Made by a program: the position numbers and the translations under genes. From Gnetum montanum (taxonomy: Eukaryota > Plantae > Gnetophyta): DNA of 64,000 nucleotides. How positions within the stretch are numbered: the first letter of the stretch is position 1; each line of letters starts with the position of its first letter. Location: positions 74,855 through 138,854 of the forward strand of contig MNCI01000838.1 of the NCBI GenBank assembly GCA_015680685.1. Direction: 5' to 3'. Shown here in pieces: positions 1 through 64,000 of the stretch. The notes beneath the pieces were generated by a model that had not been told where the DNA came from, made no database searches, and saw nothing but the letters and a program-made list of their open reading frames with translations.

Positions 1-830
1 ACCACTAAAATTGACATCCTATAGCAGCTGATTGAAAGGATCATGAAGTTTCAAGTGAATCGACATCAATTCCTCTTGGAATCCATTGTGAATTTTCATT
101 ATAAGCTTCACCATCGGTGAGCTTGTCAAGCCATTACACTACTTCCATGGGTGTAAGCCAGCTTGCGATTGTAAGATATAGTGCATTTGGTCTAGAACAT
201 AGTTTGCCCATGTACACCTATCACACGATTCGTTTTTCTCTCATCTCATAGCCATTGATCTCATTCATAAATCCTACTCCCGAACCTATAAAAATGCATA
301 AATACCCTATTCATTGACATAAATGGAGTTGGCAATTTTGAAGCAAGAAAACCAGTAATCCTGAACCCATATGCACTTGATCCCCAGTGCTTGCAAACAC
401 CTCACATTGGAGCTTAACGTCTAACTTGCAATCCAAAAACACAACTACATTTTGACTAGTGCACATTTTGTCAATTAATATGATACAATTTTATTTTTTC
501 CTTCAATTGTGTTGTTCTAGTTCATTATCTATGTCATCCTATTTTTTATCACACATTTCTGAATATTCTATTTATGTTTACATGTTATATTCACTTTTAC
601 ATTTCGTTGCATTCAGTTCTTCATTTTACATTTAGTGACGATAATCCCAGCGTAGGTCATAGCATACAATTGGGGAAGTCCTTGGTTGATCTACGTGCAG
701 AACATCCAAGGCACTCTACCTTTGTTTTTCTAGCTTGCCCTCATGAAAAGGTAGGGTCTTCTTTGTCTCTCAAGAGATCTTTCAATGTTCATTTTCCTCC
801 AACCTTACACAGACAATTTTGGACAGTACT
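1..830 (+). mobile_element. 3' part of an LTR (element J; 3' or solo LTR) inserted in the 5' leader of element A
   Basis: 640-830 aligns by eye with the 3' end of the element G LTRs (ggggaagtccttg...ccaaggcactctacctt...aaggtagggtctt...ggacagtac vs ...ggtcggtaca); no PBS follows it. Confidence 0.7.
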
Positions 831-1065
831 TACGCATCGTGCGGTGTAGATCAGTTGCCTAAACGTTTCCTTGGGAACCCTACTGGACATAAAGCATCTG
901 ATTGCCAATTGACTTGCCTATCTTATGGTAGTCTTGCACACACTTTGTACCCTATCATGCACTAGCATAAATGTGACACCCTCTTGTAGTTGTTTACACA
1001 TCGTGTAGTAGAGATCGGTCACTTTGACGATTCCTCAGGAACCCTGTGAGAGATAAAGCCTTTTT
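831..1065 (+). repeat. 5' leader repeats of element A (two units visible)
   Basis: Recurring catcgtg..gtagatc.gt...ttcct..ggaaccc...ataaagc; homologous to 37680-38130 and 41960-42620. Confidence 0.7.
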
Positions 1066-1164
1066 TTATTGGTTTTCAATTTCTTTGCTCCTCTCATTCA
1101 CAAAGCTATTTAGCTTTCCAATTTCTTTGCCTTTTTCCTATTTGCAAAACTATTTGGCTTAACG

Positions 1165-4100
1165 ATGGCTTCCTCAAGAATCGTTGCTAATACCTTCAAC
1201 GTTGAGGTTCCTTTCACAATTCAAGGCACCACTGGTGCCAAACAACCACTCAACCTGATGCTAGAAATGCGTCAATCCCTCTGAATACAAAAATTGGGTC
1301 CTAAAGGCTTGGCCCAACAACAAGAGTGTTATAACTTCATCTGTGCAAAGGTGCAGGAAAATCTACCCTTGGATGTGCATGAATTCAAAGACAAACATAG
1401 CTTCGAGTTTTCTTACTGCGACAAGAAGGAATTCATTCCTACTCCTGATGCTTCCATCCTATTGACACAGAGAAATCAGTGGCATATAGACCAACTGATC
1501 TAGTTGGCTAGACTTAGGGAATAGCAGGACACAACGTCTAACCATGATGATGCCTTCTAGGATGGACAGGAGGAACTTGATCCCTAATCTAACAGGGAAG
1601 TTCAAACCAACCCCATTACCGTCCCTCCTATCCAGTCTATCTAGACCCATCCGTTATCTGCTACCACTCCCTTCATAATCACATCAGCACCTTCAAAACC
1701 CACAATTACATCTATGATGGGTAGCCATGTTAACCCCTCAACATATCAATGACCTTTTTCACATGTTTCACCCATTTCATTTGCTATCACTATCCCTTTG
1801 CAAATTGTTTAGCAGTCCATTCCCATATCGCATCATGTGCCAATCATGGCTACCCTGCCACATGTACACACCATACCGACTTCATAGCCATACATAGCTT
1901 TCACTTCCATTCCTGCATTTACATCTATCCCACCATCAGTAGTGGGTGCAAGTCCATCTATGTGGTGGACCCCATTCACTACTCCCCCCGCTATGCTACC
2001 ATCGTAGACATCTCACAACATTTGCCAACAAACCCAAAAAATCCCACAAATGGTACAACCTAGTGTGGGACTATGGTTTATCCCGTTGGCTATGCAAACA
2101 ACCTATCCCACAGCCCAACTAATGGTTGCTGCCCTAACAACACCACCTTCTGGGTGGTGGATGATGCAAGCAACACCATCTGTGGGGGCCATCCCAATGG
2201 TACCACTACTGGGTCATGTCGTTGCCCCCGCCACTCCACAAATGAGAGCTACCTCAGTAGTTCCCCAGCCATCTATGTCATCCCAGGGTCTGGACCAAGC
2301 ATTCTAGCTCATCTAGACCATCACTAAGGAAATAAAATGCCTCAAGGCTATTGGGTCTGACACAGTACAAGTCATGAACTTTTATTAGGATGACCCCATC
2401 AGCCCTGCCATACCCACACAGATCCTACCTCTAGGGATGTCCCTCCCCCACTTCATGAAATACAATGGGAAGGGGGATCCCAATGCCCATCTTGTTATCT
2501 TTAGGTTTGAATCAGTTTTGTTACAACAATGGCCACACATGATTATTCATGTATTCAATATGTCCCTAATTGGAAGGGCTTTAGATTGGTACCGCACACT
2601 ACCATGCTCATCTATTTGAACTCTGGAAGAGCTTCTGACCCAATTCATGACACGCTTCAAGTATAACTTGAAGCTAGAAATTGCACTGGACCAATTGATG
2701 AGCATGAAGTAGGAACCTCTGGAGCCGGTCCAAAAGTTCATCTAGTGTTGGAGTGCAACCCTTAATGAAATTTGCGAGTCCATCGTTGAGGCCCATTTGC
2801 TAGCCATCTTTAAGGGCTCAGTAAATGACTTCATCAAGTCTAAACTATATTATCTCACTCCTCGAACTCTTATTCAGGCCTTCTCTTAGACTAAGAGCAT
2901 ACAAGATGCGGTCGAGGCAAGCAAAGACCTAGCCTACATTACCTACAAGTACACCTTCACAAAGAAGAATAAGGGTAAGGCTGCAACTACCATAGTGGCT
3001 ACCATGGCAAGTGAAGCCAAGCCCAAACCCAGTAACAATGGTAACAAGAGTAGCAAGAAATCGGCTGCACTTGCAGCTAGTCCCATGCCTAAGTAAGGCC
3101 ATGCATTGCAACCTGCCATACCCATGCCTAAGACATCTGCACAACCCAAACCAAACTTTGAGCATAAAGATTGCTCAAAGTACACCCTGCTTCCCCTCAA
3201 GCCTTCAGATCTTCTGAAGCAGCTACTTGCAGCGAGGTACATCCAGCACAAGTAGATGTCAGAAGAGGAAATCAGGAGATACCAACACTATTGCAAGCTC
3301 CTTAGAAATCCTTCTTTGGCCTTGCCCAATGAGCCCCTCATTCCTAAGGGTTTCAAGCTAGACAAGTTTTTTGACTATCACCAACAGTGTGGTCACAACA
3401 CGGATTACTGTCTAGCATTGTAGGATGACATCCAAATACTGATTGATCATGGAAAACTAGTTTTGGATAAAAGCAACCCAATACGCCCTAAGAACCAACC
3501 TATGCATGTCTACATAGACCCCATCAACACCAACAATGTTGGTTATGTCATCAATGCCATTGGTATTGATAGTGATCCTAGTCCATCCTAGCAGTCGTTC
3601 ATGGTCTGTGTGCCTCAGGGTAGTGCACCAGCACCGCCAACAATTGGCCAAAGCCCGTAGCAACCATTTATCCTAAGGATTCCTTCCCGAGCATCCATCC
3701 CCATGCCACTTGTTAGCAAAACCATGCTACCCTACTCATTAACACCCTTAGCTCTATTTTTCATCAAGGGGCCAACTCCTTCAATAGCCCCGACCCCACG
3801 CAAGACAACCACACAATCTTCTCATCCTAAGGAATGAGAAGCATGTTTCACAAGTGAGACGACATCGAAGGGAAGTACCACCTCAAGTGTTCCCAAGCCT
3901 ACATCATCACCTCCTACATCCATGCCCTCATCACCAAGGAGGGATGTTGATACAACAAAGCATTCCACACCACCCTGCCAAAAGGGATCTGAACTTAGAT
4001 CCGAAACTACCCCTCCTCAGGAAATTTATTTTTTGGAAAAAATAAAAGAGGAGAAACGTGGTAAATAGGGAGATGGCCAAGACCTCTTGGATTCCCTCAC

Positions 4101-4983
4101 CCAGGTCAAATAAGCTCTAAAACAAAAAAACACTACACTGAGCTTGTACGACCTAATCATGACATCTGTCCCACACCATGAGGCTCTGATCTACATGTTG
4201 ACGATGATTCCAGTTGACAAGGACATGCTAGTGGAAGAGGAAGTAATCCATTCGGTCCTACTTCCTTCTCCCCCTATAGAGCCAGAGCCATCTCAATTGA
4301 CTTTCTATGACAACTCCATTAGGGAAGATCCTGAAAGGGGTCAGGTGACTACAACATCCTTATTCATCATAATTTGGGTTAGCCAATACCAAATATGAAG
4401 GGTACACATTGATAATGGGGCTGCCACAAATATCATCCCCTTCCCTATTATGGACAAGTTGGGATTGGTCAACCAGATCAAACCCACAACCATGTCATGC
4501 TTGAAGTTGTTCAATGGGGCATGCGTCCTGGTGAAGGGAACCATCCAGATAGACTTCGTGGTAGGGGACCAGTTCCCCACAAACACAATGTTCATCATGG
4601 TTGAGGCGATGCCCAGTTTTAACCTGATCTTGGGGAGGCCATGGTTAGCACAACTTAGGGCTATCTCCTCACCTATACACTAGGAGATCCATCTTCAGTA
4701 CGCAGGTAGGGAGGTGGTGATTCGTGGTGATGATGTAGCGACATAAGCAATCAACAATGTAGGCATAGAACAAGGCTCAAAGGTCATAACCTCTAAGAAT
4801 GAAGCACTTTCCCCTATGCACACTAGCCATCTAGCAGAGGAGTCAGCTCAGCAAGCCGGTTCTCAACACGAAAGCAGATGAACAGAGTTGCCCTTCCAAG
4901 CGGAAGGCAATGATGCAGATGAAAGCCCTGGCAGAGCACCTTAACCTTATGCTTCCCTCAACCCATGATGGGTTAAGAAGTAG
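1165..4983 (+). pseudogene. gag: gag-protease ORF of element A (many in-frame stops)
   Basis: KYNGKGDPNAHL and MSLIGRALDWY capsid motifs; degenerate C-x2-H-x4-H-x4-C knuckle near 3370-3410; protease HIDNGAATN...FNLILGRPWL. Confidence 0.9.
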
Positions 4984-5121
4984 CTACGTGTAGTGTAACA
5001 ACCCTACTGCTTCCATCCCAGTTGCCACTACTTTATGCATTTACTGCCTTTCTTGTTTTACGCACATATACATCTCTACTAAGCATCGCTTTCTCTTATC
5101 ACATTTTTTCTTAAATCACTA

Positions 5122-5236
5122 TGGCCCAAAATGGCCCAAAACTATGACACACGCAATGGCCTGAAATGGCCAAAAACTAGCTATGGCTCAAAATGGCCTA
5201 AAACTATCCATGGCCTGAAATGGCCTAAAACTAGCA
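5122..5236 (+). repeat. Tandem array of ggcc-N6-ggcc-taaaacta(g) units after PR
   Basis: Four to five units such as tggcctgaaatggcctaaaactag; same array at 33470-33680, 51025-51380 and 58856-58992. Confidence 0.9.
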
Positions 5237-5402
5237 TAAAAGAGCAAAATTTTAGCATGACATTTAGCACATACACAATGCATAAGTTAGCATGGAATCA
5301 ATTCATCTCTTTATTCAAAATTTTTCTCTCTTAGACAATGTTTGCAAAAATTTTGCAAAACTTCAACAAAAACTCAAAAATTTCAAAAAAAATCCCATGC
5401 TA

Positions 5403-8400
5403 TCATGGGTTGTTTCTACCTGCATCATCCGCTTCTACATCGCCTTCCACTGCACCATCCCCTACTACCTCTTCATTCCTTCTAGTCATAGGCCTCACAA
5501 CTTCATCTGAAACCTACATTATAAGAGATAAAGTAGTCAGCTAGGGTAACACATGCAAGCTACAATAGAGAATAAGCATTAATATGATAGACAACGACTG
5601 ACATGAGAAGGACCCACGTCTGTCTCGAAGGATATATGGGGTAAATTGAGCCCAAGGTAGCGCCAGACCACCTCTTCCATGATGTCCACCCAACGCCTAA
5701 TGCTAGGTTCAGCATCTATTGTAGCCTTCTCCTTTTTAACGACCATCTATCTCAACGATCCTGAAGAGAAGGAGGCAGTTGTGGTCTCACTTGTGGGAAG
5801 GTTCACTTCCCATTCAGAAGACTCCATAACCTTTACCTACTTTTTGAACTTTTCATAAACTTTGAAAATGCCAATGGCATCTACAAATGCCTTATAGGTA
5901 AATGCTTCCATAGAAGCATCCCTATACAATCTACGATAGGAGGCACAACCCAGTTTATACATATGTTTATGGTTCTTCTGGGAATACCCCCATTCGTAAA
6001 CCCTGGCACTGAAATCCTTCCAATCCTGACATTTCTGGAGTAGCAAGTCCATTTTCATTTGCTACTCTATTATTTCATGGGTGGCTTCATTGTTCATATG
6101 CACAGATATCCAAAATTTGATGTAATCTACCATAGCCATGCACTAATCCTCGTTATTGGTATCACGAGCTATGAGGAATTCATTCCTCGACTTGAGGTCT
6201 TCCACCTTGATGCTCAACTTAGCCTTCTTTCTCTCAGCCTTTTGGACCTATTTCCATAAGTCTTTGTTGACATGCTTGTACTCCCACAAGGAGCAGGTCG
6301 AGTGCAAAGCACATTGGCTGACCTCATCATATGCACAACGAGGCACCTCAGTCACCTCAGGTGGGAATGTAGGTATGACACCGAACTTCAAAGGCCATGT
6401 TGGATCCCATTTGAGTCAAGAGGCTATCACAACATAAAGAGCATATCATTCACATTAGCATATAAAGTAACAAACTCAGAACTCTAGCATAGCAGCATGA
6501 GAGCATCCAACGCTACTACTTACCCATGTTAGGGTCGATTCGCTGAAGATAGCTGACCATGTCATCAACAACCCCCTACATAAATGTAAACTTATCAGGG
6601 GTCTAGAACCATGATTCCATTATAGGTGGTCCCAGAACCTTAGAAATAGTGTCTATCATGTAATTAAATGAGTCAACAATTATTGAAATGGACTATGACA
6701 AGGCACACACATTACCGAACTCACCAACAACTAGTTATGGCTCCCCTTCTTGCTGATGCAAAATAATGGTGGTGGCCCTAGCAGAAGTCCCTCCTAGGTC
6801 TAAGCGGGCCTCTTCTTCATTTGCTAATTCCTTCCCTTTTAAGGAACCAACATCCTTCTTATTAATGGGAGACTCTTCTTTGTCTCCAAAAATGTCTTCC
6901 TCATTAATAGGAGGATTTTGTCTAATGACAAGAGCCCCTACCTTAGCGGTAGGAGCTCCTTTCCTCTTGATTGAGGCCCTCTCTTCCAAGACTGGGGCCT
7001 CCATGTCTTTATTCATCACCTCCATCTTAGGAGCTGACACCTCTTCGTTGCCTTCTTCTTCTTCCTCTTCTTCCTCTAGCAGTTAGAAAACATGTTTGCA
7101 TTACCTTAAAATAGGTCAGCATAACATAGATTCTACGCTATGCTACACTATCTAGCATAGCACAGCGTAGCAGGCATTAACAAAGTAGGTGAAGAAATAA
7201 ACATGAATGAAAGTTTTTACCAATGGAGGATTGCATCCTCTGTAGTTTAAGCTACAGTTTCCATCCTTCCTCTTCCTCTGCATGAAGGGTTCCCTTAGCT
7301 AAAGCAAGCCTCTTCTGCTGCAACTTGATGATCATAGTTTTGGCAATGAGACACTTCCCCTATCATACACTACCAACAGTAGTAAGGGGCATCTCTCCTA
7401 CACTATCTTGGCCATGAAAGTTGTGGGCCACCCGATCCTTAGTCGTCACAGAGAATGACTCCCTAATTATTTCTAGGGGATCTTAGGCTGGGGTGGTCCT
7501 AAGGACCTGGCAGATCCATGGTTTGGAAATTTGGTTATGAATCTACAATATCTAGATCCCTTTCTCATAGACCACCATAATGAATGTTGAAACTAGACTC
7601 CTGCTTCTTATGGAGCCCCACAATTTTAGCCTGCAAGCCTATACATAGAAACCTAGCCCAGTTGTAGCAAGCCCCCTCTTCCATAACCTCGCGCATCACC
7701 CAGGCCTACTCAATTCCAAGGACATTCCTTTGGGAAAGTAGTTGGGGGAAGGCACGAGAATGGAAGATGGGGTAAACTTCTTTAGCAGGTCCTACTTTGA
7801 CCTTCTTCATAGGGATCCCCCTCTGCTCTTTAGCAATCCCTATCCACTCCATAATGTCATCCTTTTGAAGGGTTAACTCCTTCTTGGACTTTGACCCAAT
7901 AAGGATTCCATCGGCAGGGATATCAAAAATGTCCACAAATAGCTAGTCATTGATGTCAATGATCACCTGCACACTGTGAATGCGTGTGTGGAAGTAGTCT
8001 TCCTTGTCAAAAAAGGAGACCACCAAGGAGAGAATCTCAATAGCAGGAATTTTTAGGTTCGAGGTCAAGAACAAATATGGCAACCTGGCTTTTTGGAGAT
8101 TCTAGACCAAGGAATCTGAGGCTTTGCTATGTATCTAACACTGGCTCACAACTACTTTCCTATATTTGAAGTAGATGTTCACCTGTTGATTCTTGATGGT
8201 TACCACTGTCACCTCCTGGGGCTTCTTTTCCCCTGCAAAAATTTACATAAAAATGGTTAGCATAAGAACACAAAAATACAAAAAAAAATAGCAAAGACAC
8301 TTCAGCATGTCACATCCACTCCTTAGCTTACTAGGTTTATACAGCAATGGGAATTATGGGAGGGTGACCAAAATGTTTTCCAGGGGGATCAATTTCAAGG

Positions 8401-9803
8401 GTGCCCATCCCTCATCCAACGAACTAGACTCCTTACACATGTTGTAGAGGATGGGATATCATTCTGGATAGGTGGGGTACTTACCCTTACATTAACATAT
8501 AACACCTATGTGGATGTTCTCAGCAGAACAGAACTCCCACAAGGCCATCTCCGCTATGACCAAGGAATCCATATTACCGTGAAGGCCCTGGTCATTGATT
8601 AAAAACTTGGTAACAAAAACACATAATCAACATTTGGCCAAGCATAGCGACTATAGCATAGTATAGCAGAAATGACACTACAGAACTCACCTGCCAGCAT
8701 AGTAGACGGTTTCTGGTGGGTTTTGAAAGCATGTTCCCATATGACATGCAACAAACAATGTGTTGTAAGGATGGTAGCAGCTGTACTCAGGCATCTCCTA
8801 GATCCAATCCAAATGCCTCAAACCTTGGGGGCATGGGTCAGATCCCTCCCCCTACCCACTACCGACTACACCATCTCTAAGATGCCTTAGAATGCCCCAA
8901 GTTGCCCCAAGAAACAAAGTTTCTAGTATAATGGTTGCTACCTCCTCCTCTAAGTGTGACCAAATGATCACACTGAAGCATTGGAGGAGGAATTATAGGA
9001 ACTTCTGTGCTCCTATCTTGAACCAGATTGCCCGATCTCCCACACGTGTATGAGGAGGAGGAACATTGGCTATGGGTTTGTTCATGTAGCATAGGACCCC
9101 CACAATGTCTAGAACAATTAGAATTGGCCTAATCACTATCCTGCACAATAGAATAGCGAACGTTAGCATCACATTCAAAGTGCAACAGACACGTAGTGTA
9201 ACAAAATCTAGCATTTTAGCATCTAACGTAAACATAACGCTCTTTTTATACATAGCATAGAAAAAATGTTGAAGCAATAGCATAGTAAAGATAACCTAGT
9301 GTAGCAACAGAGTGATTAGCCCTAATCAAAGCAAATAGCACTACACCCTAACGAAACACGTGTCATACTGTCACATCACATGTAGCCAAACCCTCTTGGG
9401 GCTTCTACGCTACGCCACATGAAAGCCAAGTAGCTTAAACCATCCAAACCTCTATGGTAACGATAGCCATAACAGTGCTAGTTTAGGCGACCTTGCATGC
9501 AACAATAGTGTAGTGTTTGTGCATCCGCCATAGCCTAAACGGTAACAACGACGATGTAAAGGCCGAAACAATGATAACAAAATGATAGGAAATACAAACA
9601 TCCAAAATAAAGTCGTAGGAATAGGGATAGGACACAAAAGTGATAACAGAAGCATAAGGAAATAGAGGAAGCATAGCAGCCTACCGGGTTAACGGCGTCT
9701 CCTCCCAAGTCACGACACGTGCATGTGTCACGCACCCTAGGGATTCCTTCACCTCATTGACCTTTGCGAGCACCAAGTGTGTGCATTCTTTCTTTGGAGC
9801 CAT
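5403..9803 (-). pseudogene. Antisense multi-exon accessory gene of element A (FCP1/NIF-like domain plus unknown domains)
   Basis: ATG at 9803 (MAPK..HLVLAKV); splice sites at the same positions as copies 28928-33304 and 59072-63465; exons conserved while introns diverge. Confidence 0.85.
8691..9140 (-). pseudogene. Exon 3 of the antisense gene: FCP1/NIF-like HAD-fold domain (copy A)
   Basis: 450 nt between tgtgcAG and GTgagt; reads ILIVLDIVGVLC...IWFKIGAQKFL.FLLQCFSVIIWS...LRHLDWI...YNTLFV...FQNP. Confidence 0.75.
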
Positions 9804-9954
9804 CATTTTGCTTGCTAACTCTTCCTTGCTACTATGCAAAAAATCTCCTTACTCTCTATTAGCACAATCATCCTATGCTCCACAATCGCTTTGTGTTCTG
9901 AATGTGGGCTCTACACGGTTACGGCGATGACTAGTTTACCAGGGCTTAATCCCT

Positions 9955-9961
9955 TTTTATA
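9955..9961 (-). promoter_or_regulatory. TATA-like box of the antisense gene (copy A)
   Basis: TATAAAA about 150 nt upstream of the ATG; cATAAATA at the equivalent position in copies B (28770-28777) and C (63614-63621). Confidence 0.55.
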
Positions 9962-10164
9962 GCCATAATGGTAGAAAAGGGAAACTTTCCTTTCTCTCTC
10001 TCCATTTAATGTGGGGTGTACCATGCAGTGTAGCATGCTCACCATGACACCATAGCACTGTTGGCAATTAAAATAGGTAGATCTAGGCGAAAGATCTTGG
10101 CACACCTCGAGCTAGTCGTTTACTTTCTTGAAAAGCATAAAAAATATATATTTTTAGTTACCAG

Positions 10165-10500
10165 TATGGAAAGACCTTAAACTAGCTACCCCAACATAGC
10201 AACAATTTTAGCAGTCTAGAAAGACCTTAAACTAGTAATCTTAGTGTAGCTATAATTGTGCTAGTTCAAAAAGACCTTAAACTAGTAATCTTAGCATAGT
10301 TACAATTGTGCTGGTCTGAAAAGAACTTAAACTAGCAATCATGATCTTACACGCGTTCGTAATCTGCAATGACACTAAACTAGCAGTCTCACATTTTCAG
10401 TGATTTTATGTTTTTACAATAGCAGCTTTCTGTATTGCATACTAGTAGTTTTGCATTTTACTTCTGAGCAGTTCGAAATGACACTAAACTAGCAGCCTTG
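10165..10500 (+). repeat. Tandem array of (g)gtc-N6-gacc-ttaaactag units before pol
   Basis: aaagaccttaaactag repeated at roughly 45-50 nt spacing; homologous to 28310-28590. Confidence 0.88.
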
Positions 10501-10709
10501 CATTTACACATTGGCAGTTTTGCATCTTTAGCAGTTTTGCATCTTTGAATCTTAGTGATCCCCCACAACTCTGAGCTGGTGGGTTTTGATCTTTGTCTCA
10601 CACTTTACCAATTACACATTATTACTATTATGCAAATTTTTTCCATTATATGTGATTACTGCGAACAAGTGCCACCTAAACAGACTTTTATTTCATTCTG
10701 GCAGGTCGA

Positions 10710-13700
10710 ATGAAAATCTATCATGACCTCTCTACATCTTTAGCCTTAGTAGGTCCACATGGTAAGCTTGCAAGATAATTGAACCCAGACCTAATCAACT
10801 AGGAGTCAACCACAGCTAGCACCATAGCATCCTTAGAAACATCCCCATACTAGCCCAAGTATCTGGTCCGAACTCTAGATTTAGAGGCCAAGGATGTAAC
10901 CGAGGACCCTCTCATCAAGATGCATGTGACCACATCAAAAGGGGAAGTAAAAACCTTAAAACTTAGTTCCCTCTTAGATGCGAAGACATACAAATATGTA
11001 GCAAAAATTCTACAAGACAACATTAAAGTCTTCGCATGGTCATACAACAACATCCCGAGTTTGGATCCGAGGTTGATACAGCACATCATTGTCTTAGACC
11101 CGCACATGAAGGCAGTCAAGTAGAAGGCCTACAAGGTTAAGCTAGAAATTACACTATCCATAAGGGATGAAATCACCAAGCTATACCAAGCTAGTTTCAT
11201 CTGTGCAGTTGATTATTCGGAATGGGTTTCCAACATTGTTATGGTTTCTAAGAAAACAGGAGGAATACAGATCTGTATAGACTTCCAAGATTTGAACAAA
11301 GCAACGATCAAGGATAATTTCCAACTTCTAAGCATTGATCAACTCATCAATACTATAATAGGTCATGCTCTATTATCCTTCATGGATGGTTTCTCTAGCT
11401 ACAACCAAATTCGCATTAGCCTAGAGCACCAGCTAACAACAACCTTCATGACCCCATGGGGTACCTTTTGTTACACCATGATGCCTTTCGGGCTCAAGAA
11501 TGCTGGAGAAACCTACCAATGAGCCATGACTTACATCTTCAGTGACTACATCCTAGAAATGCTAAATGACTACGTGGATGATATAACGGTCAAGTCCAAA
11601 GAAGCTGCTGATCACCCACGTGATCTAGGGGTAGTCCTCAAGTATTTTCAAATGCATGATTTGTGCCTCAATCCTAAGAAGTGTGTCTTTGGGGAGAAAA
11701 TAGGACGCATGTTAGGGTTTGTAGTATCGGAGGCTGAAATACGTGTGGATCCTGACAAAGTTAAGGCCATCATCAACCTAGCACCTCCTATGAACCTTAA
11801 GAAAGTGCGCAGTTTGCAAGGTAGGGTACAATTCATTCAAAGGTTTATTGCAAAGTTAATTGACAAGTTACACCCCATGCAACATATTCTAAAGAAAGGG
11901 GTTAACTTTGAATGGACAACTCAATGTCAACAAGCCTTTGATGACTTGAAGGAAGAGCTTTCACACCTCCCAACTATGCACCCGCCACAAAGGGATAAGC
12001 CTTTCTTCATCTACCTTACCACCTCTGACACATCTATCATAGCACTGCTATGTTAGAAAAAAGATGATGGATCTGAGATACTAGTATATTATCTAAGTCA
12101 TGCATTAATAGTGCACGAGGAATTCCCTTGCCTTAGTGTTTGCACTGAAAAATGGAGGCATTACCTATTTTGTAGTACAATCAATATTATTTGCAAAAGC
12201 AACATACTCTGGGCTATCATCAAAAACCTGTATGAAAGTAGCAGGATAGCTAGATGGAAAGCAATAACCACAGAGTTTGACTTACACTATGTGAGCTAGT
12301 CATTAATGAAGGGTCAGGCCATAGCAATGCAACTTACGGCCTCACCCATCGATGACTAAGCAACCATAGATCTTGAATTTCCAGACAAGCACGTTAGCAC
12401 TATTAATGACATCCCATCGCATCTCAAAGCTATCTTGCACTTCGATGGCATCTCGACCGCATGGGGAGGTAGTGCAACTACCATCATTATGTTCCCCTTT
12501 GGGGAAATGCACCTGTTTTCTTATCGTTTTATGTTCCCCTGTACGAACAACGTGGCAGAGTATGAGGGGCTACTCAGAGGCCTCTCAGCTGCCCAAACAT
12601 TACGCATACAACACATGGCGATTTGTGGAGATTCATAACTAGTTATGAATCAAATGACCGGGGTTCACACTTGCAAAGCTATGTAGCTACAACCCTATTG
12701 TGATCTAGTAAAGAGCTTGCTCAAATAGTTTGTAACTACAGATGTGCAACATGTGCCATGCAATGAAAACACAATAGCAAATTCCTTAGCCACCCTAGAA
12801 TTAAGCATCCCACCACACTCGTTTGCAAATTTTCCTACCTCGATTGTCGAATGTACTGGGCCTATCACTCAGGTAGGACACGTGGCCTCTATCAATGCTG
12901 CAGACACCCAGGAATGGTACGCCAACATTAAAGCCTACTTGCAACATGGAAAACCCCCAGGAGGATTGACATCTGGACAAAGAGATGCGATCTTAAATCA
13001 TGCCCAACAATATATGCTCATGGGAGATAACACCATGTGCAGACACTCCTATGAAGGGATAGTGTTGGCATGCATGGGTGGGGAGCAGGTGTAAAAGGTA
13101 GTTAATGAAGTGCATGAGAGACTATGCGGCAGACACATAGCACCTAGGGCTATGGCCAAGAAAATCAGATGCCTAGGGTACTATTGGTCCCACATGGAGC
13201 GTGACTACCTATTGAAAGTCAAGATGTGCAACACATGCCAAAGGCATGCAAACCTCTTACACGTTGCACCTACGAAGCTGCACCCAATGCAGATCACATG
13301 GACTTTCCAGTGATGGGGACAAGACATCATAGGACCTATCACATCTAAGTCCTCTGTAGGGAATAGCTTCATCATCATCACCACTGAGTACTTTACCAAA
13401 TGGGTGGAAGCTATTTTCCTAAGGAAGAAGACATCCCAACAGGTTTGCCACTTCATCCTGGATAACATTGTAATGAGGTTTGGGCTTTTGATGACTATTG
13501 TAACCGACAATGGGCCACAATTCAGTAGTATGGAAACTTGAACCTTATGCAGCAATCTTGGCATCAGGAAATCATTCTCCTCCCCATATTATCGGTAGGT
13601 GAATGGGCAGGCGGAGGCTACAAATAAGACCATCATCAACTTGCTGAAGAGAATGCTCAACAACAGCAAGAGGCGGTGTCATGAGAAAATCTTCTATGTT

Positions 13701-13782
13701 CTATGGGCCTATAGGACAACATGTAGAACTGTGATGAGTAAGACTCCTTACAGTCTTATTTATGGATCTGAAGTTTTGTTGC
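10710..13782 (+). pseudogene. pol: pol of element A: RT, RNase H, additional RNase H, integrase (truncated)
   Basis: SFMDGFSSYNQI, MPFGLKNAG, YVDD; FEWT..CQQAF; HERLCGRH..C..CQ; TDNGPQF, NGQAEATNK. Confidence 0.95.
12435..12810 (+). pseudogene. Additional (archaeal/plant-type) RNase H domain between RH and INT
   Basis: HFDG...CTNNVAEYEGL...GDS...HVP.NEN..A.SLA, the diagnostic aRH of Tat-clade elements. Confidence 0.9.
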
Positions 13783-15366
13783 TATAGCAAACGAAAATGT
13801 CAGTGGCTAAAAAACACCGAGGGGTCAGCAGCCACAACAGTCTTAACCCTATACTTGTAGAAGGGCCATGCTAGATGGAGCAGATACAGGATGCCTTGAA
13901 TGGTCTGGTTGATTAGAAAAGGACCTAGTCGATGTCTATGTAGCCTTTTGCAATGTGTGGTTTGAAAGCGAAAATGAAAGCGTGAAGTAATGCTTCAATG
14001 CAACTAAAACAGAGAATAGTGTAAAATGTAGAAATAGTAGGAAACAAAGTGAAATGTAGTTAGAAAAATGCATTGCCCTGAAGCTACAAGTTTGCTCTAT
14101 CAAGCTGGATACAGTCAATTGCACAGCATTACAGAGTGTAGAGATCCCGAGAGTAACCAAGATATGTAGAGAAAAGATGGTTGTGCACTTGGGTGCAAAC
14201 TCAGGAGCTGACAATGTGAAAATTATACCAACGTGGTAGAAAGGGGGCAAAACAAAATGCTAGCTAAGAATGCTAACTGTTTACAATGTCAAATAGAAAG
14301 CTGACAGTGCTCAATGTTACAATGCTAACTTTCTCATTTGTTACAGAATGTCCAAGACCAAACCCTTGAGCATTGCTGATCAGGATATTTATAGGGCTAA
14401 GGACATGTGAAAGGGGTGGTTTGGATGCCACATGCCTTGGGCTGATGTTGACTTGTCTGTGCTGCACATGCCTGCATGACTGCTAGGTCTGCATGACTAT
14501 TGTAATGCAAGCCTGCCATGCCATAACTATGAGCCTAGCATGTTGTAATTACACTGTCAACATCTAGAGACGTGTGTTAATGGTCTAATTAGGTGAAGTG
14601 CATTGATGTTTCACAACCACCTACATGCTTTCCTATGCTTTGTAGTGTAGCATGTTTGGCGTAGCATAACATCTTGTCACATGTTCTGCTATATGTGGGC
14701 TGTATGTTTGCTACACTATGCTATGCTACATGGTGTAGTGTAGTGTAGTGACTGACCTTAGTCACAAAAAATTTTCCAATCTGCAAACTTTTCTCCCTGC
14801 ATTGCAAAAAAATTTCCAATCTTGCCCTTTGAATCACCTTCTGTCACCTCCGCAGAATTGCTACCCCTCACTACACCATGTAGCTCAACGTAGCATAGCA
14901 GTAGACATGGTCCGCTTCTTTCTGACGGAAAGAGACACTGCTGAAGGACTTGCAGTCAGGTAAGAGGACCAACTGTGTAGCTTTTGTTACACTATGCTAT
15001 GTTGCATAGCACAACATAGCGTAGCACTTGGTTCTACAATTGTTTTCTGAAGCTTGCTATGCTACATAGCGAGGTGTAGCATAGTGTAGCAGACTTCGTG
15101 ACTTAAAAAACTTGCCGAACTGTTTTGTGCATCCTAAGAACTATTGTCAACTTTGTGTGTTGCTTTTGAGCAGGCTATCAACTGGGCATACTACTTGGGT
15201 GGACAGGTAGGATGATCCGTAGAGCCTATTTACACCTAAAGTAGAAAATTTGCTGAACTGGCCAACCTAAATTTAGAGTGTTCTCCTCCCAAAGAACTAT
15301 CGTAGCACTATGTGAATTTCAAGGCCTGGTGAAGTAAGAATGCCTTTAAATTTTTGGGGTGTTTCA
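13783..15366 (-). mobile_element. 3' LTR of element H inserted into the integrase of A
   Basis: Minus strand begins TGAAACACC; homologous to LTRs at 23577-25085, 38636-40223 and 40224-41866; TATAAATA near 14385-14392; the A INT reading stops at YGSEVLL. Confidence 0.88.
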
Positions 15367-15380
15367 TTTTCCCCTCTTTG
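15367..15380 (-). other. Polypurine tract of element H
   Basis: Minus strand aaagaggggaaaa directly precedes the LTR start; the flank resembles 22320-22377, which precedes the G 3' LTR. Confidence 0.75.
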
Positions 15381-15423
15381 TCGATGTTTGGAGAATGGGC
15401 TTGATAGATGTTGATAAAGAATA

Positions 15424-15551
15424 TGAAACACCACAAAACAAAAAATGCTAAGATTTTTGCTTGGTGAGTGTCAAGATGTCGCTTGGCTACACTTGAGTGT
15501 TGCATTAGAGTGAGAAGGTGAAGTAGGAAGGAAGGAGGCATAGGAGAAGGG
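15424..15551 (+). mobile_element. First ~128 nt of an LTR (element I), interrupted by element B
   Basis: Starts TGAAACACCACAAAA like the other LTRs and interrupts the 3' internal region of H. Confidence 0.65.
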
Positions 15552-15608
15552 TGTAGTGATCAAAAATGTTGGTGGCTAGAAAACACCGAGGGGTTGGTGG
15601 ATACAGGG

Positions 15609-16793
15609 TGAAACACCACAAAAATTTTGAGCTTGGTACTTGTCTGACAAGAAGTAGGTCCCTGGGACCCACGGACAACCATGGCTACATTTGGTGTCGC
15701 ACATTGCAACTTTGGGGATCAAAATGCTTAATTTTCACTAAGTATGCAGTACTAGCATATACACCCAGTGTATATGCCCAGCATCCATAGCATATACACC
15801 TGACATCAACAGCGTATACGCCCAGCGTATACATCCAGCGTAGACATCCAACTTACACACCTGACGTACACTTCACATGTACGCTCGGTGGTACGACCAA
15901 TGTTTATGCCTGACATGGAATCTTCAAAGACAGAATGAACATAGCACCGAAGAGCAAGAATTGAAGCAAGTCGGCAACCATCAGTGTATACGCCTGGTGT
16001 ATACGCCCAGCCATTATCGGCGTATACGCTCAGCGTGTATGCCCAACGTCCACAGCATCTACGCCCAGCATATCCAGCGTATACGCCCAGAGTCTACACC
16101 CACCTGATACAGCGTATACGCTCAGCAGATGTAATATGTTGTACACTTGTAAATTTTATGCCCTTTTTGCACCCGATCAACATCCACATGTGGCCCAACC
16201 CGAGTCTAGCGTAACAACCGATATAAAAACCTCACTTTTCCACTTGTACCAGGATGGTTGGCAAAAATCCCAGAGCATACCAGAGAACATTTACGTTGCA
16301 CACCAGAGCTAAAACCCTTTTACGCTGGATAGTCCTGTACACTGGGCACACAGTCTTTAAGCTCTGCCTACAGTCCGAAATAGCCGAGTCATCCCTGCAT
16401 CCATCAGGGCTTTTCATCCACCTTGTGTTCCATCACAACTACGTTAGACCGGTGCACTGTACTTTCATTCTATAATATCATTGTTTACAGTTTACGCTGA
16501 TTTCTTACATGTGTTCTATTTACGCTCGTTTACATTTATGCCCTGTTCACATCTGTTACGCTGTTTACGCTCTCGTTTATGCCCCTTATGTCGTTTACGC
16601 ATAACCCAGCATATAGCACTTCGGTGTACATTCGGGGAAATCCTTGTCTGATCTGCGTGTGGACCACCCAAGGTACTCTACCTTCGTCTATTCCAGCTCA
16701 TCCTCAAGCGAAGGTAGGGTCTTCCGTGCGTGTCCCGTGGTCCATCGATCTCTGTTTCCTTCTAGCTAGAGACTGACGATTTCGGTCGGTACA
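15609..16793 (+). repeat. 5' LTR of element G
   Basis: TGAAACACC...GGTACA; direct repeat of 22378-23576. Confidence 0.95.
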
Positions 16794-16798
16794 GAAAA

Positions 16799-16815
16799 TG
16801 GCGCTAGAAGGAGGG
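16799..16815 (+). other. Primer binding site (tRNA-Asn) of G
   Basis: TGGCGCTAGAAGGAGGG is complementary to the 3' end of plant tRNA-Asn(GUU) and lies 5 nt after the LTR. Confidence 0.9.
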
Positions 16816-16849
16816 CCTCTGCCTTAAACTAGTTGTGCTTCAGAGCTCT

Positions 16850-17160
16850 CAGCGTCTATGCTATTGAATACACGTCAACCTTTTCCAAAAACCTCCCAGC
16901 GTTTACATTGTATAGTTTAAAACCTTACCTGCAAACTTTCCAGCATCTACGCTGCCCTGTTTAAAACTCACCATCTGCAAGTCTTCCAGCGTCTACGCTG
17001 TTAACCATGTTTCTAACTTTGTTTACAAATTCCCAGCATCTACGCTGCTACAGTGTTTTTACGCTACTATAGTGTCTTTACGCTGCTACAGTGATTTTAC
17101 GCTGCTATAGTGTTTTTACGCTACTAGAGTGTTTACGCTGCTACAGTACCGCTACAGTGT
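16850..17160 (+). repeat. Short tandem repeats in the leader of G
   Basis: cagcgtctacgctg units followed by ~20-nt tttacgctgctacagtg units. Confidence 0.85.
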
Positions 17161-17512
17161 TTTTCAACAAAAACACACAAAATGAGCCTGTTTCAAAGAC
17201 GAATTCGCTGCGATTCGCACCTACTTCAAACCGGTCTAAGTACTAACGGCCACCAACATGGATCACCCTATCCAAGGCATACAATACACACAACATAACA
17301 ATGCCAAGATGACTTCCTCTTACCCGAGATTGCCATCTGCGTACAAGTACGATTCATAATTTCATACTTAGCTAAATTTTCTCCCAGTTACGCTGTACAC
17401 TAGGACACTTAGAAAAATTTTTAGTTTCACACACCGGACACTCTGCACACTTAGCCCGAAACACACTCGACACTTGTTAGCTAGCTCATACATTGCCCCG
17501 TCACACATCCCC

Positions 17513-20500
17513 ATGGAGTCATCCCCGACCTCTAATGCACACACCTTCGTAATCCCCACACAAGAATAGTATAACTACATCTGTGTGAAGATTCAAGCCA
17601 ACCTTCCTCTTGACACAATAGAACAAGAGGCAAAATGAAACTTTGAGCACATATACATGGGAGGTCACGAATTCGTCCCCTCTATATATAACATCATCCC
17701 CCTTTCTAAACCTCAGCATAAACTCATCTCCCAGCTCCTTCTAGCAAGGAGCCAAAACTCACAGTGACCCACTGAGGAGCCCCAAAACCAACATGATATA
17801 GGTGACTTTGAGGCACAATCCGAACCTGAGGATTCGTACCACACCCTCAGCCCCCATGCCTACGTAAACCCATCACTCCATCCTCGCATGGGATAGACGA
17901 CCACTCACCAAGTCTCAATGAGCACACAAGCACTAGTACCCCAACAAAGATTTCCCACCCCCATCTCCACCTAGTACATACCTCCCATGCAAACACATGG
18001 GGCCACTTTTACTACATCGGCCTCGCACATCTAGGGTGTCACTCCATAGTTTGTGGCTAGGCAAGGAACCATACCCCTTGTTCAACAACCCACTCACTTC
18101 AACGTGCCACACCCCACAACCACAACTCTGAACATCGCTTCACAGCAACAAATTACAACCCAACAACCTCCCCAACCAACTAATCTTCCTACTGCTCAAG
18201 AGTGGGAAGAAGCAAAATAGATGATGCAAGCATTAGTGGATGAGGTAAAGCAACTCAAAGCTGACAACACTGAACAAGTTAAAGTATTGGATTTCTACCG
18301 CGACGATCCAATTAGCTCTTCAATGCCACCGTTAGCTTTACCCAAGGGAATCACACTACCCCAGTTAACCAAGTACAATGGGAAGGGAGATCCAAATTCT
18401 TACTTAGTCACATTTTGATCAGAAACTCTATTGCTTCAAGCTTGGCCCCACGCAATCTTGCGAGTGTTCGCTATGTCCTTAACGAGCGTAGCCTTAGACT
18501 GGTACCGAGCCTTGCCTCATAACTCCATATCCTCTCTGGAGGATCTGTTACATCAGTTCGTTACCNCTTTATTAAGTTAAAACTATACTACCTAAGCGCT
18601 CAAACATTGAGCCAAGCATTCACATAGATCAAGAACATTGAACAAGCTGCGCAAACCAGCAATGACCCTGCCTATGTGGCTTACAAGAACCAACATGTTT
18701 CCGAACAAAAGGCAATAACAGAAACTATGGCCATAAGCACAAAAGCAACTAACACTAGTACCAACCCACCTGCAATAACAGGGGCCACCTTAAGGTCCAG
18801 TTTTCAACGCAAGGATCGCTCTAAGTACACATCGCTACCTGCGCAACCTTCGGAACTACTAGAGCAACTCCTTAAAGCCAGGCAAATCCAATACAAACAC
18901 GTAGCAGAGAATGCTCGCCGTCAATATGACAGGTACTGCGAGTTACTGCGGAACCCCACCTTAGCAGCACCAAATGAGCCCCCGGTTCCACGACATTTCA
19001 AGTTAGACCAATTCTGCCATTACCACTAGATGTCTGGTCACAATACCGACACCTGTCGTGCGTTAAAGGATGATCTACAAGCAATGATAGAATGGGGCCA
19101 ACTAAACATCAACACCCTAAATCACCCCAACACAAACAATGCCTCCTATGTCATAAAATCCATTGGCATAGATAAACCTGTGCAGCAACCTTTTGTAATT
19201 CGTGTGCCTCCCAGCAAGGCAACAATCCCCTCCACCTCCACGAGCAAGAGACCTCCCATCATCACCAAGGTGCCACCTAGAGCACTGATGACACCTTTTG
19301 TGTTCAAGGTACCACCACCTCACACGTCTGCTAAGATGTTAAACTGGCAAGATTCAATGCCACCTAGAGCACTGACGACACCTTTGTGGTCAAAGTACAA
19401 CCACAGATGTCCGCTAAGACATTAAACTGGCACAATTCAGCAACGACAACCACAAAGAAACCTTTCATCATCAAAGTGCCACAATAGGCTAGTCAAACAA
19501 CAACAACACCTCCTAAACTCCCATTTATCATAAAAGTGCCACCACGCGATAGCCCCTCACTTACCCTGAGCCCAACTGTAGGAAACATCTCAACCTCTCC
19601 TCCCTCAAGAGCTAACCTTGCCAACAACATGGATAAGCCTACCAGATGGCAGCAAAAGAGGACAAATGAACATCGAACAATACCCACAGCTGAAACAAAG
19701 GACACACCTAATATACAACAACTAAACATTTGGGGCCCTATCCCTAATCCCAAACAAACTAGGCCCAAGCCCTCAACCCATACAGAGGCAACCAACACAA
19801 CAGCAGACAACATAGACTTTGTAGCTACATTGGCCCAGGTGAAACAAATGCTCAAACAAAAGGACACAACTATGAGCTTGTACGATTTGGTCATGACATC
19901 ATCGGCTCATCACAAAGCCTTAGCACAAACATTAACATCCATTCCTATTATAGAGGACTTCCCCGCTAACATGGAATCTATCCGTGCAACGATTTCACAA
20001 CACACACCACAAGGATTGGGTTCAAACACCTTAGCCTTTCGTGATGATGTAGTTAAACGTAACCCTGAATGAGGGGAATTCACAATAGCTCCATTATCAA
20101 TTAGTGTACGTGTTGGCCAATGTACCATTCATAGAGTGCACGTTGATGATGGTGCGGTAACAAATGTAGTTCTATACTCCGTCATCGACAAACTAGGCAT
20201 GGCAGATGAGATCATGCCAACAGAAACCATGTGTTTAAAATCTTTCAATGGATCATGTATTACAGTTAAGGGCATAATCAACTTAGCCTTTGTGGCAGGA
20301 GAACAATTCCCCACCAACACAGAATGCACAGTCATAGAAGAGATTCCTAGTTTCAACATGATTCTTGGTAGACCTTGGCTAGCACAAAAACGAGCCGTTT
20401 CCTCACCGATACATCAAGAAATCCACCTTTCATACGAAGGTGGAAAAGTCATTATACATGGCAATAACACTCCCTTTCAAGCTAACCACAACATAGACAT

Positions 20501-20789
20501 GTCACAGGTCTTGAGAGAGGGGCCTCTTGAAGAAACACCCACAACAACAAACATAACACCTAGAACTAAAATTCCCGAACAAGGGGTAAAAACTGAAAGC
20601 CTCCTAGAGCAAACTAGTGCGCCTCCTAGACCATGTATGACTAAGAAACAACCGCATAATCAAGACTCCCCTGTGGCCAAAGACACGTCTAACCGCCGCC
20701 CACTCCTCACCTTTGTTCGTTGTGCATACGTCACCTTAGTTTGCATTGTACTAGCTTACGCACTTGCATGTGGCCCGAAAAGGCCTTAA
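17513..20789 (+). pseudogene. gag: gag-protease ORF of G
   Basis: KYNGKGDPNSYL, FCHYH..SGHNTDTC, HVDDGAVTN...FNMILGRPWL; single n (gap) at 18566; start codon approximate. Confidence 0.88.
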
Positions 20790-20927
20790 ACTATTACCTT
20801 TTCACATTATTTTCTATTCACTTGTGCATTTCAATTCATGTTTTCAGTAGTGGCTATTTAACATTGTTTTCTCTAGTTTCTTTTGTTTACAGGATTGTAC
20901 GGACGCACATGCATGCATCCACCCTAA

Positions 20928-21200
20928 CAGTCCTGGTATCATGACTTAAAACTGATACCACAGAATGTCCTGGGGTCATGACGGTAAACCGACACCATAG
21001 AGCTCTGTCCGACATGACATTAAACTGTCACACTCATTCACTAGAGTCCGCTAAGACTATAAACTAGCTTGCCTCTTCATAGTCCGCCACGACTATAAAC
21101 TAGCATCATACCGTCCGCTACGACGATAAACTGGCAATGTCCAATGGGTTATGATGTAAAACTAACCCATGATAGTCTGCCAAGAATATAAACTAGCAAG
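20928..21200 (+). repeat. Array of gtc-N6-gac-..aaactag units after PR in G
   Basis: gtccgctaagactataaactag, gtccgccacgactataaactag, gtccgctacgacgataaactgg and further units. Confidence 0.85.
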
Positions 21201-22377
21201 ATCATTTATGGCACATTCATCTGCTACTGTAATTCATGACATTTCTTCATCAATGCCTGCTGCATCATTCATCACACCAACTCTAAAAACACTATTGCTA
21301 CTCATTTTGTTTGCCTTAAGTTTCACATGGTGCCTCCATTTGCATCAGTCACATTTCATGTCTAAAATGTTTGCTAACTTGTTCACTTGTGGTTTTCTTG
21401 TCTTCTTGGAGTTGTGTTTGTAGGATGACACCCAATAGTGCTCGTACACGGATACACTTCATCATGGTGACAAGGTGCCACATTGTTTCTGATGCATGCA
21501 ACTAGGTTAATCAATCTGTTCAAAAGTACATTATCCATTCCCAATACATTCTCCATTTCCCCAACACTCTTACTCCATTTCCTACCTGGTTACAGTTCCT
21601 AGATGGACCTAGTACACCCCAAAACTTTGAGCACACTGTTACACACTGCGACACTCTCAGGCAACTACAACACACAATATGGCACATGAGCATGAGTGCA
21701 AAATTGAAAGAAAGGTCTTGCCAAAAAATAGAAACAGAAAAAAAGAGACAAAAAAATGAAAAAATAAATAAAAAAGAACAAAAAAGAAAAATAAAGAAAG
21801 AGTAAAGAGCAAAGAGCAAAGAGCAAAATGAGCCATAAGACCCTTGGCACTTCCCATAAGCCTCAGGCGGGAAGGCAGTTGTCTTGGAAACAAACACTCA
21901 TGTCTCAAAAGCTCAAGTAACCTCTCATTGTGCAGCTTTGGCTCTCCACCAATAGGTTCTCTATAACACCAAACAAGGGGCATGCTCCTCCAGAGAACGC
22001 AACCCATCATCACATGGCCAACAAGTCCTCTTAAACACTAAACAAGAGTCTTGTTCCGCCAAAGGACGCACATCTCATGTCTTGATTCCGAGTCTGCTAA
22101 ATAATGGCTATTGACAAGGATCAGCATGACCCATATACACACCAGAGCATCCCCTTTACCATGCACAATCCCTTGATCAAGTCCCAATCCCCACAATTTC
22201 TATTTCCCTATTCAACTACAAACTTAATTTCCCCAATCCCATGTACTACTGAACACGGTGCGATGATATCTGACCAAGTGTCGAAGGATAATGCTACCAG
22301 GTTGCTTGTGGTGTTTTGTACTTCTTTGTCGATGCTTCTCGGGTTGATTCCTCCAAGCGTCAACAAAGAGGTGCCAA

Positions 22378-23576
22378 TGAAACACCACAAAAATTTTGAG
22401 CTTGGTACTTGTCCGACAAGAAGCAGGTCCCTGGGACCCACGGACAGCCACGGCTACATTTGGTGTTGCACATTGCAACTTTGGGGATCAAAATGCTTAA
22501 TTTACACTAAGTATGCAGTACCAGCGTATACGCCTAGCATCCACAGCGTCTACGCCCATCGCATACGCTTGACATCAATAGCGTATACGCCCAGTGTATA
22601 CGCCCAGCATAGACATCCAACTTACATGCCCGACGTACACTTCACATGTATGCTCGGTGGGTACGGCCAATGTTTACGCCTGACATGGAATCTCCAAAGA
22701 CAGAATGAAAACAGCACCGAAGAGCAAGAATTGAAGCAAGTCAATAACCATCAGCGTATACGCCTGGCGTATATGCCCAGCCATTGTCAGCGTATACGCT
22801 CAGTGTGTATGCCCAGCGTCCACAGCATCTACGCCCAGCATATCTAGCGTATACACCCAGAGTCTACGCCCACCTGATACAGCATATACGCTCAGCGTAT
22901 ACACTCAGCAGATGTAATATGTTATACACTTGTAAATTTTACACCCTTTTTGCACCTGGTCAACATCCACGTGTCGCCCAACCCGAGTCTAGTGTAACAA
23001 CTGGTATAGAAATCCCACTTTTCCACTTGTACCAGGACGGTTGGCAAAAATCCTAGAGCATACTAGAGAACATTTATCTTACGCACCAGAGCTAAAACCC
23101 TTTTACACTAGACAGTCTTGTATGCTGGGCACACAGTCTCTACACTCCGCCTACAGTCTGAAACAGCCGAGTCATCCCTACATCCACCGGGGCTTTTTGT
23201 CCGCCTTGTGTTCCATCACAACTGCGTTAGACCGGTGCACTATACTTTCATTCTATAATATCATTGTTTATAGTTTATGTTGATTTCTTACATGTGTTCT
23301 GTTTACGCTTGTTTACATTTACACCCTGTTCGCATCTGTTACGCTGTTTACGCTCTCGTTTATGCCCGTTACGCCATTTACGCATAACCCAGCGTATAGC
23401 ACTTTGGCATACGTTTGGGGAAATCCTTGTCTAATTCGTGTGTGGACCACCTAAGGTACTCTACCTTTGTGCATTCCAGCTCACCCTTAGATGAAGGTAG
23501 GGTCTTCTGTGCACGTCCTGCGATCCCATGATCTTTATTTCCTTCCAGCCGGAGACCGACAATTTCAGGCGGTACA
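22378..23576 (+). repeat. 3' LTR of element G
   Basis: Direct repeat of 15609-16793, preceded by a purine-rich tract. Confidence 0.95.
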
Positions 23577-25085
23577 GGGGGCACCCTGAATGGTTTGGTC
23601 GATCAAACAAGGACTTAATTGACATCTATATAGCCTTTTGCAACATATAATTTGAAAATAGGGTGAGAATGAAAAGTAATGCTTGAAAGTAAATAAATCA
23701 AAAAATAATGCAACACACAAAAATAAGCAAGAAACAAAGTAAAATGCAGTTAGAAAAATGCATCACTCTGAAGCTACAAGTTTTCTCTGTCAGGGTGGAT
23801 ACAGTCAATTGCACAGTATGATGGAGTGCAGAGATACCAAGAGTAACCAAGACATGTATAGCAAGGCAGGTTATGTGCTTGGGCATGAACTTAGGTGCTA
23901 ACAATGTGTGGATTCTACCAAGGTGGTAGAAGGGGACAAAACAAAATGTCAGTTGAGAATGCTAACTGTTTGCAGTGTCAAACAAAAAGCTTACACAATG
24001 CTAGATGTTACAACGTGCTAGGAGGAGAACTTGAGTGCTAGAGAGAGGAAAATTTGGGAACTTGAAAAGAATTTGAACCCTTTGTATGTTGCTCGTCGGG
24101 GTATTTATAGGTCCAAGGGCTCATGAAAGGGACAATTTAGACACCACGTGTCCTGGGCCTTCGTTGACTTACTTGTGCTGCACGTGCCAGTATGACTATT
24201 GGACGTGCATGACTGTTGTGACTTTGAGTCTACTATGCTATAACTATGAGCCTGCCATGTTGTAATTGCACCATCAACATCTGGAGACGTGTGCCAATGG
24301 TCTAGTTAGGTGAAGTGCATTGATGTCACCAACCACCCATATGCTTTGCTATGTGTTGTAGCATAGCATGCTTGGCGTAGCGTAGCACGTTGTCTTGTGT
24401 TTTGCTACACATATGCTACATATTTGCTACACTATGTTATGCTATGTAGCTTGGCGTAGCATAGTGTCTAGCATTAATTGTGAAAACCTAGCCAATCTGC
24501 AAACCTTTCTTCCTACACTACGGAACTTGCAACCTTGCTGGCCTTGCCCTTCGAGCTCCCTTCTATCTCTTCCGCAAGATTGCTATGCCTCACTGCATCA
24601 TGTAGCTCAGCATAGTGTAGTAGTAGACATAGTCTACCACTTCCTAATGGAAAGGGACATTGTTGAAGGACTTGAAGTTGTGCAATGAAACTAGATGTAT
24701 GGTTATTGTTATGTTATGCTACGCTACGTAGCATAGCGTAGCATGGCACTTTGCTTTGAAAATGTTTTTTGAAGCTTACTATGATACATAGCAGGGCGTA
24801 GCATAGTGTAGCAGACTTCATGCCTTAGAAAAGTTACCGAACTATTTCATGCATCCAGAATGCTGCTACCAACTCCATGCATCATTTTTGAGCAGGCTAT
24901 CGGCTGGGCAGGCTACTTGGATGGACAAGAAGGACGATCCGTAAAGCCTATTCATGCCCAAAGTAGAAAATTTGCCAAACTGGTTGGCCTAAACTTAGAG
25001 CATTCTCCTCCCAAAGAACCTCCATAATGCTGCACAAATTGCAATGACTGGTGAAGCGAGAATGACCTCGCATTTATTGGGGGAT
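23577..25085 (-). repeat. Main part of the 3' LTR of element B (remainder at 15552-15608)
   Basis: 23580-23885 is closely similar to the B 5' LTR at 38335-38635; TATAAATA near 24102-24109. Confidence 0.85.
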
Positions 25086-27825
25086 AGCTGAGATGTCATC
25101 TTCCTCAAGGAGATAGCTTCCACCCAATAGGTAAAGTACTCTATGGTGGTGATAATGAAACTATGCCTTGTGGAGGACTTAGGTGTGATAGGCTCTATGA
25201 GGTCTAGTCCCCATCGTTGGAAGGGCCACATGGTTTGTGTTGGGTGTAGGTCTATAGGTGCTATGTGTATGAGATTTGCATATCTCTAGCATGTGTCACA
25301 CATCTTAACTTTTGAAAGGTATTCACACTCCATGTGGAGCCAGTAGTATCCTAGGCATTTGATTTTTGCAGCCATAGCCCTAGGTGCTATGTGTCCACTA
25401 CAAAGCCCCTCATGCACTTCATTAACTACCTTCTACGCCTGCTCTCCACCCACACATGCTAGCAATATCCTATTGTAGGAACATCAACACAGGGAGTTAT
25501 TTCCCATGAGCATGTATTGCTAGGCATGCTTACGGATTGCATCTCTCTGGGCAGATGTCAATCCACCTAGGGGTTCGCCATGCTATAGGTAAGTTTTAAT
25601 ATTGGCATACCACTCCTAGGTATTTGAGCACTGACAGAGGCCACGTGTTCTACTTGAATGATAGGCTCTGCACATTTGATAACTGAAGTTGGTAGATTTA
25701 CCAAGGAGTGTGATGGAATGTTTAACGCAAGGGTAGCTAAGGAATCTACTATGGTGTTCTCGTTGCGTGGCATGTGTTGCACATCTATGGTCGCAAACTA
25801 CTTAAGCAAGGTTTTTTCTAGGTCATAGTAGCACTGCAAGTGCGTAGCCTTGCAGGCGTAGACTTCGGTGATTTGATTCACAACTAGTTGTGAATCTCCC
25901 TAGATTACCAAGTGTTGTATGTGCAGTGCTTGGGCAGTTAAGAGGCCTCTGAGAAACCCTTCATATTATGCCATATTGTTGGTACATGGGAATGCAAAAT
26001 GATAAGAAAATGGATGCATTTTACCAGAAGGGAACGTGATGATGGCAGCTACCCCTCATGTGGTTGATGTGCCTTTGAAATGTAAAGTGGCTTTGAGATG
26101 TGATGGGACAAATTTGACATTGCTAATGTGCTCATCCAAGAATTTGGGATCTATGGTTGCCTGATCGTCAACCAACGAGGCTGTGAGTTGGGTCGCTATG
26201 GCTTGACCCTTCATCAACGATTAAATTACATAGTGTAAATCGAAGTCTGTGGTTATTTCCTTCCATTAGGCTATCCTGCTACTTTTGTATAGGTTGTTAG
26301 TGATAGCCTGAAGTATATTGCTTTTTCAAATGATGTTGGTTGTACTGCGGAATAGGTAGTGCCTCCACTTTTTTAGTGCAAACACTAAGACAAGGTAATT
26401 CCTCTCCATTTCGTTGTATTTCACCTCATGTGCTATTAGTGCATGGCTTAGATAATACATCGGTATCTCAGAACCGTCATCTTGTTTCTGACATAGCAAT
26501 GCTATGATAGATGTGTCAGAGGTCACCAGGTAGATGAAGAAGGGCTTGTCCCTTCATGGAGAATGCATAGTTTGGAGGTGTGAAAGCTCCTTCTTCAAGT
26601 CGTCAAAGGCTTGTTGACATTAGGTTGTCCACTCAAAGTTAACCCCCTTCTTTAGAAGATGCTACATGAGGTGTAAATTATCAGTCAACCTTTCAAACTA
26701 TAATTGTACTCTACCTTGCAAACCACGTAGCTCCTTAAGTTTTGTAGAAGGTGCCAGGTTGATGATGGCCTTGACTTTGTTAGGGTCCACCTGTATTCTA
26801 GCCTCTGATACTATGAACCCTAACATGCATCCGATTTTCACCTTGAAGATGCACTTCTTAGGATTGAGGCATAGGTCATGCATTTGGCAACACTTGAGGA
26901 CTATTCCTAGGCTGCATGGGTAATCAGCTACCTCCTTGGACTTGACGGCTATATCATCCATGTAGTCATTTAATGTTTCTAGGATATAGTCACTAAAGAT
27001 GTAGGTCATGGCTCGCTGGTAGGTTGCTCCAGCATTCTTGAGCCCGAAAGGCATCATGATATAGCAGAAGCTACCCCATGGGGTCATGAAGGTTATTGAT
27101 AGCTGGTGCTCTAGGTTAATGTAGATTTGGTTATATCCAGAGAAACCATCCATGAAGGATAGTAGAGCATGACCAACCATGGTTTCAATGAGCTGATCAA
27201 TGCTTGGGTGTGGGAAGTTGTCCTTGATCGTTGCCTTGTTCATGTCCTAGAAGTCTATATAGATCCGTATTCCTCCCATTTTCTTCAAAACCATAATAAT
27301 GTTGAACACCCACTCTAAGTAGCCAACCGTGTGGATGAAACCAGCTTGGTATAGCTTGGTGATTTCATCCCTCATAGCTAGTGCAATTTTTGGCTTAACT
27401 TTGCAAGTCTTCTACTTGATTACCTTCATGCACAGGTCTAGGACAATGTTGTGCTAAATCACCTACAAATATAGACCCGAAATATTATTGTACAACCATG
27501 TGAAGGCATTAATATTATCTTTCAGGATCTTGGCTATGTTGTTGTCCATTCGTGCATCCAGGAGGGAGCTAAGGTTCAATGTTTTTATCTTCCCCTTAGA
27601 CATGGTGATAGGCGTCTCGATGAGAGGGTCCTCAGTCACATCCCTAGCCTCTAAATCTAGGGATTTAACTAGATGATCGAGCCATTCTGGGAATGCTTCT
27701 AAGGTTGCTATGGTGCTAGCTGTGGCCAACCCCCAGTCGATCATGTTGGGGTTCAACTGTCTCATGAGCTTACCCTATGGACCTGCTAATGTTAAGGGCA
27801 TGGAGAGGTCGCGATGGATTTCCAT
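25086..27825 (-). pseudogene. pol: pol of element B (RT-RH-aRH-partial INT)
   Basis: FMDGFSGYNQI, MPFGLKNAGATYQR, YMDD; WPFQRWGLDLI; INT ends abruptly at the LTR. Confidence 0.95.
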
Positions 27826-28309
27826 CTCTTGCTCGACCTACCAACATGAGACAAAATCCTGGTTAAGAGGCATCTGTTGGCAGAGATTTTTTATAACAAA
27901 AATTTACAAAGTAGTGATGAGATGCAACTTGCAAAGTGTGATGATGTAAAGATTAAAAGTTTTCCATTTTAAGGTCATGGAAGACTACCAAGGTATGAGA
28001 GTGTAGAATTGCTAAAAATGTAAAACTATCAATGTAAAAGTGCAAAGCTATGAAACCGTTAATATGCAAATGTCAATCTACTAATTTAGTGTCATTTTAG
28101 ACTACCAGATTGTAACATGCAAAATTTTATCATGCAGAATGATGGTATGCAAAACAAGAAATGGCAGGTACGAGAAATGCAAAACTGTTAAGACAAACAT
28201 GTGGACTGCTAACATGAAACTGCCAGAAATTGTGACACTGCCAATGTGAAAGTGTGAAACTATGGGAAGATGCAAAACCACCCATGTAATTATGAACTAC
28301 AAATGTAAT

Positions 28310-28590
28310 AGGTCAAGACTACTGGTTTAGGATCTTTTCAAACCGTTAGAAGTGCAACTACGCTAGGATTTCTAGTTTAAGGTCTTTTCGGACCTATCAT
28401 GTTGCGGTTGCTAGGATTGCTAGTTTAAGGTCTTTTCAGACCTTTAGAAGTGCAACTACTCTAGGATTGCTAGTTTAAGGTATTTTCAAACCCATCATGT
28501 TGCGATTGCTAGGATTGCTAGTTTAAGGTCTTTTCAAACCTGTCATGTTGCGATTGCTAGGATTGCTAGTTTAAGGCCTTTTCAGACCTA
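28310..28590 (-). repeat. Tandem ggtc-N6-gacc-ttaaactag array before pol in B
   Basis: Six units of ggattgctagtttaaggtcttttc at about 45-50 nt period. Confidence 0.92.
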
Positions 28591-28927
28591 TAACGAAAAC
28601 AAATATATTCTTTTTTTGTTTTCAGGAAAGCACGAAGCTGACTCGAAGCGTGTCAAGGGTTTAATGCTAATAGTGCTATGATGTCATGGTGAGCATGCTA
28701 CACTATACGACACGCTCTGCATTAATTAGAGAGGGAGGGCAGCAAGTTTTCCCATCTTGCCATCATGGCCATAAATAGGGATTAAGCCTTGAGAATTTTG
28801 GCATTTTTACGTTAAGAGCGCAGAGCCCACATCGGAGCACAAGGCAACTTTGGAGCATGGAGCAATTATGATAGCAGCTAGTGAGGTGAGTTTTTACAGT
28901 GAAAAGTGTACATCTGTAATTAGGACA

Positions 28928-31900
28928 ATGGCTCCTAAGACTCATTTGGCACTTGCAAAGGTTAAGGAGGCGAAGAAGACCCTAGGGTGCATGAAACAAG
29001 CACACGTTGCGGTGCGGAGAAGCACACTATTGACCCAATAGGTTACGCTTCCTCTACCTTTTCTTTGTATTTTCTATTATTTGCGACTTTTGTTTTGCAT
29101 CCTATTCACTTTGCATCCATTCTTAGTTACTTGTGTTTTCTGTTGTCATACCATTTTGACCCTTGCATTTCCATTATCGTCGTTTCGCTCTTTGTAGATG
29201 CATGAACGTTGCATCATTGTTTCATGCAAGGCCACTTAAACTACCATCGCCACAGTTGTCATAACTATAGGGGCTCATGCAGTTTAGGTTTCTTGTTCTT
29301 CGAATGGCGTAACGTAGAACCCTTAGAAGGGCTAGGCCACATGTGATGTGACAATGCGACACGTGTTTCGCTAGGGCATGGTGTCCATTGTTTAGTTGTT
29401 ATGCTAGGCTACTTGCATGTTGTTGCTATGCTAGGCTTTTACACCCTTTCTATGCTATGTGTGGGTAGATGGTTATGTTACGCTATACATATGAACCATT
29501 AGGTGCTATTATATTACCCTTAGATATGATGCTATCATTTTGCAAATTATGTTGTGCAAGGCTAGGTTGAGACCTAGGCTGATTGTTTTGGAAGTTAGAG
29601 GGGTCCTATGTCATGTGAGCAGACTTTTGGCTAATGCTCCTCCTTCCCATATATGTATGGGGAACTGAGGGATCTAGTTCAGGCCAGGGACATAGGACTT
29701 CTTGAAATTCCTCCTAGACCACTTCAGCATGATCATTTGGTCCTCCCTAGAGGAGGAGGAGGTAGCCATCGTTACGAAGTCCATTTTCCTATGGAAAGCC
29801 GAGGCATCTTGAGGTTCTTGATTGATGGGGCAATCACAAGCAAGTGGGGAGAAGGATCTAGCAAGTTCCCAACAGGGTTAAGGTGCTTGGCCTGGATCTG
29901 GGAGATGATCAAGTACAACTTCTACCACCACCTCAACACATTGTTCCTTGCACATTTTATGATAACATGCTTTCAGAACCATCAAGCAATTATCTACATT
30001 ATTGGTGGATGAGTTTTATAACTTTTTTCTACTATGTTTTTGCAATGTTGGCCATGGTGGCCTAATGCTAATAGTATGCATTTTCTACCAGGTTCTTCCT
30101 TGACAAGAATGGTGTTCATCACCTATCAAATCTACTAGCCACAGCACAACTAGCCCTACAAGAGTTTTCTTCTACTAAGAAGCTGTAGGTAGGCGTGATT
30201 TGTCAATGTGGGGGTGAATATCACACCTACCCAGGCATGTATTTTCCCCTCTACAATCAATGCAAGGGGCAGGGCTGGTTGGACAAGGAGTGAGCAAAAC
30301 CCTTCAATCCGATCATGGTTGACCAAGTTCTAGTTGAACTATCATAGTTTCCCACTACCATACTAACCTGGTAGGTTGAGTGCTATGTGTCATATGTTTA
30401 AATGTCTTTGAAAATTTTGAATTTCCTACATCTTTGTGCTAAACATTTTGTGAACCTATTGTAGGGGTAAAGAAGCCTAAGGAGGTGACGGTGGTAACCA
30501 CTGAGGCACAAGGGATGAACATCTACTTCAAGTATGGGAAAGTAGAGAAGAGCCAGCACTAGCTAAATAGTGGGGCCTCAGACACTCTACTCTAGAACAT
30601 CGAAAAGGTGGGGCTGCTAGAACTATTCCTGGACCAGAATCTGAACATTCCTATGGTCAAGATGCTCACCTTGGTCGAATCCTTTTCTGACAAGGTGGGT
30701 CGTTTTCACCTACATGTGCATGTCATGCAAGTGGTCATTGAAATCAATGAAAAGCTATTTGTGGATCTATTCAGCGTCCCTACCAAAGGCATTTTGGTCG
30801 GGTAAAAATCCAAGATGGAGTTGACGTTTCAGAAGAAGGACCTCCAGGAGTGGCTAAGGCTCGTCAAGGAGCATAAGGGGCTCCCTATGGAGAAACTCAA
30901 GGAAGGACCCACCAAGGAGTTCTACTGTATCTTTTGTGCTCATGCATTCCCCCAGTTGCTTACCCAGGGGAAGGTCCTGGGGCTTGAGCAGGCCTGGATA
31001 ATGCCTGAGGTCATGGAGGAGGGGACTTGTTACAACTGCGCTGAGTCTCTATGTAAAGGCTTGTGGGCTGAGATCTTTGGGCACTATGCGAAAATGGAGT
31101 CCCGTTTCAACATCCACTATGCCTTTTATATAGGCTTCCTTAAGAATTTCATGGATTTCCTGGTGGTTTTGGAGAGAGGAAACTAGGTCTTGCAGAATCG
31201 CAACTAGATTTCCAAACCCTAGATTTGCCAGGTCGTTCATACCATTTGAGCCCAGGATCCCCCAAAAATAGTTGGGGAGTCATTTTCTGTAAAGACTAAG
31301 GATCGGGTGGCCTGCAATGTTCATGGCCAAGACAGTGTAGGAGAGACACCACCCACCATGGATGGTAGCATATCTTGGGGTGAACATTTCATAGCTGAAA
31401 TGGTGGCCAGTGAATTTTAGTGGAAGAGGCCTCTCCCAGCCCTTCACGTGGAGGAGGAGAAGGGGCAAATACTATGGCCTAAACTACAGAGGACGTGACC
31501 TCCTATTGGTAAGTGCTTTCATTCAATACTTACTTTTTTGTTGTCTGCTATGCTATGCTATGCTAGATGGCATAGCATAGCATAACATTTGCCTTAGGCT
31601 ACTTGCTTTGAACTAATGCCAATGGGTTTGAATATTAGAAGAAAGAGAAGAAGAAGAAGCAGGTGATGAAGAGGTGTCAACCCCTAAGGCAGGGACGATG
31701 AATAAGGACACGAAGGCCCTAGTTTTGGAGATATGAGCTCTAGTTAAGAAGAAGGAAGCTCCTACGACTAAGGCAAGGGCTCTCATCATTAGGGAGAATC
31801 CTCCTACTGAGGAGTCCCCCTTGAATAAACAAGATGCTAGTCTCCTCAAACAAAAAGCACTAGTGCATGAAGAGGAGGTTCATAGGGACTTGGGAGGAAC

Positions 31901-33304
31901 TTCTGGCTAGGCCTCCGCCATCAAAGAGTGACCGCAACTAGATGTTGGTGAGTTTGGCAATATGTCTGTCTTGTCGTAGTCCATTTTGGTCATTGCTAAT
32001 GTGTTTGGGGTATGCGACAGATGCTACTGTTGATGCCACAGGGACCACTCCAGTTCACACCGGGCCTTGGGTAGGAAATCCCTAACAAATTCATGTTTAT
32101 GTAGGGGATTGTTGATGACATGATTAAGCACCTTCAGCAGGTGAACCGTAAATCAGATCAGTAGTAGTGTTATCCGTTCTCGTGATGCTATGCTAAAGTT
32201 TCTTGCGTTTTCTACTTGTGCTATGCTAATATGACTAGTGTATTCTTTGTATCATGGTATCCTCTCAACTCAAATGGGATCCAACATGACCTTTGAAAGT
32301 TGGTGTTGTGTCCACATTCCCACCGGAAGTGATCGAGGTGTCTCATCGTGCATACGATGAGGTTTGCAAATGTGCTTTGCACTCGGTGTGCTCCCTATGG
32401 GAGTGCAAGCATACCAACGAGCTATGGAAATGAGCCCAAAAGGCATAACAAAGGGAGGCTGACCTTAGGACTGAGGTGGAGGACCTTAAGTTAAGGAATG
32501 AGTTCCTTCTATCCTACAAAACTAACAACGAGGACTGGCACACCATAGTGGTAGACCACGCCAGGTTTTGGATAGTTGCGCACTAAAATGTTGAGACTAC
32601 CCATGAACTAATAGAGCAGTGGATGCAAATGGACCTACTAGACTAGAAGTGTCAAGATCTAAAAGACCTTAGTGCCAAAATTTTCAAATGGGGGTAGACC
32701 CAAAGAAACCATAAGCATATGTATAAATAGGAAAATGCCACCCATCGCAAGTTATATGAAGATGCTGTTGTGGAGGTATTTATGTATGAAGTGTTCATAA
32801 ATTCCATTGACGCTTCTGAGGCTTACACCATGTTGAAAGGGTAGGTCAAGGTGACGAGAGCTCCTAACCCAAAGGTGACCCTTTGCATAGGAGAGGTTAC
32901 GGTTGTCCCCTATGCTTTGGGGCCACCACGGTGGACACCCATCGAAAGGGGGAGAGCTGCCACAGTAGATTCTACACCAGACAGAAGGCATTGGGTAGAT
33001 ATCATGACATAGGAGGTCTAGCGTCATCTCAGGCTTGGCTTAGGCTAGATACCTTTCGAGATAGATGCAGGACCTCCTCAGGTTAGTTTCATTCTACTGT
33101 GTTAATGTTTATGTGCTATTGTAGTTTGTGTTTGTTGGCCTTATTGACCACTTTACCCCTACAATGCAAGCTTCAAGTGATGGTGCTGCACTCATAGAGG
33201 GAGGGAATGAAGAGCCAGCGAGGGACAAAGCAGCGGAAGACAATGTGAAGGGAGATGATGTAAGAACGAATGGTGAAGATGATGCAACCAGAAATGACCC
33301 ATGA
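28928..33304 (+). pseudogene. Antisense multi-exon accessory gene of element B
   Basis: Predicted exons: 28928-29037, ~29200-29375 (uncertain), 29560-30008, 30092-30370, 30465-31508, 31639-31947, 32021-32156, 32261-33081, 33170-33304; several sites are mutated GT>AT or AG>AA but intact in A or C. Confidence 0.85.
29560..30008 (+). pseudogene. Exon 3: FCP1/NIF-like domain (copy B, frameshifted)
   Basis: RLIVLEVRGVLCH...FRPGT.DFLKFLLDHFSMIIWSS...LRCLAWIWEM...LNTLFL...FQN. Confidence 0.75.
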
Positions 33305-33469
33305 TAGCATGGGATTTTCTCTTTTTTTTGAAAATTTAAAATTTTGGAAATTTTGTGTAATGAATTTTGTAAACATTGAAAGACAACCATTTTGGATGAA
33401 GCAAGAAGATTTTTCACAAATTTGCATATTGCATACATGCATTTTTCATAGAATGTTTATGCTTTCATG

Positions 33470-33680
33470 TGCTATTTTTAGGCCATTTTAGGCCATTGCT
33501 AGTTTTAGGCTATTTTAGGCCATCGCGTAATATGCCAAAGGGATGATGCATCAATGACTTGAACAAAAGCTAACCAGTGACTTGTGCTAGTTTTAGGCCA
33601 TTTTGGGTCATAGCATAGCATTGCTAGTTTTAGGCCATTTTGGGTCATTGCGTATCGCTAGTTTTAGGCCATTTCGAGCC
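33470..33680 (-). repeat. ggcc-N6-ggcc-taaaactag array after PR in B
   Basis: gctagttttaggccatttt repeated. Confidence 0.88.
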
Positions 33681-33739
33681 ATAATGTTAAAGCATATGAG
33701 TAGTGTGTGGGCAGGAAGCAGTGGGGTTGCTACACTAGG

Positions 33740-36700
33740 TGATGCTGCTTCTTGACCCAACATGGCTTGAATGAGACATAAGATCGAGGCACTCTACTAG
33801 GGCCTTCGTCCACGTCATCGCTTCCCCCTAGAAGGGCAACTCAGTCCATACATTTTTGTTTAGGGGATCAACTTGTTGAGCTAACCCCTCTATCAGGTAA
33901 TCAGTGTAGGTTGCAATAGATGCTTCATTCTCAAAAGTTATAACTTATGAGCCTTCTTCCACGCCTATGTTGTGGATCGCTTGCATTGCTATTTTGTCAC
34001 CATGGATCATCACTTCTCTACCTGCGTAAGGCAAGTGGATCTCCTAGTGTATGGGCAAGGAGATAGCCCTAAGTTGTGATAACCATGATCTCCCCAAGGT
34101 CAGGTTAAACCTAGGCATCTCCTCAACCACAATGAACATTGCATCTGTGGGGAGCTGGTCCCCTACTACGATGTTTATGTGAACGGTGCCCTTTACCATG
34201 ACTCGTGCCCCATTGAACAACCTTAGGCATGACATTGTTATGGGCTTGACATGGTCAACCAATCCCAGCTTGTCTACAATGGGGAAAGGGACGACATTCG
34301 TGGTAACCCGATCATCAATGTGTATCCTTCGAATCCAGTGTTGATCAACCCAAATTATGATGAACAGGGATGACGTGGTCACCTAACCCTTCCTAGGGTC
34401 TTCCCTAATGGCATCGTCATAGAAGGTTAGTGGAGGCTATTCTGGCCCTACAGGTGCAGAGGGAAGCATGACTAAGTAGATCACTTCCTCCTTCGCTAGC
34501 ATGTCTTCATTGACTAGAGTCACTGTCAACATGTGGATCAAAGCCTTGCAGTGTGGAGTAGATGTCATGGTCAAGTCATACAAGCTCACCGTAGTATTCT
34601 TTTGCTTTAGAGCTTGTTTGACCTATGTGAGGGAATCTAAGAGGTCTTGGCTACCTCCTAGTTTGATGCCTTCCTCCTCTTCTATTCGTCCTAGAAGATG
34701 AATTTCTCGAGGAGAAGCAACCTCAAATCTAGGCTCAGATCCTTGTTGGCAGAGTGATGTAGGCTATGTCATCATGTCAACCTTTGTCTTTGGTACAAAT
34801 GCAAGGGTGAGGACGTAGGCTTGGGAGTACCTAGGATAGTACCTTCCTTAGATGTCTCACCTATGAAGTGGACTTCTCTCCTTGCAGGACGAGAAGGCTG
34901 CTCAGTTGTTTCGCATGAGACAGGGGCCATCAAGAACATCAGCCCCCTGATGACGAATGGGGCTAGAGGTGTTAGCGAGCAGGACCGCGTGGCCCTGTCG
35001 ATAGATGGCATGAAAGTGGATGCCCATGGTGGAACTTTTAGGATGAAAGGTTTTTGTGAGCTTTGATTAGCCACTCATGGTACTGGTGCACTGCACTAAG
35101 GTACATGGATTACAAATGGCTTCTGGGGTGGCCTAGGATCACTGTCGATGCTAATGGTGTTGATTACATGATCGACATTGTTGGCGTTGAGCGGGTCTAT
35201 GTAGACATACATAGATTGGTTTTCAAGGCATACTGGGTTACTTTCATCCAACACCAATTTTCCCTGGTTGATTAATCTCGGGATGTCATCCTGTAATGCT
35301 AGGCAATAATTCATGTTGTGATCACACTATTGGTGGTATTCACAAAATCTTTCTAGCCTGAAACCCCTAGGAACTGGAGGCTCATTGGGTAGGGCCAAAG
35401 AGAGGTTCCTAAGGAGCTTGTAGTAATGTTGATGTTTCATGGTTGCTTCTTCTAACATTTTTTTGTGTCAAATGTATCCCACTACCAACAGTTGCTTTAG
35501 AAGTTCCAAAGGCTTAAGAGTTAGTGGGGTGTACTTTGAGCGGTCTTTGCACTCAAAGTTGGGCTTGGGTTGTGTAGATGTTTCAAGTGTAGTTACAGTA
35601 GGTTGCAGCACATGGCCTAGTTTGGATGCAGGGTTAGCCGCAAGTGTGGCTAGTTTCTTGCTATTCTTGCTACCATTGTTGCTAGGTTTGGGCTTGGCCT
35701 CAGCTATCATAGTGGCCATTGTGGTTGTTGGGGCTTTACCATTTTCCTTCTTTACAAAGGTATTCTTGTAAGCGATGTAGGTCAGGTCTTTACTCGCCTC
35801 GGCCATGTCTTGTATGCTCTTAGTTTGAGTAAAATCCTGACTAAGAGAGTGAGGAGTGAGGTAATATAGTTTGGACTTGATGAAGTCATTCACTACACCC
35901 TTAAAGATGGCCAGCAGGTGGGCCTCTGTGATGGGCTCATGGATCTCATTAAGGGTTGCGCTCCAATGCTGGATGAACTTTTGGACTGGCTCTAGGGGGT
36001 CTTGCTTCACATCCATCAACTGGTCCAGTGTGGTTTCTGGCTTCAAGTTCTACTTGAAGCATGTCACAAACTAGGTCAGTAACTCTTCCAAAGTTGAAAT
36101 GGATGAGCATGGAAATGCATGATACCAATCCAAGGCTTTCCCAACTAGGGACATGAAAAATACATGAATGATCATGTGCAAGCATTGCTATAGTAGTAGA
36201 GACTCAGATCTGAAGGTGACAAGATGTGCATTGGGATCTCCCTCGCCATCGTTCTTCGTGAAATGTAGGAGAGACATCCCTGGGGGTAGCATCAAAGTAG
36301 GGATTGCAAGGTTGATAGGGTCATCCTGGTAAAAGTCCATGACTTGTACTATGTTAGACCCAGTAGCTTTGAGGTGTTTTATTTCCTCAGTGAGGGTCTA
36401 GATGAGTTGAAATGCTTGGTCCAGACCCGATGACGTTGTAGATGGTTGGGGTGCTACGGAGGATGTTCCTGCATGTGGTATGGTGGGGGTGGTGGTGTGA
36501 TCCATTGGCTGTACCATTTGAATGATCCCTGAAAGCGGTGTTGCTTGTGTTGCCCACCACCTGGTAGGTGGTGTTGTTAAGGCAGTGACTGTAGTTTGGA
36601 CTACAGGATAGACTACTTGTATCATCAGCAGCGTAGACCATAGCCCTGTGTTAGGCTGTGCCAACTGTGAGGCTTGGTGTGTTTGAAAGTGCATGTAGTG

Positions 36701-37566
36701 AGACATCTGTGATGGTTGTGGGGTAGGTAAAGAAGCAAATGGGGCCCACCATGTGGATGGGCCAAGGCCCGCCACAGTGGGTAGAACAAATGTGAATGTA
36801 GAAATAGAGATAGATGTCACGTATGTTTGTGAAGTAGTTATGGTATGCACATGTGGTAGGGTAGCCATGGTTGGTGTATTACGTGCTATAGGAATAGACT
36901 ACTGAACAGCCTGCAAAGGGATAGTGGCTGCAAAAGGGATAGGCAAAACAGGCAAGAGCAAGCATTGAAATGTTACAGGATTGGCATGGCTACCCATAGC
37001 AGCTATAGTCACGGGTTGCGAAATCGTAGGTGTAATTACAAAGGGAGCGGTAATAGACGACGACTTGGCCCAGAAGGACTGGGTAGGACGGATAGGAGTA
37101 GGGTTGATTAGACCTCCCTCATCCGATTGGGATCGAGTTCCTCTTGTCTATCCTGGAAGGTGTCATCTTGGTTGGACGTTGTGTCCTATTGCTTTCTAAG
37201 CCTAGCCAACTAGATTATTTGGTCTAGAAGCCTTTGGTACACTTGTGCTAAAGGTAAAGAAATGTCAGGAGTAGGAACAAATTCCTTCCCATTGCAGTAA
37301 ACGAACTCGAAGCTATGTTTATCCTTGAGTTTGTGTACGTCCAAGGGTAGATTGGCCTACACCTTTGCATAGAGAAAACTGTAAGTTGATGTTGCTGGGC
37401 CAATCCCTTAGGTCCCCAATTTTGGATTTTGAGAGATTGGCATGTTTCCAGTGTCAGGTTCAGTGGTTGTTCAGCACCAATTGTGCCTTGAACTATGATG
37501 GGAACTTCAACGTTGAAAGGAACTTCCACATTCAAGGCATTGGTAGCAGGAGTTGAAAACAGCCAT
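33740..37566 (-). pseudogene. gag: gag-protease ORF of B
   Basis: Homologous throughout to 1165-4983; ORF fragments 35468-36046 and 34044-34382. Confidence 0.9.
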
Positions 37567-37679
37567 TGTAAGCTAAGTAGTTTTACAAAAAAGTGTAAAA
37601 AAGTGCAAAAAGAACAAAGAGACTGAAAGGTAATAAAAAGAAGGCTTTACATCTTGCTGGATTTTCAAGGAACTGTTGA

Positions 37680-38130
37680 GGTGACCCATCTGCATCACAC
37701 AAAGCATAAAAAACTGCAAAAGGGTGTCACATTTATGCTAGTGTGTGATGGGGTACAGAGCGCATGCAAGACTACCATAAGATAGGTTTAGCTAACTAGA
37801 AAAGGCTTTGTGTCTTGCAGGGTTCCCAAGGAACTATTGAAGCAATTGATCTGTACCATGCACGATGGGTTACAGAACACATGCAAGACCATGAGGCAGG
37901 GAAGATAAGTAGCGAACAAGCAAGCTTTATGTCTCATGGGGCTCCAGAGGAACGGTTGAGATGATCGACCTATACCATGCACAATGGGGTACAGAACACA
38001 TGCAAGACTACCATAAAATAGGCTAGTTAACTAGAAATCGGAGGCCTTGTGTTCTGTAGGGCTCCCAAGGAATTGTTGAAGTGATCGATATGCACCGCAC
38101 AAAGTGCAAACAACCGCGAAAGGATGTCAT
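37680..38130 (-). repeat. 5' leader repeats of B
   Basis: About four units containing ggttcc..ggaacc and catgcaagactacc. Confidence 0.8.
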
Positions 38131-38203
38131 ATTTACGCTTATGTGTATCAAGGTGCAGAAGCCTCACAGAACTACCGTGACACGTAGAAAAGGCAGCAAA
38201 AGG

Positions 38204-38220
38204 CCCTCCTTCTAGCACTA
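38204..38220 (-). other. PBS (tRNA-Asn, degenerate) of B
   Basis: Minus strand tagtgctagaaggaggg, 6 nt after the LTR end. Confidence 0.8.
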
Positions 38221-38226
38221 GAAAAC

Positions 38227-38635
38227 TGTAGCGACTGAAAACATCGATGGCTGGAAAACACTGAGAGCTCGAAGGGCATGACAGTCTCAACCCCATACCC
38301 ATAGGAGGGTTGTGCTGGGTTTGTGTAGATATTGGGCACCCTGAATGGTCTGGTTGATTAGACAGGGACTTAATTGACATCTATATAGCCTTTTGCAACA
38401 TATAATTTGAAAATAGGGCAAGAATGCGAAGTAATTCTTGAAAGTAAATAAAGTAGAAAATAATGCAACACACAAAAATAAGCAGGAAACAAAGTAAAAA
38501 GAAAAATGCACTACTCCAAAGCTACAAGTTTGCTCTATCAAGGTGGATACAGTTGGTTGCACAGTGTGATAGAGTGCAGAGATCCCGAGAGTAGCCATGA
38601 TGTGTAGAGAAAAGGAGGTTGTGCGGTTAGGCACG
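38227..38635 (-). repeat. 3' part of the 5' LTR of B, interrupted by F
   Basis: Ends ..CTACA next to the PBS; matches the B 3' LTR. Confidence 0.85.
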
Positions 38636-40223
38636 TGTAGTGACTAAAAACAACGACGGCTGGAAGAATGCAGGGGGTCGGTGGATGTGATAGTTCCAAC
38701 CCCGTATCTGTGGGAGGGCCGTACTGGGTGCATGTAGACATGGGGTACCCTGAACGGTTTGGTCGATTAGACAGGGACTTACATCGATGTTGATATAGCC
38801 TTTTGCAACGTAAATAATGCAAAATACGATATAATGCTTAAGGATAAATGAATTAGGGAAGAAAATGTAAAAATGCAACAGTAATATGAAATAATTCTTA
38901 AAGGTAAATAAGAAAGAAAATAATGCAAGAAAATGAGACAGTAAATAAGAGATAAAGTAAAGTATGGTTAGAAACATGCACCGCTCCAAAGCTACAAATT
39001 CATCCGGTCAAGGTGGATACAATCGGTTGCATAGTGTGATGGAGTGCAAAAGTCCTAAGAGTAACCAAGGCATGCTGAAAAAAAAGAGCTATGCGCTTGG
39101 ACACGAACTTCGCATACAAACAATGTGAGGCTCTACCAAGGTGGTAGAACAGAGATGGGGACCTTACGCTAGCTGAGAGAGCCTCGATGTTTACAGTGTT
39201 AGACAGATGACTTTGATATTACAATGCTGGAGAGAGGGGAAATCTTTGTTTCAGTATTTTAAAGTTCCCACAACTTGGAAGCTATTTACTTCAAGAAAGA
39301 TGCGAACTCTTTTGAAATTGCCAATATTTTAAAATTGCAAACTTTTCCAAATTGTAGGTACTTCTTGAAAATTTCTGACCTGTTATATGCTATTTGCCAG
39401 GATATTTATAGGGTAGAAGGTAAGTGAAAAGGGGTGGTTTGAATGCTACATGCCATAGGCTTGTGTTGTCTTACTAATGTCACTCGAGTCCTCTATGACT
39501 ATTGGGCCTACAAGAACATTGTGATGCAAACTTGCCATGCAATAACTGCGATCCTACCACGCGGTAATCACATCGTCAGTGTTTGGAGACATGTGCCAAC
39601 AGTCCAATTAGGTGGAGTGCATTGATGTCGCACAACCACCTGTATGCCTTGTTGTGCTTTGTGATGTAGCCTACTTAGTGTAGTGTAGCACTTTATTGCG
39701 CTTCCTACTATATGTCACATTCTTGCTAAGCTATGCTATGCTACATAGCATAGTGTAGCTTAGCAACTTACCTTAGTCACGAAAGCTTTTCTGATTTGCA
39801 AACCATTCTCCTATGATGCAAGTTTTGTAAACTTTGTTGACTCCACCTTTCAAACTACCTTTTGTCTCTTCCATAGCATTGCCACACCTTGCTGCACCAT
39901 GTAGCTCAGCGTAGCGTAGTAGCAGACATGGTCTGCCGCTTCTTGACGAAAAGGAGCATCACTAGAGAGCTCAAAATTGGGCAAGGGAAGTGGGTAGTGA
40001 AGTTTTTACCATGTTACACTATGTGGCATTGTGTAGCATAGCACTTCGTTCCACCATCGTCTTCTGAAGCTTGCTATGCTACATAGCGTAGCAAGCTTTG
40101 TGACTTAGAAAACTTGCCAAACTGTTTCTTGCACATCGAGGATGCTGCCGTTGATTCTATACACTGTTTCTAAGCAGGTTGCTAGCTATTTAGGCTACTT
40201 TGGTGGGTGGATAGGATGGTACA
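38636..40223 (-). mobile_element. LTR of element F, inserted in the B LTR and itself interrupted by C
   Basis: New LTR terminus tgtagtgact at 38636; homologous to 13783-15366 but stops about 150 nt short of the LTR start. Confidence 0.82.
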
Positions 40224-41866
40224 TGAAACACCATAAAAGAAAATGTGGGGTCATCCTGGCTTCACCAGGCCCTTGCTGTCTGCACAGAACCACCGCAATC
40301 CATCGAGAAAGAACGTTCCGAGTCCAGGATGGCCATTTTGGTAAATTTTCTACTTTAGGCATGGGCGAGTTCTGTACCAACTTGCTTGCTTACCAAAGTA
40401 GTCTAAACAGCTAGCAGCCTACTCAGAAAAGATGTTTAGAATTAGCAACAGTATCCTAGATGCATGGGAAAAGCAGTTCAGCAAGTTTGCTAAGTCACAA
40501 AGCCCCAGAAAACAACGGTGAAACAAGATGTTACGCTATGCGATGACATATAGCGTAGAATAGCAACAACTTCACCTCCCTCACCCAATCTCGAGCTTTG
40601 TAGTGATGTCTCTTTTCGCTAGAAAATGGTAGACATGTCTGCTATTACGCTATGCTAAGCTACATGGTGTAGCAAGGCGTAGTAATCCTACGGAAAGGGA
40701 TGGAAGGTAGTTCTGAAGGAAAAATCAGCAAAGTCTACAAAATTTATGGCAGAATAGGTTAAAAATCAGCAAAACTGTCGCAGTCGCTATGCTACCCTAT
40801 GCTACGTAGCATAGCATCATGTAGCAAGTATGTGACATATGGCAAGACACACGGCAAGGTGCCACGCCACGATGAGCAAGCCACGTCGCAAAACATAGTG
40901 TGATAGGTAGGTGGCCACGCGACATCAATGCACTCCACCTCAATTGAGTCATTAGCACATGCCTCTAGGAGCTGGCAACATTGTAGGATCACAGTTATTA
41001 CTTGCATCGCAACAATCTGGCAAGCCCAATGGTTACAAATGGCTCAGCTAGCGCCAGTGAGGAGGCAGAGGTTTACAACATGTAATATTCAAATGATCAC
41101 CTTTGCCTACCTTCTGTCCTATAAATAGCCCATCAAATAGCACATAAAGAATCTGGTCTACAAAAAAAAAAAGGAAAAAAAGAAGGGGAGTCTCCTAGAC
41201 TGAAACAAAAGAAGAGAAAAATACCTGCAACCTTACATTAAGAAAAAGAAAAAGGGAGGCTAGCAATCTGTAAAAGAAATCTCTCTCAGTTGATGAAAAG
41301 CCCAGGGTCTTGTCCTACCACCTTGGTAGGATCTCATCCACATTGTATATATGCAAAGTCTATGCCCAAGTGCATAACTATTTTTTTCTATTTCCTAGCA
41401 TGCTTTGGTCACTCTAGGGACTTTCTGCACTCTGTCACGTCATGCAACCGACTGTGCCACTCCCTAACCGAATAGATTTATAGCTCTAAAGCAGTGCATG
41501 TTCCTAACTATATCTTATATTACTTCTTATTTACTTTTTGGCTTCTTTTTATTATTTTCTATTTTGTTTACCTTTAAGCATTGTCTCATATAATTGTTGC
41601 ACTTATGTTTATTTACTATTTCGCATTGTCGTTGCATTTTTAGTTCCTTTCTTTTCCCGCTGCAAGCACCATCCCACAACTCGTACAATTTATAGTGAAA
41701 AAGGCTATATTGATGCCAACGTAAGTCCCTTTCTACTTGACCAGACTATTCAGGGAACCTTGTGTTCACATACATCTAGCACCGCCCTCCTGCGGGCACG
41801 GGGTTGGAACTGTTGTGTTCGCCGACCTTGGCGTTATTCCAGCCGTCGATGTTTTCGGTCACTACA
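40224..41866 (+). repeat. 5' LTR of C
   Basis: TGAAACACC...CTACA; TATAAATA near 41120; followed by a PBS. Confidence 0.9.
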
Positions 41867-41872
41867 GTTTTC

Positions 41873-41889
41873 TGGTGCTAGAAGGAGGG
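41873..41889 (+). other. PBS (tRNA-Asn) of C
   Basis: TGGTGCTAGAAGGAGGG. Confidence 0.88.
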
Positions 41890-41959
41890 CCTTTTGGTGC
41901 CTTTTCCATGTGTCACAATAGTTCTATGAGCCTTCTACACCCTAATACATACAAGCATA

Positions 41960-42620
41960 GATGCAACACCCTCCTGTGGTTGTTTGCACTTTGTGCAGCA
42001 CAGATCAGTCACCCTGACGGTTCCTTTGGAGCCCCGTAGAACACAAGGCCTCCAATTGCAGGTCAACTAGCTCACTCTATGATCGTCTTGCACGTGTGCT
42101 ACACCCTGTCTTGTGTGGTGTAGATTAGTCACCTGGACAGTCCCTCTAGAACCCTACAAGACATAAAACCTGCCTGATTGCTAGTTAACTTGCCCATCCT
42201 ACAATTGTCTCACTTGCGTTTTGTACCTCCTCCCATGTAGCACAAATCGGTTGCCTTGACAGTCCCTCTGGGATCCCATGAGACACAAAATTTACTTGGT
42301 TGCTAGTTAATTTTCTCATCTTATGGTAGTCTCATATGCCTTCGACATCCCGACTTGCATTAGCGTAGACTGCACACCCTTTGTGGTTGTTTGCGCATCA
42401 TGTGGTGTAGATCGATCGCCTCAATGGTTCCTCCAGAACCTTATGAGCCAATAGGCCCTTGGATGATGATTTAACTTGCTCCTTCTATAGTAGTCCCACA
42501 TGCATCTTATGCCCTAGCTAGCATAGTTAAAAGTGTGACACCCTTTGAGGTTGTTTCCATCTAGTGTTGCACAGATCGGTCTCCTCAACGGTCCCTTCGG
42601 GATCTTGCAAGAAGAAAAGC
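41960..42620 (+). repeat. ~120-nt 5' leader repeats of C
   Basis: Five units with agatc.gtc.cc..gac.gt.cc...gga.cc. Confidence 0.8.
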
Positions 42621-42717
42621 TACCCGTTTTCGTTTTATATAATCCTTCTATTCTTCTACATTTTCTAGCATTTTTTCATAATCTTTCTAGCATTTTTGCA
42701 TAATCACTTGCTTAACG

Positions 42718-44552
42718 ATGACTTCTACCACCACCGCTGTCGATATCTCAAACATGGAGGTGCCCTTCACAGCCCGAGGCACTACTGGTGTCGAACAACA
42801 GTTGAATCCAATACCAGAAGCACACCGGTCTCTCAAGATTCAAAATAGAGGACCTGAGGGGTTGGCCTAGCAACACGAGCATTAAAAATTCCTTTGCACA
42901 AAGGTGTAGGCTAACCTTCCCTTAGATTTGCACGAACTTGAAGAAAAACGTAGCTTCGAATTCACTTACTGCAATGGGGAGGAATTCGTTCCTAACCAGG
43001 GCATTTCCCCACCTCTGACACAAGCGAGCCAAAGGTTGCTAGATCAACTAATTCAGTTGACAAAACTTAGGAAGCAACAAGACATGGTGTCCAACCAGGA
43101 TGATGCCTTTCAAGATGGGTAGGAGGAACTCGATTCCCAATTTGACGAGGGAGGCTCGGCCAACCCCATTCCTATCCCGCCTACCCAGTCCTTTTGGGCC
43201 AACCCACTGCCTACTGCTACCCCCTTTGCCATCGCACCTACACTTCAGCAATCTACAACTACAACTATAGTGGGTAGCCATGCTGCGTTCCCAGCACCTC
43301 ATCACCCCTATCGCTCGGTTGCACCTGCAGCAACTGTGCCACCGCAAGCTGTTTATCAGCATGTTACCGCAACATGCAACATACCTATCACAGCTACTCT
43401 ACCGCATGTCCACACTATACCTACTCTACAATCGTACCTAACTCCCATACCAATTCCTACATATGTGATCGTCCAATCCACTATGGTGGGCCTAGGCCCA
43501 TCCACGTGGTGGCCTCCGTTCGCTTCTTCGTCCATTCTGCAATCATCGCAGATGTCTCATTACACTCTCCCTCAGGTCTACTCGATCCTCCAAACAGCAA
43601 AACTTAGCACGGGCCCATGGGGGATCCCACTAGTGACTCAAACAGCCTACTCGATAGCTTATCCTGCTATCACTGCTCCAATGATACCATCCACCAAATG
43701 GTGGACAATGCAAACAACACCTTTGGTAGGGGCATCCTCAATGGCATAGCTGATGGGTCAAATTGCCACCGTTACCATGCCACCTGTGGGGGTTGCTTCT
43801 GTAGTCCCTTAGCCATCTACAGCATCCCTAGGTCTAGACCAAGTGTTTCAGCTTATTCAGACCCTAACTGAGGAAGTAAAATGCCTCAAAGCTATTGGGT
43901 TTGATATGATACGAGTTATGGAATTTTACCAAGATGACCCCGTTAACCCAGAAATCCCTACCTTGATACTACCACCTAGAATGTACCTCCCACAGTTCAT
44001 AAAGTACGATGGAGAAGGAGATCCCAATACACATCTCATCACTTTCTAGTCAGAGTCTTTGTTTCTGCAACAATGGCTGCATACGATCATTCACATTTTT
44101 GCCATGTCCCTAGCTAGGAAAGCCCTAGATTGGTATTGCGCATTGCCACTTTCATCCATTTCGACTTTGGAAGAACTCTTGACCCAGTTTGTGACACGCT
44201 TCAAGTATAACTTGAAGCCAAAAATCACACTAGATCAGCTGATGAGTGTGAAGCAAGACCAGCTAGAACCAGTTCAAAAATTCATTCAACGATGGAACGC
44301 AACCCTTAAAAAAATTTGTGAACCTATCATGGAGGCTCATTTGTTAGCCATCTTTAAGGATGCAGTGAATGACTTCATCAAGTCAAAACTAAATTACCTT
44401 GCTCCATGATCACTTAGTTAAGCTTTTTCTCAAACGAAAAGCATACAAGACATAGCCGAGGCAAGTAAAGACCCAGCTTACGTCACTTATAGGAACATTT
44501 TTGCAAAGAAAGATAAAGGTAAGGCCCCAACGACCATGGTGGCTGCTATGGC
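42718..44552 (+). pseudogene. gag: gag of C, 5' part
   Basis: KYDGEGDPNTHL, MSLARKALDWY; interrupted by the D LTR. Confidence 0.9.
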
Positions 44553-46245
44553 TGTAACGACGGAAAACGTCGATTGCTGGAAATACCGACTAAAATCTGT
44601 GGTACACAGTTCTAACCTCGGATCTGTGTGAGGACCGTGCTAGAGAAAAAAATGAATCTAAGGTGCCCTGAATGGTCTTGTTGATCAGATAGGGACTTAT
44701 TTAATCAGTAAAAGGTTTTGTAGTATTTTGATGGTGAAATGAAGATTCTTTATAAAGTGATGCAATAATTTTAATCCTAGAAGCAATTGAAGATAATGAA
44801 AATGATCGAGATAAGATTGCCAAATTTGTCTAACTAGGATGCAGAGGATCAAATTTGGTAGATGATACGATCACAATATTTGGGATTTAATTTATGAAGA
44901 AAAAAATGTGTTTAATACAATGACCTCAGGCGAGCTTCGGTTTGGACAAAGCATATGCTAGTAACAAGAAAGTGATGCAAAGATGAAACAAGTGAGGATC
45001 AATCTACCTTGATCTAGCCAATCTGGACACAAGGAAGTCAGACCTATGGAAGAATATTCGGCAGCTGGTTGTTTCTAATCAAGAATTCTTGTCAATCACC
45101 TCCAACATTCTCATGATCATTGATTCTCTTTTGCTCGCCTGCCAACCTTGAAGGAAAATTTTTGCCAACCTCTTGATCTTCATCAACTGGGACATTTATA
45201 AGTTTAGGATCAGGAGAAAAATGCGGTTTAAGTGACACGTGCCCCGCACCCATAAAATGTCATTGACTCAATGTGTTGTTGTTGAAGCTCGCGACGCCAT
45301 GCTATGTAACGCATGGTAAACTATCCTCATGTGAGCTTTGACAATAGACTATCCTTTGAATACGCTAGAGAGCATATTGTAGTGTATGAACTGCTGATGT
45401 GCTCTTCTTTACTTAATTACGCTGCATTACACTAAATTACGCACCATAGTGTAATTCAGCATAAAATGACAAAACTACAAAAGTTAAAGTGTTTTTGCCG
45501 TGCTTCCTCTGTTTCTATCCTTTTCAAAGTTTTTATTATGCTATGCTACGTAAAGCAGTGTAATGGGCCCCTTAACTAGGAAAGAAAAACTTGTTGAGAT
45601 GCATGTTATACTGCAAACTGTTGCTTAGTACTTGAGATTTTTTTGGGCTGTCGNGCTGGTGACTCAGACAAATGGTTGCAACCAAGTGTGGTGCAGCAAG
45701 TTCCTTTTTAGCTGAAGGTCTATCCTACCATGCTGCATAGCACAGCACAAGTGAATTCCAGAGGAAGGAGCAAAGCGACGGATGCATGATGGCCAAGCTT
45801 CCAACTTTGCAAGTTATCTATTTCAAACATTTTAACTTTTGGTAAATTATGTTGTATTACACTACATAGCGTAACATCACATTGTGCACCGTAATATCAA
45901 AGACAGCCCACCACAGCACCAAGGATGACAAGCATACAAGACTTCGACAGCCCAAAAAAATCTCAAGTACTAAGCAACAGTTTGCAGTATAACATGCATC
46001 TCAACAAGTTTTTCTTTCCTAGTTAAGGGGCCCATTACACTGCTTTACGCAGCATAGCATAATAAAAACTTTGAAAAGGATAGAAACAGAGGAAGCACGG
46101 AAAAAACACTTTAACTTTTGTAGTTTTGTCATTTTATGCTGAATTACACTACGGTGCGTAATTTAGTGTAATGCAGCGTAATTAAGTAAAGAAGAGCACA
46201 TCAGTAGTTCATACACTACAATATGCTCTCTAGCGTATTCAAAGG
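44553..46245 (-). repeat. 3' LTR of D (45655-46245 probably a flipped assembly piece)
   Basis: 44553-45653 is a direct repeat of 55505-~56605. Confidence 0.85.
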
Positions 46246-47084
46246 NCAAGGCGAGTTGCGTTATGCTAGTTTATAGGCATGACAATGAAAAATGGACTTA
46301 ATGATCACTTTCTGTACAAGCAGAGGAGAAGGCGGGACAATTGTAAGGATAAGGAAGGGATAAGGAAAGAGGAAAAAAATAAGGTAAGGCATCCGATGGA
46401 GGGAGAGGTAGGGTTTGCACTTCCAAGTGACCAGACTAGTCTGAGTAGCCACCTCAGAACACCATAACACCTCACCTTCCAGTGACATTATTCTCAAGCA
46501 ACGCCATCGTAACAAGTAACTTGCAAAACACAACATAGAACAGGAAGCCAGAAACAAACATCCTGATCACAAAGGAGGGAGGTTGTTGAGATAAGCGTCG
46601 TCCAAAGCGAATAGGAGAGGGACCTCAGCAAGCGGCAAGGGTGCCAATGTTGATGCCGTGGTTCCTGAAGTTGTCGTTGATAGCCAAATTCATATCGCTC
46701 GAAGGATAGTGCAAAGAACACATCAAATGAATCTACTAAGCTAGAGTCTGATGACGGCGATGGATGGAGGTCACTGAGTCAGTGGGTGGCCATGGTTTTT
46801 TTGGGACACTAAGTGATGAAACTGATCCCAGGAGCTGCAGCTACAAAGTGGCTATTGTAGCGACATCTCTAAGGGGTCAGTAGTATGCCTTTTAGCATAT
46901 CCGAGGAATCAGCAAAATGCTGGTGGGGTAACAACGTCGTATCTGTCCCAACTCCTTACTCACTCCATCTAGTAGGGATGCAGTGCAAGAATGATCATGC
47001 TCGCTTACTTCATGGATGGCTAGTTGATAGATTCCAGTTTTAGGTCCTGGTTGATCATTGTTGCTGGTTTTAAGTCTCAATAGA

Positions 47085-47365
47085 CCGTGGTCCTAGTTTA
47101 ATATCTGGAAAAACTGGAATCTGCTAGTTTTACATCATAGTGGATGGTGGAAGGTCTAGTTTATGGTCCTAGAAGACTATGCTGTGGGTGTAAGTTTTAT
47201 GTCATGACCCAGGGACAAGTCTGTGCTAGTTTAGCATCTCAACAGACGTGTGCTTACCTTTGCTAGTTTAGCGTCTTGGCAAACACGTGTAAGAGCTGCT
47301 AATGTTATGTCATAGTGGACGTGTACAACTTTGCTAGTTTTATGTCGTAGTGGACTTTTGTTACC
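47085..47365 (-). repeat. gtc-N6-gac-..aaactag array downstream of INT in D
   Basis: gctagttt...gtc...gac units. Confidence 0.8.
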
Positions 47366-47387
47366 TGATTTGGAGTTAAGTTAATGT

Positions 47388-50300
47388 TCATATGTAATAC
47401 CGCTTTAGGTACAGATGATTCACCAAATTTCGTAGTTTTTTGCCGTTTGTGTCAGCTAACTTGAATGCTCCGTTGCTGTATGCGCTGATGACCAGGAAAG
47501 GGCCTTCCCAGTTTATAGAGAACTTGCCTACTGGTTCATGAATGGCCTTGAGAACTAAATCCCCTTTCTCGATTGGTCACTGATGTAGGTTGTGTTGATG
47601 CTTCTATCTCTGTTTGCCCTGATATCTCTTGATGGTGTCGAGCATCTGGATGCATTTCTCCTCCACTAAGTCTGAATCCAGGATTCTAGACTCATTGTGT
47701 TGAGTCTCATTTATAACCATGGATAGGACCATCCGCAATGAGGGAACCTGTAATTCCAAAGGCAACATTACTTTTGATCCATAGACCAGGCTATAGGGTG
47801 TCTTGTCTGTAACTATTTTGCACATCGTACGATATGCCGATAACACATAGAGGATTTTTTCATGCCACCACTTCTTGTTACTATCGAATGTTTTCTTGAG
47901 TAGATTGATGATCACTTTGTTTGTTTCCTCTCCTTGACCATTTGCTTATGGGTAATAGGGTGAAGAAAAAGATTGTCTAATACCAAGGTTATCGCAGAAA
48001 GATTTGGTTTCTGAGCTGCTAAATTGTGGTCCATTGTCAGTCACAATAGTCGTAGGGAGTCCAAATCTGGTTACAATATTATCTAAGATGAAGTGGCAAA
48101 CCTATTGAGATGTGATATTTCATAGGGGAATAGCCTCAACCCACTTTGTAAAATACTCAGTGGCGGTGATAATGAAGCTATGACCTACGGAAGATTTAGG
48201 CAAGACGGGGTCTATGATGTCCAATCCCCATCATTGGAATGGCCAAGTGATTTGAGTAGTGTGTAACTCAGTTGGTGACACGTGTATTAGATTTGTGTAA
48301 CGTTGGCACATGTCACACATCTTAACCTTCGCAAGGAAATCTTTTTCCATGTACGGCCAATAATACCCTAAGTGTCTAATCTTAGCAGTCATTGCTCGTA
48401 GGGCTATGTGTCCTCTGCACAGCCCTTCATGAACTTCGTTAACTATTCACTGTGCTTGGACACTGTTAACATAGGTAAGCAATATCCCATCAAAGGAGCA
48501 TCTACAGAGAGTACTGTCTCCAAGGATGATGTATTGCCTAGCACGTTTACGCACAACATCTTTTTGCACATGTGTTAGCTCGTGCGGTGGTTCGCCATGC
48601 AGAAGGTAAGTTTTAATGCTATCATAACATTTTGATGTTCCTTCTGCATTTAATGAGGAAATTTGCACCGCTTGAATGACAAGCTCTGTACATTCTATCA
48701 TTAAAGCAGGCCAAGTGGCAAACATACATGGTGGCACATTTAGTGCCAGTGCTCCCTGTGCATTGGTGATGACACTTTCGTTNGTAATAGCAACGGCAGC
48801 ACTACCGCCTCTAGAGGTTGAAGCTCTATGAAAATATAACATTGCTTCAAGGCTAGTTGATATAGGGTTTAAACTATGTACATGTTCATCTAGGAATTCT
48901 GGTTCTATTGTAGATTGATCATTAACTGGTGACGTTGCTAACTGGTTAGCTATGGCTTGGCCTTTGTTTTATGACTGGCCAACATAATGTAAATCGAACT
49001 TAGCTGTGATAGCCTTCCAATGAGCTATTCTGCTACTTTCATACAAATTGTTGGAGATAGCCCCCATAACGTTACTTTTACAAATTATGTTGACCTGACT
49101 GCGAAAAATATAATTCCTACATTTTTTATGTGAAAAAAATAATGCCAACTAGTTACACTCCACTTCATTGTACCTTGTTTCATATGCAAATAGAGCATGA
49201 CTGAGGTAATAGGTAGGTGCTTCTGACCCATCATTCCTTTTCTGGCAAAGTAACGCAACTATAGACATGTCTAAGTTAGCTAGATAAATGTAGAAAATTT
49301 GATCCCTTTGTGGTGGGAAAACCATTGGTAAATGTTGTAGCTCTTCTTTTAAGTTGTCAAATGCACGCTGGAAGTCTTCGGTCCATTCAAAGTTGACACC
49401 CTTCTTCAAAAGATGTTGCATGGGGTGCAATTTATCTGTTAACTTTGAAATGAACCGCCTGATGAACTAAAGCCTACCCTATAACCCACGTAGTTCCTTT
49501 AGATTTGTTTATGGCATTAAATCAACGATGGCCTTAACCTTGTCGGGGTCAACTCGGATGCCAGTTTTTGATACCAAAAACCCCAACATGCATCCGGATT
49601 TGACTCCAAATATGTATTTCTTTGAATTAAGCCATAAGTCATGTCGGAGACATCATTTAAGGACTAACTCCAGGTCTCGTGAATGATCTCCTGACTTTAT
49701 AGATCTGATAGCTATGTCATCTACATAGTCGTTCAATCTCCCTAAGAGGTAATCGCTAAAGTTGTATGTCATGGCTCGTTGATATGTTGCTCCGGCGTTC
49801 TTTAACCTGAAAGACATCATGGTGTAACAGAAGGTCCCCCAGGGCATCATGAATGTTGTGGTTAATTGGTGCTCTGGGTTAATACAAATTTGATTATAGC
49901 CTGAGAAACCATCCACAAAGGACAAAAGAGCATGGCCAGCTGTTGCGTCAATTAGTTGGTCGATACTCAGCAATCGGAAGTTGTCCTTAATTGTAGCTTT
50001 GTTCAGATCCCGGAAGTCTATGCAGATGCGTATGCCTCCCATTTTCTTAGAGACAACTACAATGTTGGACACCCAATTGGAGTAATCAACCACACGGATG
50101 AAACTGGCCTGATATAACTTGGTGATTTTATCACACACTGCTAGCATGATTTCCGGATTAATCTTTCATGCCTTATGTATAATTGGTTTAATGCGTGGGT
50201 CTAAGATGATGTTATGCTATATTAATCTTGGGTTTAAACTTGGCATGTCTTCATATGACCACACGAATACAGCAACATTGTTTTGGAGCACTTGGGTCAT

Positions 50301-50576
50301 GCCATTCTACATCTGTTGGTCTAGGAGAGAACTAACCCTAAGAGTTTTATTTTCACCCTTATGTGTAACCACAAGGACCTTGCTGAGAGGATCCTCGGTT
50401 ACATCACCAACCTCCAGGTCGAGTGTTCGGGCTAGATGTTTTGGCCAGTCTGGGGATGTAGCTATGGTTACGTCATAAAGGGACGGGTTTGTTCCTACTA
50501 GCGTGTGATCATACTATCTAATGATCTTCCCATACAGCCCTGTTAAGTCTAAGGGTGTGGATAGAGCTACGTCCAT
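47388..50576 (-). pseudogene. pol: pol of D (RT-RH-aRH-INT with GPF C-terminus, no chromodomain)
   Basis: RICIDFRDLNKA, YVDD, INWEGPF...LKRYYI*; aRH broken at the n at 48783. Confidence 0.95.
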
Positions 50577-50689
50577 TTGCGAGTGATGCTACAAAATTGC
50601 CAAAAATGGAAGTTGTTACATCATTTTTTTTTTGCAAATCTGTTAAATGATAAAATTTTGTTTGTCTTTTGTGTCAGAATTGCATGTTA

Positions 50690-51380
50690 GATAAGTTTCC
50701 AGTTTAAGGTCTTAGTGGACCATTACAAATATGCATAATTCGTAAAAGGAAATGTCAAAAAGGGTGGTCTCTATGAGGATGATCCCCTCAGAGTAGAAAT
50801 TGAACTAGGAGATATAGGAGATTTTTCTTATTTTTAGCGTATTTGAGACAAATTTCAGTATTAATGTTAATGTTCTTTTCATTTTTTTCTCTTTATGTAA
50901 AATGTATCGTAGGTTTTAACGTTGCGATAAATTGTGATTAGTTTTGAGAGCATAGCATCAATGTGGTTACTAGTTTGAAACCTTTGTGGACTATTAAATT
51001 GCCTAAATGTAAAAGATAAATGATACTGCTAGTTTAAGGCCATTTTGGACCTTGGATAGTTTAAGGCTGTTTCGGGCCCTGGATAGTTTAAGGCCATTTC
51101 AGGCCCCTTCTTGGTTTTTTCTTTTTAGTTTTAAGGTATGAAAAGTAAGCATAAATTGGATTCTGGTATAGACCATGAGTGAAATTTGCATTCCAAGCGT
51201 AAATGGGATTTAGATACTAAGGGTAAGTGAAATTGCTAGTTTAAGGCCATTTCGGGCCGTAGTTGATTCAAGTACCACATGTAAATGAAGTCACTAGTTT
51301 AGGGTCATTTCGGGCCTTTGCATAATTCAAGTGCGAAGTGTAGATACAGTTGCTAGTTTAAGGCCATTTCGGGCCGTAGC
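50690..51380 (-). repeat. Hairpin-taaactag repeats in the PR-RT spacer of D
   Basis: Minus strand ggcccgaaatggccttaaactag repeated; gtccactaagaccttaaactgg. Confidence 0.85.
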
Positions 51381-51559
51381 GTAATAGGAGTAAAGAAGAT
51401 AGAAACATAAAGCTAAACACAAAGGTAAATAAGAGCATAATGTAATTAGCTTGCGGAAGGCGTGAATACATGCATAAACATAAGAAGTACAAATGATAAG
51501 CGTAAATAGAGTGATTGATGAGACCATAGTAGTTAAGCAATATTGTTTTACTTGCTAAC

Positions 51560-54500
51560 TCCGTAACTATTTCTTAATTGCCTTCATCTTTAGTGACGCG
51601 TAAGGACGGGGGGATTTATGGCCCTTCTCCTTCACATCGTAATCTTCTCCTGGGAATGGTAGTTCAGCCCAAGTTAGGTTGTCATCAGACACTATTTCAG
51701 CTTGCTTGGGTACTAGAACAGGGGACTAATTCTCAGACATTTCTATCTCCGAACCTTGTTCTGCCTCTATCTTATTAATAGCCTGAGGGATTATTTCATC
51801 ACTGCGGATAACCACTCCTCCTCCTGCATAAGGTAAATGGATTTCCTGATGAATGAATGATGAAACTTCCCTCAGTTAGGCTAACCAAGACCTCCCAAGA
51901 ATTAGATTGAATCCAAGAATCTCTTCGACCATGATAAACGTTGCATTTATGGGGAACTGGTCCCCTACTACAAAGTTGATGTGGACGGTCCCTTTGACCT
52001 ACACCCGTGCCCAATTGAACGACTTTAGAAATGACGTTTTCATAGGGCTGACTTGATCAATCAGACCTAATTTATCCACTATGGGATAAGGGATGACATT
52101 AGTAGTTTCCCCGTCATCTATATGTACTCTCTCAATTTGGTGCTGGCCGACCCGGATAGTGATGAACATGGGTGCTGTAGTCACTTGACCCTCAGGGTCA
52201 TCCTTGATGGATTCATCATGAAAGGTCAATGGGATGGGATCAGATTTTTTAGCAGCAAGGGGAAGCATGATGGAGTGAATTGCTCCTTCATCTGCTAGCA
52301 GGCTTTCGTCCACAGGTATGGATGTTAGCATGTGAACCATAGCTTCACGATGTTTTTACGATGTCATAAGCAAGTCATAAAGGCTCAACGTTGTATTTTT
52401 CTATTTTAAAGCCTATTTGACTTGTGCCAGGGCATCAAAGAGATCTTGCCCACAATTGGAATGTTTGTCATCCTTTTCCTCTTCCATTCGCCCTAGGAGA
52501 TGAATTTCGCGGGGAGGAGTGACAGTTGGCTGAGGGTTACGCTTCCTTTGGCCTAGGAGAAATAATTGCTTTCATGTAACCTCTTTGTCCTTGGCAAGTG
52601 GGGCTAACGGTGTTGAAGCGAGGGGTTGAGGTTTGGGTAACCCCAGGGTAAGAGGACCCTTGGCCGCATCAACAGTGATAGTAGGTGAGTTTGACTTAGA
52701 GGATTGCCCCTGCATAGGAGGGGCGGTTGATAGTTTTGGCACTTTGATAACTAAGGGTACCTTGGGTATAGGCATGGGCTATGCCATGGCTTTAATGACT
52801 GCAGGCTATCGAGATGCATTCTGGGATGAAGTTTAGAGGATGAAAGGATGCCCTGGAGGGCCATTCATTGGTGCTGATGAACCTGTTGTTTGGGTTGAGC
52901 GAGGTTGCGTTCGCAACAAAAAAGGCTATCTTAGGTGTGTCTAATTATCACCCTCTATCCCTACCATGTTGATTGTGTACCCTGCGTTGTTTGCATTCAA
53001 CAGGTCTTGGTACACACGCATGGCCTAGTTTTCTAGGCATGTCGGGCTACTACTATCTAAGATCAAGTCACCTTGATCTATCAGATGTTGGATGTCATCC
53101 TTCAATGCCCAGCAGTAGTCCGTATCATGACCGCACAATTGATGATAGTTGCAGAATCGGTCTAGCTTAAAGTTCTTAGGCACAGGCGGTTCATTAGGTT
53201 GGGCTAAGGAGGGATTCTTAAGTAGCTTGCAGTGGTGCCTGTGGCATTTCAGAGCCTCCTCGGACACTGCCTTGTGTCGGATATGGCTGGTTCCCAATAA
53301 TTGCTTCAGAAGTTTTGAAGGCTTCATAAGTAGGGTTGCATAATTTGAGCGATCCTTACGTTCAAATTTGAGCCTGGGTTGTCAAGATGCTTCAAGGGCA
53401 AATGAAGCTTCTTGATTGGTGCCACCTAAGCTTGTTGCCTACTCAGCTAGCTCTGTAGTTATTTTCTTGTTATTGCTACCTTTCTTCTTGGCCCCTTCAG
53501 CAACTACTGCCACTATAGTCATCATGGCTTTAGCTTTGTCTTTACCCTTGCTATGGGTGTTTCTGTAGGCCACATATGCCAGATATTTACTAGCCTCAAC
53601 CACGTCTTGGATGCCCTTAATCTGGGCAAAGGCTTGGCTAAGAGAATGGGGGGTGAGGTAATACAGCTTAAACTTGATAAATTCATTGACTGCTCCCTTG
53701 AAGATTGCTAATAGATGGGCATCTGCGATGGGTTCGCAGATTTCGTTCAAGGTGGTACTCCACCGTTGTATGAACTTTTGGACTGACTCGAGTGGATCTT
53801 GCCTAACTCCCATGAGCTGGTCTAGTGTGACCTTTGGCTTTAGGTTGTATTTGAAGCGAGTCACAAACTGGGTTAACAGCTCTTCCAAAGTTGAAATGGA
53901 AGCGCGTGGAAGTGCTCGATACCAATCCAAATCTTTACCCATTAAGGACATAGCAAAGACATAGATTATGGTATGCAGCCATTGCTATAGCAATAAGGAC
54001 TCTAACCTGAAAGTCATGAGATGAGCATTGGGATCACCTTTCCCATTGTATTTCATGAAATGAGGAAGGGGCATCCTAGGTGGCAATGACAGGACTGGGA
54101 TGGCTGGACTAATAGGATCATCTTGGTAGAAGTTCATGACTTGTACCATGTCAGAACCAGTGGCCTTGAGGCATTTGACCTCCTCTGTAAGGGTCTGAAT
54201 GAGCTAGAAGGCTTGATCCAGCCCCGTAGACAATGATGTCATTTTTGAAATTGAAGGGGGAGCTACACTGGGTAGCAGCATAGAGGTAACAGCTTGGATG
54301 ATGGTTGGCAGGATAGTCCTTACCGGCAATGTTGCTTACAGCATCCACAATCCGGTGGTTAGTGCGGATGGGGGAACTACCCTCGGCTGTGCTACTGGGT
54401 ACATTGTCTATGTAGCCAGGGGCATAGGTAGTGGTCCTGCAACCAAGTTCAGCACTTGCGGGATGTGGCCTTAAAGGTGGGAATGGTGATGATTTTGCAT

Positions 54501-55259
54501 AGGATGCACGATAAGAGACATGTTGGGAGCCCACCATGTTGTGGTGGAGGGCTCTGTTATGCGAATCGGGAGCATAGCTAGTGTTGTAGATATAGCATGC
54601 ACATGTGGTGGCATAGGCGCAGGCACATGATGAGGTGACTTAGGTAATTGTGCCTGCTGAGGAATAACCTATGATGGACCTTCACCTGGGAAGATAGATG
54701 GAGAAAGAAAATGTAAATGCGGTGAACGTGGGACTTGATCCGTGTTAGAGAAAGGTGTAGTGACCATGAACAATGAATTTATATGAGACGTTGTTGAGGG
54801 AGGGGCCATGGTGAAATCGACATGATTGCCTCCCTCCAAGTGGGATTCTAGATCATCCTGTCCATCGTGAAGTGCTTCTTCACAGAACATGGTTTCTAGT
54901 TCTTCTGGTAATGTCTTTTCCATGAACATTTGGTCTAGGATCCACCTTTGTTGATTTATCAAGGGTATGAAAGTGGTAGATGTAGGAATGAGTTCTTTCC
55001 CATCGTAGTACATAAGCTCGTATTCTCATTTTTCCTCAACTTCTTTTGGATACATAGGCAGATTTGCCACTAGCTTAGCATAGAGGAAATTGTAGTATTC
55101 CTTGCATTGAGCTTTTCCCTCCAGCTTCTTGTTTTGTAGCCTAAGGGAGCAGCATGGTCTCACTGGACTAGTTGGTTGCTCAACCACGGAGGGCGTAACT
55201 TGTAGAGTCTAAGGGTTTTCGAGATTGGTAGTGTCAACAGCTATGGTTGATGTAACCAT
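51560..55259 (-). pseudogene. gag: gag-protease ORF of D
   Basis: KYNGKGDPNAHL, FCNYHQLCGHDTDYC, HIDDGETTN. Confidence 0.9.
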
Positions 55260-55482
55260 TTTTGAAATAATGATGATAAAAGATAAAAATAGGGACAACA
55301 GATGTGAACTAAGATAGTAATCAGGGCTTTTATCTCGTAGGATTCCAAAGGAATCGTCGAAGTGACCGATCTTCACCACATGATTTCATAAACGACCTTG
55401 GAGGTATTACGTTTACATTAATCGACAATGGGTACAGATAGCTTATAAGACTACCCATAAAATATGGATCGGCTATGAAGGT

Positions 55483-55498
55483 CCTCCTTATAGCACCA
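55483..55498 (-). other. PBS (tRNA-Asn, degenerate) of D
   Basis: Minus strand tggtgctataaggagg, 6 nt after the LTR. Confidence 0.8.
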
Positions 55499-55504
55499 GA
55501 AAAC

Positions 55505-56941
55505 TGTAACGATGGAAAACGTTGGTCGCTGGAAATATCAACGAAAATCCATGGTACATAGTTCTAACCTCAAATCCATGTGAGGACCATGTTGGAGAAA
55601 AAAATGAATCCGAGGTACCCTGAATGGTCTTGTCAATCAGGCAAGGACTTATTTAATTAGTAAAAGGTTTTGTAGTATTTTGATGGTGAAATGAAGATTC
55701 TTTATAAAGCGATGCAATATTTTTAATCCTGGAAGCAATTGAAGATAATGCAACTGATCAAGATAAGATTTCCAAATCCATCTAACTAGGATGCAGAGGA
55801 TCAGATTTGGTAGATGATATGATCATAAGATCTGGGATTTAATTTATGAAGAAAACAATGTGTTTAATACAATGACCTCAAGCGAGCTTTGGTTTGGATG
55901 AAGCATATGCCAGTAACAAGAAAGTGATTCAAAGATGAAGCAAGTGAGGATCAATCTACCTTGATCTAGCCAATCTGGGTGCAAGGAAGTCAGACCCATC
56001 GGAGAATATCTAGTAGCCAGTTGTTTCTGATCAAGAATTCTTTTCAATCACCTATGACGTTCTCATGATCACTGATTCTCTTTTTCTCTCCTACCAACCT
56101 TAAAGAAAATATTTTTCCAACCTCTTGATCTTCATCAACTAGGACATTTATAAGGTTAGGGTCAGGAGAAAAATGCGGTTTAAGTGATGCATGCCCTGCA
56201 CCCATAAAGTGTCGTTGACTCAATGTGTTGTTGTTGAAGCTCATGACGCTATGCTACGTAACGCGTCGTAAACTATCCTCATGCGGGCTTTGGCAACAGA
56301 CTATCCTTTGAATATGCTAGAGAACATATTGTAGCATATGAACTACTAATGTGCTCATCTTTACTTAATTACGTTGCATTACACTAAATTATGCACCGTA
56401 GTGTAATTCAGTGTAAAATGATGAAACTACAAAAGTAAAAGTGTTGTTGCCGCGCTTCCTTTGTTTCTATCCTTTTCATGGTTTTTACTATGCTGTGCTG
56501 CATAAAGCAATGTAATGGGCCCCTTAACTAGGAAAGAAAAACTTGCTGAGACACGTGTTATACTACAAACTATTGCTTAGGACTTGAGATTTTTGCCGGG
56601 CTGTTGAAGTCTTGTATTCTTGTCATCCTTGGTGCTGCGGTGGGCTATCTTTGATATTACGCCACACAATGTGATGTTACGCTATGTAGCGTAATACAAC
56701 GTAATTTTCCAAAAGTTAAAATTTTTGAAATAGATAACTTACGAAGTTGGAAGCTTGGCCACCATGCATCCATCGCTTTGCTCCTTCCTCTGGAATTCAC
56801 TTGTGCTATGCTGTGCAGCGTGGTAGGGCAGACCTTCGGCTGAAAATGAACTTGTTGTGCTGCACTTCGTTGCAACCATTTCTCTGAGTCACTAGCTTTT
56901 TCGATGAACTATTGAGGCCTCAAAAGTTTCACGATGTTTCA
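55505..56941 (-). repeat. 5' LTR of D
   Basis: Minus strand TGAAACATC...GTTACA. Confidence 0.92.
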
Positions 56942-58749
56942 GAGGCAACTGAGGATAAGCCCAAACACAGCAACAATGGAAACAAGAATACCAAGAAACT
57001 AATTGTGCCTGCAGCCGACTCAGGTCCTAAACCAGGCCAAGCAGTACAACCCGTCGCCCCCGCATCCGAGACATCTACATACACTAAACCTAATTTCAAA
57101 TGTAAAGATTGTTCAAAATATACTCCACTGCCCCTTAAACCTTCAGAACTCCTGAAGTAACTATTGGTAGGGGGATACATTCAACACAAGCAGATGTCAA
57201 AAGAAGCAAACATGAGACATTGACACTACTGCGAGCTCCTTAGAAACCTCTCTTTAGCCCTGCCCAACAAGCCTCCTGTCCCTAAACATTTTAGGATGGA
57301 CAGGTTTTGCGACTGCCATCAATTATGTGGTCATACCACGGATTATTATCTATGATTGCAAGATGACATCCAAAGACTAATTGACCTAGGACATCTAGTG
57401 CTAAATGAAGGTAACCCAGTACATCCTGAAAACCAATCCATGTACATCTATACTAACCCACTCAACACCAACAACGCCAGTTACATAATCAACGCCATCG
57501 GTATTGATAACAATCCCACACCACCCTTCCAACCATTTGTGATTTGTGTGCCTTAGCTTAGTATGCCAATGCCACCAATGGTCAGTCCAAGCCCATAGTC
57601 GCCCTTCATCCTGAAATTCCCAGCATGAACATCTGCCTCTACACCACCTATTGGTGGGGCCATGCAACCCCATCTACTAACACCTCTAGCCCCATTTTTC
57701 ATTAGAACATCAACGTCTTCGACAGCCTCCATCTCACACAACAACAAACAGCTTCCTTGCCCTACGATGCAAGAAACCTATGCGATGGGTGAGGTGTTGA
57801 AAAGGAACAGTGTCAAAAGCATCTCTAAAACTAAAATTTTGCCCTCTAAATTCACACCTTCATCACCTTCGATGAAGATCGATGAAAGCACACAACTTAT
57901 TACATCCTATCATCAAAAATATGAACCTAGGTCTGGGGCCATCTCCCCTCAGGGGAGCCCGCATGTTAATGGCAATCCTGGTCGATGAAAACATGTCGGC
58001 AGATGAGAAAATGATCCACTTAGTCATACTCCCCTCCGCACCCATGGAGTCCACACCTCCACTAAATTTCAGCAACAAAGCCCTTAAGGAAAATCCTGAA
58101 AAGGGCCAAGTGACTACCGCACCTCTCTTCATCACAATTCGGGTCAGTCAATACCAAATTTGAAGGGTGCATGTTGACAATGGGGCAACCACAAATGTCA
58201 TCTCTTTGCCTATCATAGAGAAAATGGGGTTGGTCAACCAAATTAAACCAACAGCGGCAACATGAATGCGGTCCTTCAACAGGGCACGTGTCCTGGTAAA
58301 AGGCACAGTTCACGTAAAATTCATAGTGGGGAACGAGCTCCCCATGGATGCAACATTCATTGTAGTCAAAGAAATGCTAGGGTTTAACCTAATCTTGGGA
58401 AGATCATCGTTAGCACAACTTGGGGCAGTTTCCTCACCTATACACTAGGAAATCCACTTACCATATAAGGTTAGAGAGGTGATAATCCATGGCGATGGGG
58501 TGGTAATGCAAGCAATTAGTAACCTAAATGCCAAGCAAGGTTCAAAGGTTACAACCTCTGAAGATGAAGTGCCTATTCATGCATGCACCAACCATACAGC
58601 GGATGGATCAGCCCAACAAAGCGATCCCTAGGTAGAAAACGTCTGGGTGGAGTTGCCCTTTCAAGCAGAGTACAGTGGCACGAGCGAGTGCCCTAGAAAA
58701 ATGCCTCAACTTTACATCCCTGTCAACCCACGAAAGATCAAGAGATAGC
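56942..58749 (+). pseudogene. gag: gag (3' part) and protease of C, with an internal deletion near 57950
   Basis: FCDCHQLCGHTTDY; HVDNGATTN; FNLILGRS. Confidence 0.88.
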
Positions 58750-58855
58750 TACGTGTAGCATAGCAGCCTTGCAACCTCTCACCTAGTCGTCATCCTCATA
58801 TATTTGTTTTCTACTAAGCTCGCCAGGGTGTCATCTTTTTGGCACAATACGCAAA

Positions 58856-58992
58856 CAGCCTAAAATGGCCTAAAACTAAGAAATGCCTCGAAATGGCCAA
58901 AAACTAACAAATGGCCCGAAATGAACTAAAACTAATAAAAGGCCTCAAATGGCCTAAAACTAACAAATGGCCTAAAATGGCCTAAAATTAGC
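58856..58992 (+). repeat. ggcc-N6-ggcc-taaaacta array after PR in C
   Basis: Five units of about 28-30 nt. Confidence 0.9.
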
Positions 58993-59071
58993 ATCTCAGA
59001 GTACAAAAACTTCACATAACACACATAATGACATGAAATCGATTTTCCTTTCTGGAATTTTCACATTTCAT

Positions 59072-62000
59072 TCAAAATTTTTGCCTATTGGTGGTGTCTG
59101 TAAACTCTTCCAACACAAAAAGAGAGAGGGGGGATCCACCCTCATGCTCTGACAAGCTATCCTTGTTTGCATCACCTTCGCCATTTGTCTCTATCACGTT
59201 CACTTGCACATCGTCTGCTCCCATATTTCCCCCTTCCAACACCTCATTCCTTCCCTCCATGGGCCTCACATCCTCATTAAGAGCCTGCATCTTGAAGGAT
59301 AATGTAGTTAGTAGGGGCAAAAAATGTGATAAATGATAGCTATAGCAGAGCATCAAAGCAACTAACCTGAGGGGAGCCCATGTCCATCACAAGAGGTATC
59401 TAGTCTAGACTGACCTTGAGACAACGTTCAATATCCTCCATTGAGATATTCACCCAAGACGTGTCGTTAAGTTCAGCGTTCGCAGTGGTAACTTTCACCT
59501 TTTCCAAAATTGTCCATCTTAGAGGTCCCAGGGAAAGGAAGGTGGTGGCGGTCTCCCCTATAGGGTCACCCCCAAACTTGGGGACTCCGTGACCTACACC
59601 TGCTCTTTAAACTTGGCATAAGCCTCAGAAGCGTTGATGGCCTTTACAAGTTCCTCATACGAGAATGCCTCCACAATAGCGTCTTTATACACCCTTCAAT
59701 GGGTTTCATTTTCTTGCTTGTATGTGTACTTGTGGTCCCTCTAGGCCTTCTTCCATTCGAAAATCTTGGCGTTGATGTCTTTCATATCTTGGCACTTCTG
59801 GGCCAGAAATTTCATCTTTATCTATTGTTCAACTATTTCTCGGGTGGGTTCTACATTCTGATGAACGATGGTCCAAAATATGGCATGATTGACCACAACC
59901 CTTTGTGACTCCATAGGGTCGGAACTATGGTTCACGAGAAAATCAATCCTTGACTTGAGGTTCTCCACCTCGGCAACCAATTCTGTCTCTTTCTGCTTGC
60001 TCCTATGAGCCTGTTTCCACAATTCCTCATTGGTACACCTACATTCCCATAGGGAGCACGTCAAATGCAAAATGCATTTGTAAGCCTTATCAAATATGTG
60101 ACGAGGCACTTCAATCACATCGAACAAAACTATAGACACCGCGCCAATTTCCATAGGTCAAGTTGGCTCCCATTTGAGTCGAGAGGCTATAGAAAATATA
60201 ATAACCATGTCAACATAACATAAATCAATACATTTAGAGTTTTATCGTAGCAGCATAAGGGCTATTAACACTCCTACTCACCCACACGAGGATCCACCTA
60301 TTGAAGGCATTTGATCATGTCATCAACAAGCCCCTAGACAAACATAAACTTGTCAGGAATTTCAGCCCATGACTCCATCCAAGGTGGAGAAGGTCCTAGT
60401 ACATCAGCGGTAGCACCTACTGCATAATTAAGCATGGTAGCAGCAACCACAATTAATCATAACAGCAATAGCCAAAGTGGACTAAAGTAGGGTACATCCA
60501 AAACTTGAGCTCACTAGTATTCGGCTGTTGTCTCACATCATGCTGGTCCAACACAATCGCAGTATGTTCTGTAGAAGGCCCAGCCAGGTCCGTAAGAACT
60601 CCTACTTCGAGCACTGGTGCTTTCCCCTTCTAGAGGGCAGTGTCTTTCTTATCTTGGAAGGACACATCTTTGCCAGTAGGAAGAGGCTCCCTAATAACAA
60701 GAGCCACTGCCCTAGAGACAAGAGCCCTAGTATCCCTAGCCGGGGCCCTCTCTTCCAAAGTTGGATTCCCTGTGTCTCTATTTGTCACCCCCGGTCTGAG
60801 AGCTTACACTTCCTTGTCACCTTCTTCTTCACCTTCTTCTTCTGCTATTTCCAAAAGGTATACACACAATAAATTGAAGTTTATTAACTCAAAATTGATA
60901 CCATGCCACAAAGCACCACTTAGCTAAGCATGAAATAGTTAGCATTCTAAACGTTCACCAATAGGGGGTTGCATTCGCTACAACTTGAACCGCAGTTGTT
61001 GCTCCTCTTCACAAGGGCTTTCCCTAGTAGGGGGAGGCCTCTTTCTCCACAACTCCATAGGAATGACCTCAGCCATAAGATGATCACCTTGGGTTGTATT
61101 ACTAAGTATGGTAGAGGGGGTCTCCCCTATGCTATCTTGGCCACAACCGCTATGAACCGTTAAACCTTTAGTTGTTACGGAAAATGAATCCCCGAACTCT
61201 TCCAGAGGAGCTTGGGCTTGCATGGTTCGAAATATCTATCAAATCCATGGCTTGGGCATCTCTTCAGGATCCAACTCAGACCAGACCCCATCCTCCTAGA
61301 CCACCAAGAACTCTGCAAAGCGCTTTAGACAGCCAATGTAGAAGGCATAGTGCATGTTAGAACGGGACTCTGTTTTCTCACAGAGCCCCAAAATCTCACC
61401 CTGCAAGCCATTACATAGGAATTCAGCCTAGTTATAATGGGCCCCTTCCTCCATGACCTCCTGCATAACCCAAGCCTACCCAAGTCCCAAGACCTTTCCT
61501 TGGGTAAGCAGTTGAGAGAATGCACGAGCACAAAAGACCAGGTATATCCCCATGGAAGGACCATCCTTAAGCTTTTTCATAGGGAACCCTTTCCTCTCCT
61601 TGGTGAGCCTTAGCCACTGCTCAATATGCTACTTATGGAGGATCAACTCCTGCTTACCCCTTGACATCACATCGGTGCCATCATTAGGAACACTGAACAA
61701 ATCTGTGAATAGCTGGTCATTGATGTCAATGACCACGTGCACATCCTGCATGTATGTGCGAAAGCGACTCACCTGCCTAGAAAAAGAGTTGACCAAGGAA
61801 AGCATCTTGGCAGTAGGATTCGGTGCCATAAACAAATCCATAAGCTTGGTCATCCGAATTCTTCTGAGCAAGGAGCCTGGAGCCCCTCATTCCAACTAGC
61901 TTTGGCTTGCCGATACCTCACCATATTTGAAGTAGATATTTTCCCTTTGCCCTCTGGTGGTCACCACCATCACTTCATGGGGCTTCTTCACTCCTGCAAC

Positions 62001-63465
62001 AATGATCACAAAACACTAAAAAAAAGACACCCGCTTGTTAATCCACCAGGCCTATATGGTGAGGGGAATAGTGGGAGTTCAGCCACTAAGACTGCTTCAA
62101 GCATAACTTGCTTAAAAGGTTTCCTCCACTCCTTCTCCAGCCAGCCTTTCATCCTGAAATTAGTATAGAAAGAGGTGAGTGTGCATACAAGGGGACGGTA
62201 CCCTTCCCCACAAAGAGCAATCATGCCTGCTTGCAAGCTCCTAGCAGAGGCAAATTCCTACAGGGCTAGTTGAGCCGTGGCCAATTCATCAGGTTGATCA
62301 TGAACCCCATCGTCATTAAAATGAAACCTGATGACAAGTGCATGCCATCAACCCTCGACCAAACATAGCCAATGTTGCACAATAAAATAGAGATGTAAAA
62401 CTCACTTGCTAACACAGTAAATGGTCCCCTATGGGTTCAGAAAATATGTCGCCATGTGGCGTGTGAGGTACAAAGTGTTGAAGGGATCATCGCATTGGTA
62501 TTCTGGCATGTCCCAAATCCAGGCCAAGTGCCTCAACCCTATGGAATGTGGAGAAGACCCTCCTCCTAGCCTTCCTAGAATTGCATCATCAAAAAGATAT
62601 CTTAGGACACCCCGATTTTCCCTTGGCAGCAATGCCTCTATCACGCTAGATGCCCGCACCTCGTCCGAAGAGGACCAAACCATGAGACTAAACTGGCTGA
62701 GGAGGAATTGTAGGAATTCTCGTGCCCCATATCTAAACCAAATTGCTCAACCTCCCAAACATATCGAAGAAGGGGGAACGTTGGCCATAGGCCCACCTAC
62801 ATGACACAAGACTCCTTCCAAATGCAAAACGACCAATCTAGATCTTGGCCCTACCCTGCATAATAGAAATAGTAGACAGTGACATCAAACATGAATATAA
62901 TACGTGCACAACGTAGCAGCACCTAGCTAACCATAAGTGAAGCATAACATGATCCCTGTTCATCATAGCACAACAAAGATGCAGAAGCCTAGCATAGCAA
63001 GAACATGCAAGTAACTGGGTGTAGTCATAAGATAACTGATAGCAGACCCAAACAGAACACGCACCTATGTCTCATGTAACTAAACCCCCTCCCAAAGGTT
63101 TCACAGTCGAATAGCTTAAAGGGCCTTGGCCTCACAGCCATGGCAACAGTCACAGTATTAATGGCCTTACACATCACCAAAATGAGACCCTTGCACAATA
63201 GAGATGACCGAAAGAAAGCAAGACCACAACAACACCAAAGCCAAAATGACATAGCCATAGAAAATACCAATAGTAAAAAAATAAGACATAAAAATAGGGC
63301 CAAAGAGGGTAGAAAGTGCAAAGAGAAAGGGATGGAAGAGACGTATAAAACTCACTGGGTCAATGATATGTCCTCCTGCGCTAGAATGCTCACCCACAGC
63401 CCACGTCTCAAAGCCTTCTGTGCCTCCCTGACTTTCACGAGCACCAACTGAGTCTTGGGAGCCAT
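59072..63465 (-). pseudogene. Antisense multi-exon accessory gene of element C
   Basis: ATG at 63465 (MAPKTQLVLVKV); exon 1 63356-63465, exon 3 62406-62855, exon 4 62047-62327; mostly intact GT/AG sites. Confidence 0.85.
62406..62855 (-). pseudogene. Exon 3: FCP1/NIF-like domain (copy C)
   Basis: 450 nt; RLVVLHLEGVLCH...IWFRYGAREFLQFLLSQFSLMVWSSS...LRHLAWIWD...FNTLYL...FLNP. Confidence 0.78.
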
Positions 63466-64000
63466 AGTCCTTCTAGCAGATTTATGACCTTCATAGAAAT
63501 TCGCCTTGATATGGATTCACACAGTGACTCCACGCTCAAAAATTGCCAAAGTGCTCCTATAAGGATTATGCCCTTCTAAGGCAAAAATAGCAAAATTACC
63601 AGAATTTGATCCTTATTTATGGTAGTAAGAGAAAAATGGGGAAACTTATTTTCTCTCTCTTCAATTAAGGTGACGGGTAGTGGGCGGCGTAGCATGCTTG
63701 TCATGACATCACGACACTATTGGCATTTAAACATCTGCATGCTCCAAGTTAGTTACTTGCCTTCTCGAAAGTAAAAATGATATGATAATATTTCAACTAA
63801 TAATGGCCGCAGTCTGCAATGACGTCAAATGAAGTAATTATGCTTCTTGTGTCAGCAATCACTTGGTGTGCCTCGACATAAGGATAGAATAGTCCTTAAT
63901 AGTTTCATGCCTTCATGCCTACATTAACCGCCCAGTATGTCTCATGCTCACAACGCTATCTCTTTTATTGTTATTTAGTGCACCAAAACTTTGCATGTCA

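Follow-up and report, generated by a model that had tools for sequence, protein, structure and literature searches.

A predicted multi-exon antisense gene between gag-protease and pol in a Tat-type retrotransposon family of Gnetum montanum

Extra genes are common in plant retrotransposons, where they are unexplained and have been described as single open reading frames (ORFs) beside gag-pol. A stretch of 64,000 nt from Gnetum montanum (GCA_015680685.1, contig MNCI01000838.1, positions 74,855-138,854 of the forward strand; hereafter the window) raises the question of what occupies the opposite strand behind gag-protease (gag-PR) in three related elements. A sequence-only reading of the window had proposed a spliced accessory gene of about nine exons, belonging to a Tat family. 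Computational follow-up confirmed the antisense block of 4.4 kb, and its reading as a spliced antisense accessory gene is supported.

The block lies at 5403-9803 in copy A (minus strand; the end of the gene, including a double stop, reaches 5398), at 28928-33304 in copy B and at 59072-63465 in copy C. The whole gene spans 28928-33309 on the plus strand in B, where element B itself runs on the minus strand, and 59151-63465 on the minus strand in C. Self-BLAST and MAFFT alignments showed that the three blocks are mutually homologous over ~4.4 kb each and that B is collinear with A over ~12 kb. They also bore out the claimed placement, which is 3' of gag-PR in all three copies and 5' of RT-RNaseH-aRNaseH-integrase in A and B; the window ends before the pol of C.

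The proposed Tat family was consistent with the Pfam matches. The pol of element A (11124-13538, plus strand) matched RVT_1, RT_RNaseH, RVT_3, Integrase_H2C2 and rve, and the gypsy order of gag, protease, RT, RNase H and integrase was found. RVT_3, the second, archaeal-type RNase H (aRH), scored 22.7 bits (cut-off 21.6) at 12360-12635, between RT_RNaseH (12057-12296) and Integrase_H2C2/rve (13095-13538). Retrotrans_gag matched in the gag-homologous region of a more distant relative, D, a nested element at 44552-56604. The protease core of A (4399-4680, plus strand) had no Pfam match and was recognised by motif only, with D-N-G-A-A-T and ILGRPWL homologous in B, C and D. Judging from these domains, the host is a Tat-type Ty3/gypsy LTR retrotransposon (OTA superclade). 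The best relatives of its RT were 57% identical, with one cluster from Ginkgo. Neither LTR ends nor a primer-binding site were located for A or B, whose 3' parts are truncated or overlain by other elements.

In D, the region from protease to the start of RT (50467-52224, minus strand), with only ~1.3 kb, has no antisense block. The gene had been called a fixed component of the family; this holds within the clade of A, B and C, but does not extend to D. The window is rich in nested elements, and one might suppose, with D in mind, that the block is a separate transposable element that inserted at the same spot and is foreign to the retrotransposon. However, neither terminal inverted repeats nor LTR-like direct repeats were found at the block ends, which answers the earlier concern that it might carry repeats of its own. 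Moreover, position and orientation are the same in three lineages, and the divergence of the block parallels that of gag-PR: identity in gag-PR among the block-bearing lineages is 66-73%, and A and B are nearer to each other than to C in both regions. We regard an independent insertion as hardly credible.

The antisense coding claim, with its expectation of dN/dS below 1, was borne out by several measures. Read antisense to the element, substitutions followed the order of codon positions 3 > 1 > 2, and BLOSUM scores gave one best frame per block. In the predicted frame dN/dS was about 0.15-0.4, compared with 0.6-1.5 in the other two frames of the same strand. Pooled uncorrected pN/pS was lowest of the six frames in the predicted one (0.46-0.48). 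The next lowest value, 0.50-0.55, came from a frame of the opposite strand, and the remaining four frames gave 0.72-0.98. As that opposite-strand frame shares third positions with the predicted one, pN/pS alone barely separates the strands. More than half of the synonymous sites differ between lineages (pS 0.54-0.64). On this substitution pattern, the block is to be read as protein-coding, antisense to the element and under purifying selection.

Conserved coding blocks were said to alternate with gaps that have splice-like ends, and the alignment agreed. In homologous columns (seven donor and seven acceptor columns in three copies), 18 of 21 donors had GT and 17 of 21 acceptors had AG, so that 35 of 42 dinucleotides were canonical. 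C has all 14 intact. Of the seven non-canonical sites, B accounts for six, five of which show a G-to-A difference from the other copies, and the remaining one is the acceptor of exon 4 in A. The extended motifs resemble AG|GTGAGT at donors and TGCAG|G at acceptors, and a branch-point-like CTRAY stands ahead of the acceptors. Gap lengths were 63-181 nt plus one of ~520 nt, with a single case of 53 nt in C after a deletion. On the gene strand, T makes up 40% of introns and 24-26% of exons, and GC 37-39% and 45-48%, respectively. The gaps thus have the GT..AG ends, the U-richness and the length above ~60 nt of putative plant U2-type introns. Indels were ~7-fold denser in introns (54 in 1270 columns) than in exons (19 in 3265 columns; Fisher p = 3e-16), and 14 of the 19 exon indels were multiples of 3, compared with 11 of the 54 in introns (p = 5e-5). 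Identity in aligned columns was only slightly higher in exons (0.61-0.67) than in introns (0.57-0.64). The sequence-only reading had held that exons no more conserved than introns would speak against it; exons stand apart in indels, base composition and codon pattern, but in column identity the two are nearly equal.

The gene can be followed from exon 1, which lies at 9685-9803 in A (minus strand, as for all exons of A), 28928-29037 in B and 63356-63465 in C. It opens at a conserved ATG (MAPK...), is stop-free in every copy and has a dN/dS of ~0.3; its 9-nt indel preserves the frame and its donor reads GT, AT and GT in A, B and C. Its lengths (119/110/110 nt in A/B/C), and those of exon 3 (450/449/450 nt), are the figures claimed before. 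The long first intron (9141-9684 in A, minus strand; 544/522/500 nt) is T-rich, has many indels of any length and holds a conserved block with CACGTG (A ~9352-9364). No exon 2 was confirmed within it, and none is needed for an in-frame join of exons 1 and 3. Exon 3 (A 8691-9140, B 29560-30008, C 62406-62855) has AG..GT flanks and a dN/dS of 0.18-0.41; it holds a domain resembling NIF/FCP1 (HAD), which exon 4 (A 8332-8606, B 30092-30370, C 62047-62327; 275/279/281 nt) carries on across an intron of 78-84 nt. Exon 4 is in frame with exon 3 (2-nt overhang) and with exon 5 (at the length of 281 nt in C), and further along has a conserved ...D.EL/LA.AQLAL.EF stretch. Exon 5 (A 7221-8232, B 30465-31508, C 60959-61993; 1012/1044/1035 nt) encodes a domain of ~348 codons and is short in A because of a 41-nt deletion. 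It has the strongest codon periodicity of all, a dN/dS of 0.27-0.31 and three 9-nt indels.

Exon 6 (A 6725-7075, B 31639-31947, C 60515-60844) measures 351/309/330 nt, all multiples of 3. It encodes a Glu run, forming an acidic N-terminus, and then a less acidic tail; its indels of 27, 15 and 21 nt are in frame, and AG and GTGAG flank it in all three copies. Exon 7 (A 6524-6575, B 32105-32156, C 60282-60333; G-x-VDDM...LQ) is an indel-free 52 nt in all copies; its acceptor is always TAG|G, and its donor is GT, AT and GT in A, B and C. Joined directly, exons 6 and 7 are 1 nt out of frame; a conserved candidate micro-exon of 14 nt (A 6639-6652, minus strand; B 32021-32034; C 60403-60416) would restore the frame. 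Every copy has AG before it, the dinucleotide after it is GT in A and C and GC in B, and the introns on either side are 63-98 nt long; its use may be presumed from these features. The claim that phases join in frame from exon 3 to exon 8 therefore stands for the matching junctions, and at exons 6-7 depends on the micro-exon. Exon 8 (A 5603-6423, B 32261-33081, C 59367-60186; 821/821/820 nt) encodes a Cys/His-rich stretch followed by a coiled-coil-like region, with a dN/dS of 0.15-0.39 over the leading 580 nt and of 0.28-0.45 thereafter. An in-frame TAG is common to A and B (B 32842-32844) and is CAG in C. Exon 9 (A 5398-5513, B 33170-33309), in frame with exon 8, encodes an acidic tail with a frame-preserving 24-nt indel and ends in the double stop TGA TAG (A 5398-5403), common to A and B. 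The proposed nine or so exons are thus recovered as eight plus the candidate micro-exon, with exon 2 left out. Summed exon lengths and phase arithmetic give ~1,071 codons, close to the 1,100-1,200 residues expected.

Each of the copies A, B and C has 26-35 in-frame stops, so that no intact gene exists among the copies seen; they are old, dead copies. A search of RNA runs returned same-species runs only, none of them listed as containing the stretch. Reads from four runs were placed on C at 80% likeness. Depth was ~1, the reads were mostly <90% alike, and they were too few to tell and do not speak against expression. Reads piled up in one place only, the GAA-rich beginning of exon 6, and there came from unrelated transcripts. 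As the four runs gave no junctions, we infer splicing from the genomic copies.

These data bear on the alternative that the block consists of separate short antisense ORFs or non-coding RNA segments, with incidental GT and AG and no splicing. The lack of junction reads at this depth, the phase conflict from exon 6 to exon 7 and the near-equal identity of introns and exons would fit, as would an ATGCTA motif that is conserved and enriched in introns and suggests other constraints. Incidental signals would, however, hardly give canonical dinucleotides with extended consensus at 35 of 42 positions, a U-richness that is strand-specific and confined to the gaps, CTRAY before the acceptors and matching phases at six junctions. 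In addition, a conserved opening ATG is found in exon 1 only, exon 7 having an internal conserved ATG. We consider the absence of splicing very improbable.

The flanks of the gene were analyzed as well. A TATA-like box, ATAAA(A/T)A in all three copies, lies within a conserved block ~155 nt upstream of the antisense ATG (A 9954-9962, minus strand; B 28771; C 63620) and may act as its promoter. Tandem repeats of 27 nt (5119-5234, plus strand; likewise in B, C and D) separate gag-PR from the 3' end of the antisense gene, and 50-nt tandem repeats (TAAACTAG units; 10170-10340, plus strand) lie between the putative antisense promoter and pol. A sense acceptor-like site (T-rich...CAG|G) is followed by the ATG opening the pol frame (10696-10712, plus strand; acceptor boundary at A 10704/10705), and A, B and D, the relative without the block, all share both. 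On the sense 5' side, homology between the copies begins only ~300 nt before the gag frame (A 835 versus 1114), so that a 5' ORF would have little space. Sense pieces 5' of the gag core, covering A 1734-2616 and B 36191-36397, gave no Pfam match, PMD included, although decay limits sensitivity there.

The encoded protein was compared with known families. Pfam PF03031 (NIF/FCP1) matched C 62432-62746 with 22.9 bits (cut-off 21.8; E 7e-5), a match seen in a single fragment of copy C; none was given by ten shorter pieces of exons 3 and 4, of which seven, among them the equivalent pieces, belong to A and B and three to C. The aligned part of the model, positions 37-80, takes in the ...FL..L...+E+v+wS/T.S motif region shared with the CTD phosphatase-like HAD proteins of the NIF/FCP1/SCP type. 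In contrast to these proteins, DxDxT is absent from all three copies, the protein is transposon-encoded and no close relative was found. At the DxDxT position, A reads L-D-I-V-G-V, B L-E-V-R-G-V and C L-H-L-E-G-V. None of the three has the second Asp of the catalytic DxDx(T/V), nor is the first one conserved, which points to a phosphatase-like fold without the nucleophile pair. For the NIF piece, phmmer against PDB gave no match, and a search for homologous proteins within its length window gave nothing. A five-row profile of it against PDB had a peptidase as its sole match, which was rejected as arising by chance, and did not recover a NIF structure. AlphaFold2 modelled the fragment with a mean pLDDT of 49.5.

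Exon 5 had no Pfam match and no usable Atlas match, and a search of 1.84 billion representatives with its piece B 30806-31183 gave 0 matches with E of 0.001 or less. PMD (PF10536) was absent at E up to 0.1-1 from pieces that were short and decayed (for exon 5, one from A, two from B and one from C that is mostly exon 5), and Transposase_28 had no Pfam match in the block. Exon 8 gave weak matches to coiled-coil families only in Pfam, and coiled-coil or bZIP-like leads of low score in the Atlas.

Could the gene be a useless passenger, a piece of a host gene captured once with its introns and reversed, its conservation being shared descent? Gene capture by LTR retrotransposons is known (PMC7264820), the NIF-type domain is of host type, D lacks the block and all copies in the window are dead. 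A passenger should nevertheless have evolved neutrally between lineages, yet dN/dS is about 0.15-0.4 and the exon indels keep the frame. Splice sites, ATG and TATA box have also been kept across lineages whose pS is 0.54-0.64. On balance we judge a passenger improbable.

A search of the literature found no description of a spliced antisense gene between protease and RT, in line with the earlier suspicion that this architecture had not been described. The nearest known systems are the antisense extra ORFs (eORFs) of the Tat clade, namely Grande gene23, RIRE2, the TRP28 ORFs of Retand, and PMD or PMD-coiled-coil eORFs of Tat lineages III and V (PMC7264820, PMC11963269, PMC4408406). Like the gene described here, they are accessory genes opposite gag-pol of Tat-type plant Ty3/gypsy elements, conserved in their family and of unknown function. 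An own promoter has been shown for the antisense gene of Grande, corresponding to the putative promoter here, and a large domain with a C-terminal coiled coil resembles exons 5 and 8. The eORFs, however, have been described as single ORFs situated after pol and ahead of the 3' LTR (in Ogre, 5' of gag), whereas the present gene lies between protease and RT, has about eight predicted spliceosomal introns and begins with the NIF/FCP1-like domain; the Pfam domains PMD and Transposase_28 of the eORFs were not detected in its short, decayed pieces.

Ogre (Tat lineage IV) also uncouples gag-PR from pol by a non-coding spacer (PMC6317226, PMC4408406), is very large, and has aRH between RH and integrase and an acceptor-like site just before the pol frame. 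Its spliced spacer, in contrast, averages 274 bp and is gene-free, while the spacer here is ~5.6 kb with a predicted complete antisense gene and promoter; Ogre also has a sense PMD ORF upstream of gag, and none was seen here. Compared with the antisense ORFs of Tat/Retand elements and the Ogre intron, position, introns and the NIF-like domain are new. HBZ and APH-2 of HTLV are likewise antisense, spliced regulatory genes with their own promoter in a reverse-transcribing element (PMC11963269), features predicted for the present gene. HBZ differs in having one intron, in starting in the 3' LTR and in overlapping sense genes; the gene here would have many introns and an internal promoter, without sense-coding overlap, and the proteins are unrelated.

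Based on these observations, we favour, with a probability of roughly 0.8, the reading that a now dead Tat-type family once carried a real antisense, multi-exon accessory gene between gag-protease and pol. The gene would have sat in the long spacer between them while the family was active. It would have comprised ~1,070 codons in nine exons, counting the 14-nt candidate, separated by short U-rich GT-AG introns, with a conserved ATG and a TATA promoter of its own that points away from pol. Its protein would have had, in order, a NIF/FCP1-like HAD domain without the DxDxT aspartates, a domain of ~350 residues without detectable relatives, an acidic stretch, a Cys/His-rich region with a coiled-coil-like region after it, and an acidic tail. 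Since the gene is antisense to the genomic RNA of the element, its introns would not have been splice substrates there and would have persisted, copied by reverse transcription in each cycle. This agrees with the earlier argument on intron survival and with the standard logic of retrotransposition reporters (PMC12786077).

The alignments show how the gene is built and on which strand it lies, that it was under purifying selection and that it diverged in step with the element. It would follow from this reading that a transcript was made and spliced and that the protein helped the element, our best guess being a non-catalytic nuclear regulator of transcription or silencing. More speculative, and unlikely in its full form, is a host-style, promoter-bearing gene of nine exons nested antisense in a gag-PR/pol intron, whose dead CTD-phosphatase-like domain, transposon-type domain and coiled coil would act on RNA polymerase II or silencing in favour of the element. 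Such a protein would be a counterpart of the anti-silencing factors of DNA transposons and a mirror of host modules combining PMD and a pseudo-phosphatase.

For annotation, such blocks may be called as host genes, and their introns may be mistaken for signs of cellular origin. The block-bearing elements and D form a natural comparison with and without the gene, and the protein is a concrete candidate for effects on transcription or silencing. A gene with a promoter, many introns and an inactive but recognisable enzyme fold would have been kept by selection as the element spread, and retrotransposons would thus be able to carry and preserve full intron-bearing genes through antisense placement.

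Self-BLAST revealed that the 64-kb window (~43% GC), in which no tRNA genes were found, is packed with nested, decayed Ty3/gypsy copies. Three of these contain the ~4.4-kb antisense block: element A (~835-13800, plus strand), element B (~38100-25089, minus strand) and element C (~41300-44552 plus 56604-64000, plus strand), which leaves the window. A and B are collinear over ~12 kb, with 74-78% identity in the best-aligned segments. Element C is interrupted in its gag region by the nested minus-strand LTR element D (44552-56604), which is complete and lacks the block; the 1.1-kb LTRs of D (44552-45651 and 55504-56604) share 88% identity. Three copies of a 1.4-kb sequence, all in one orientation, lie at 13894-15297, 23584-25019 and 38334-39953. 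B is bracketed by the second and third of them, which may be its LTRs; the B integrase ends abruptly at ~25089. Another element, with 1.2-kb direct repeats of 87% identity (15609-16794 and 22378-23577), lies between the first two copies.

Host domains were assigned by Pfam on sense-strand pieces. Element A contains RVT_1 (11124-12053), RT_RNaseH (to 12296), RVT_3, corresponding to the archaeal-type second RNase H (aRH, 12360-12635), and Integrase_H2C2 with rve (13095-13538). Retrotrans_gag was detected in D (53442-53984), in a region homologous to A and B, and the protease of A (4399-4680) was recognised by motif only. The layout is that of Ogre and Retand, Tat lineages of flowering plants with the aRH between RNase H and integrase and the protease joined to gag (PMC6317226, PMC4408406). 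The best RT relatives were only 57% identical. An in-frame TAG is common to the protease regions of A (4681-4683), B (34044-34046) and C (58446-58448), and D has CAG at this codon. In C the frame stays open past the TAG (58449-58628). The TAG is either an inherited read-through stop or a recurrent CAG-to-TAG change.

The blocks of A, B and C were aligned three-way with MAFFT in antisense orientation and inspected column by column. Gappy segments alternated with conserved ones, and conserved splice motifs set eight exons, all antisense to the element. The numbers of exons 3 and 5 were retained from an earlier sequence-only reading, which had proposed a spliced gene of about nine exons. Exon 1 (A 9803-9685, B 28928-29037, C 63465-63356) measures 119/110/110 nt in A/B/C and exon 3 (A 9140-8691, B 29560-30008, C 62855-62406) 450/449/450 nt, exactly the lengths proposed before. 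Exon 2 was not found. Exon 1 ends with the first two nucleotides of a codon, which exon 3 completes, so the two join in frame with no exon needed between them. The remaining exons are exon 4 (A 8606-8332, B 30092-30370, C 62327-62047; 275/279/281 nt), exon 5 (A 8232-7221, B 30465-31508, C 61993-60959; 1012/1044/1035 nt), exon 6 (A 7075-6725, B 31639-31947, C 60844-60515; 351/309/330 nt, each a multiple of 3), exon 7 (A 6575-6524, B 32105-32156, C 60333-60282; 52 nt throughout), exon 8 (A 6423-5603, B 32261-33081, C 60186-59367; 821/821/820 nt) and exon 9 (A 5513-5404, B 33170-33303, C 59284-59151; 110/134/134 nt).

Donor GT is present at 18 of 21 sites and acceptor AG at 17 of 21. The usual donor context is AG|GTGAGT, and the acceptor reads TGCAG|G with a CTRAY-like branch motif before it. 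Of the seven missing dinucleotides, one is at the exon 4 acceptor of A and six belong to B, where five are G-to-A relative to the remaining copies. This pattern fits decay of once-functional sites. Occurrences of the hexamer ATGCTA, many of them as GCTATGCTA, are nearly restricted to introns (A 10/11, B 12/13, C 2/2) and strand-specific, the reverse complement TAGCAT occurring only 2-3 times. The motif could be an intronic splicing signal or a binding site. The long first intron contains a conserved CACGTG-core (G-box-like) block (A 9352-9364, B 29358-29370), retained in part in C.

The exon-intron structure exceeds chance on four independent signals, namely indels, composition, codon pattern and selection. 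Exons had 19 indels in 3265 columns, 14 of them multiples of 3, versus 54 in 1270 columns for introns, with 11 multiples of 3 (Fisher p 5e-5 for multiples of 3 and 3e-16 for indel density). On the antisense-gene strand, introns are 40% T with 37-39% GC and exons 24-26% T with 45-48% GC; the intron T excess is the U-richness expected in plant introns and is strand-specific. Substitutions in exons 3, 5 and 8 followed the order 3 > 1 > 2 by codon position in the antisense reading, and every block had a single best BLOSUM frame across copies. Nei-Gojobori dN/dS in this frame was 0.15-0.41 for almost all blocks, with exon 6 at 0.33-0.54, compared with 0.6-1.5 in the other two frames. Exon identity in aligned columns (0.61-0.67) was only slightly above that of introns (0.57-0.64), with synonymous sites near saturation (dS 1-2). 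Pooled uncorrected pN/pS was 0.46-0.48 (bootstrap 0.40-0.54), the lowest among six frames. The opposite-strand frame with common third positions gave 0.50-0.55, thus pN/pS by itself hardly distinguishes the strands. What decides the strand is the 3 > 1 > 2 order, together with splice sites, U-richness, the ATG and a NIF (PF03031) match.

The reading frame was derived by phase arithmetic, with natural exon lengths as the sole input. In-frame joining from exon 3 to exon 8 had been proposed; this held from exon 3 through exon 6, with exon 4 at 281 nt as in C, and for exons 7 and 8, but the junction of exons 6 and 7 is 1 nt off. Exons 7, 8 and 9 are mutually in phase. A candidate 14-nt segment in the exon 6-7 gap, with AG ahead of it in all three copies and GT (A, C) or GC (B) behind it, restores the frame and leaves introns of 63-98 nt. 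With this segment the total would be ~1,071 codons, to a TGA TAG common to A and B. Exon 8 contains an in-frame TAG in A and B, where C has CAG. Since dN/dS stays at 0.28-0.45 downstream in the same frame, the TAG was interpreted not as the gene's original end but as a later C-to-T change, possibly at a site of CHG methylation. In-frame stops number 26, 35 and 26 in A, B and C; frameshifts occur as well, and all three copies of the antisense gene are dead.

The block had been regarded as a fixed part of the family. This holds within the A/B/C clade. The block showed neither terminal inverted repeats nor long direct repeats, and it occupies the same place and orientation in three lineages (A 5403-9803, B 28928-33304, C 59072-63465). 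Exon identities (A-B 0.67, A-C 0.61, B-C 0.63) parallel those of gag-PR (0.73, 0.66, 0.67). In gag-PR, D stands furthest from the other three elements (0.56-0.61). It has the protease, the 27-nt repeats and the pol start in common with them, and ~560 nt in place of A's 5.6 kb. It follows that either the A/B/C ancestor gained the block or D lost it. An ATAAA(A/T)A motif lies ~155 nt upstream of the ATG within a well-conserved stretch of all three copies (A 9960, B 28771, C 63620). Past the stop, a T-run is followed by 27-nt tandem repeats (A 5119-5234, units GGCC...AAAATGGCC), which stand after gag-PR in all four elements. In A and B, a second array, of 50-nt tandem repeats (A 10170-10340, units with TAAACTAG), separates the putative antisense promoter from pol. 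The arrays on the two sides of the block are different.

Exon 3 of C matched Pfam NIF with 22.9 bits (cut-off 21.8, E 7e-5). The motif context agrees, with L-V/I-V-L ahead of the nucleophile position and FL..LL..F.+.+WS.S. NIF was not recovered with shorter A, B and C pieces or in PDB searches, so the assignment consists of one fragment plus motifs. At the DxDxT position, A has D-I-V-G-V, B has E-V-R-G-V and C has H-L-E-G-V; these replacements mean that the catalytic aspartates are not retained. Exon 5 (348 codons), the best conserved portion, had no detectable relative in Pfam, 1.84 billion representatives or Atlas, and a plant mobile domain (PMD)-like identity was not confirmed for it. Exon 6 starts acidic, and exon 8 has a Cys/His-rich stretch followed by a region with weak coiled-coil-type leads only. 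As a working guess, the protein may have been a non-catalytic nuclear regulator.

Antisense extra ORFs of Tat-type elements have been described between pol and the 3' LTR, as plain ORFs (PMC7264820, PMC11963269, PMC4408406); examples are Grande, RIRE2, Retand with TRP28, and PMD or PMD-coiled-coil ORFs. In contrast, the antisense gene here is multi-exon and occupies the protease-RT spacer. In the openly accessible papers searched, neither an antisense gene with introns in the protease-RT interval nor a retrotransposon with a NIF-like domain is described. A 2020 review (PMC7264820) asks that antisense and spliced transcripts be given attention. Judged from sequence, the block is a real feature, predicted to be a decayed antisense multi-exon accessory gene, once under selection, of a Tat-type retrotransposon lineage.

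Four same-species RNA runs were mapped to C at 80% likeness, yielding 51-123 reads per run, most less than 90% alike. No splice joints were seen among these reads, which speaks neither for nor against splicing. Pile-ups occurred in all four runs solely at the GAA-rich start of exon 6 (60807-60847). The reads run into unrelated sequence on both sides and stem from different transcripts in which a similar low-complexity run occurs. On the sense strand, the pol frame is immediately preceded by a T-rich ...CAG|G acceptor-like site and then an ATG (A 10696-10712, B ~27817-27845, D ~50570-50596), a combination kept even in the block-free D. In Ogre, an intron of ~274 bp is spliced between gag-PR and pol (PMC6317226), and the candidate acceptor and ATG suggest a similar junction. 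If gag-PR and pol are spliced as in Ogre, a sense-strand intron would enclose the antisense gene as a whole.
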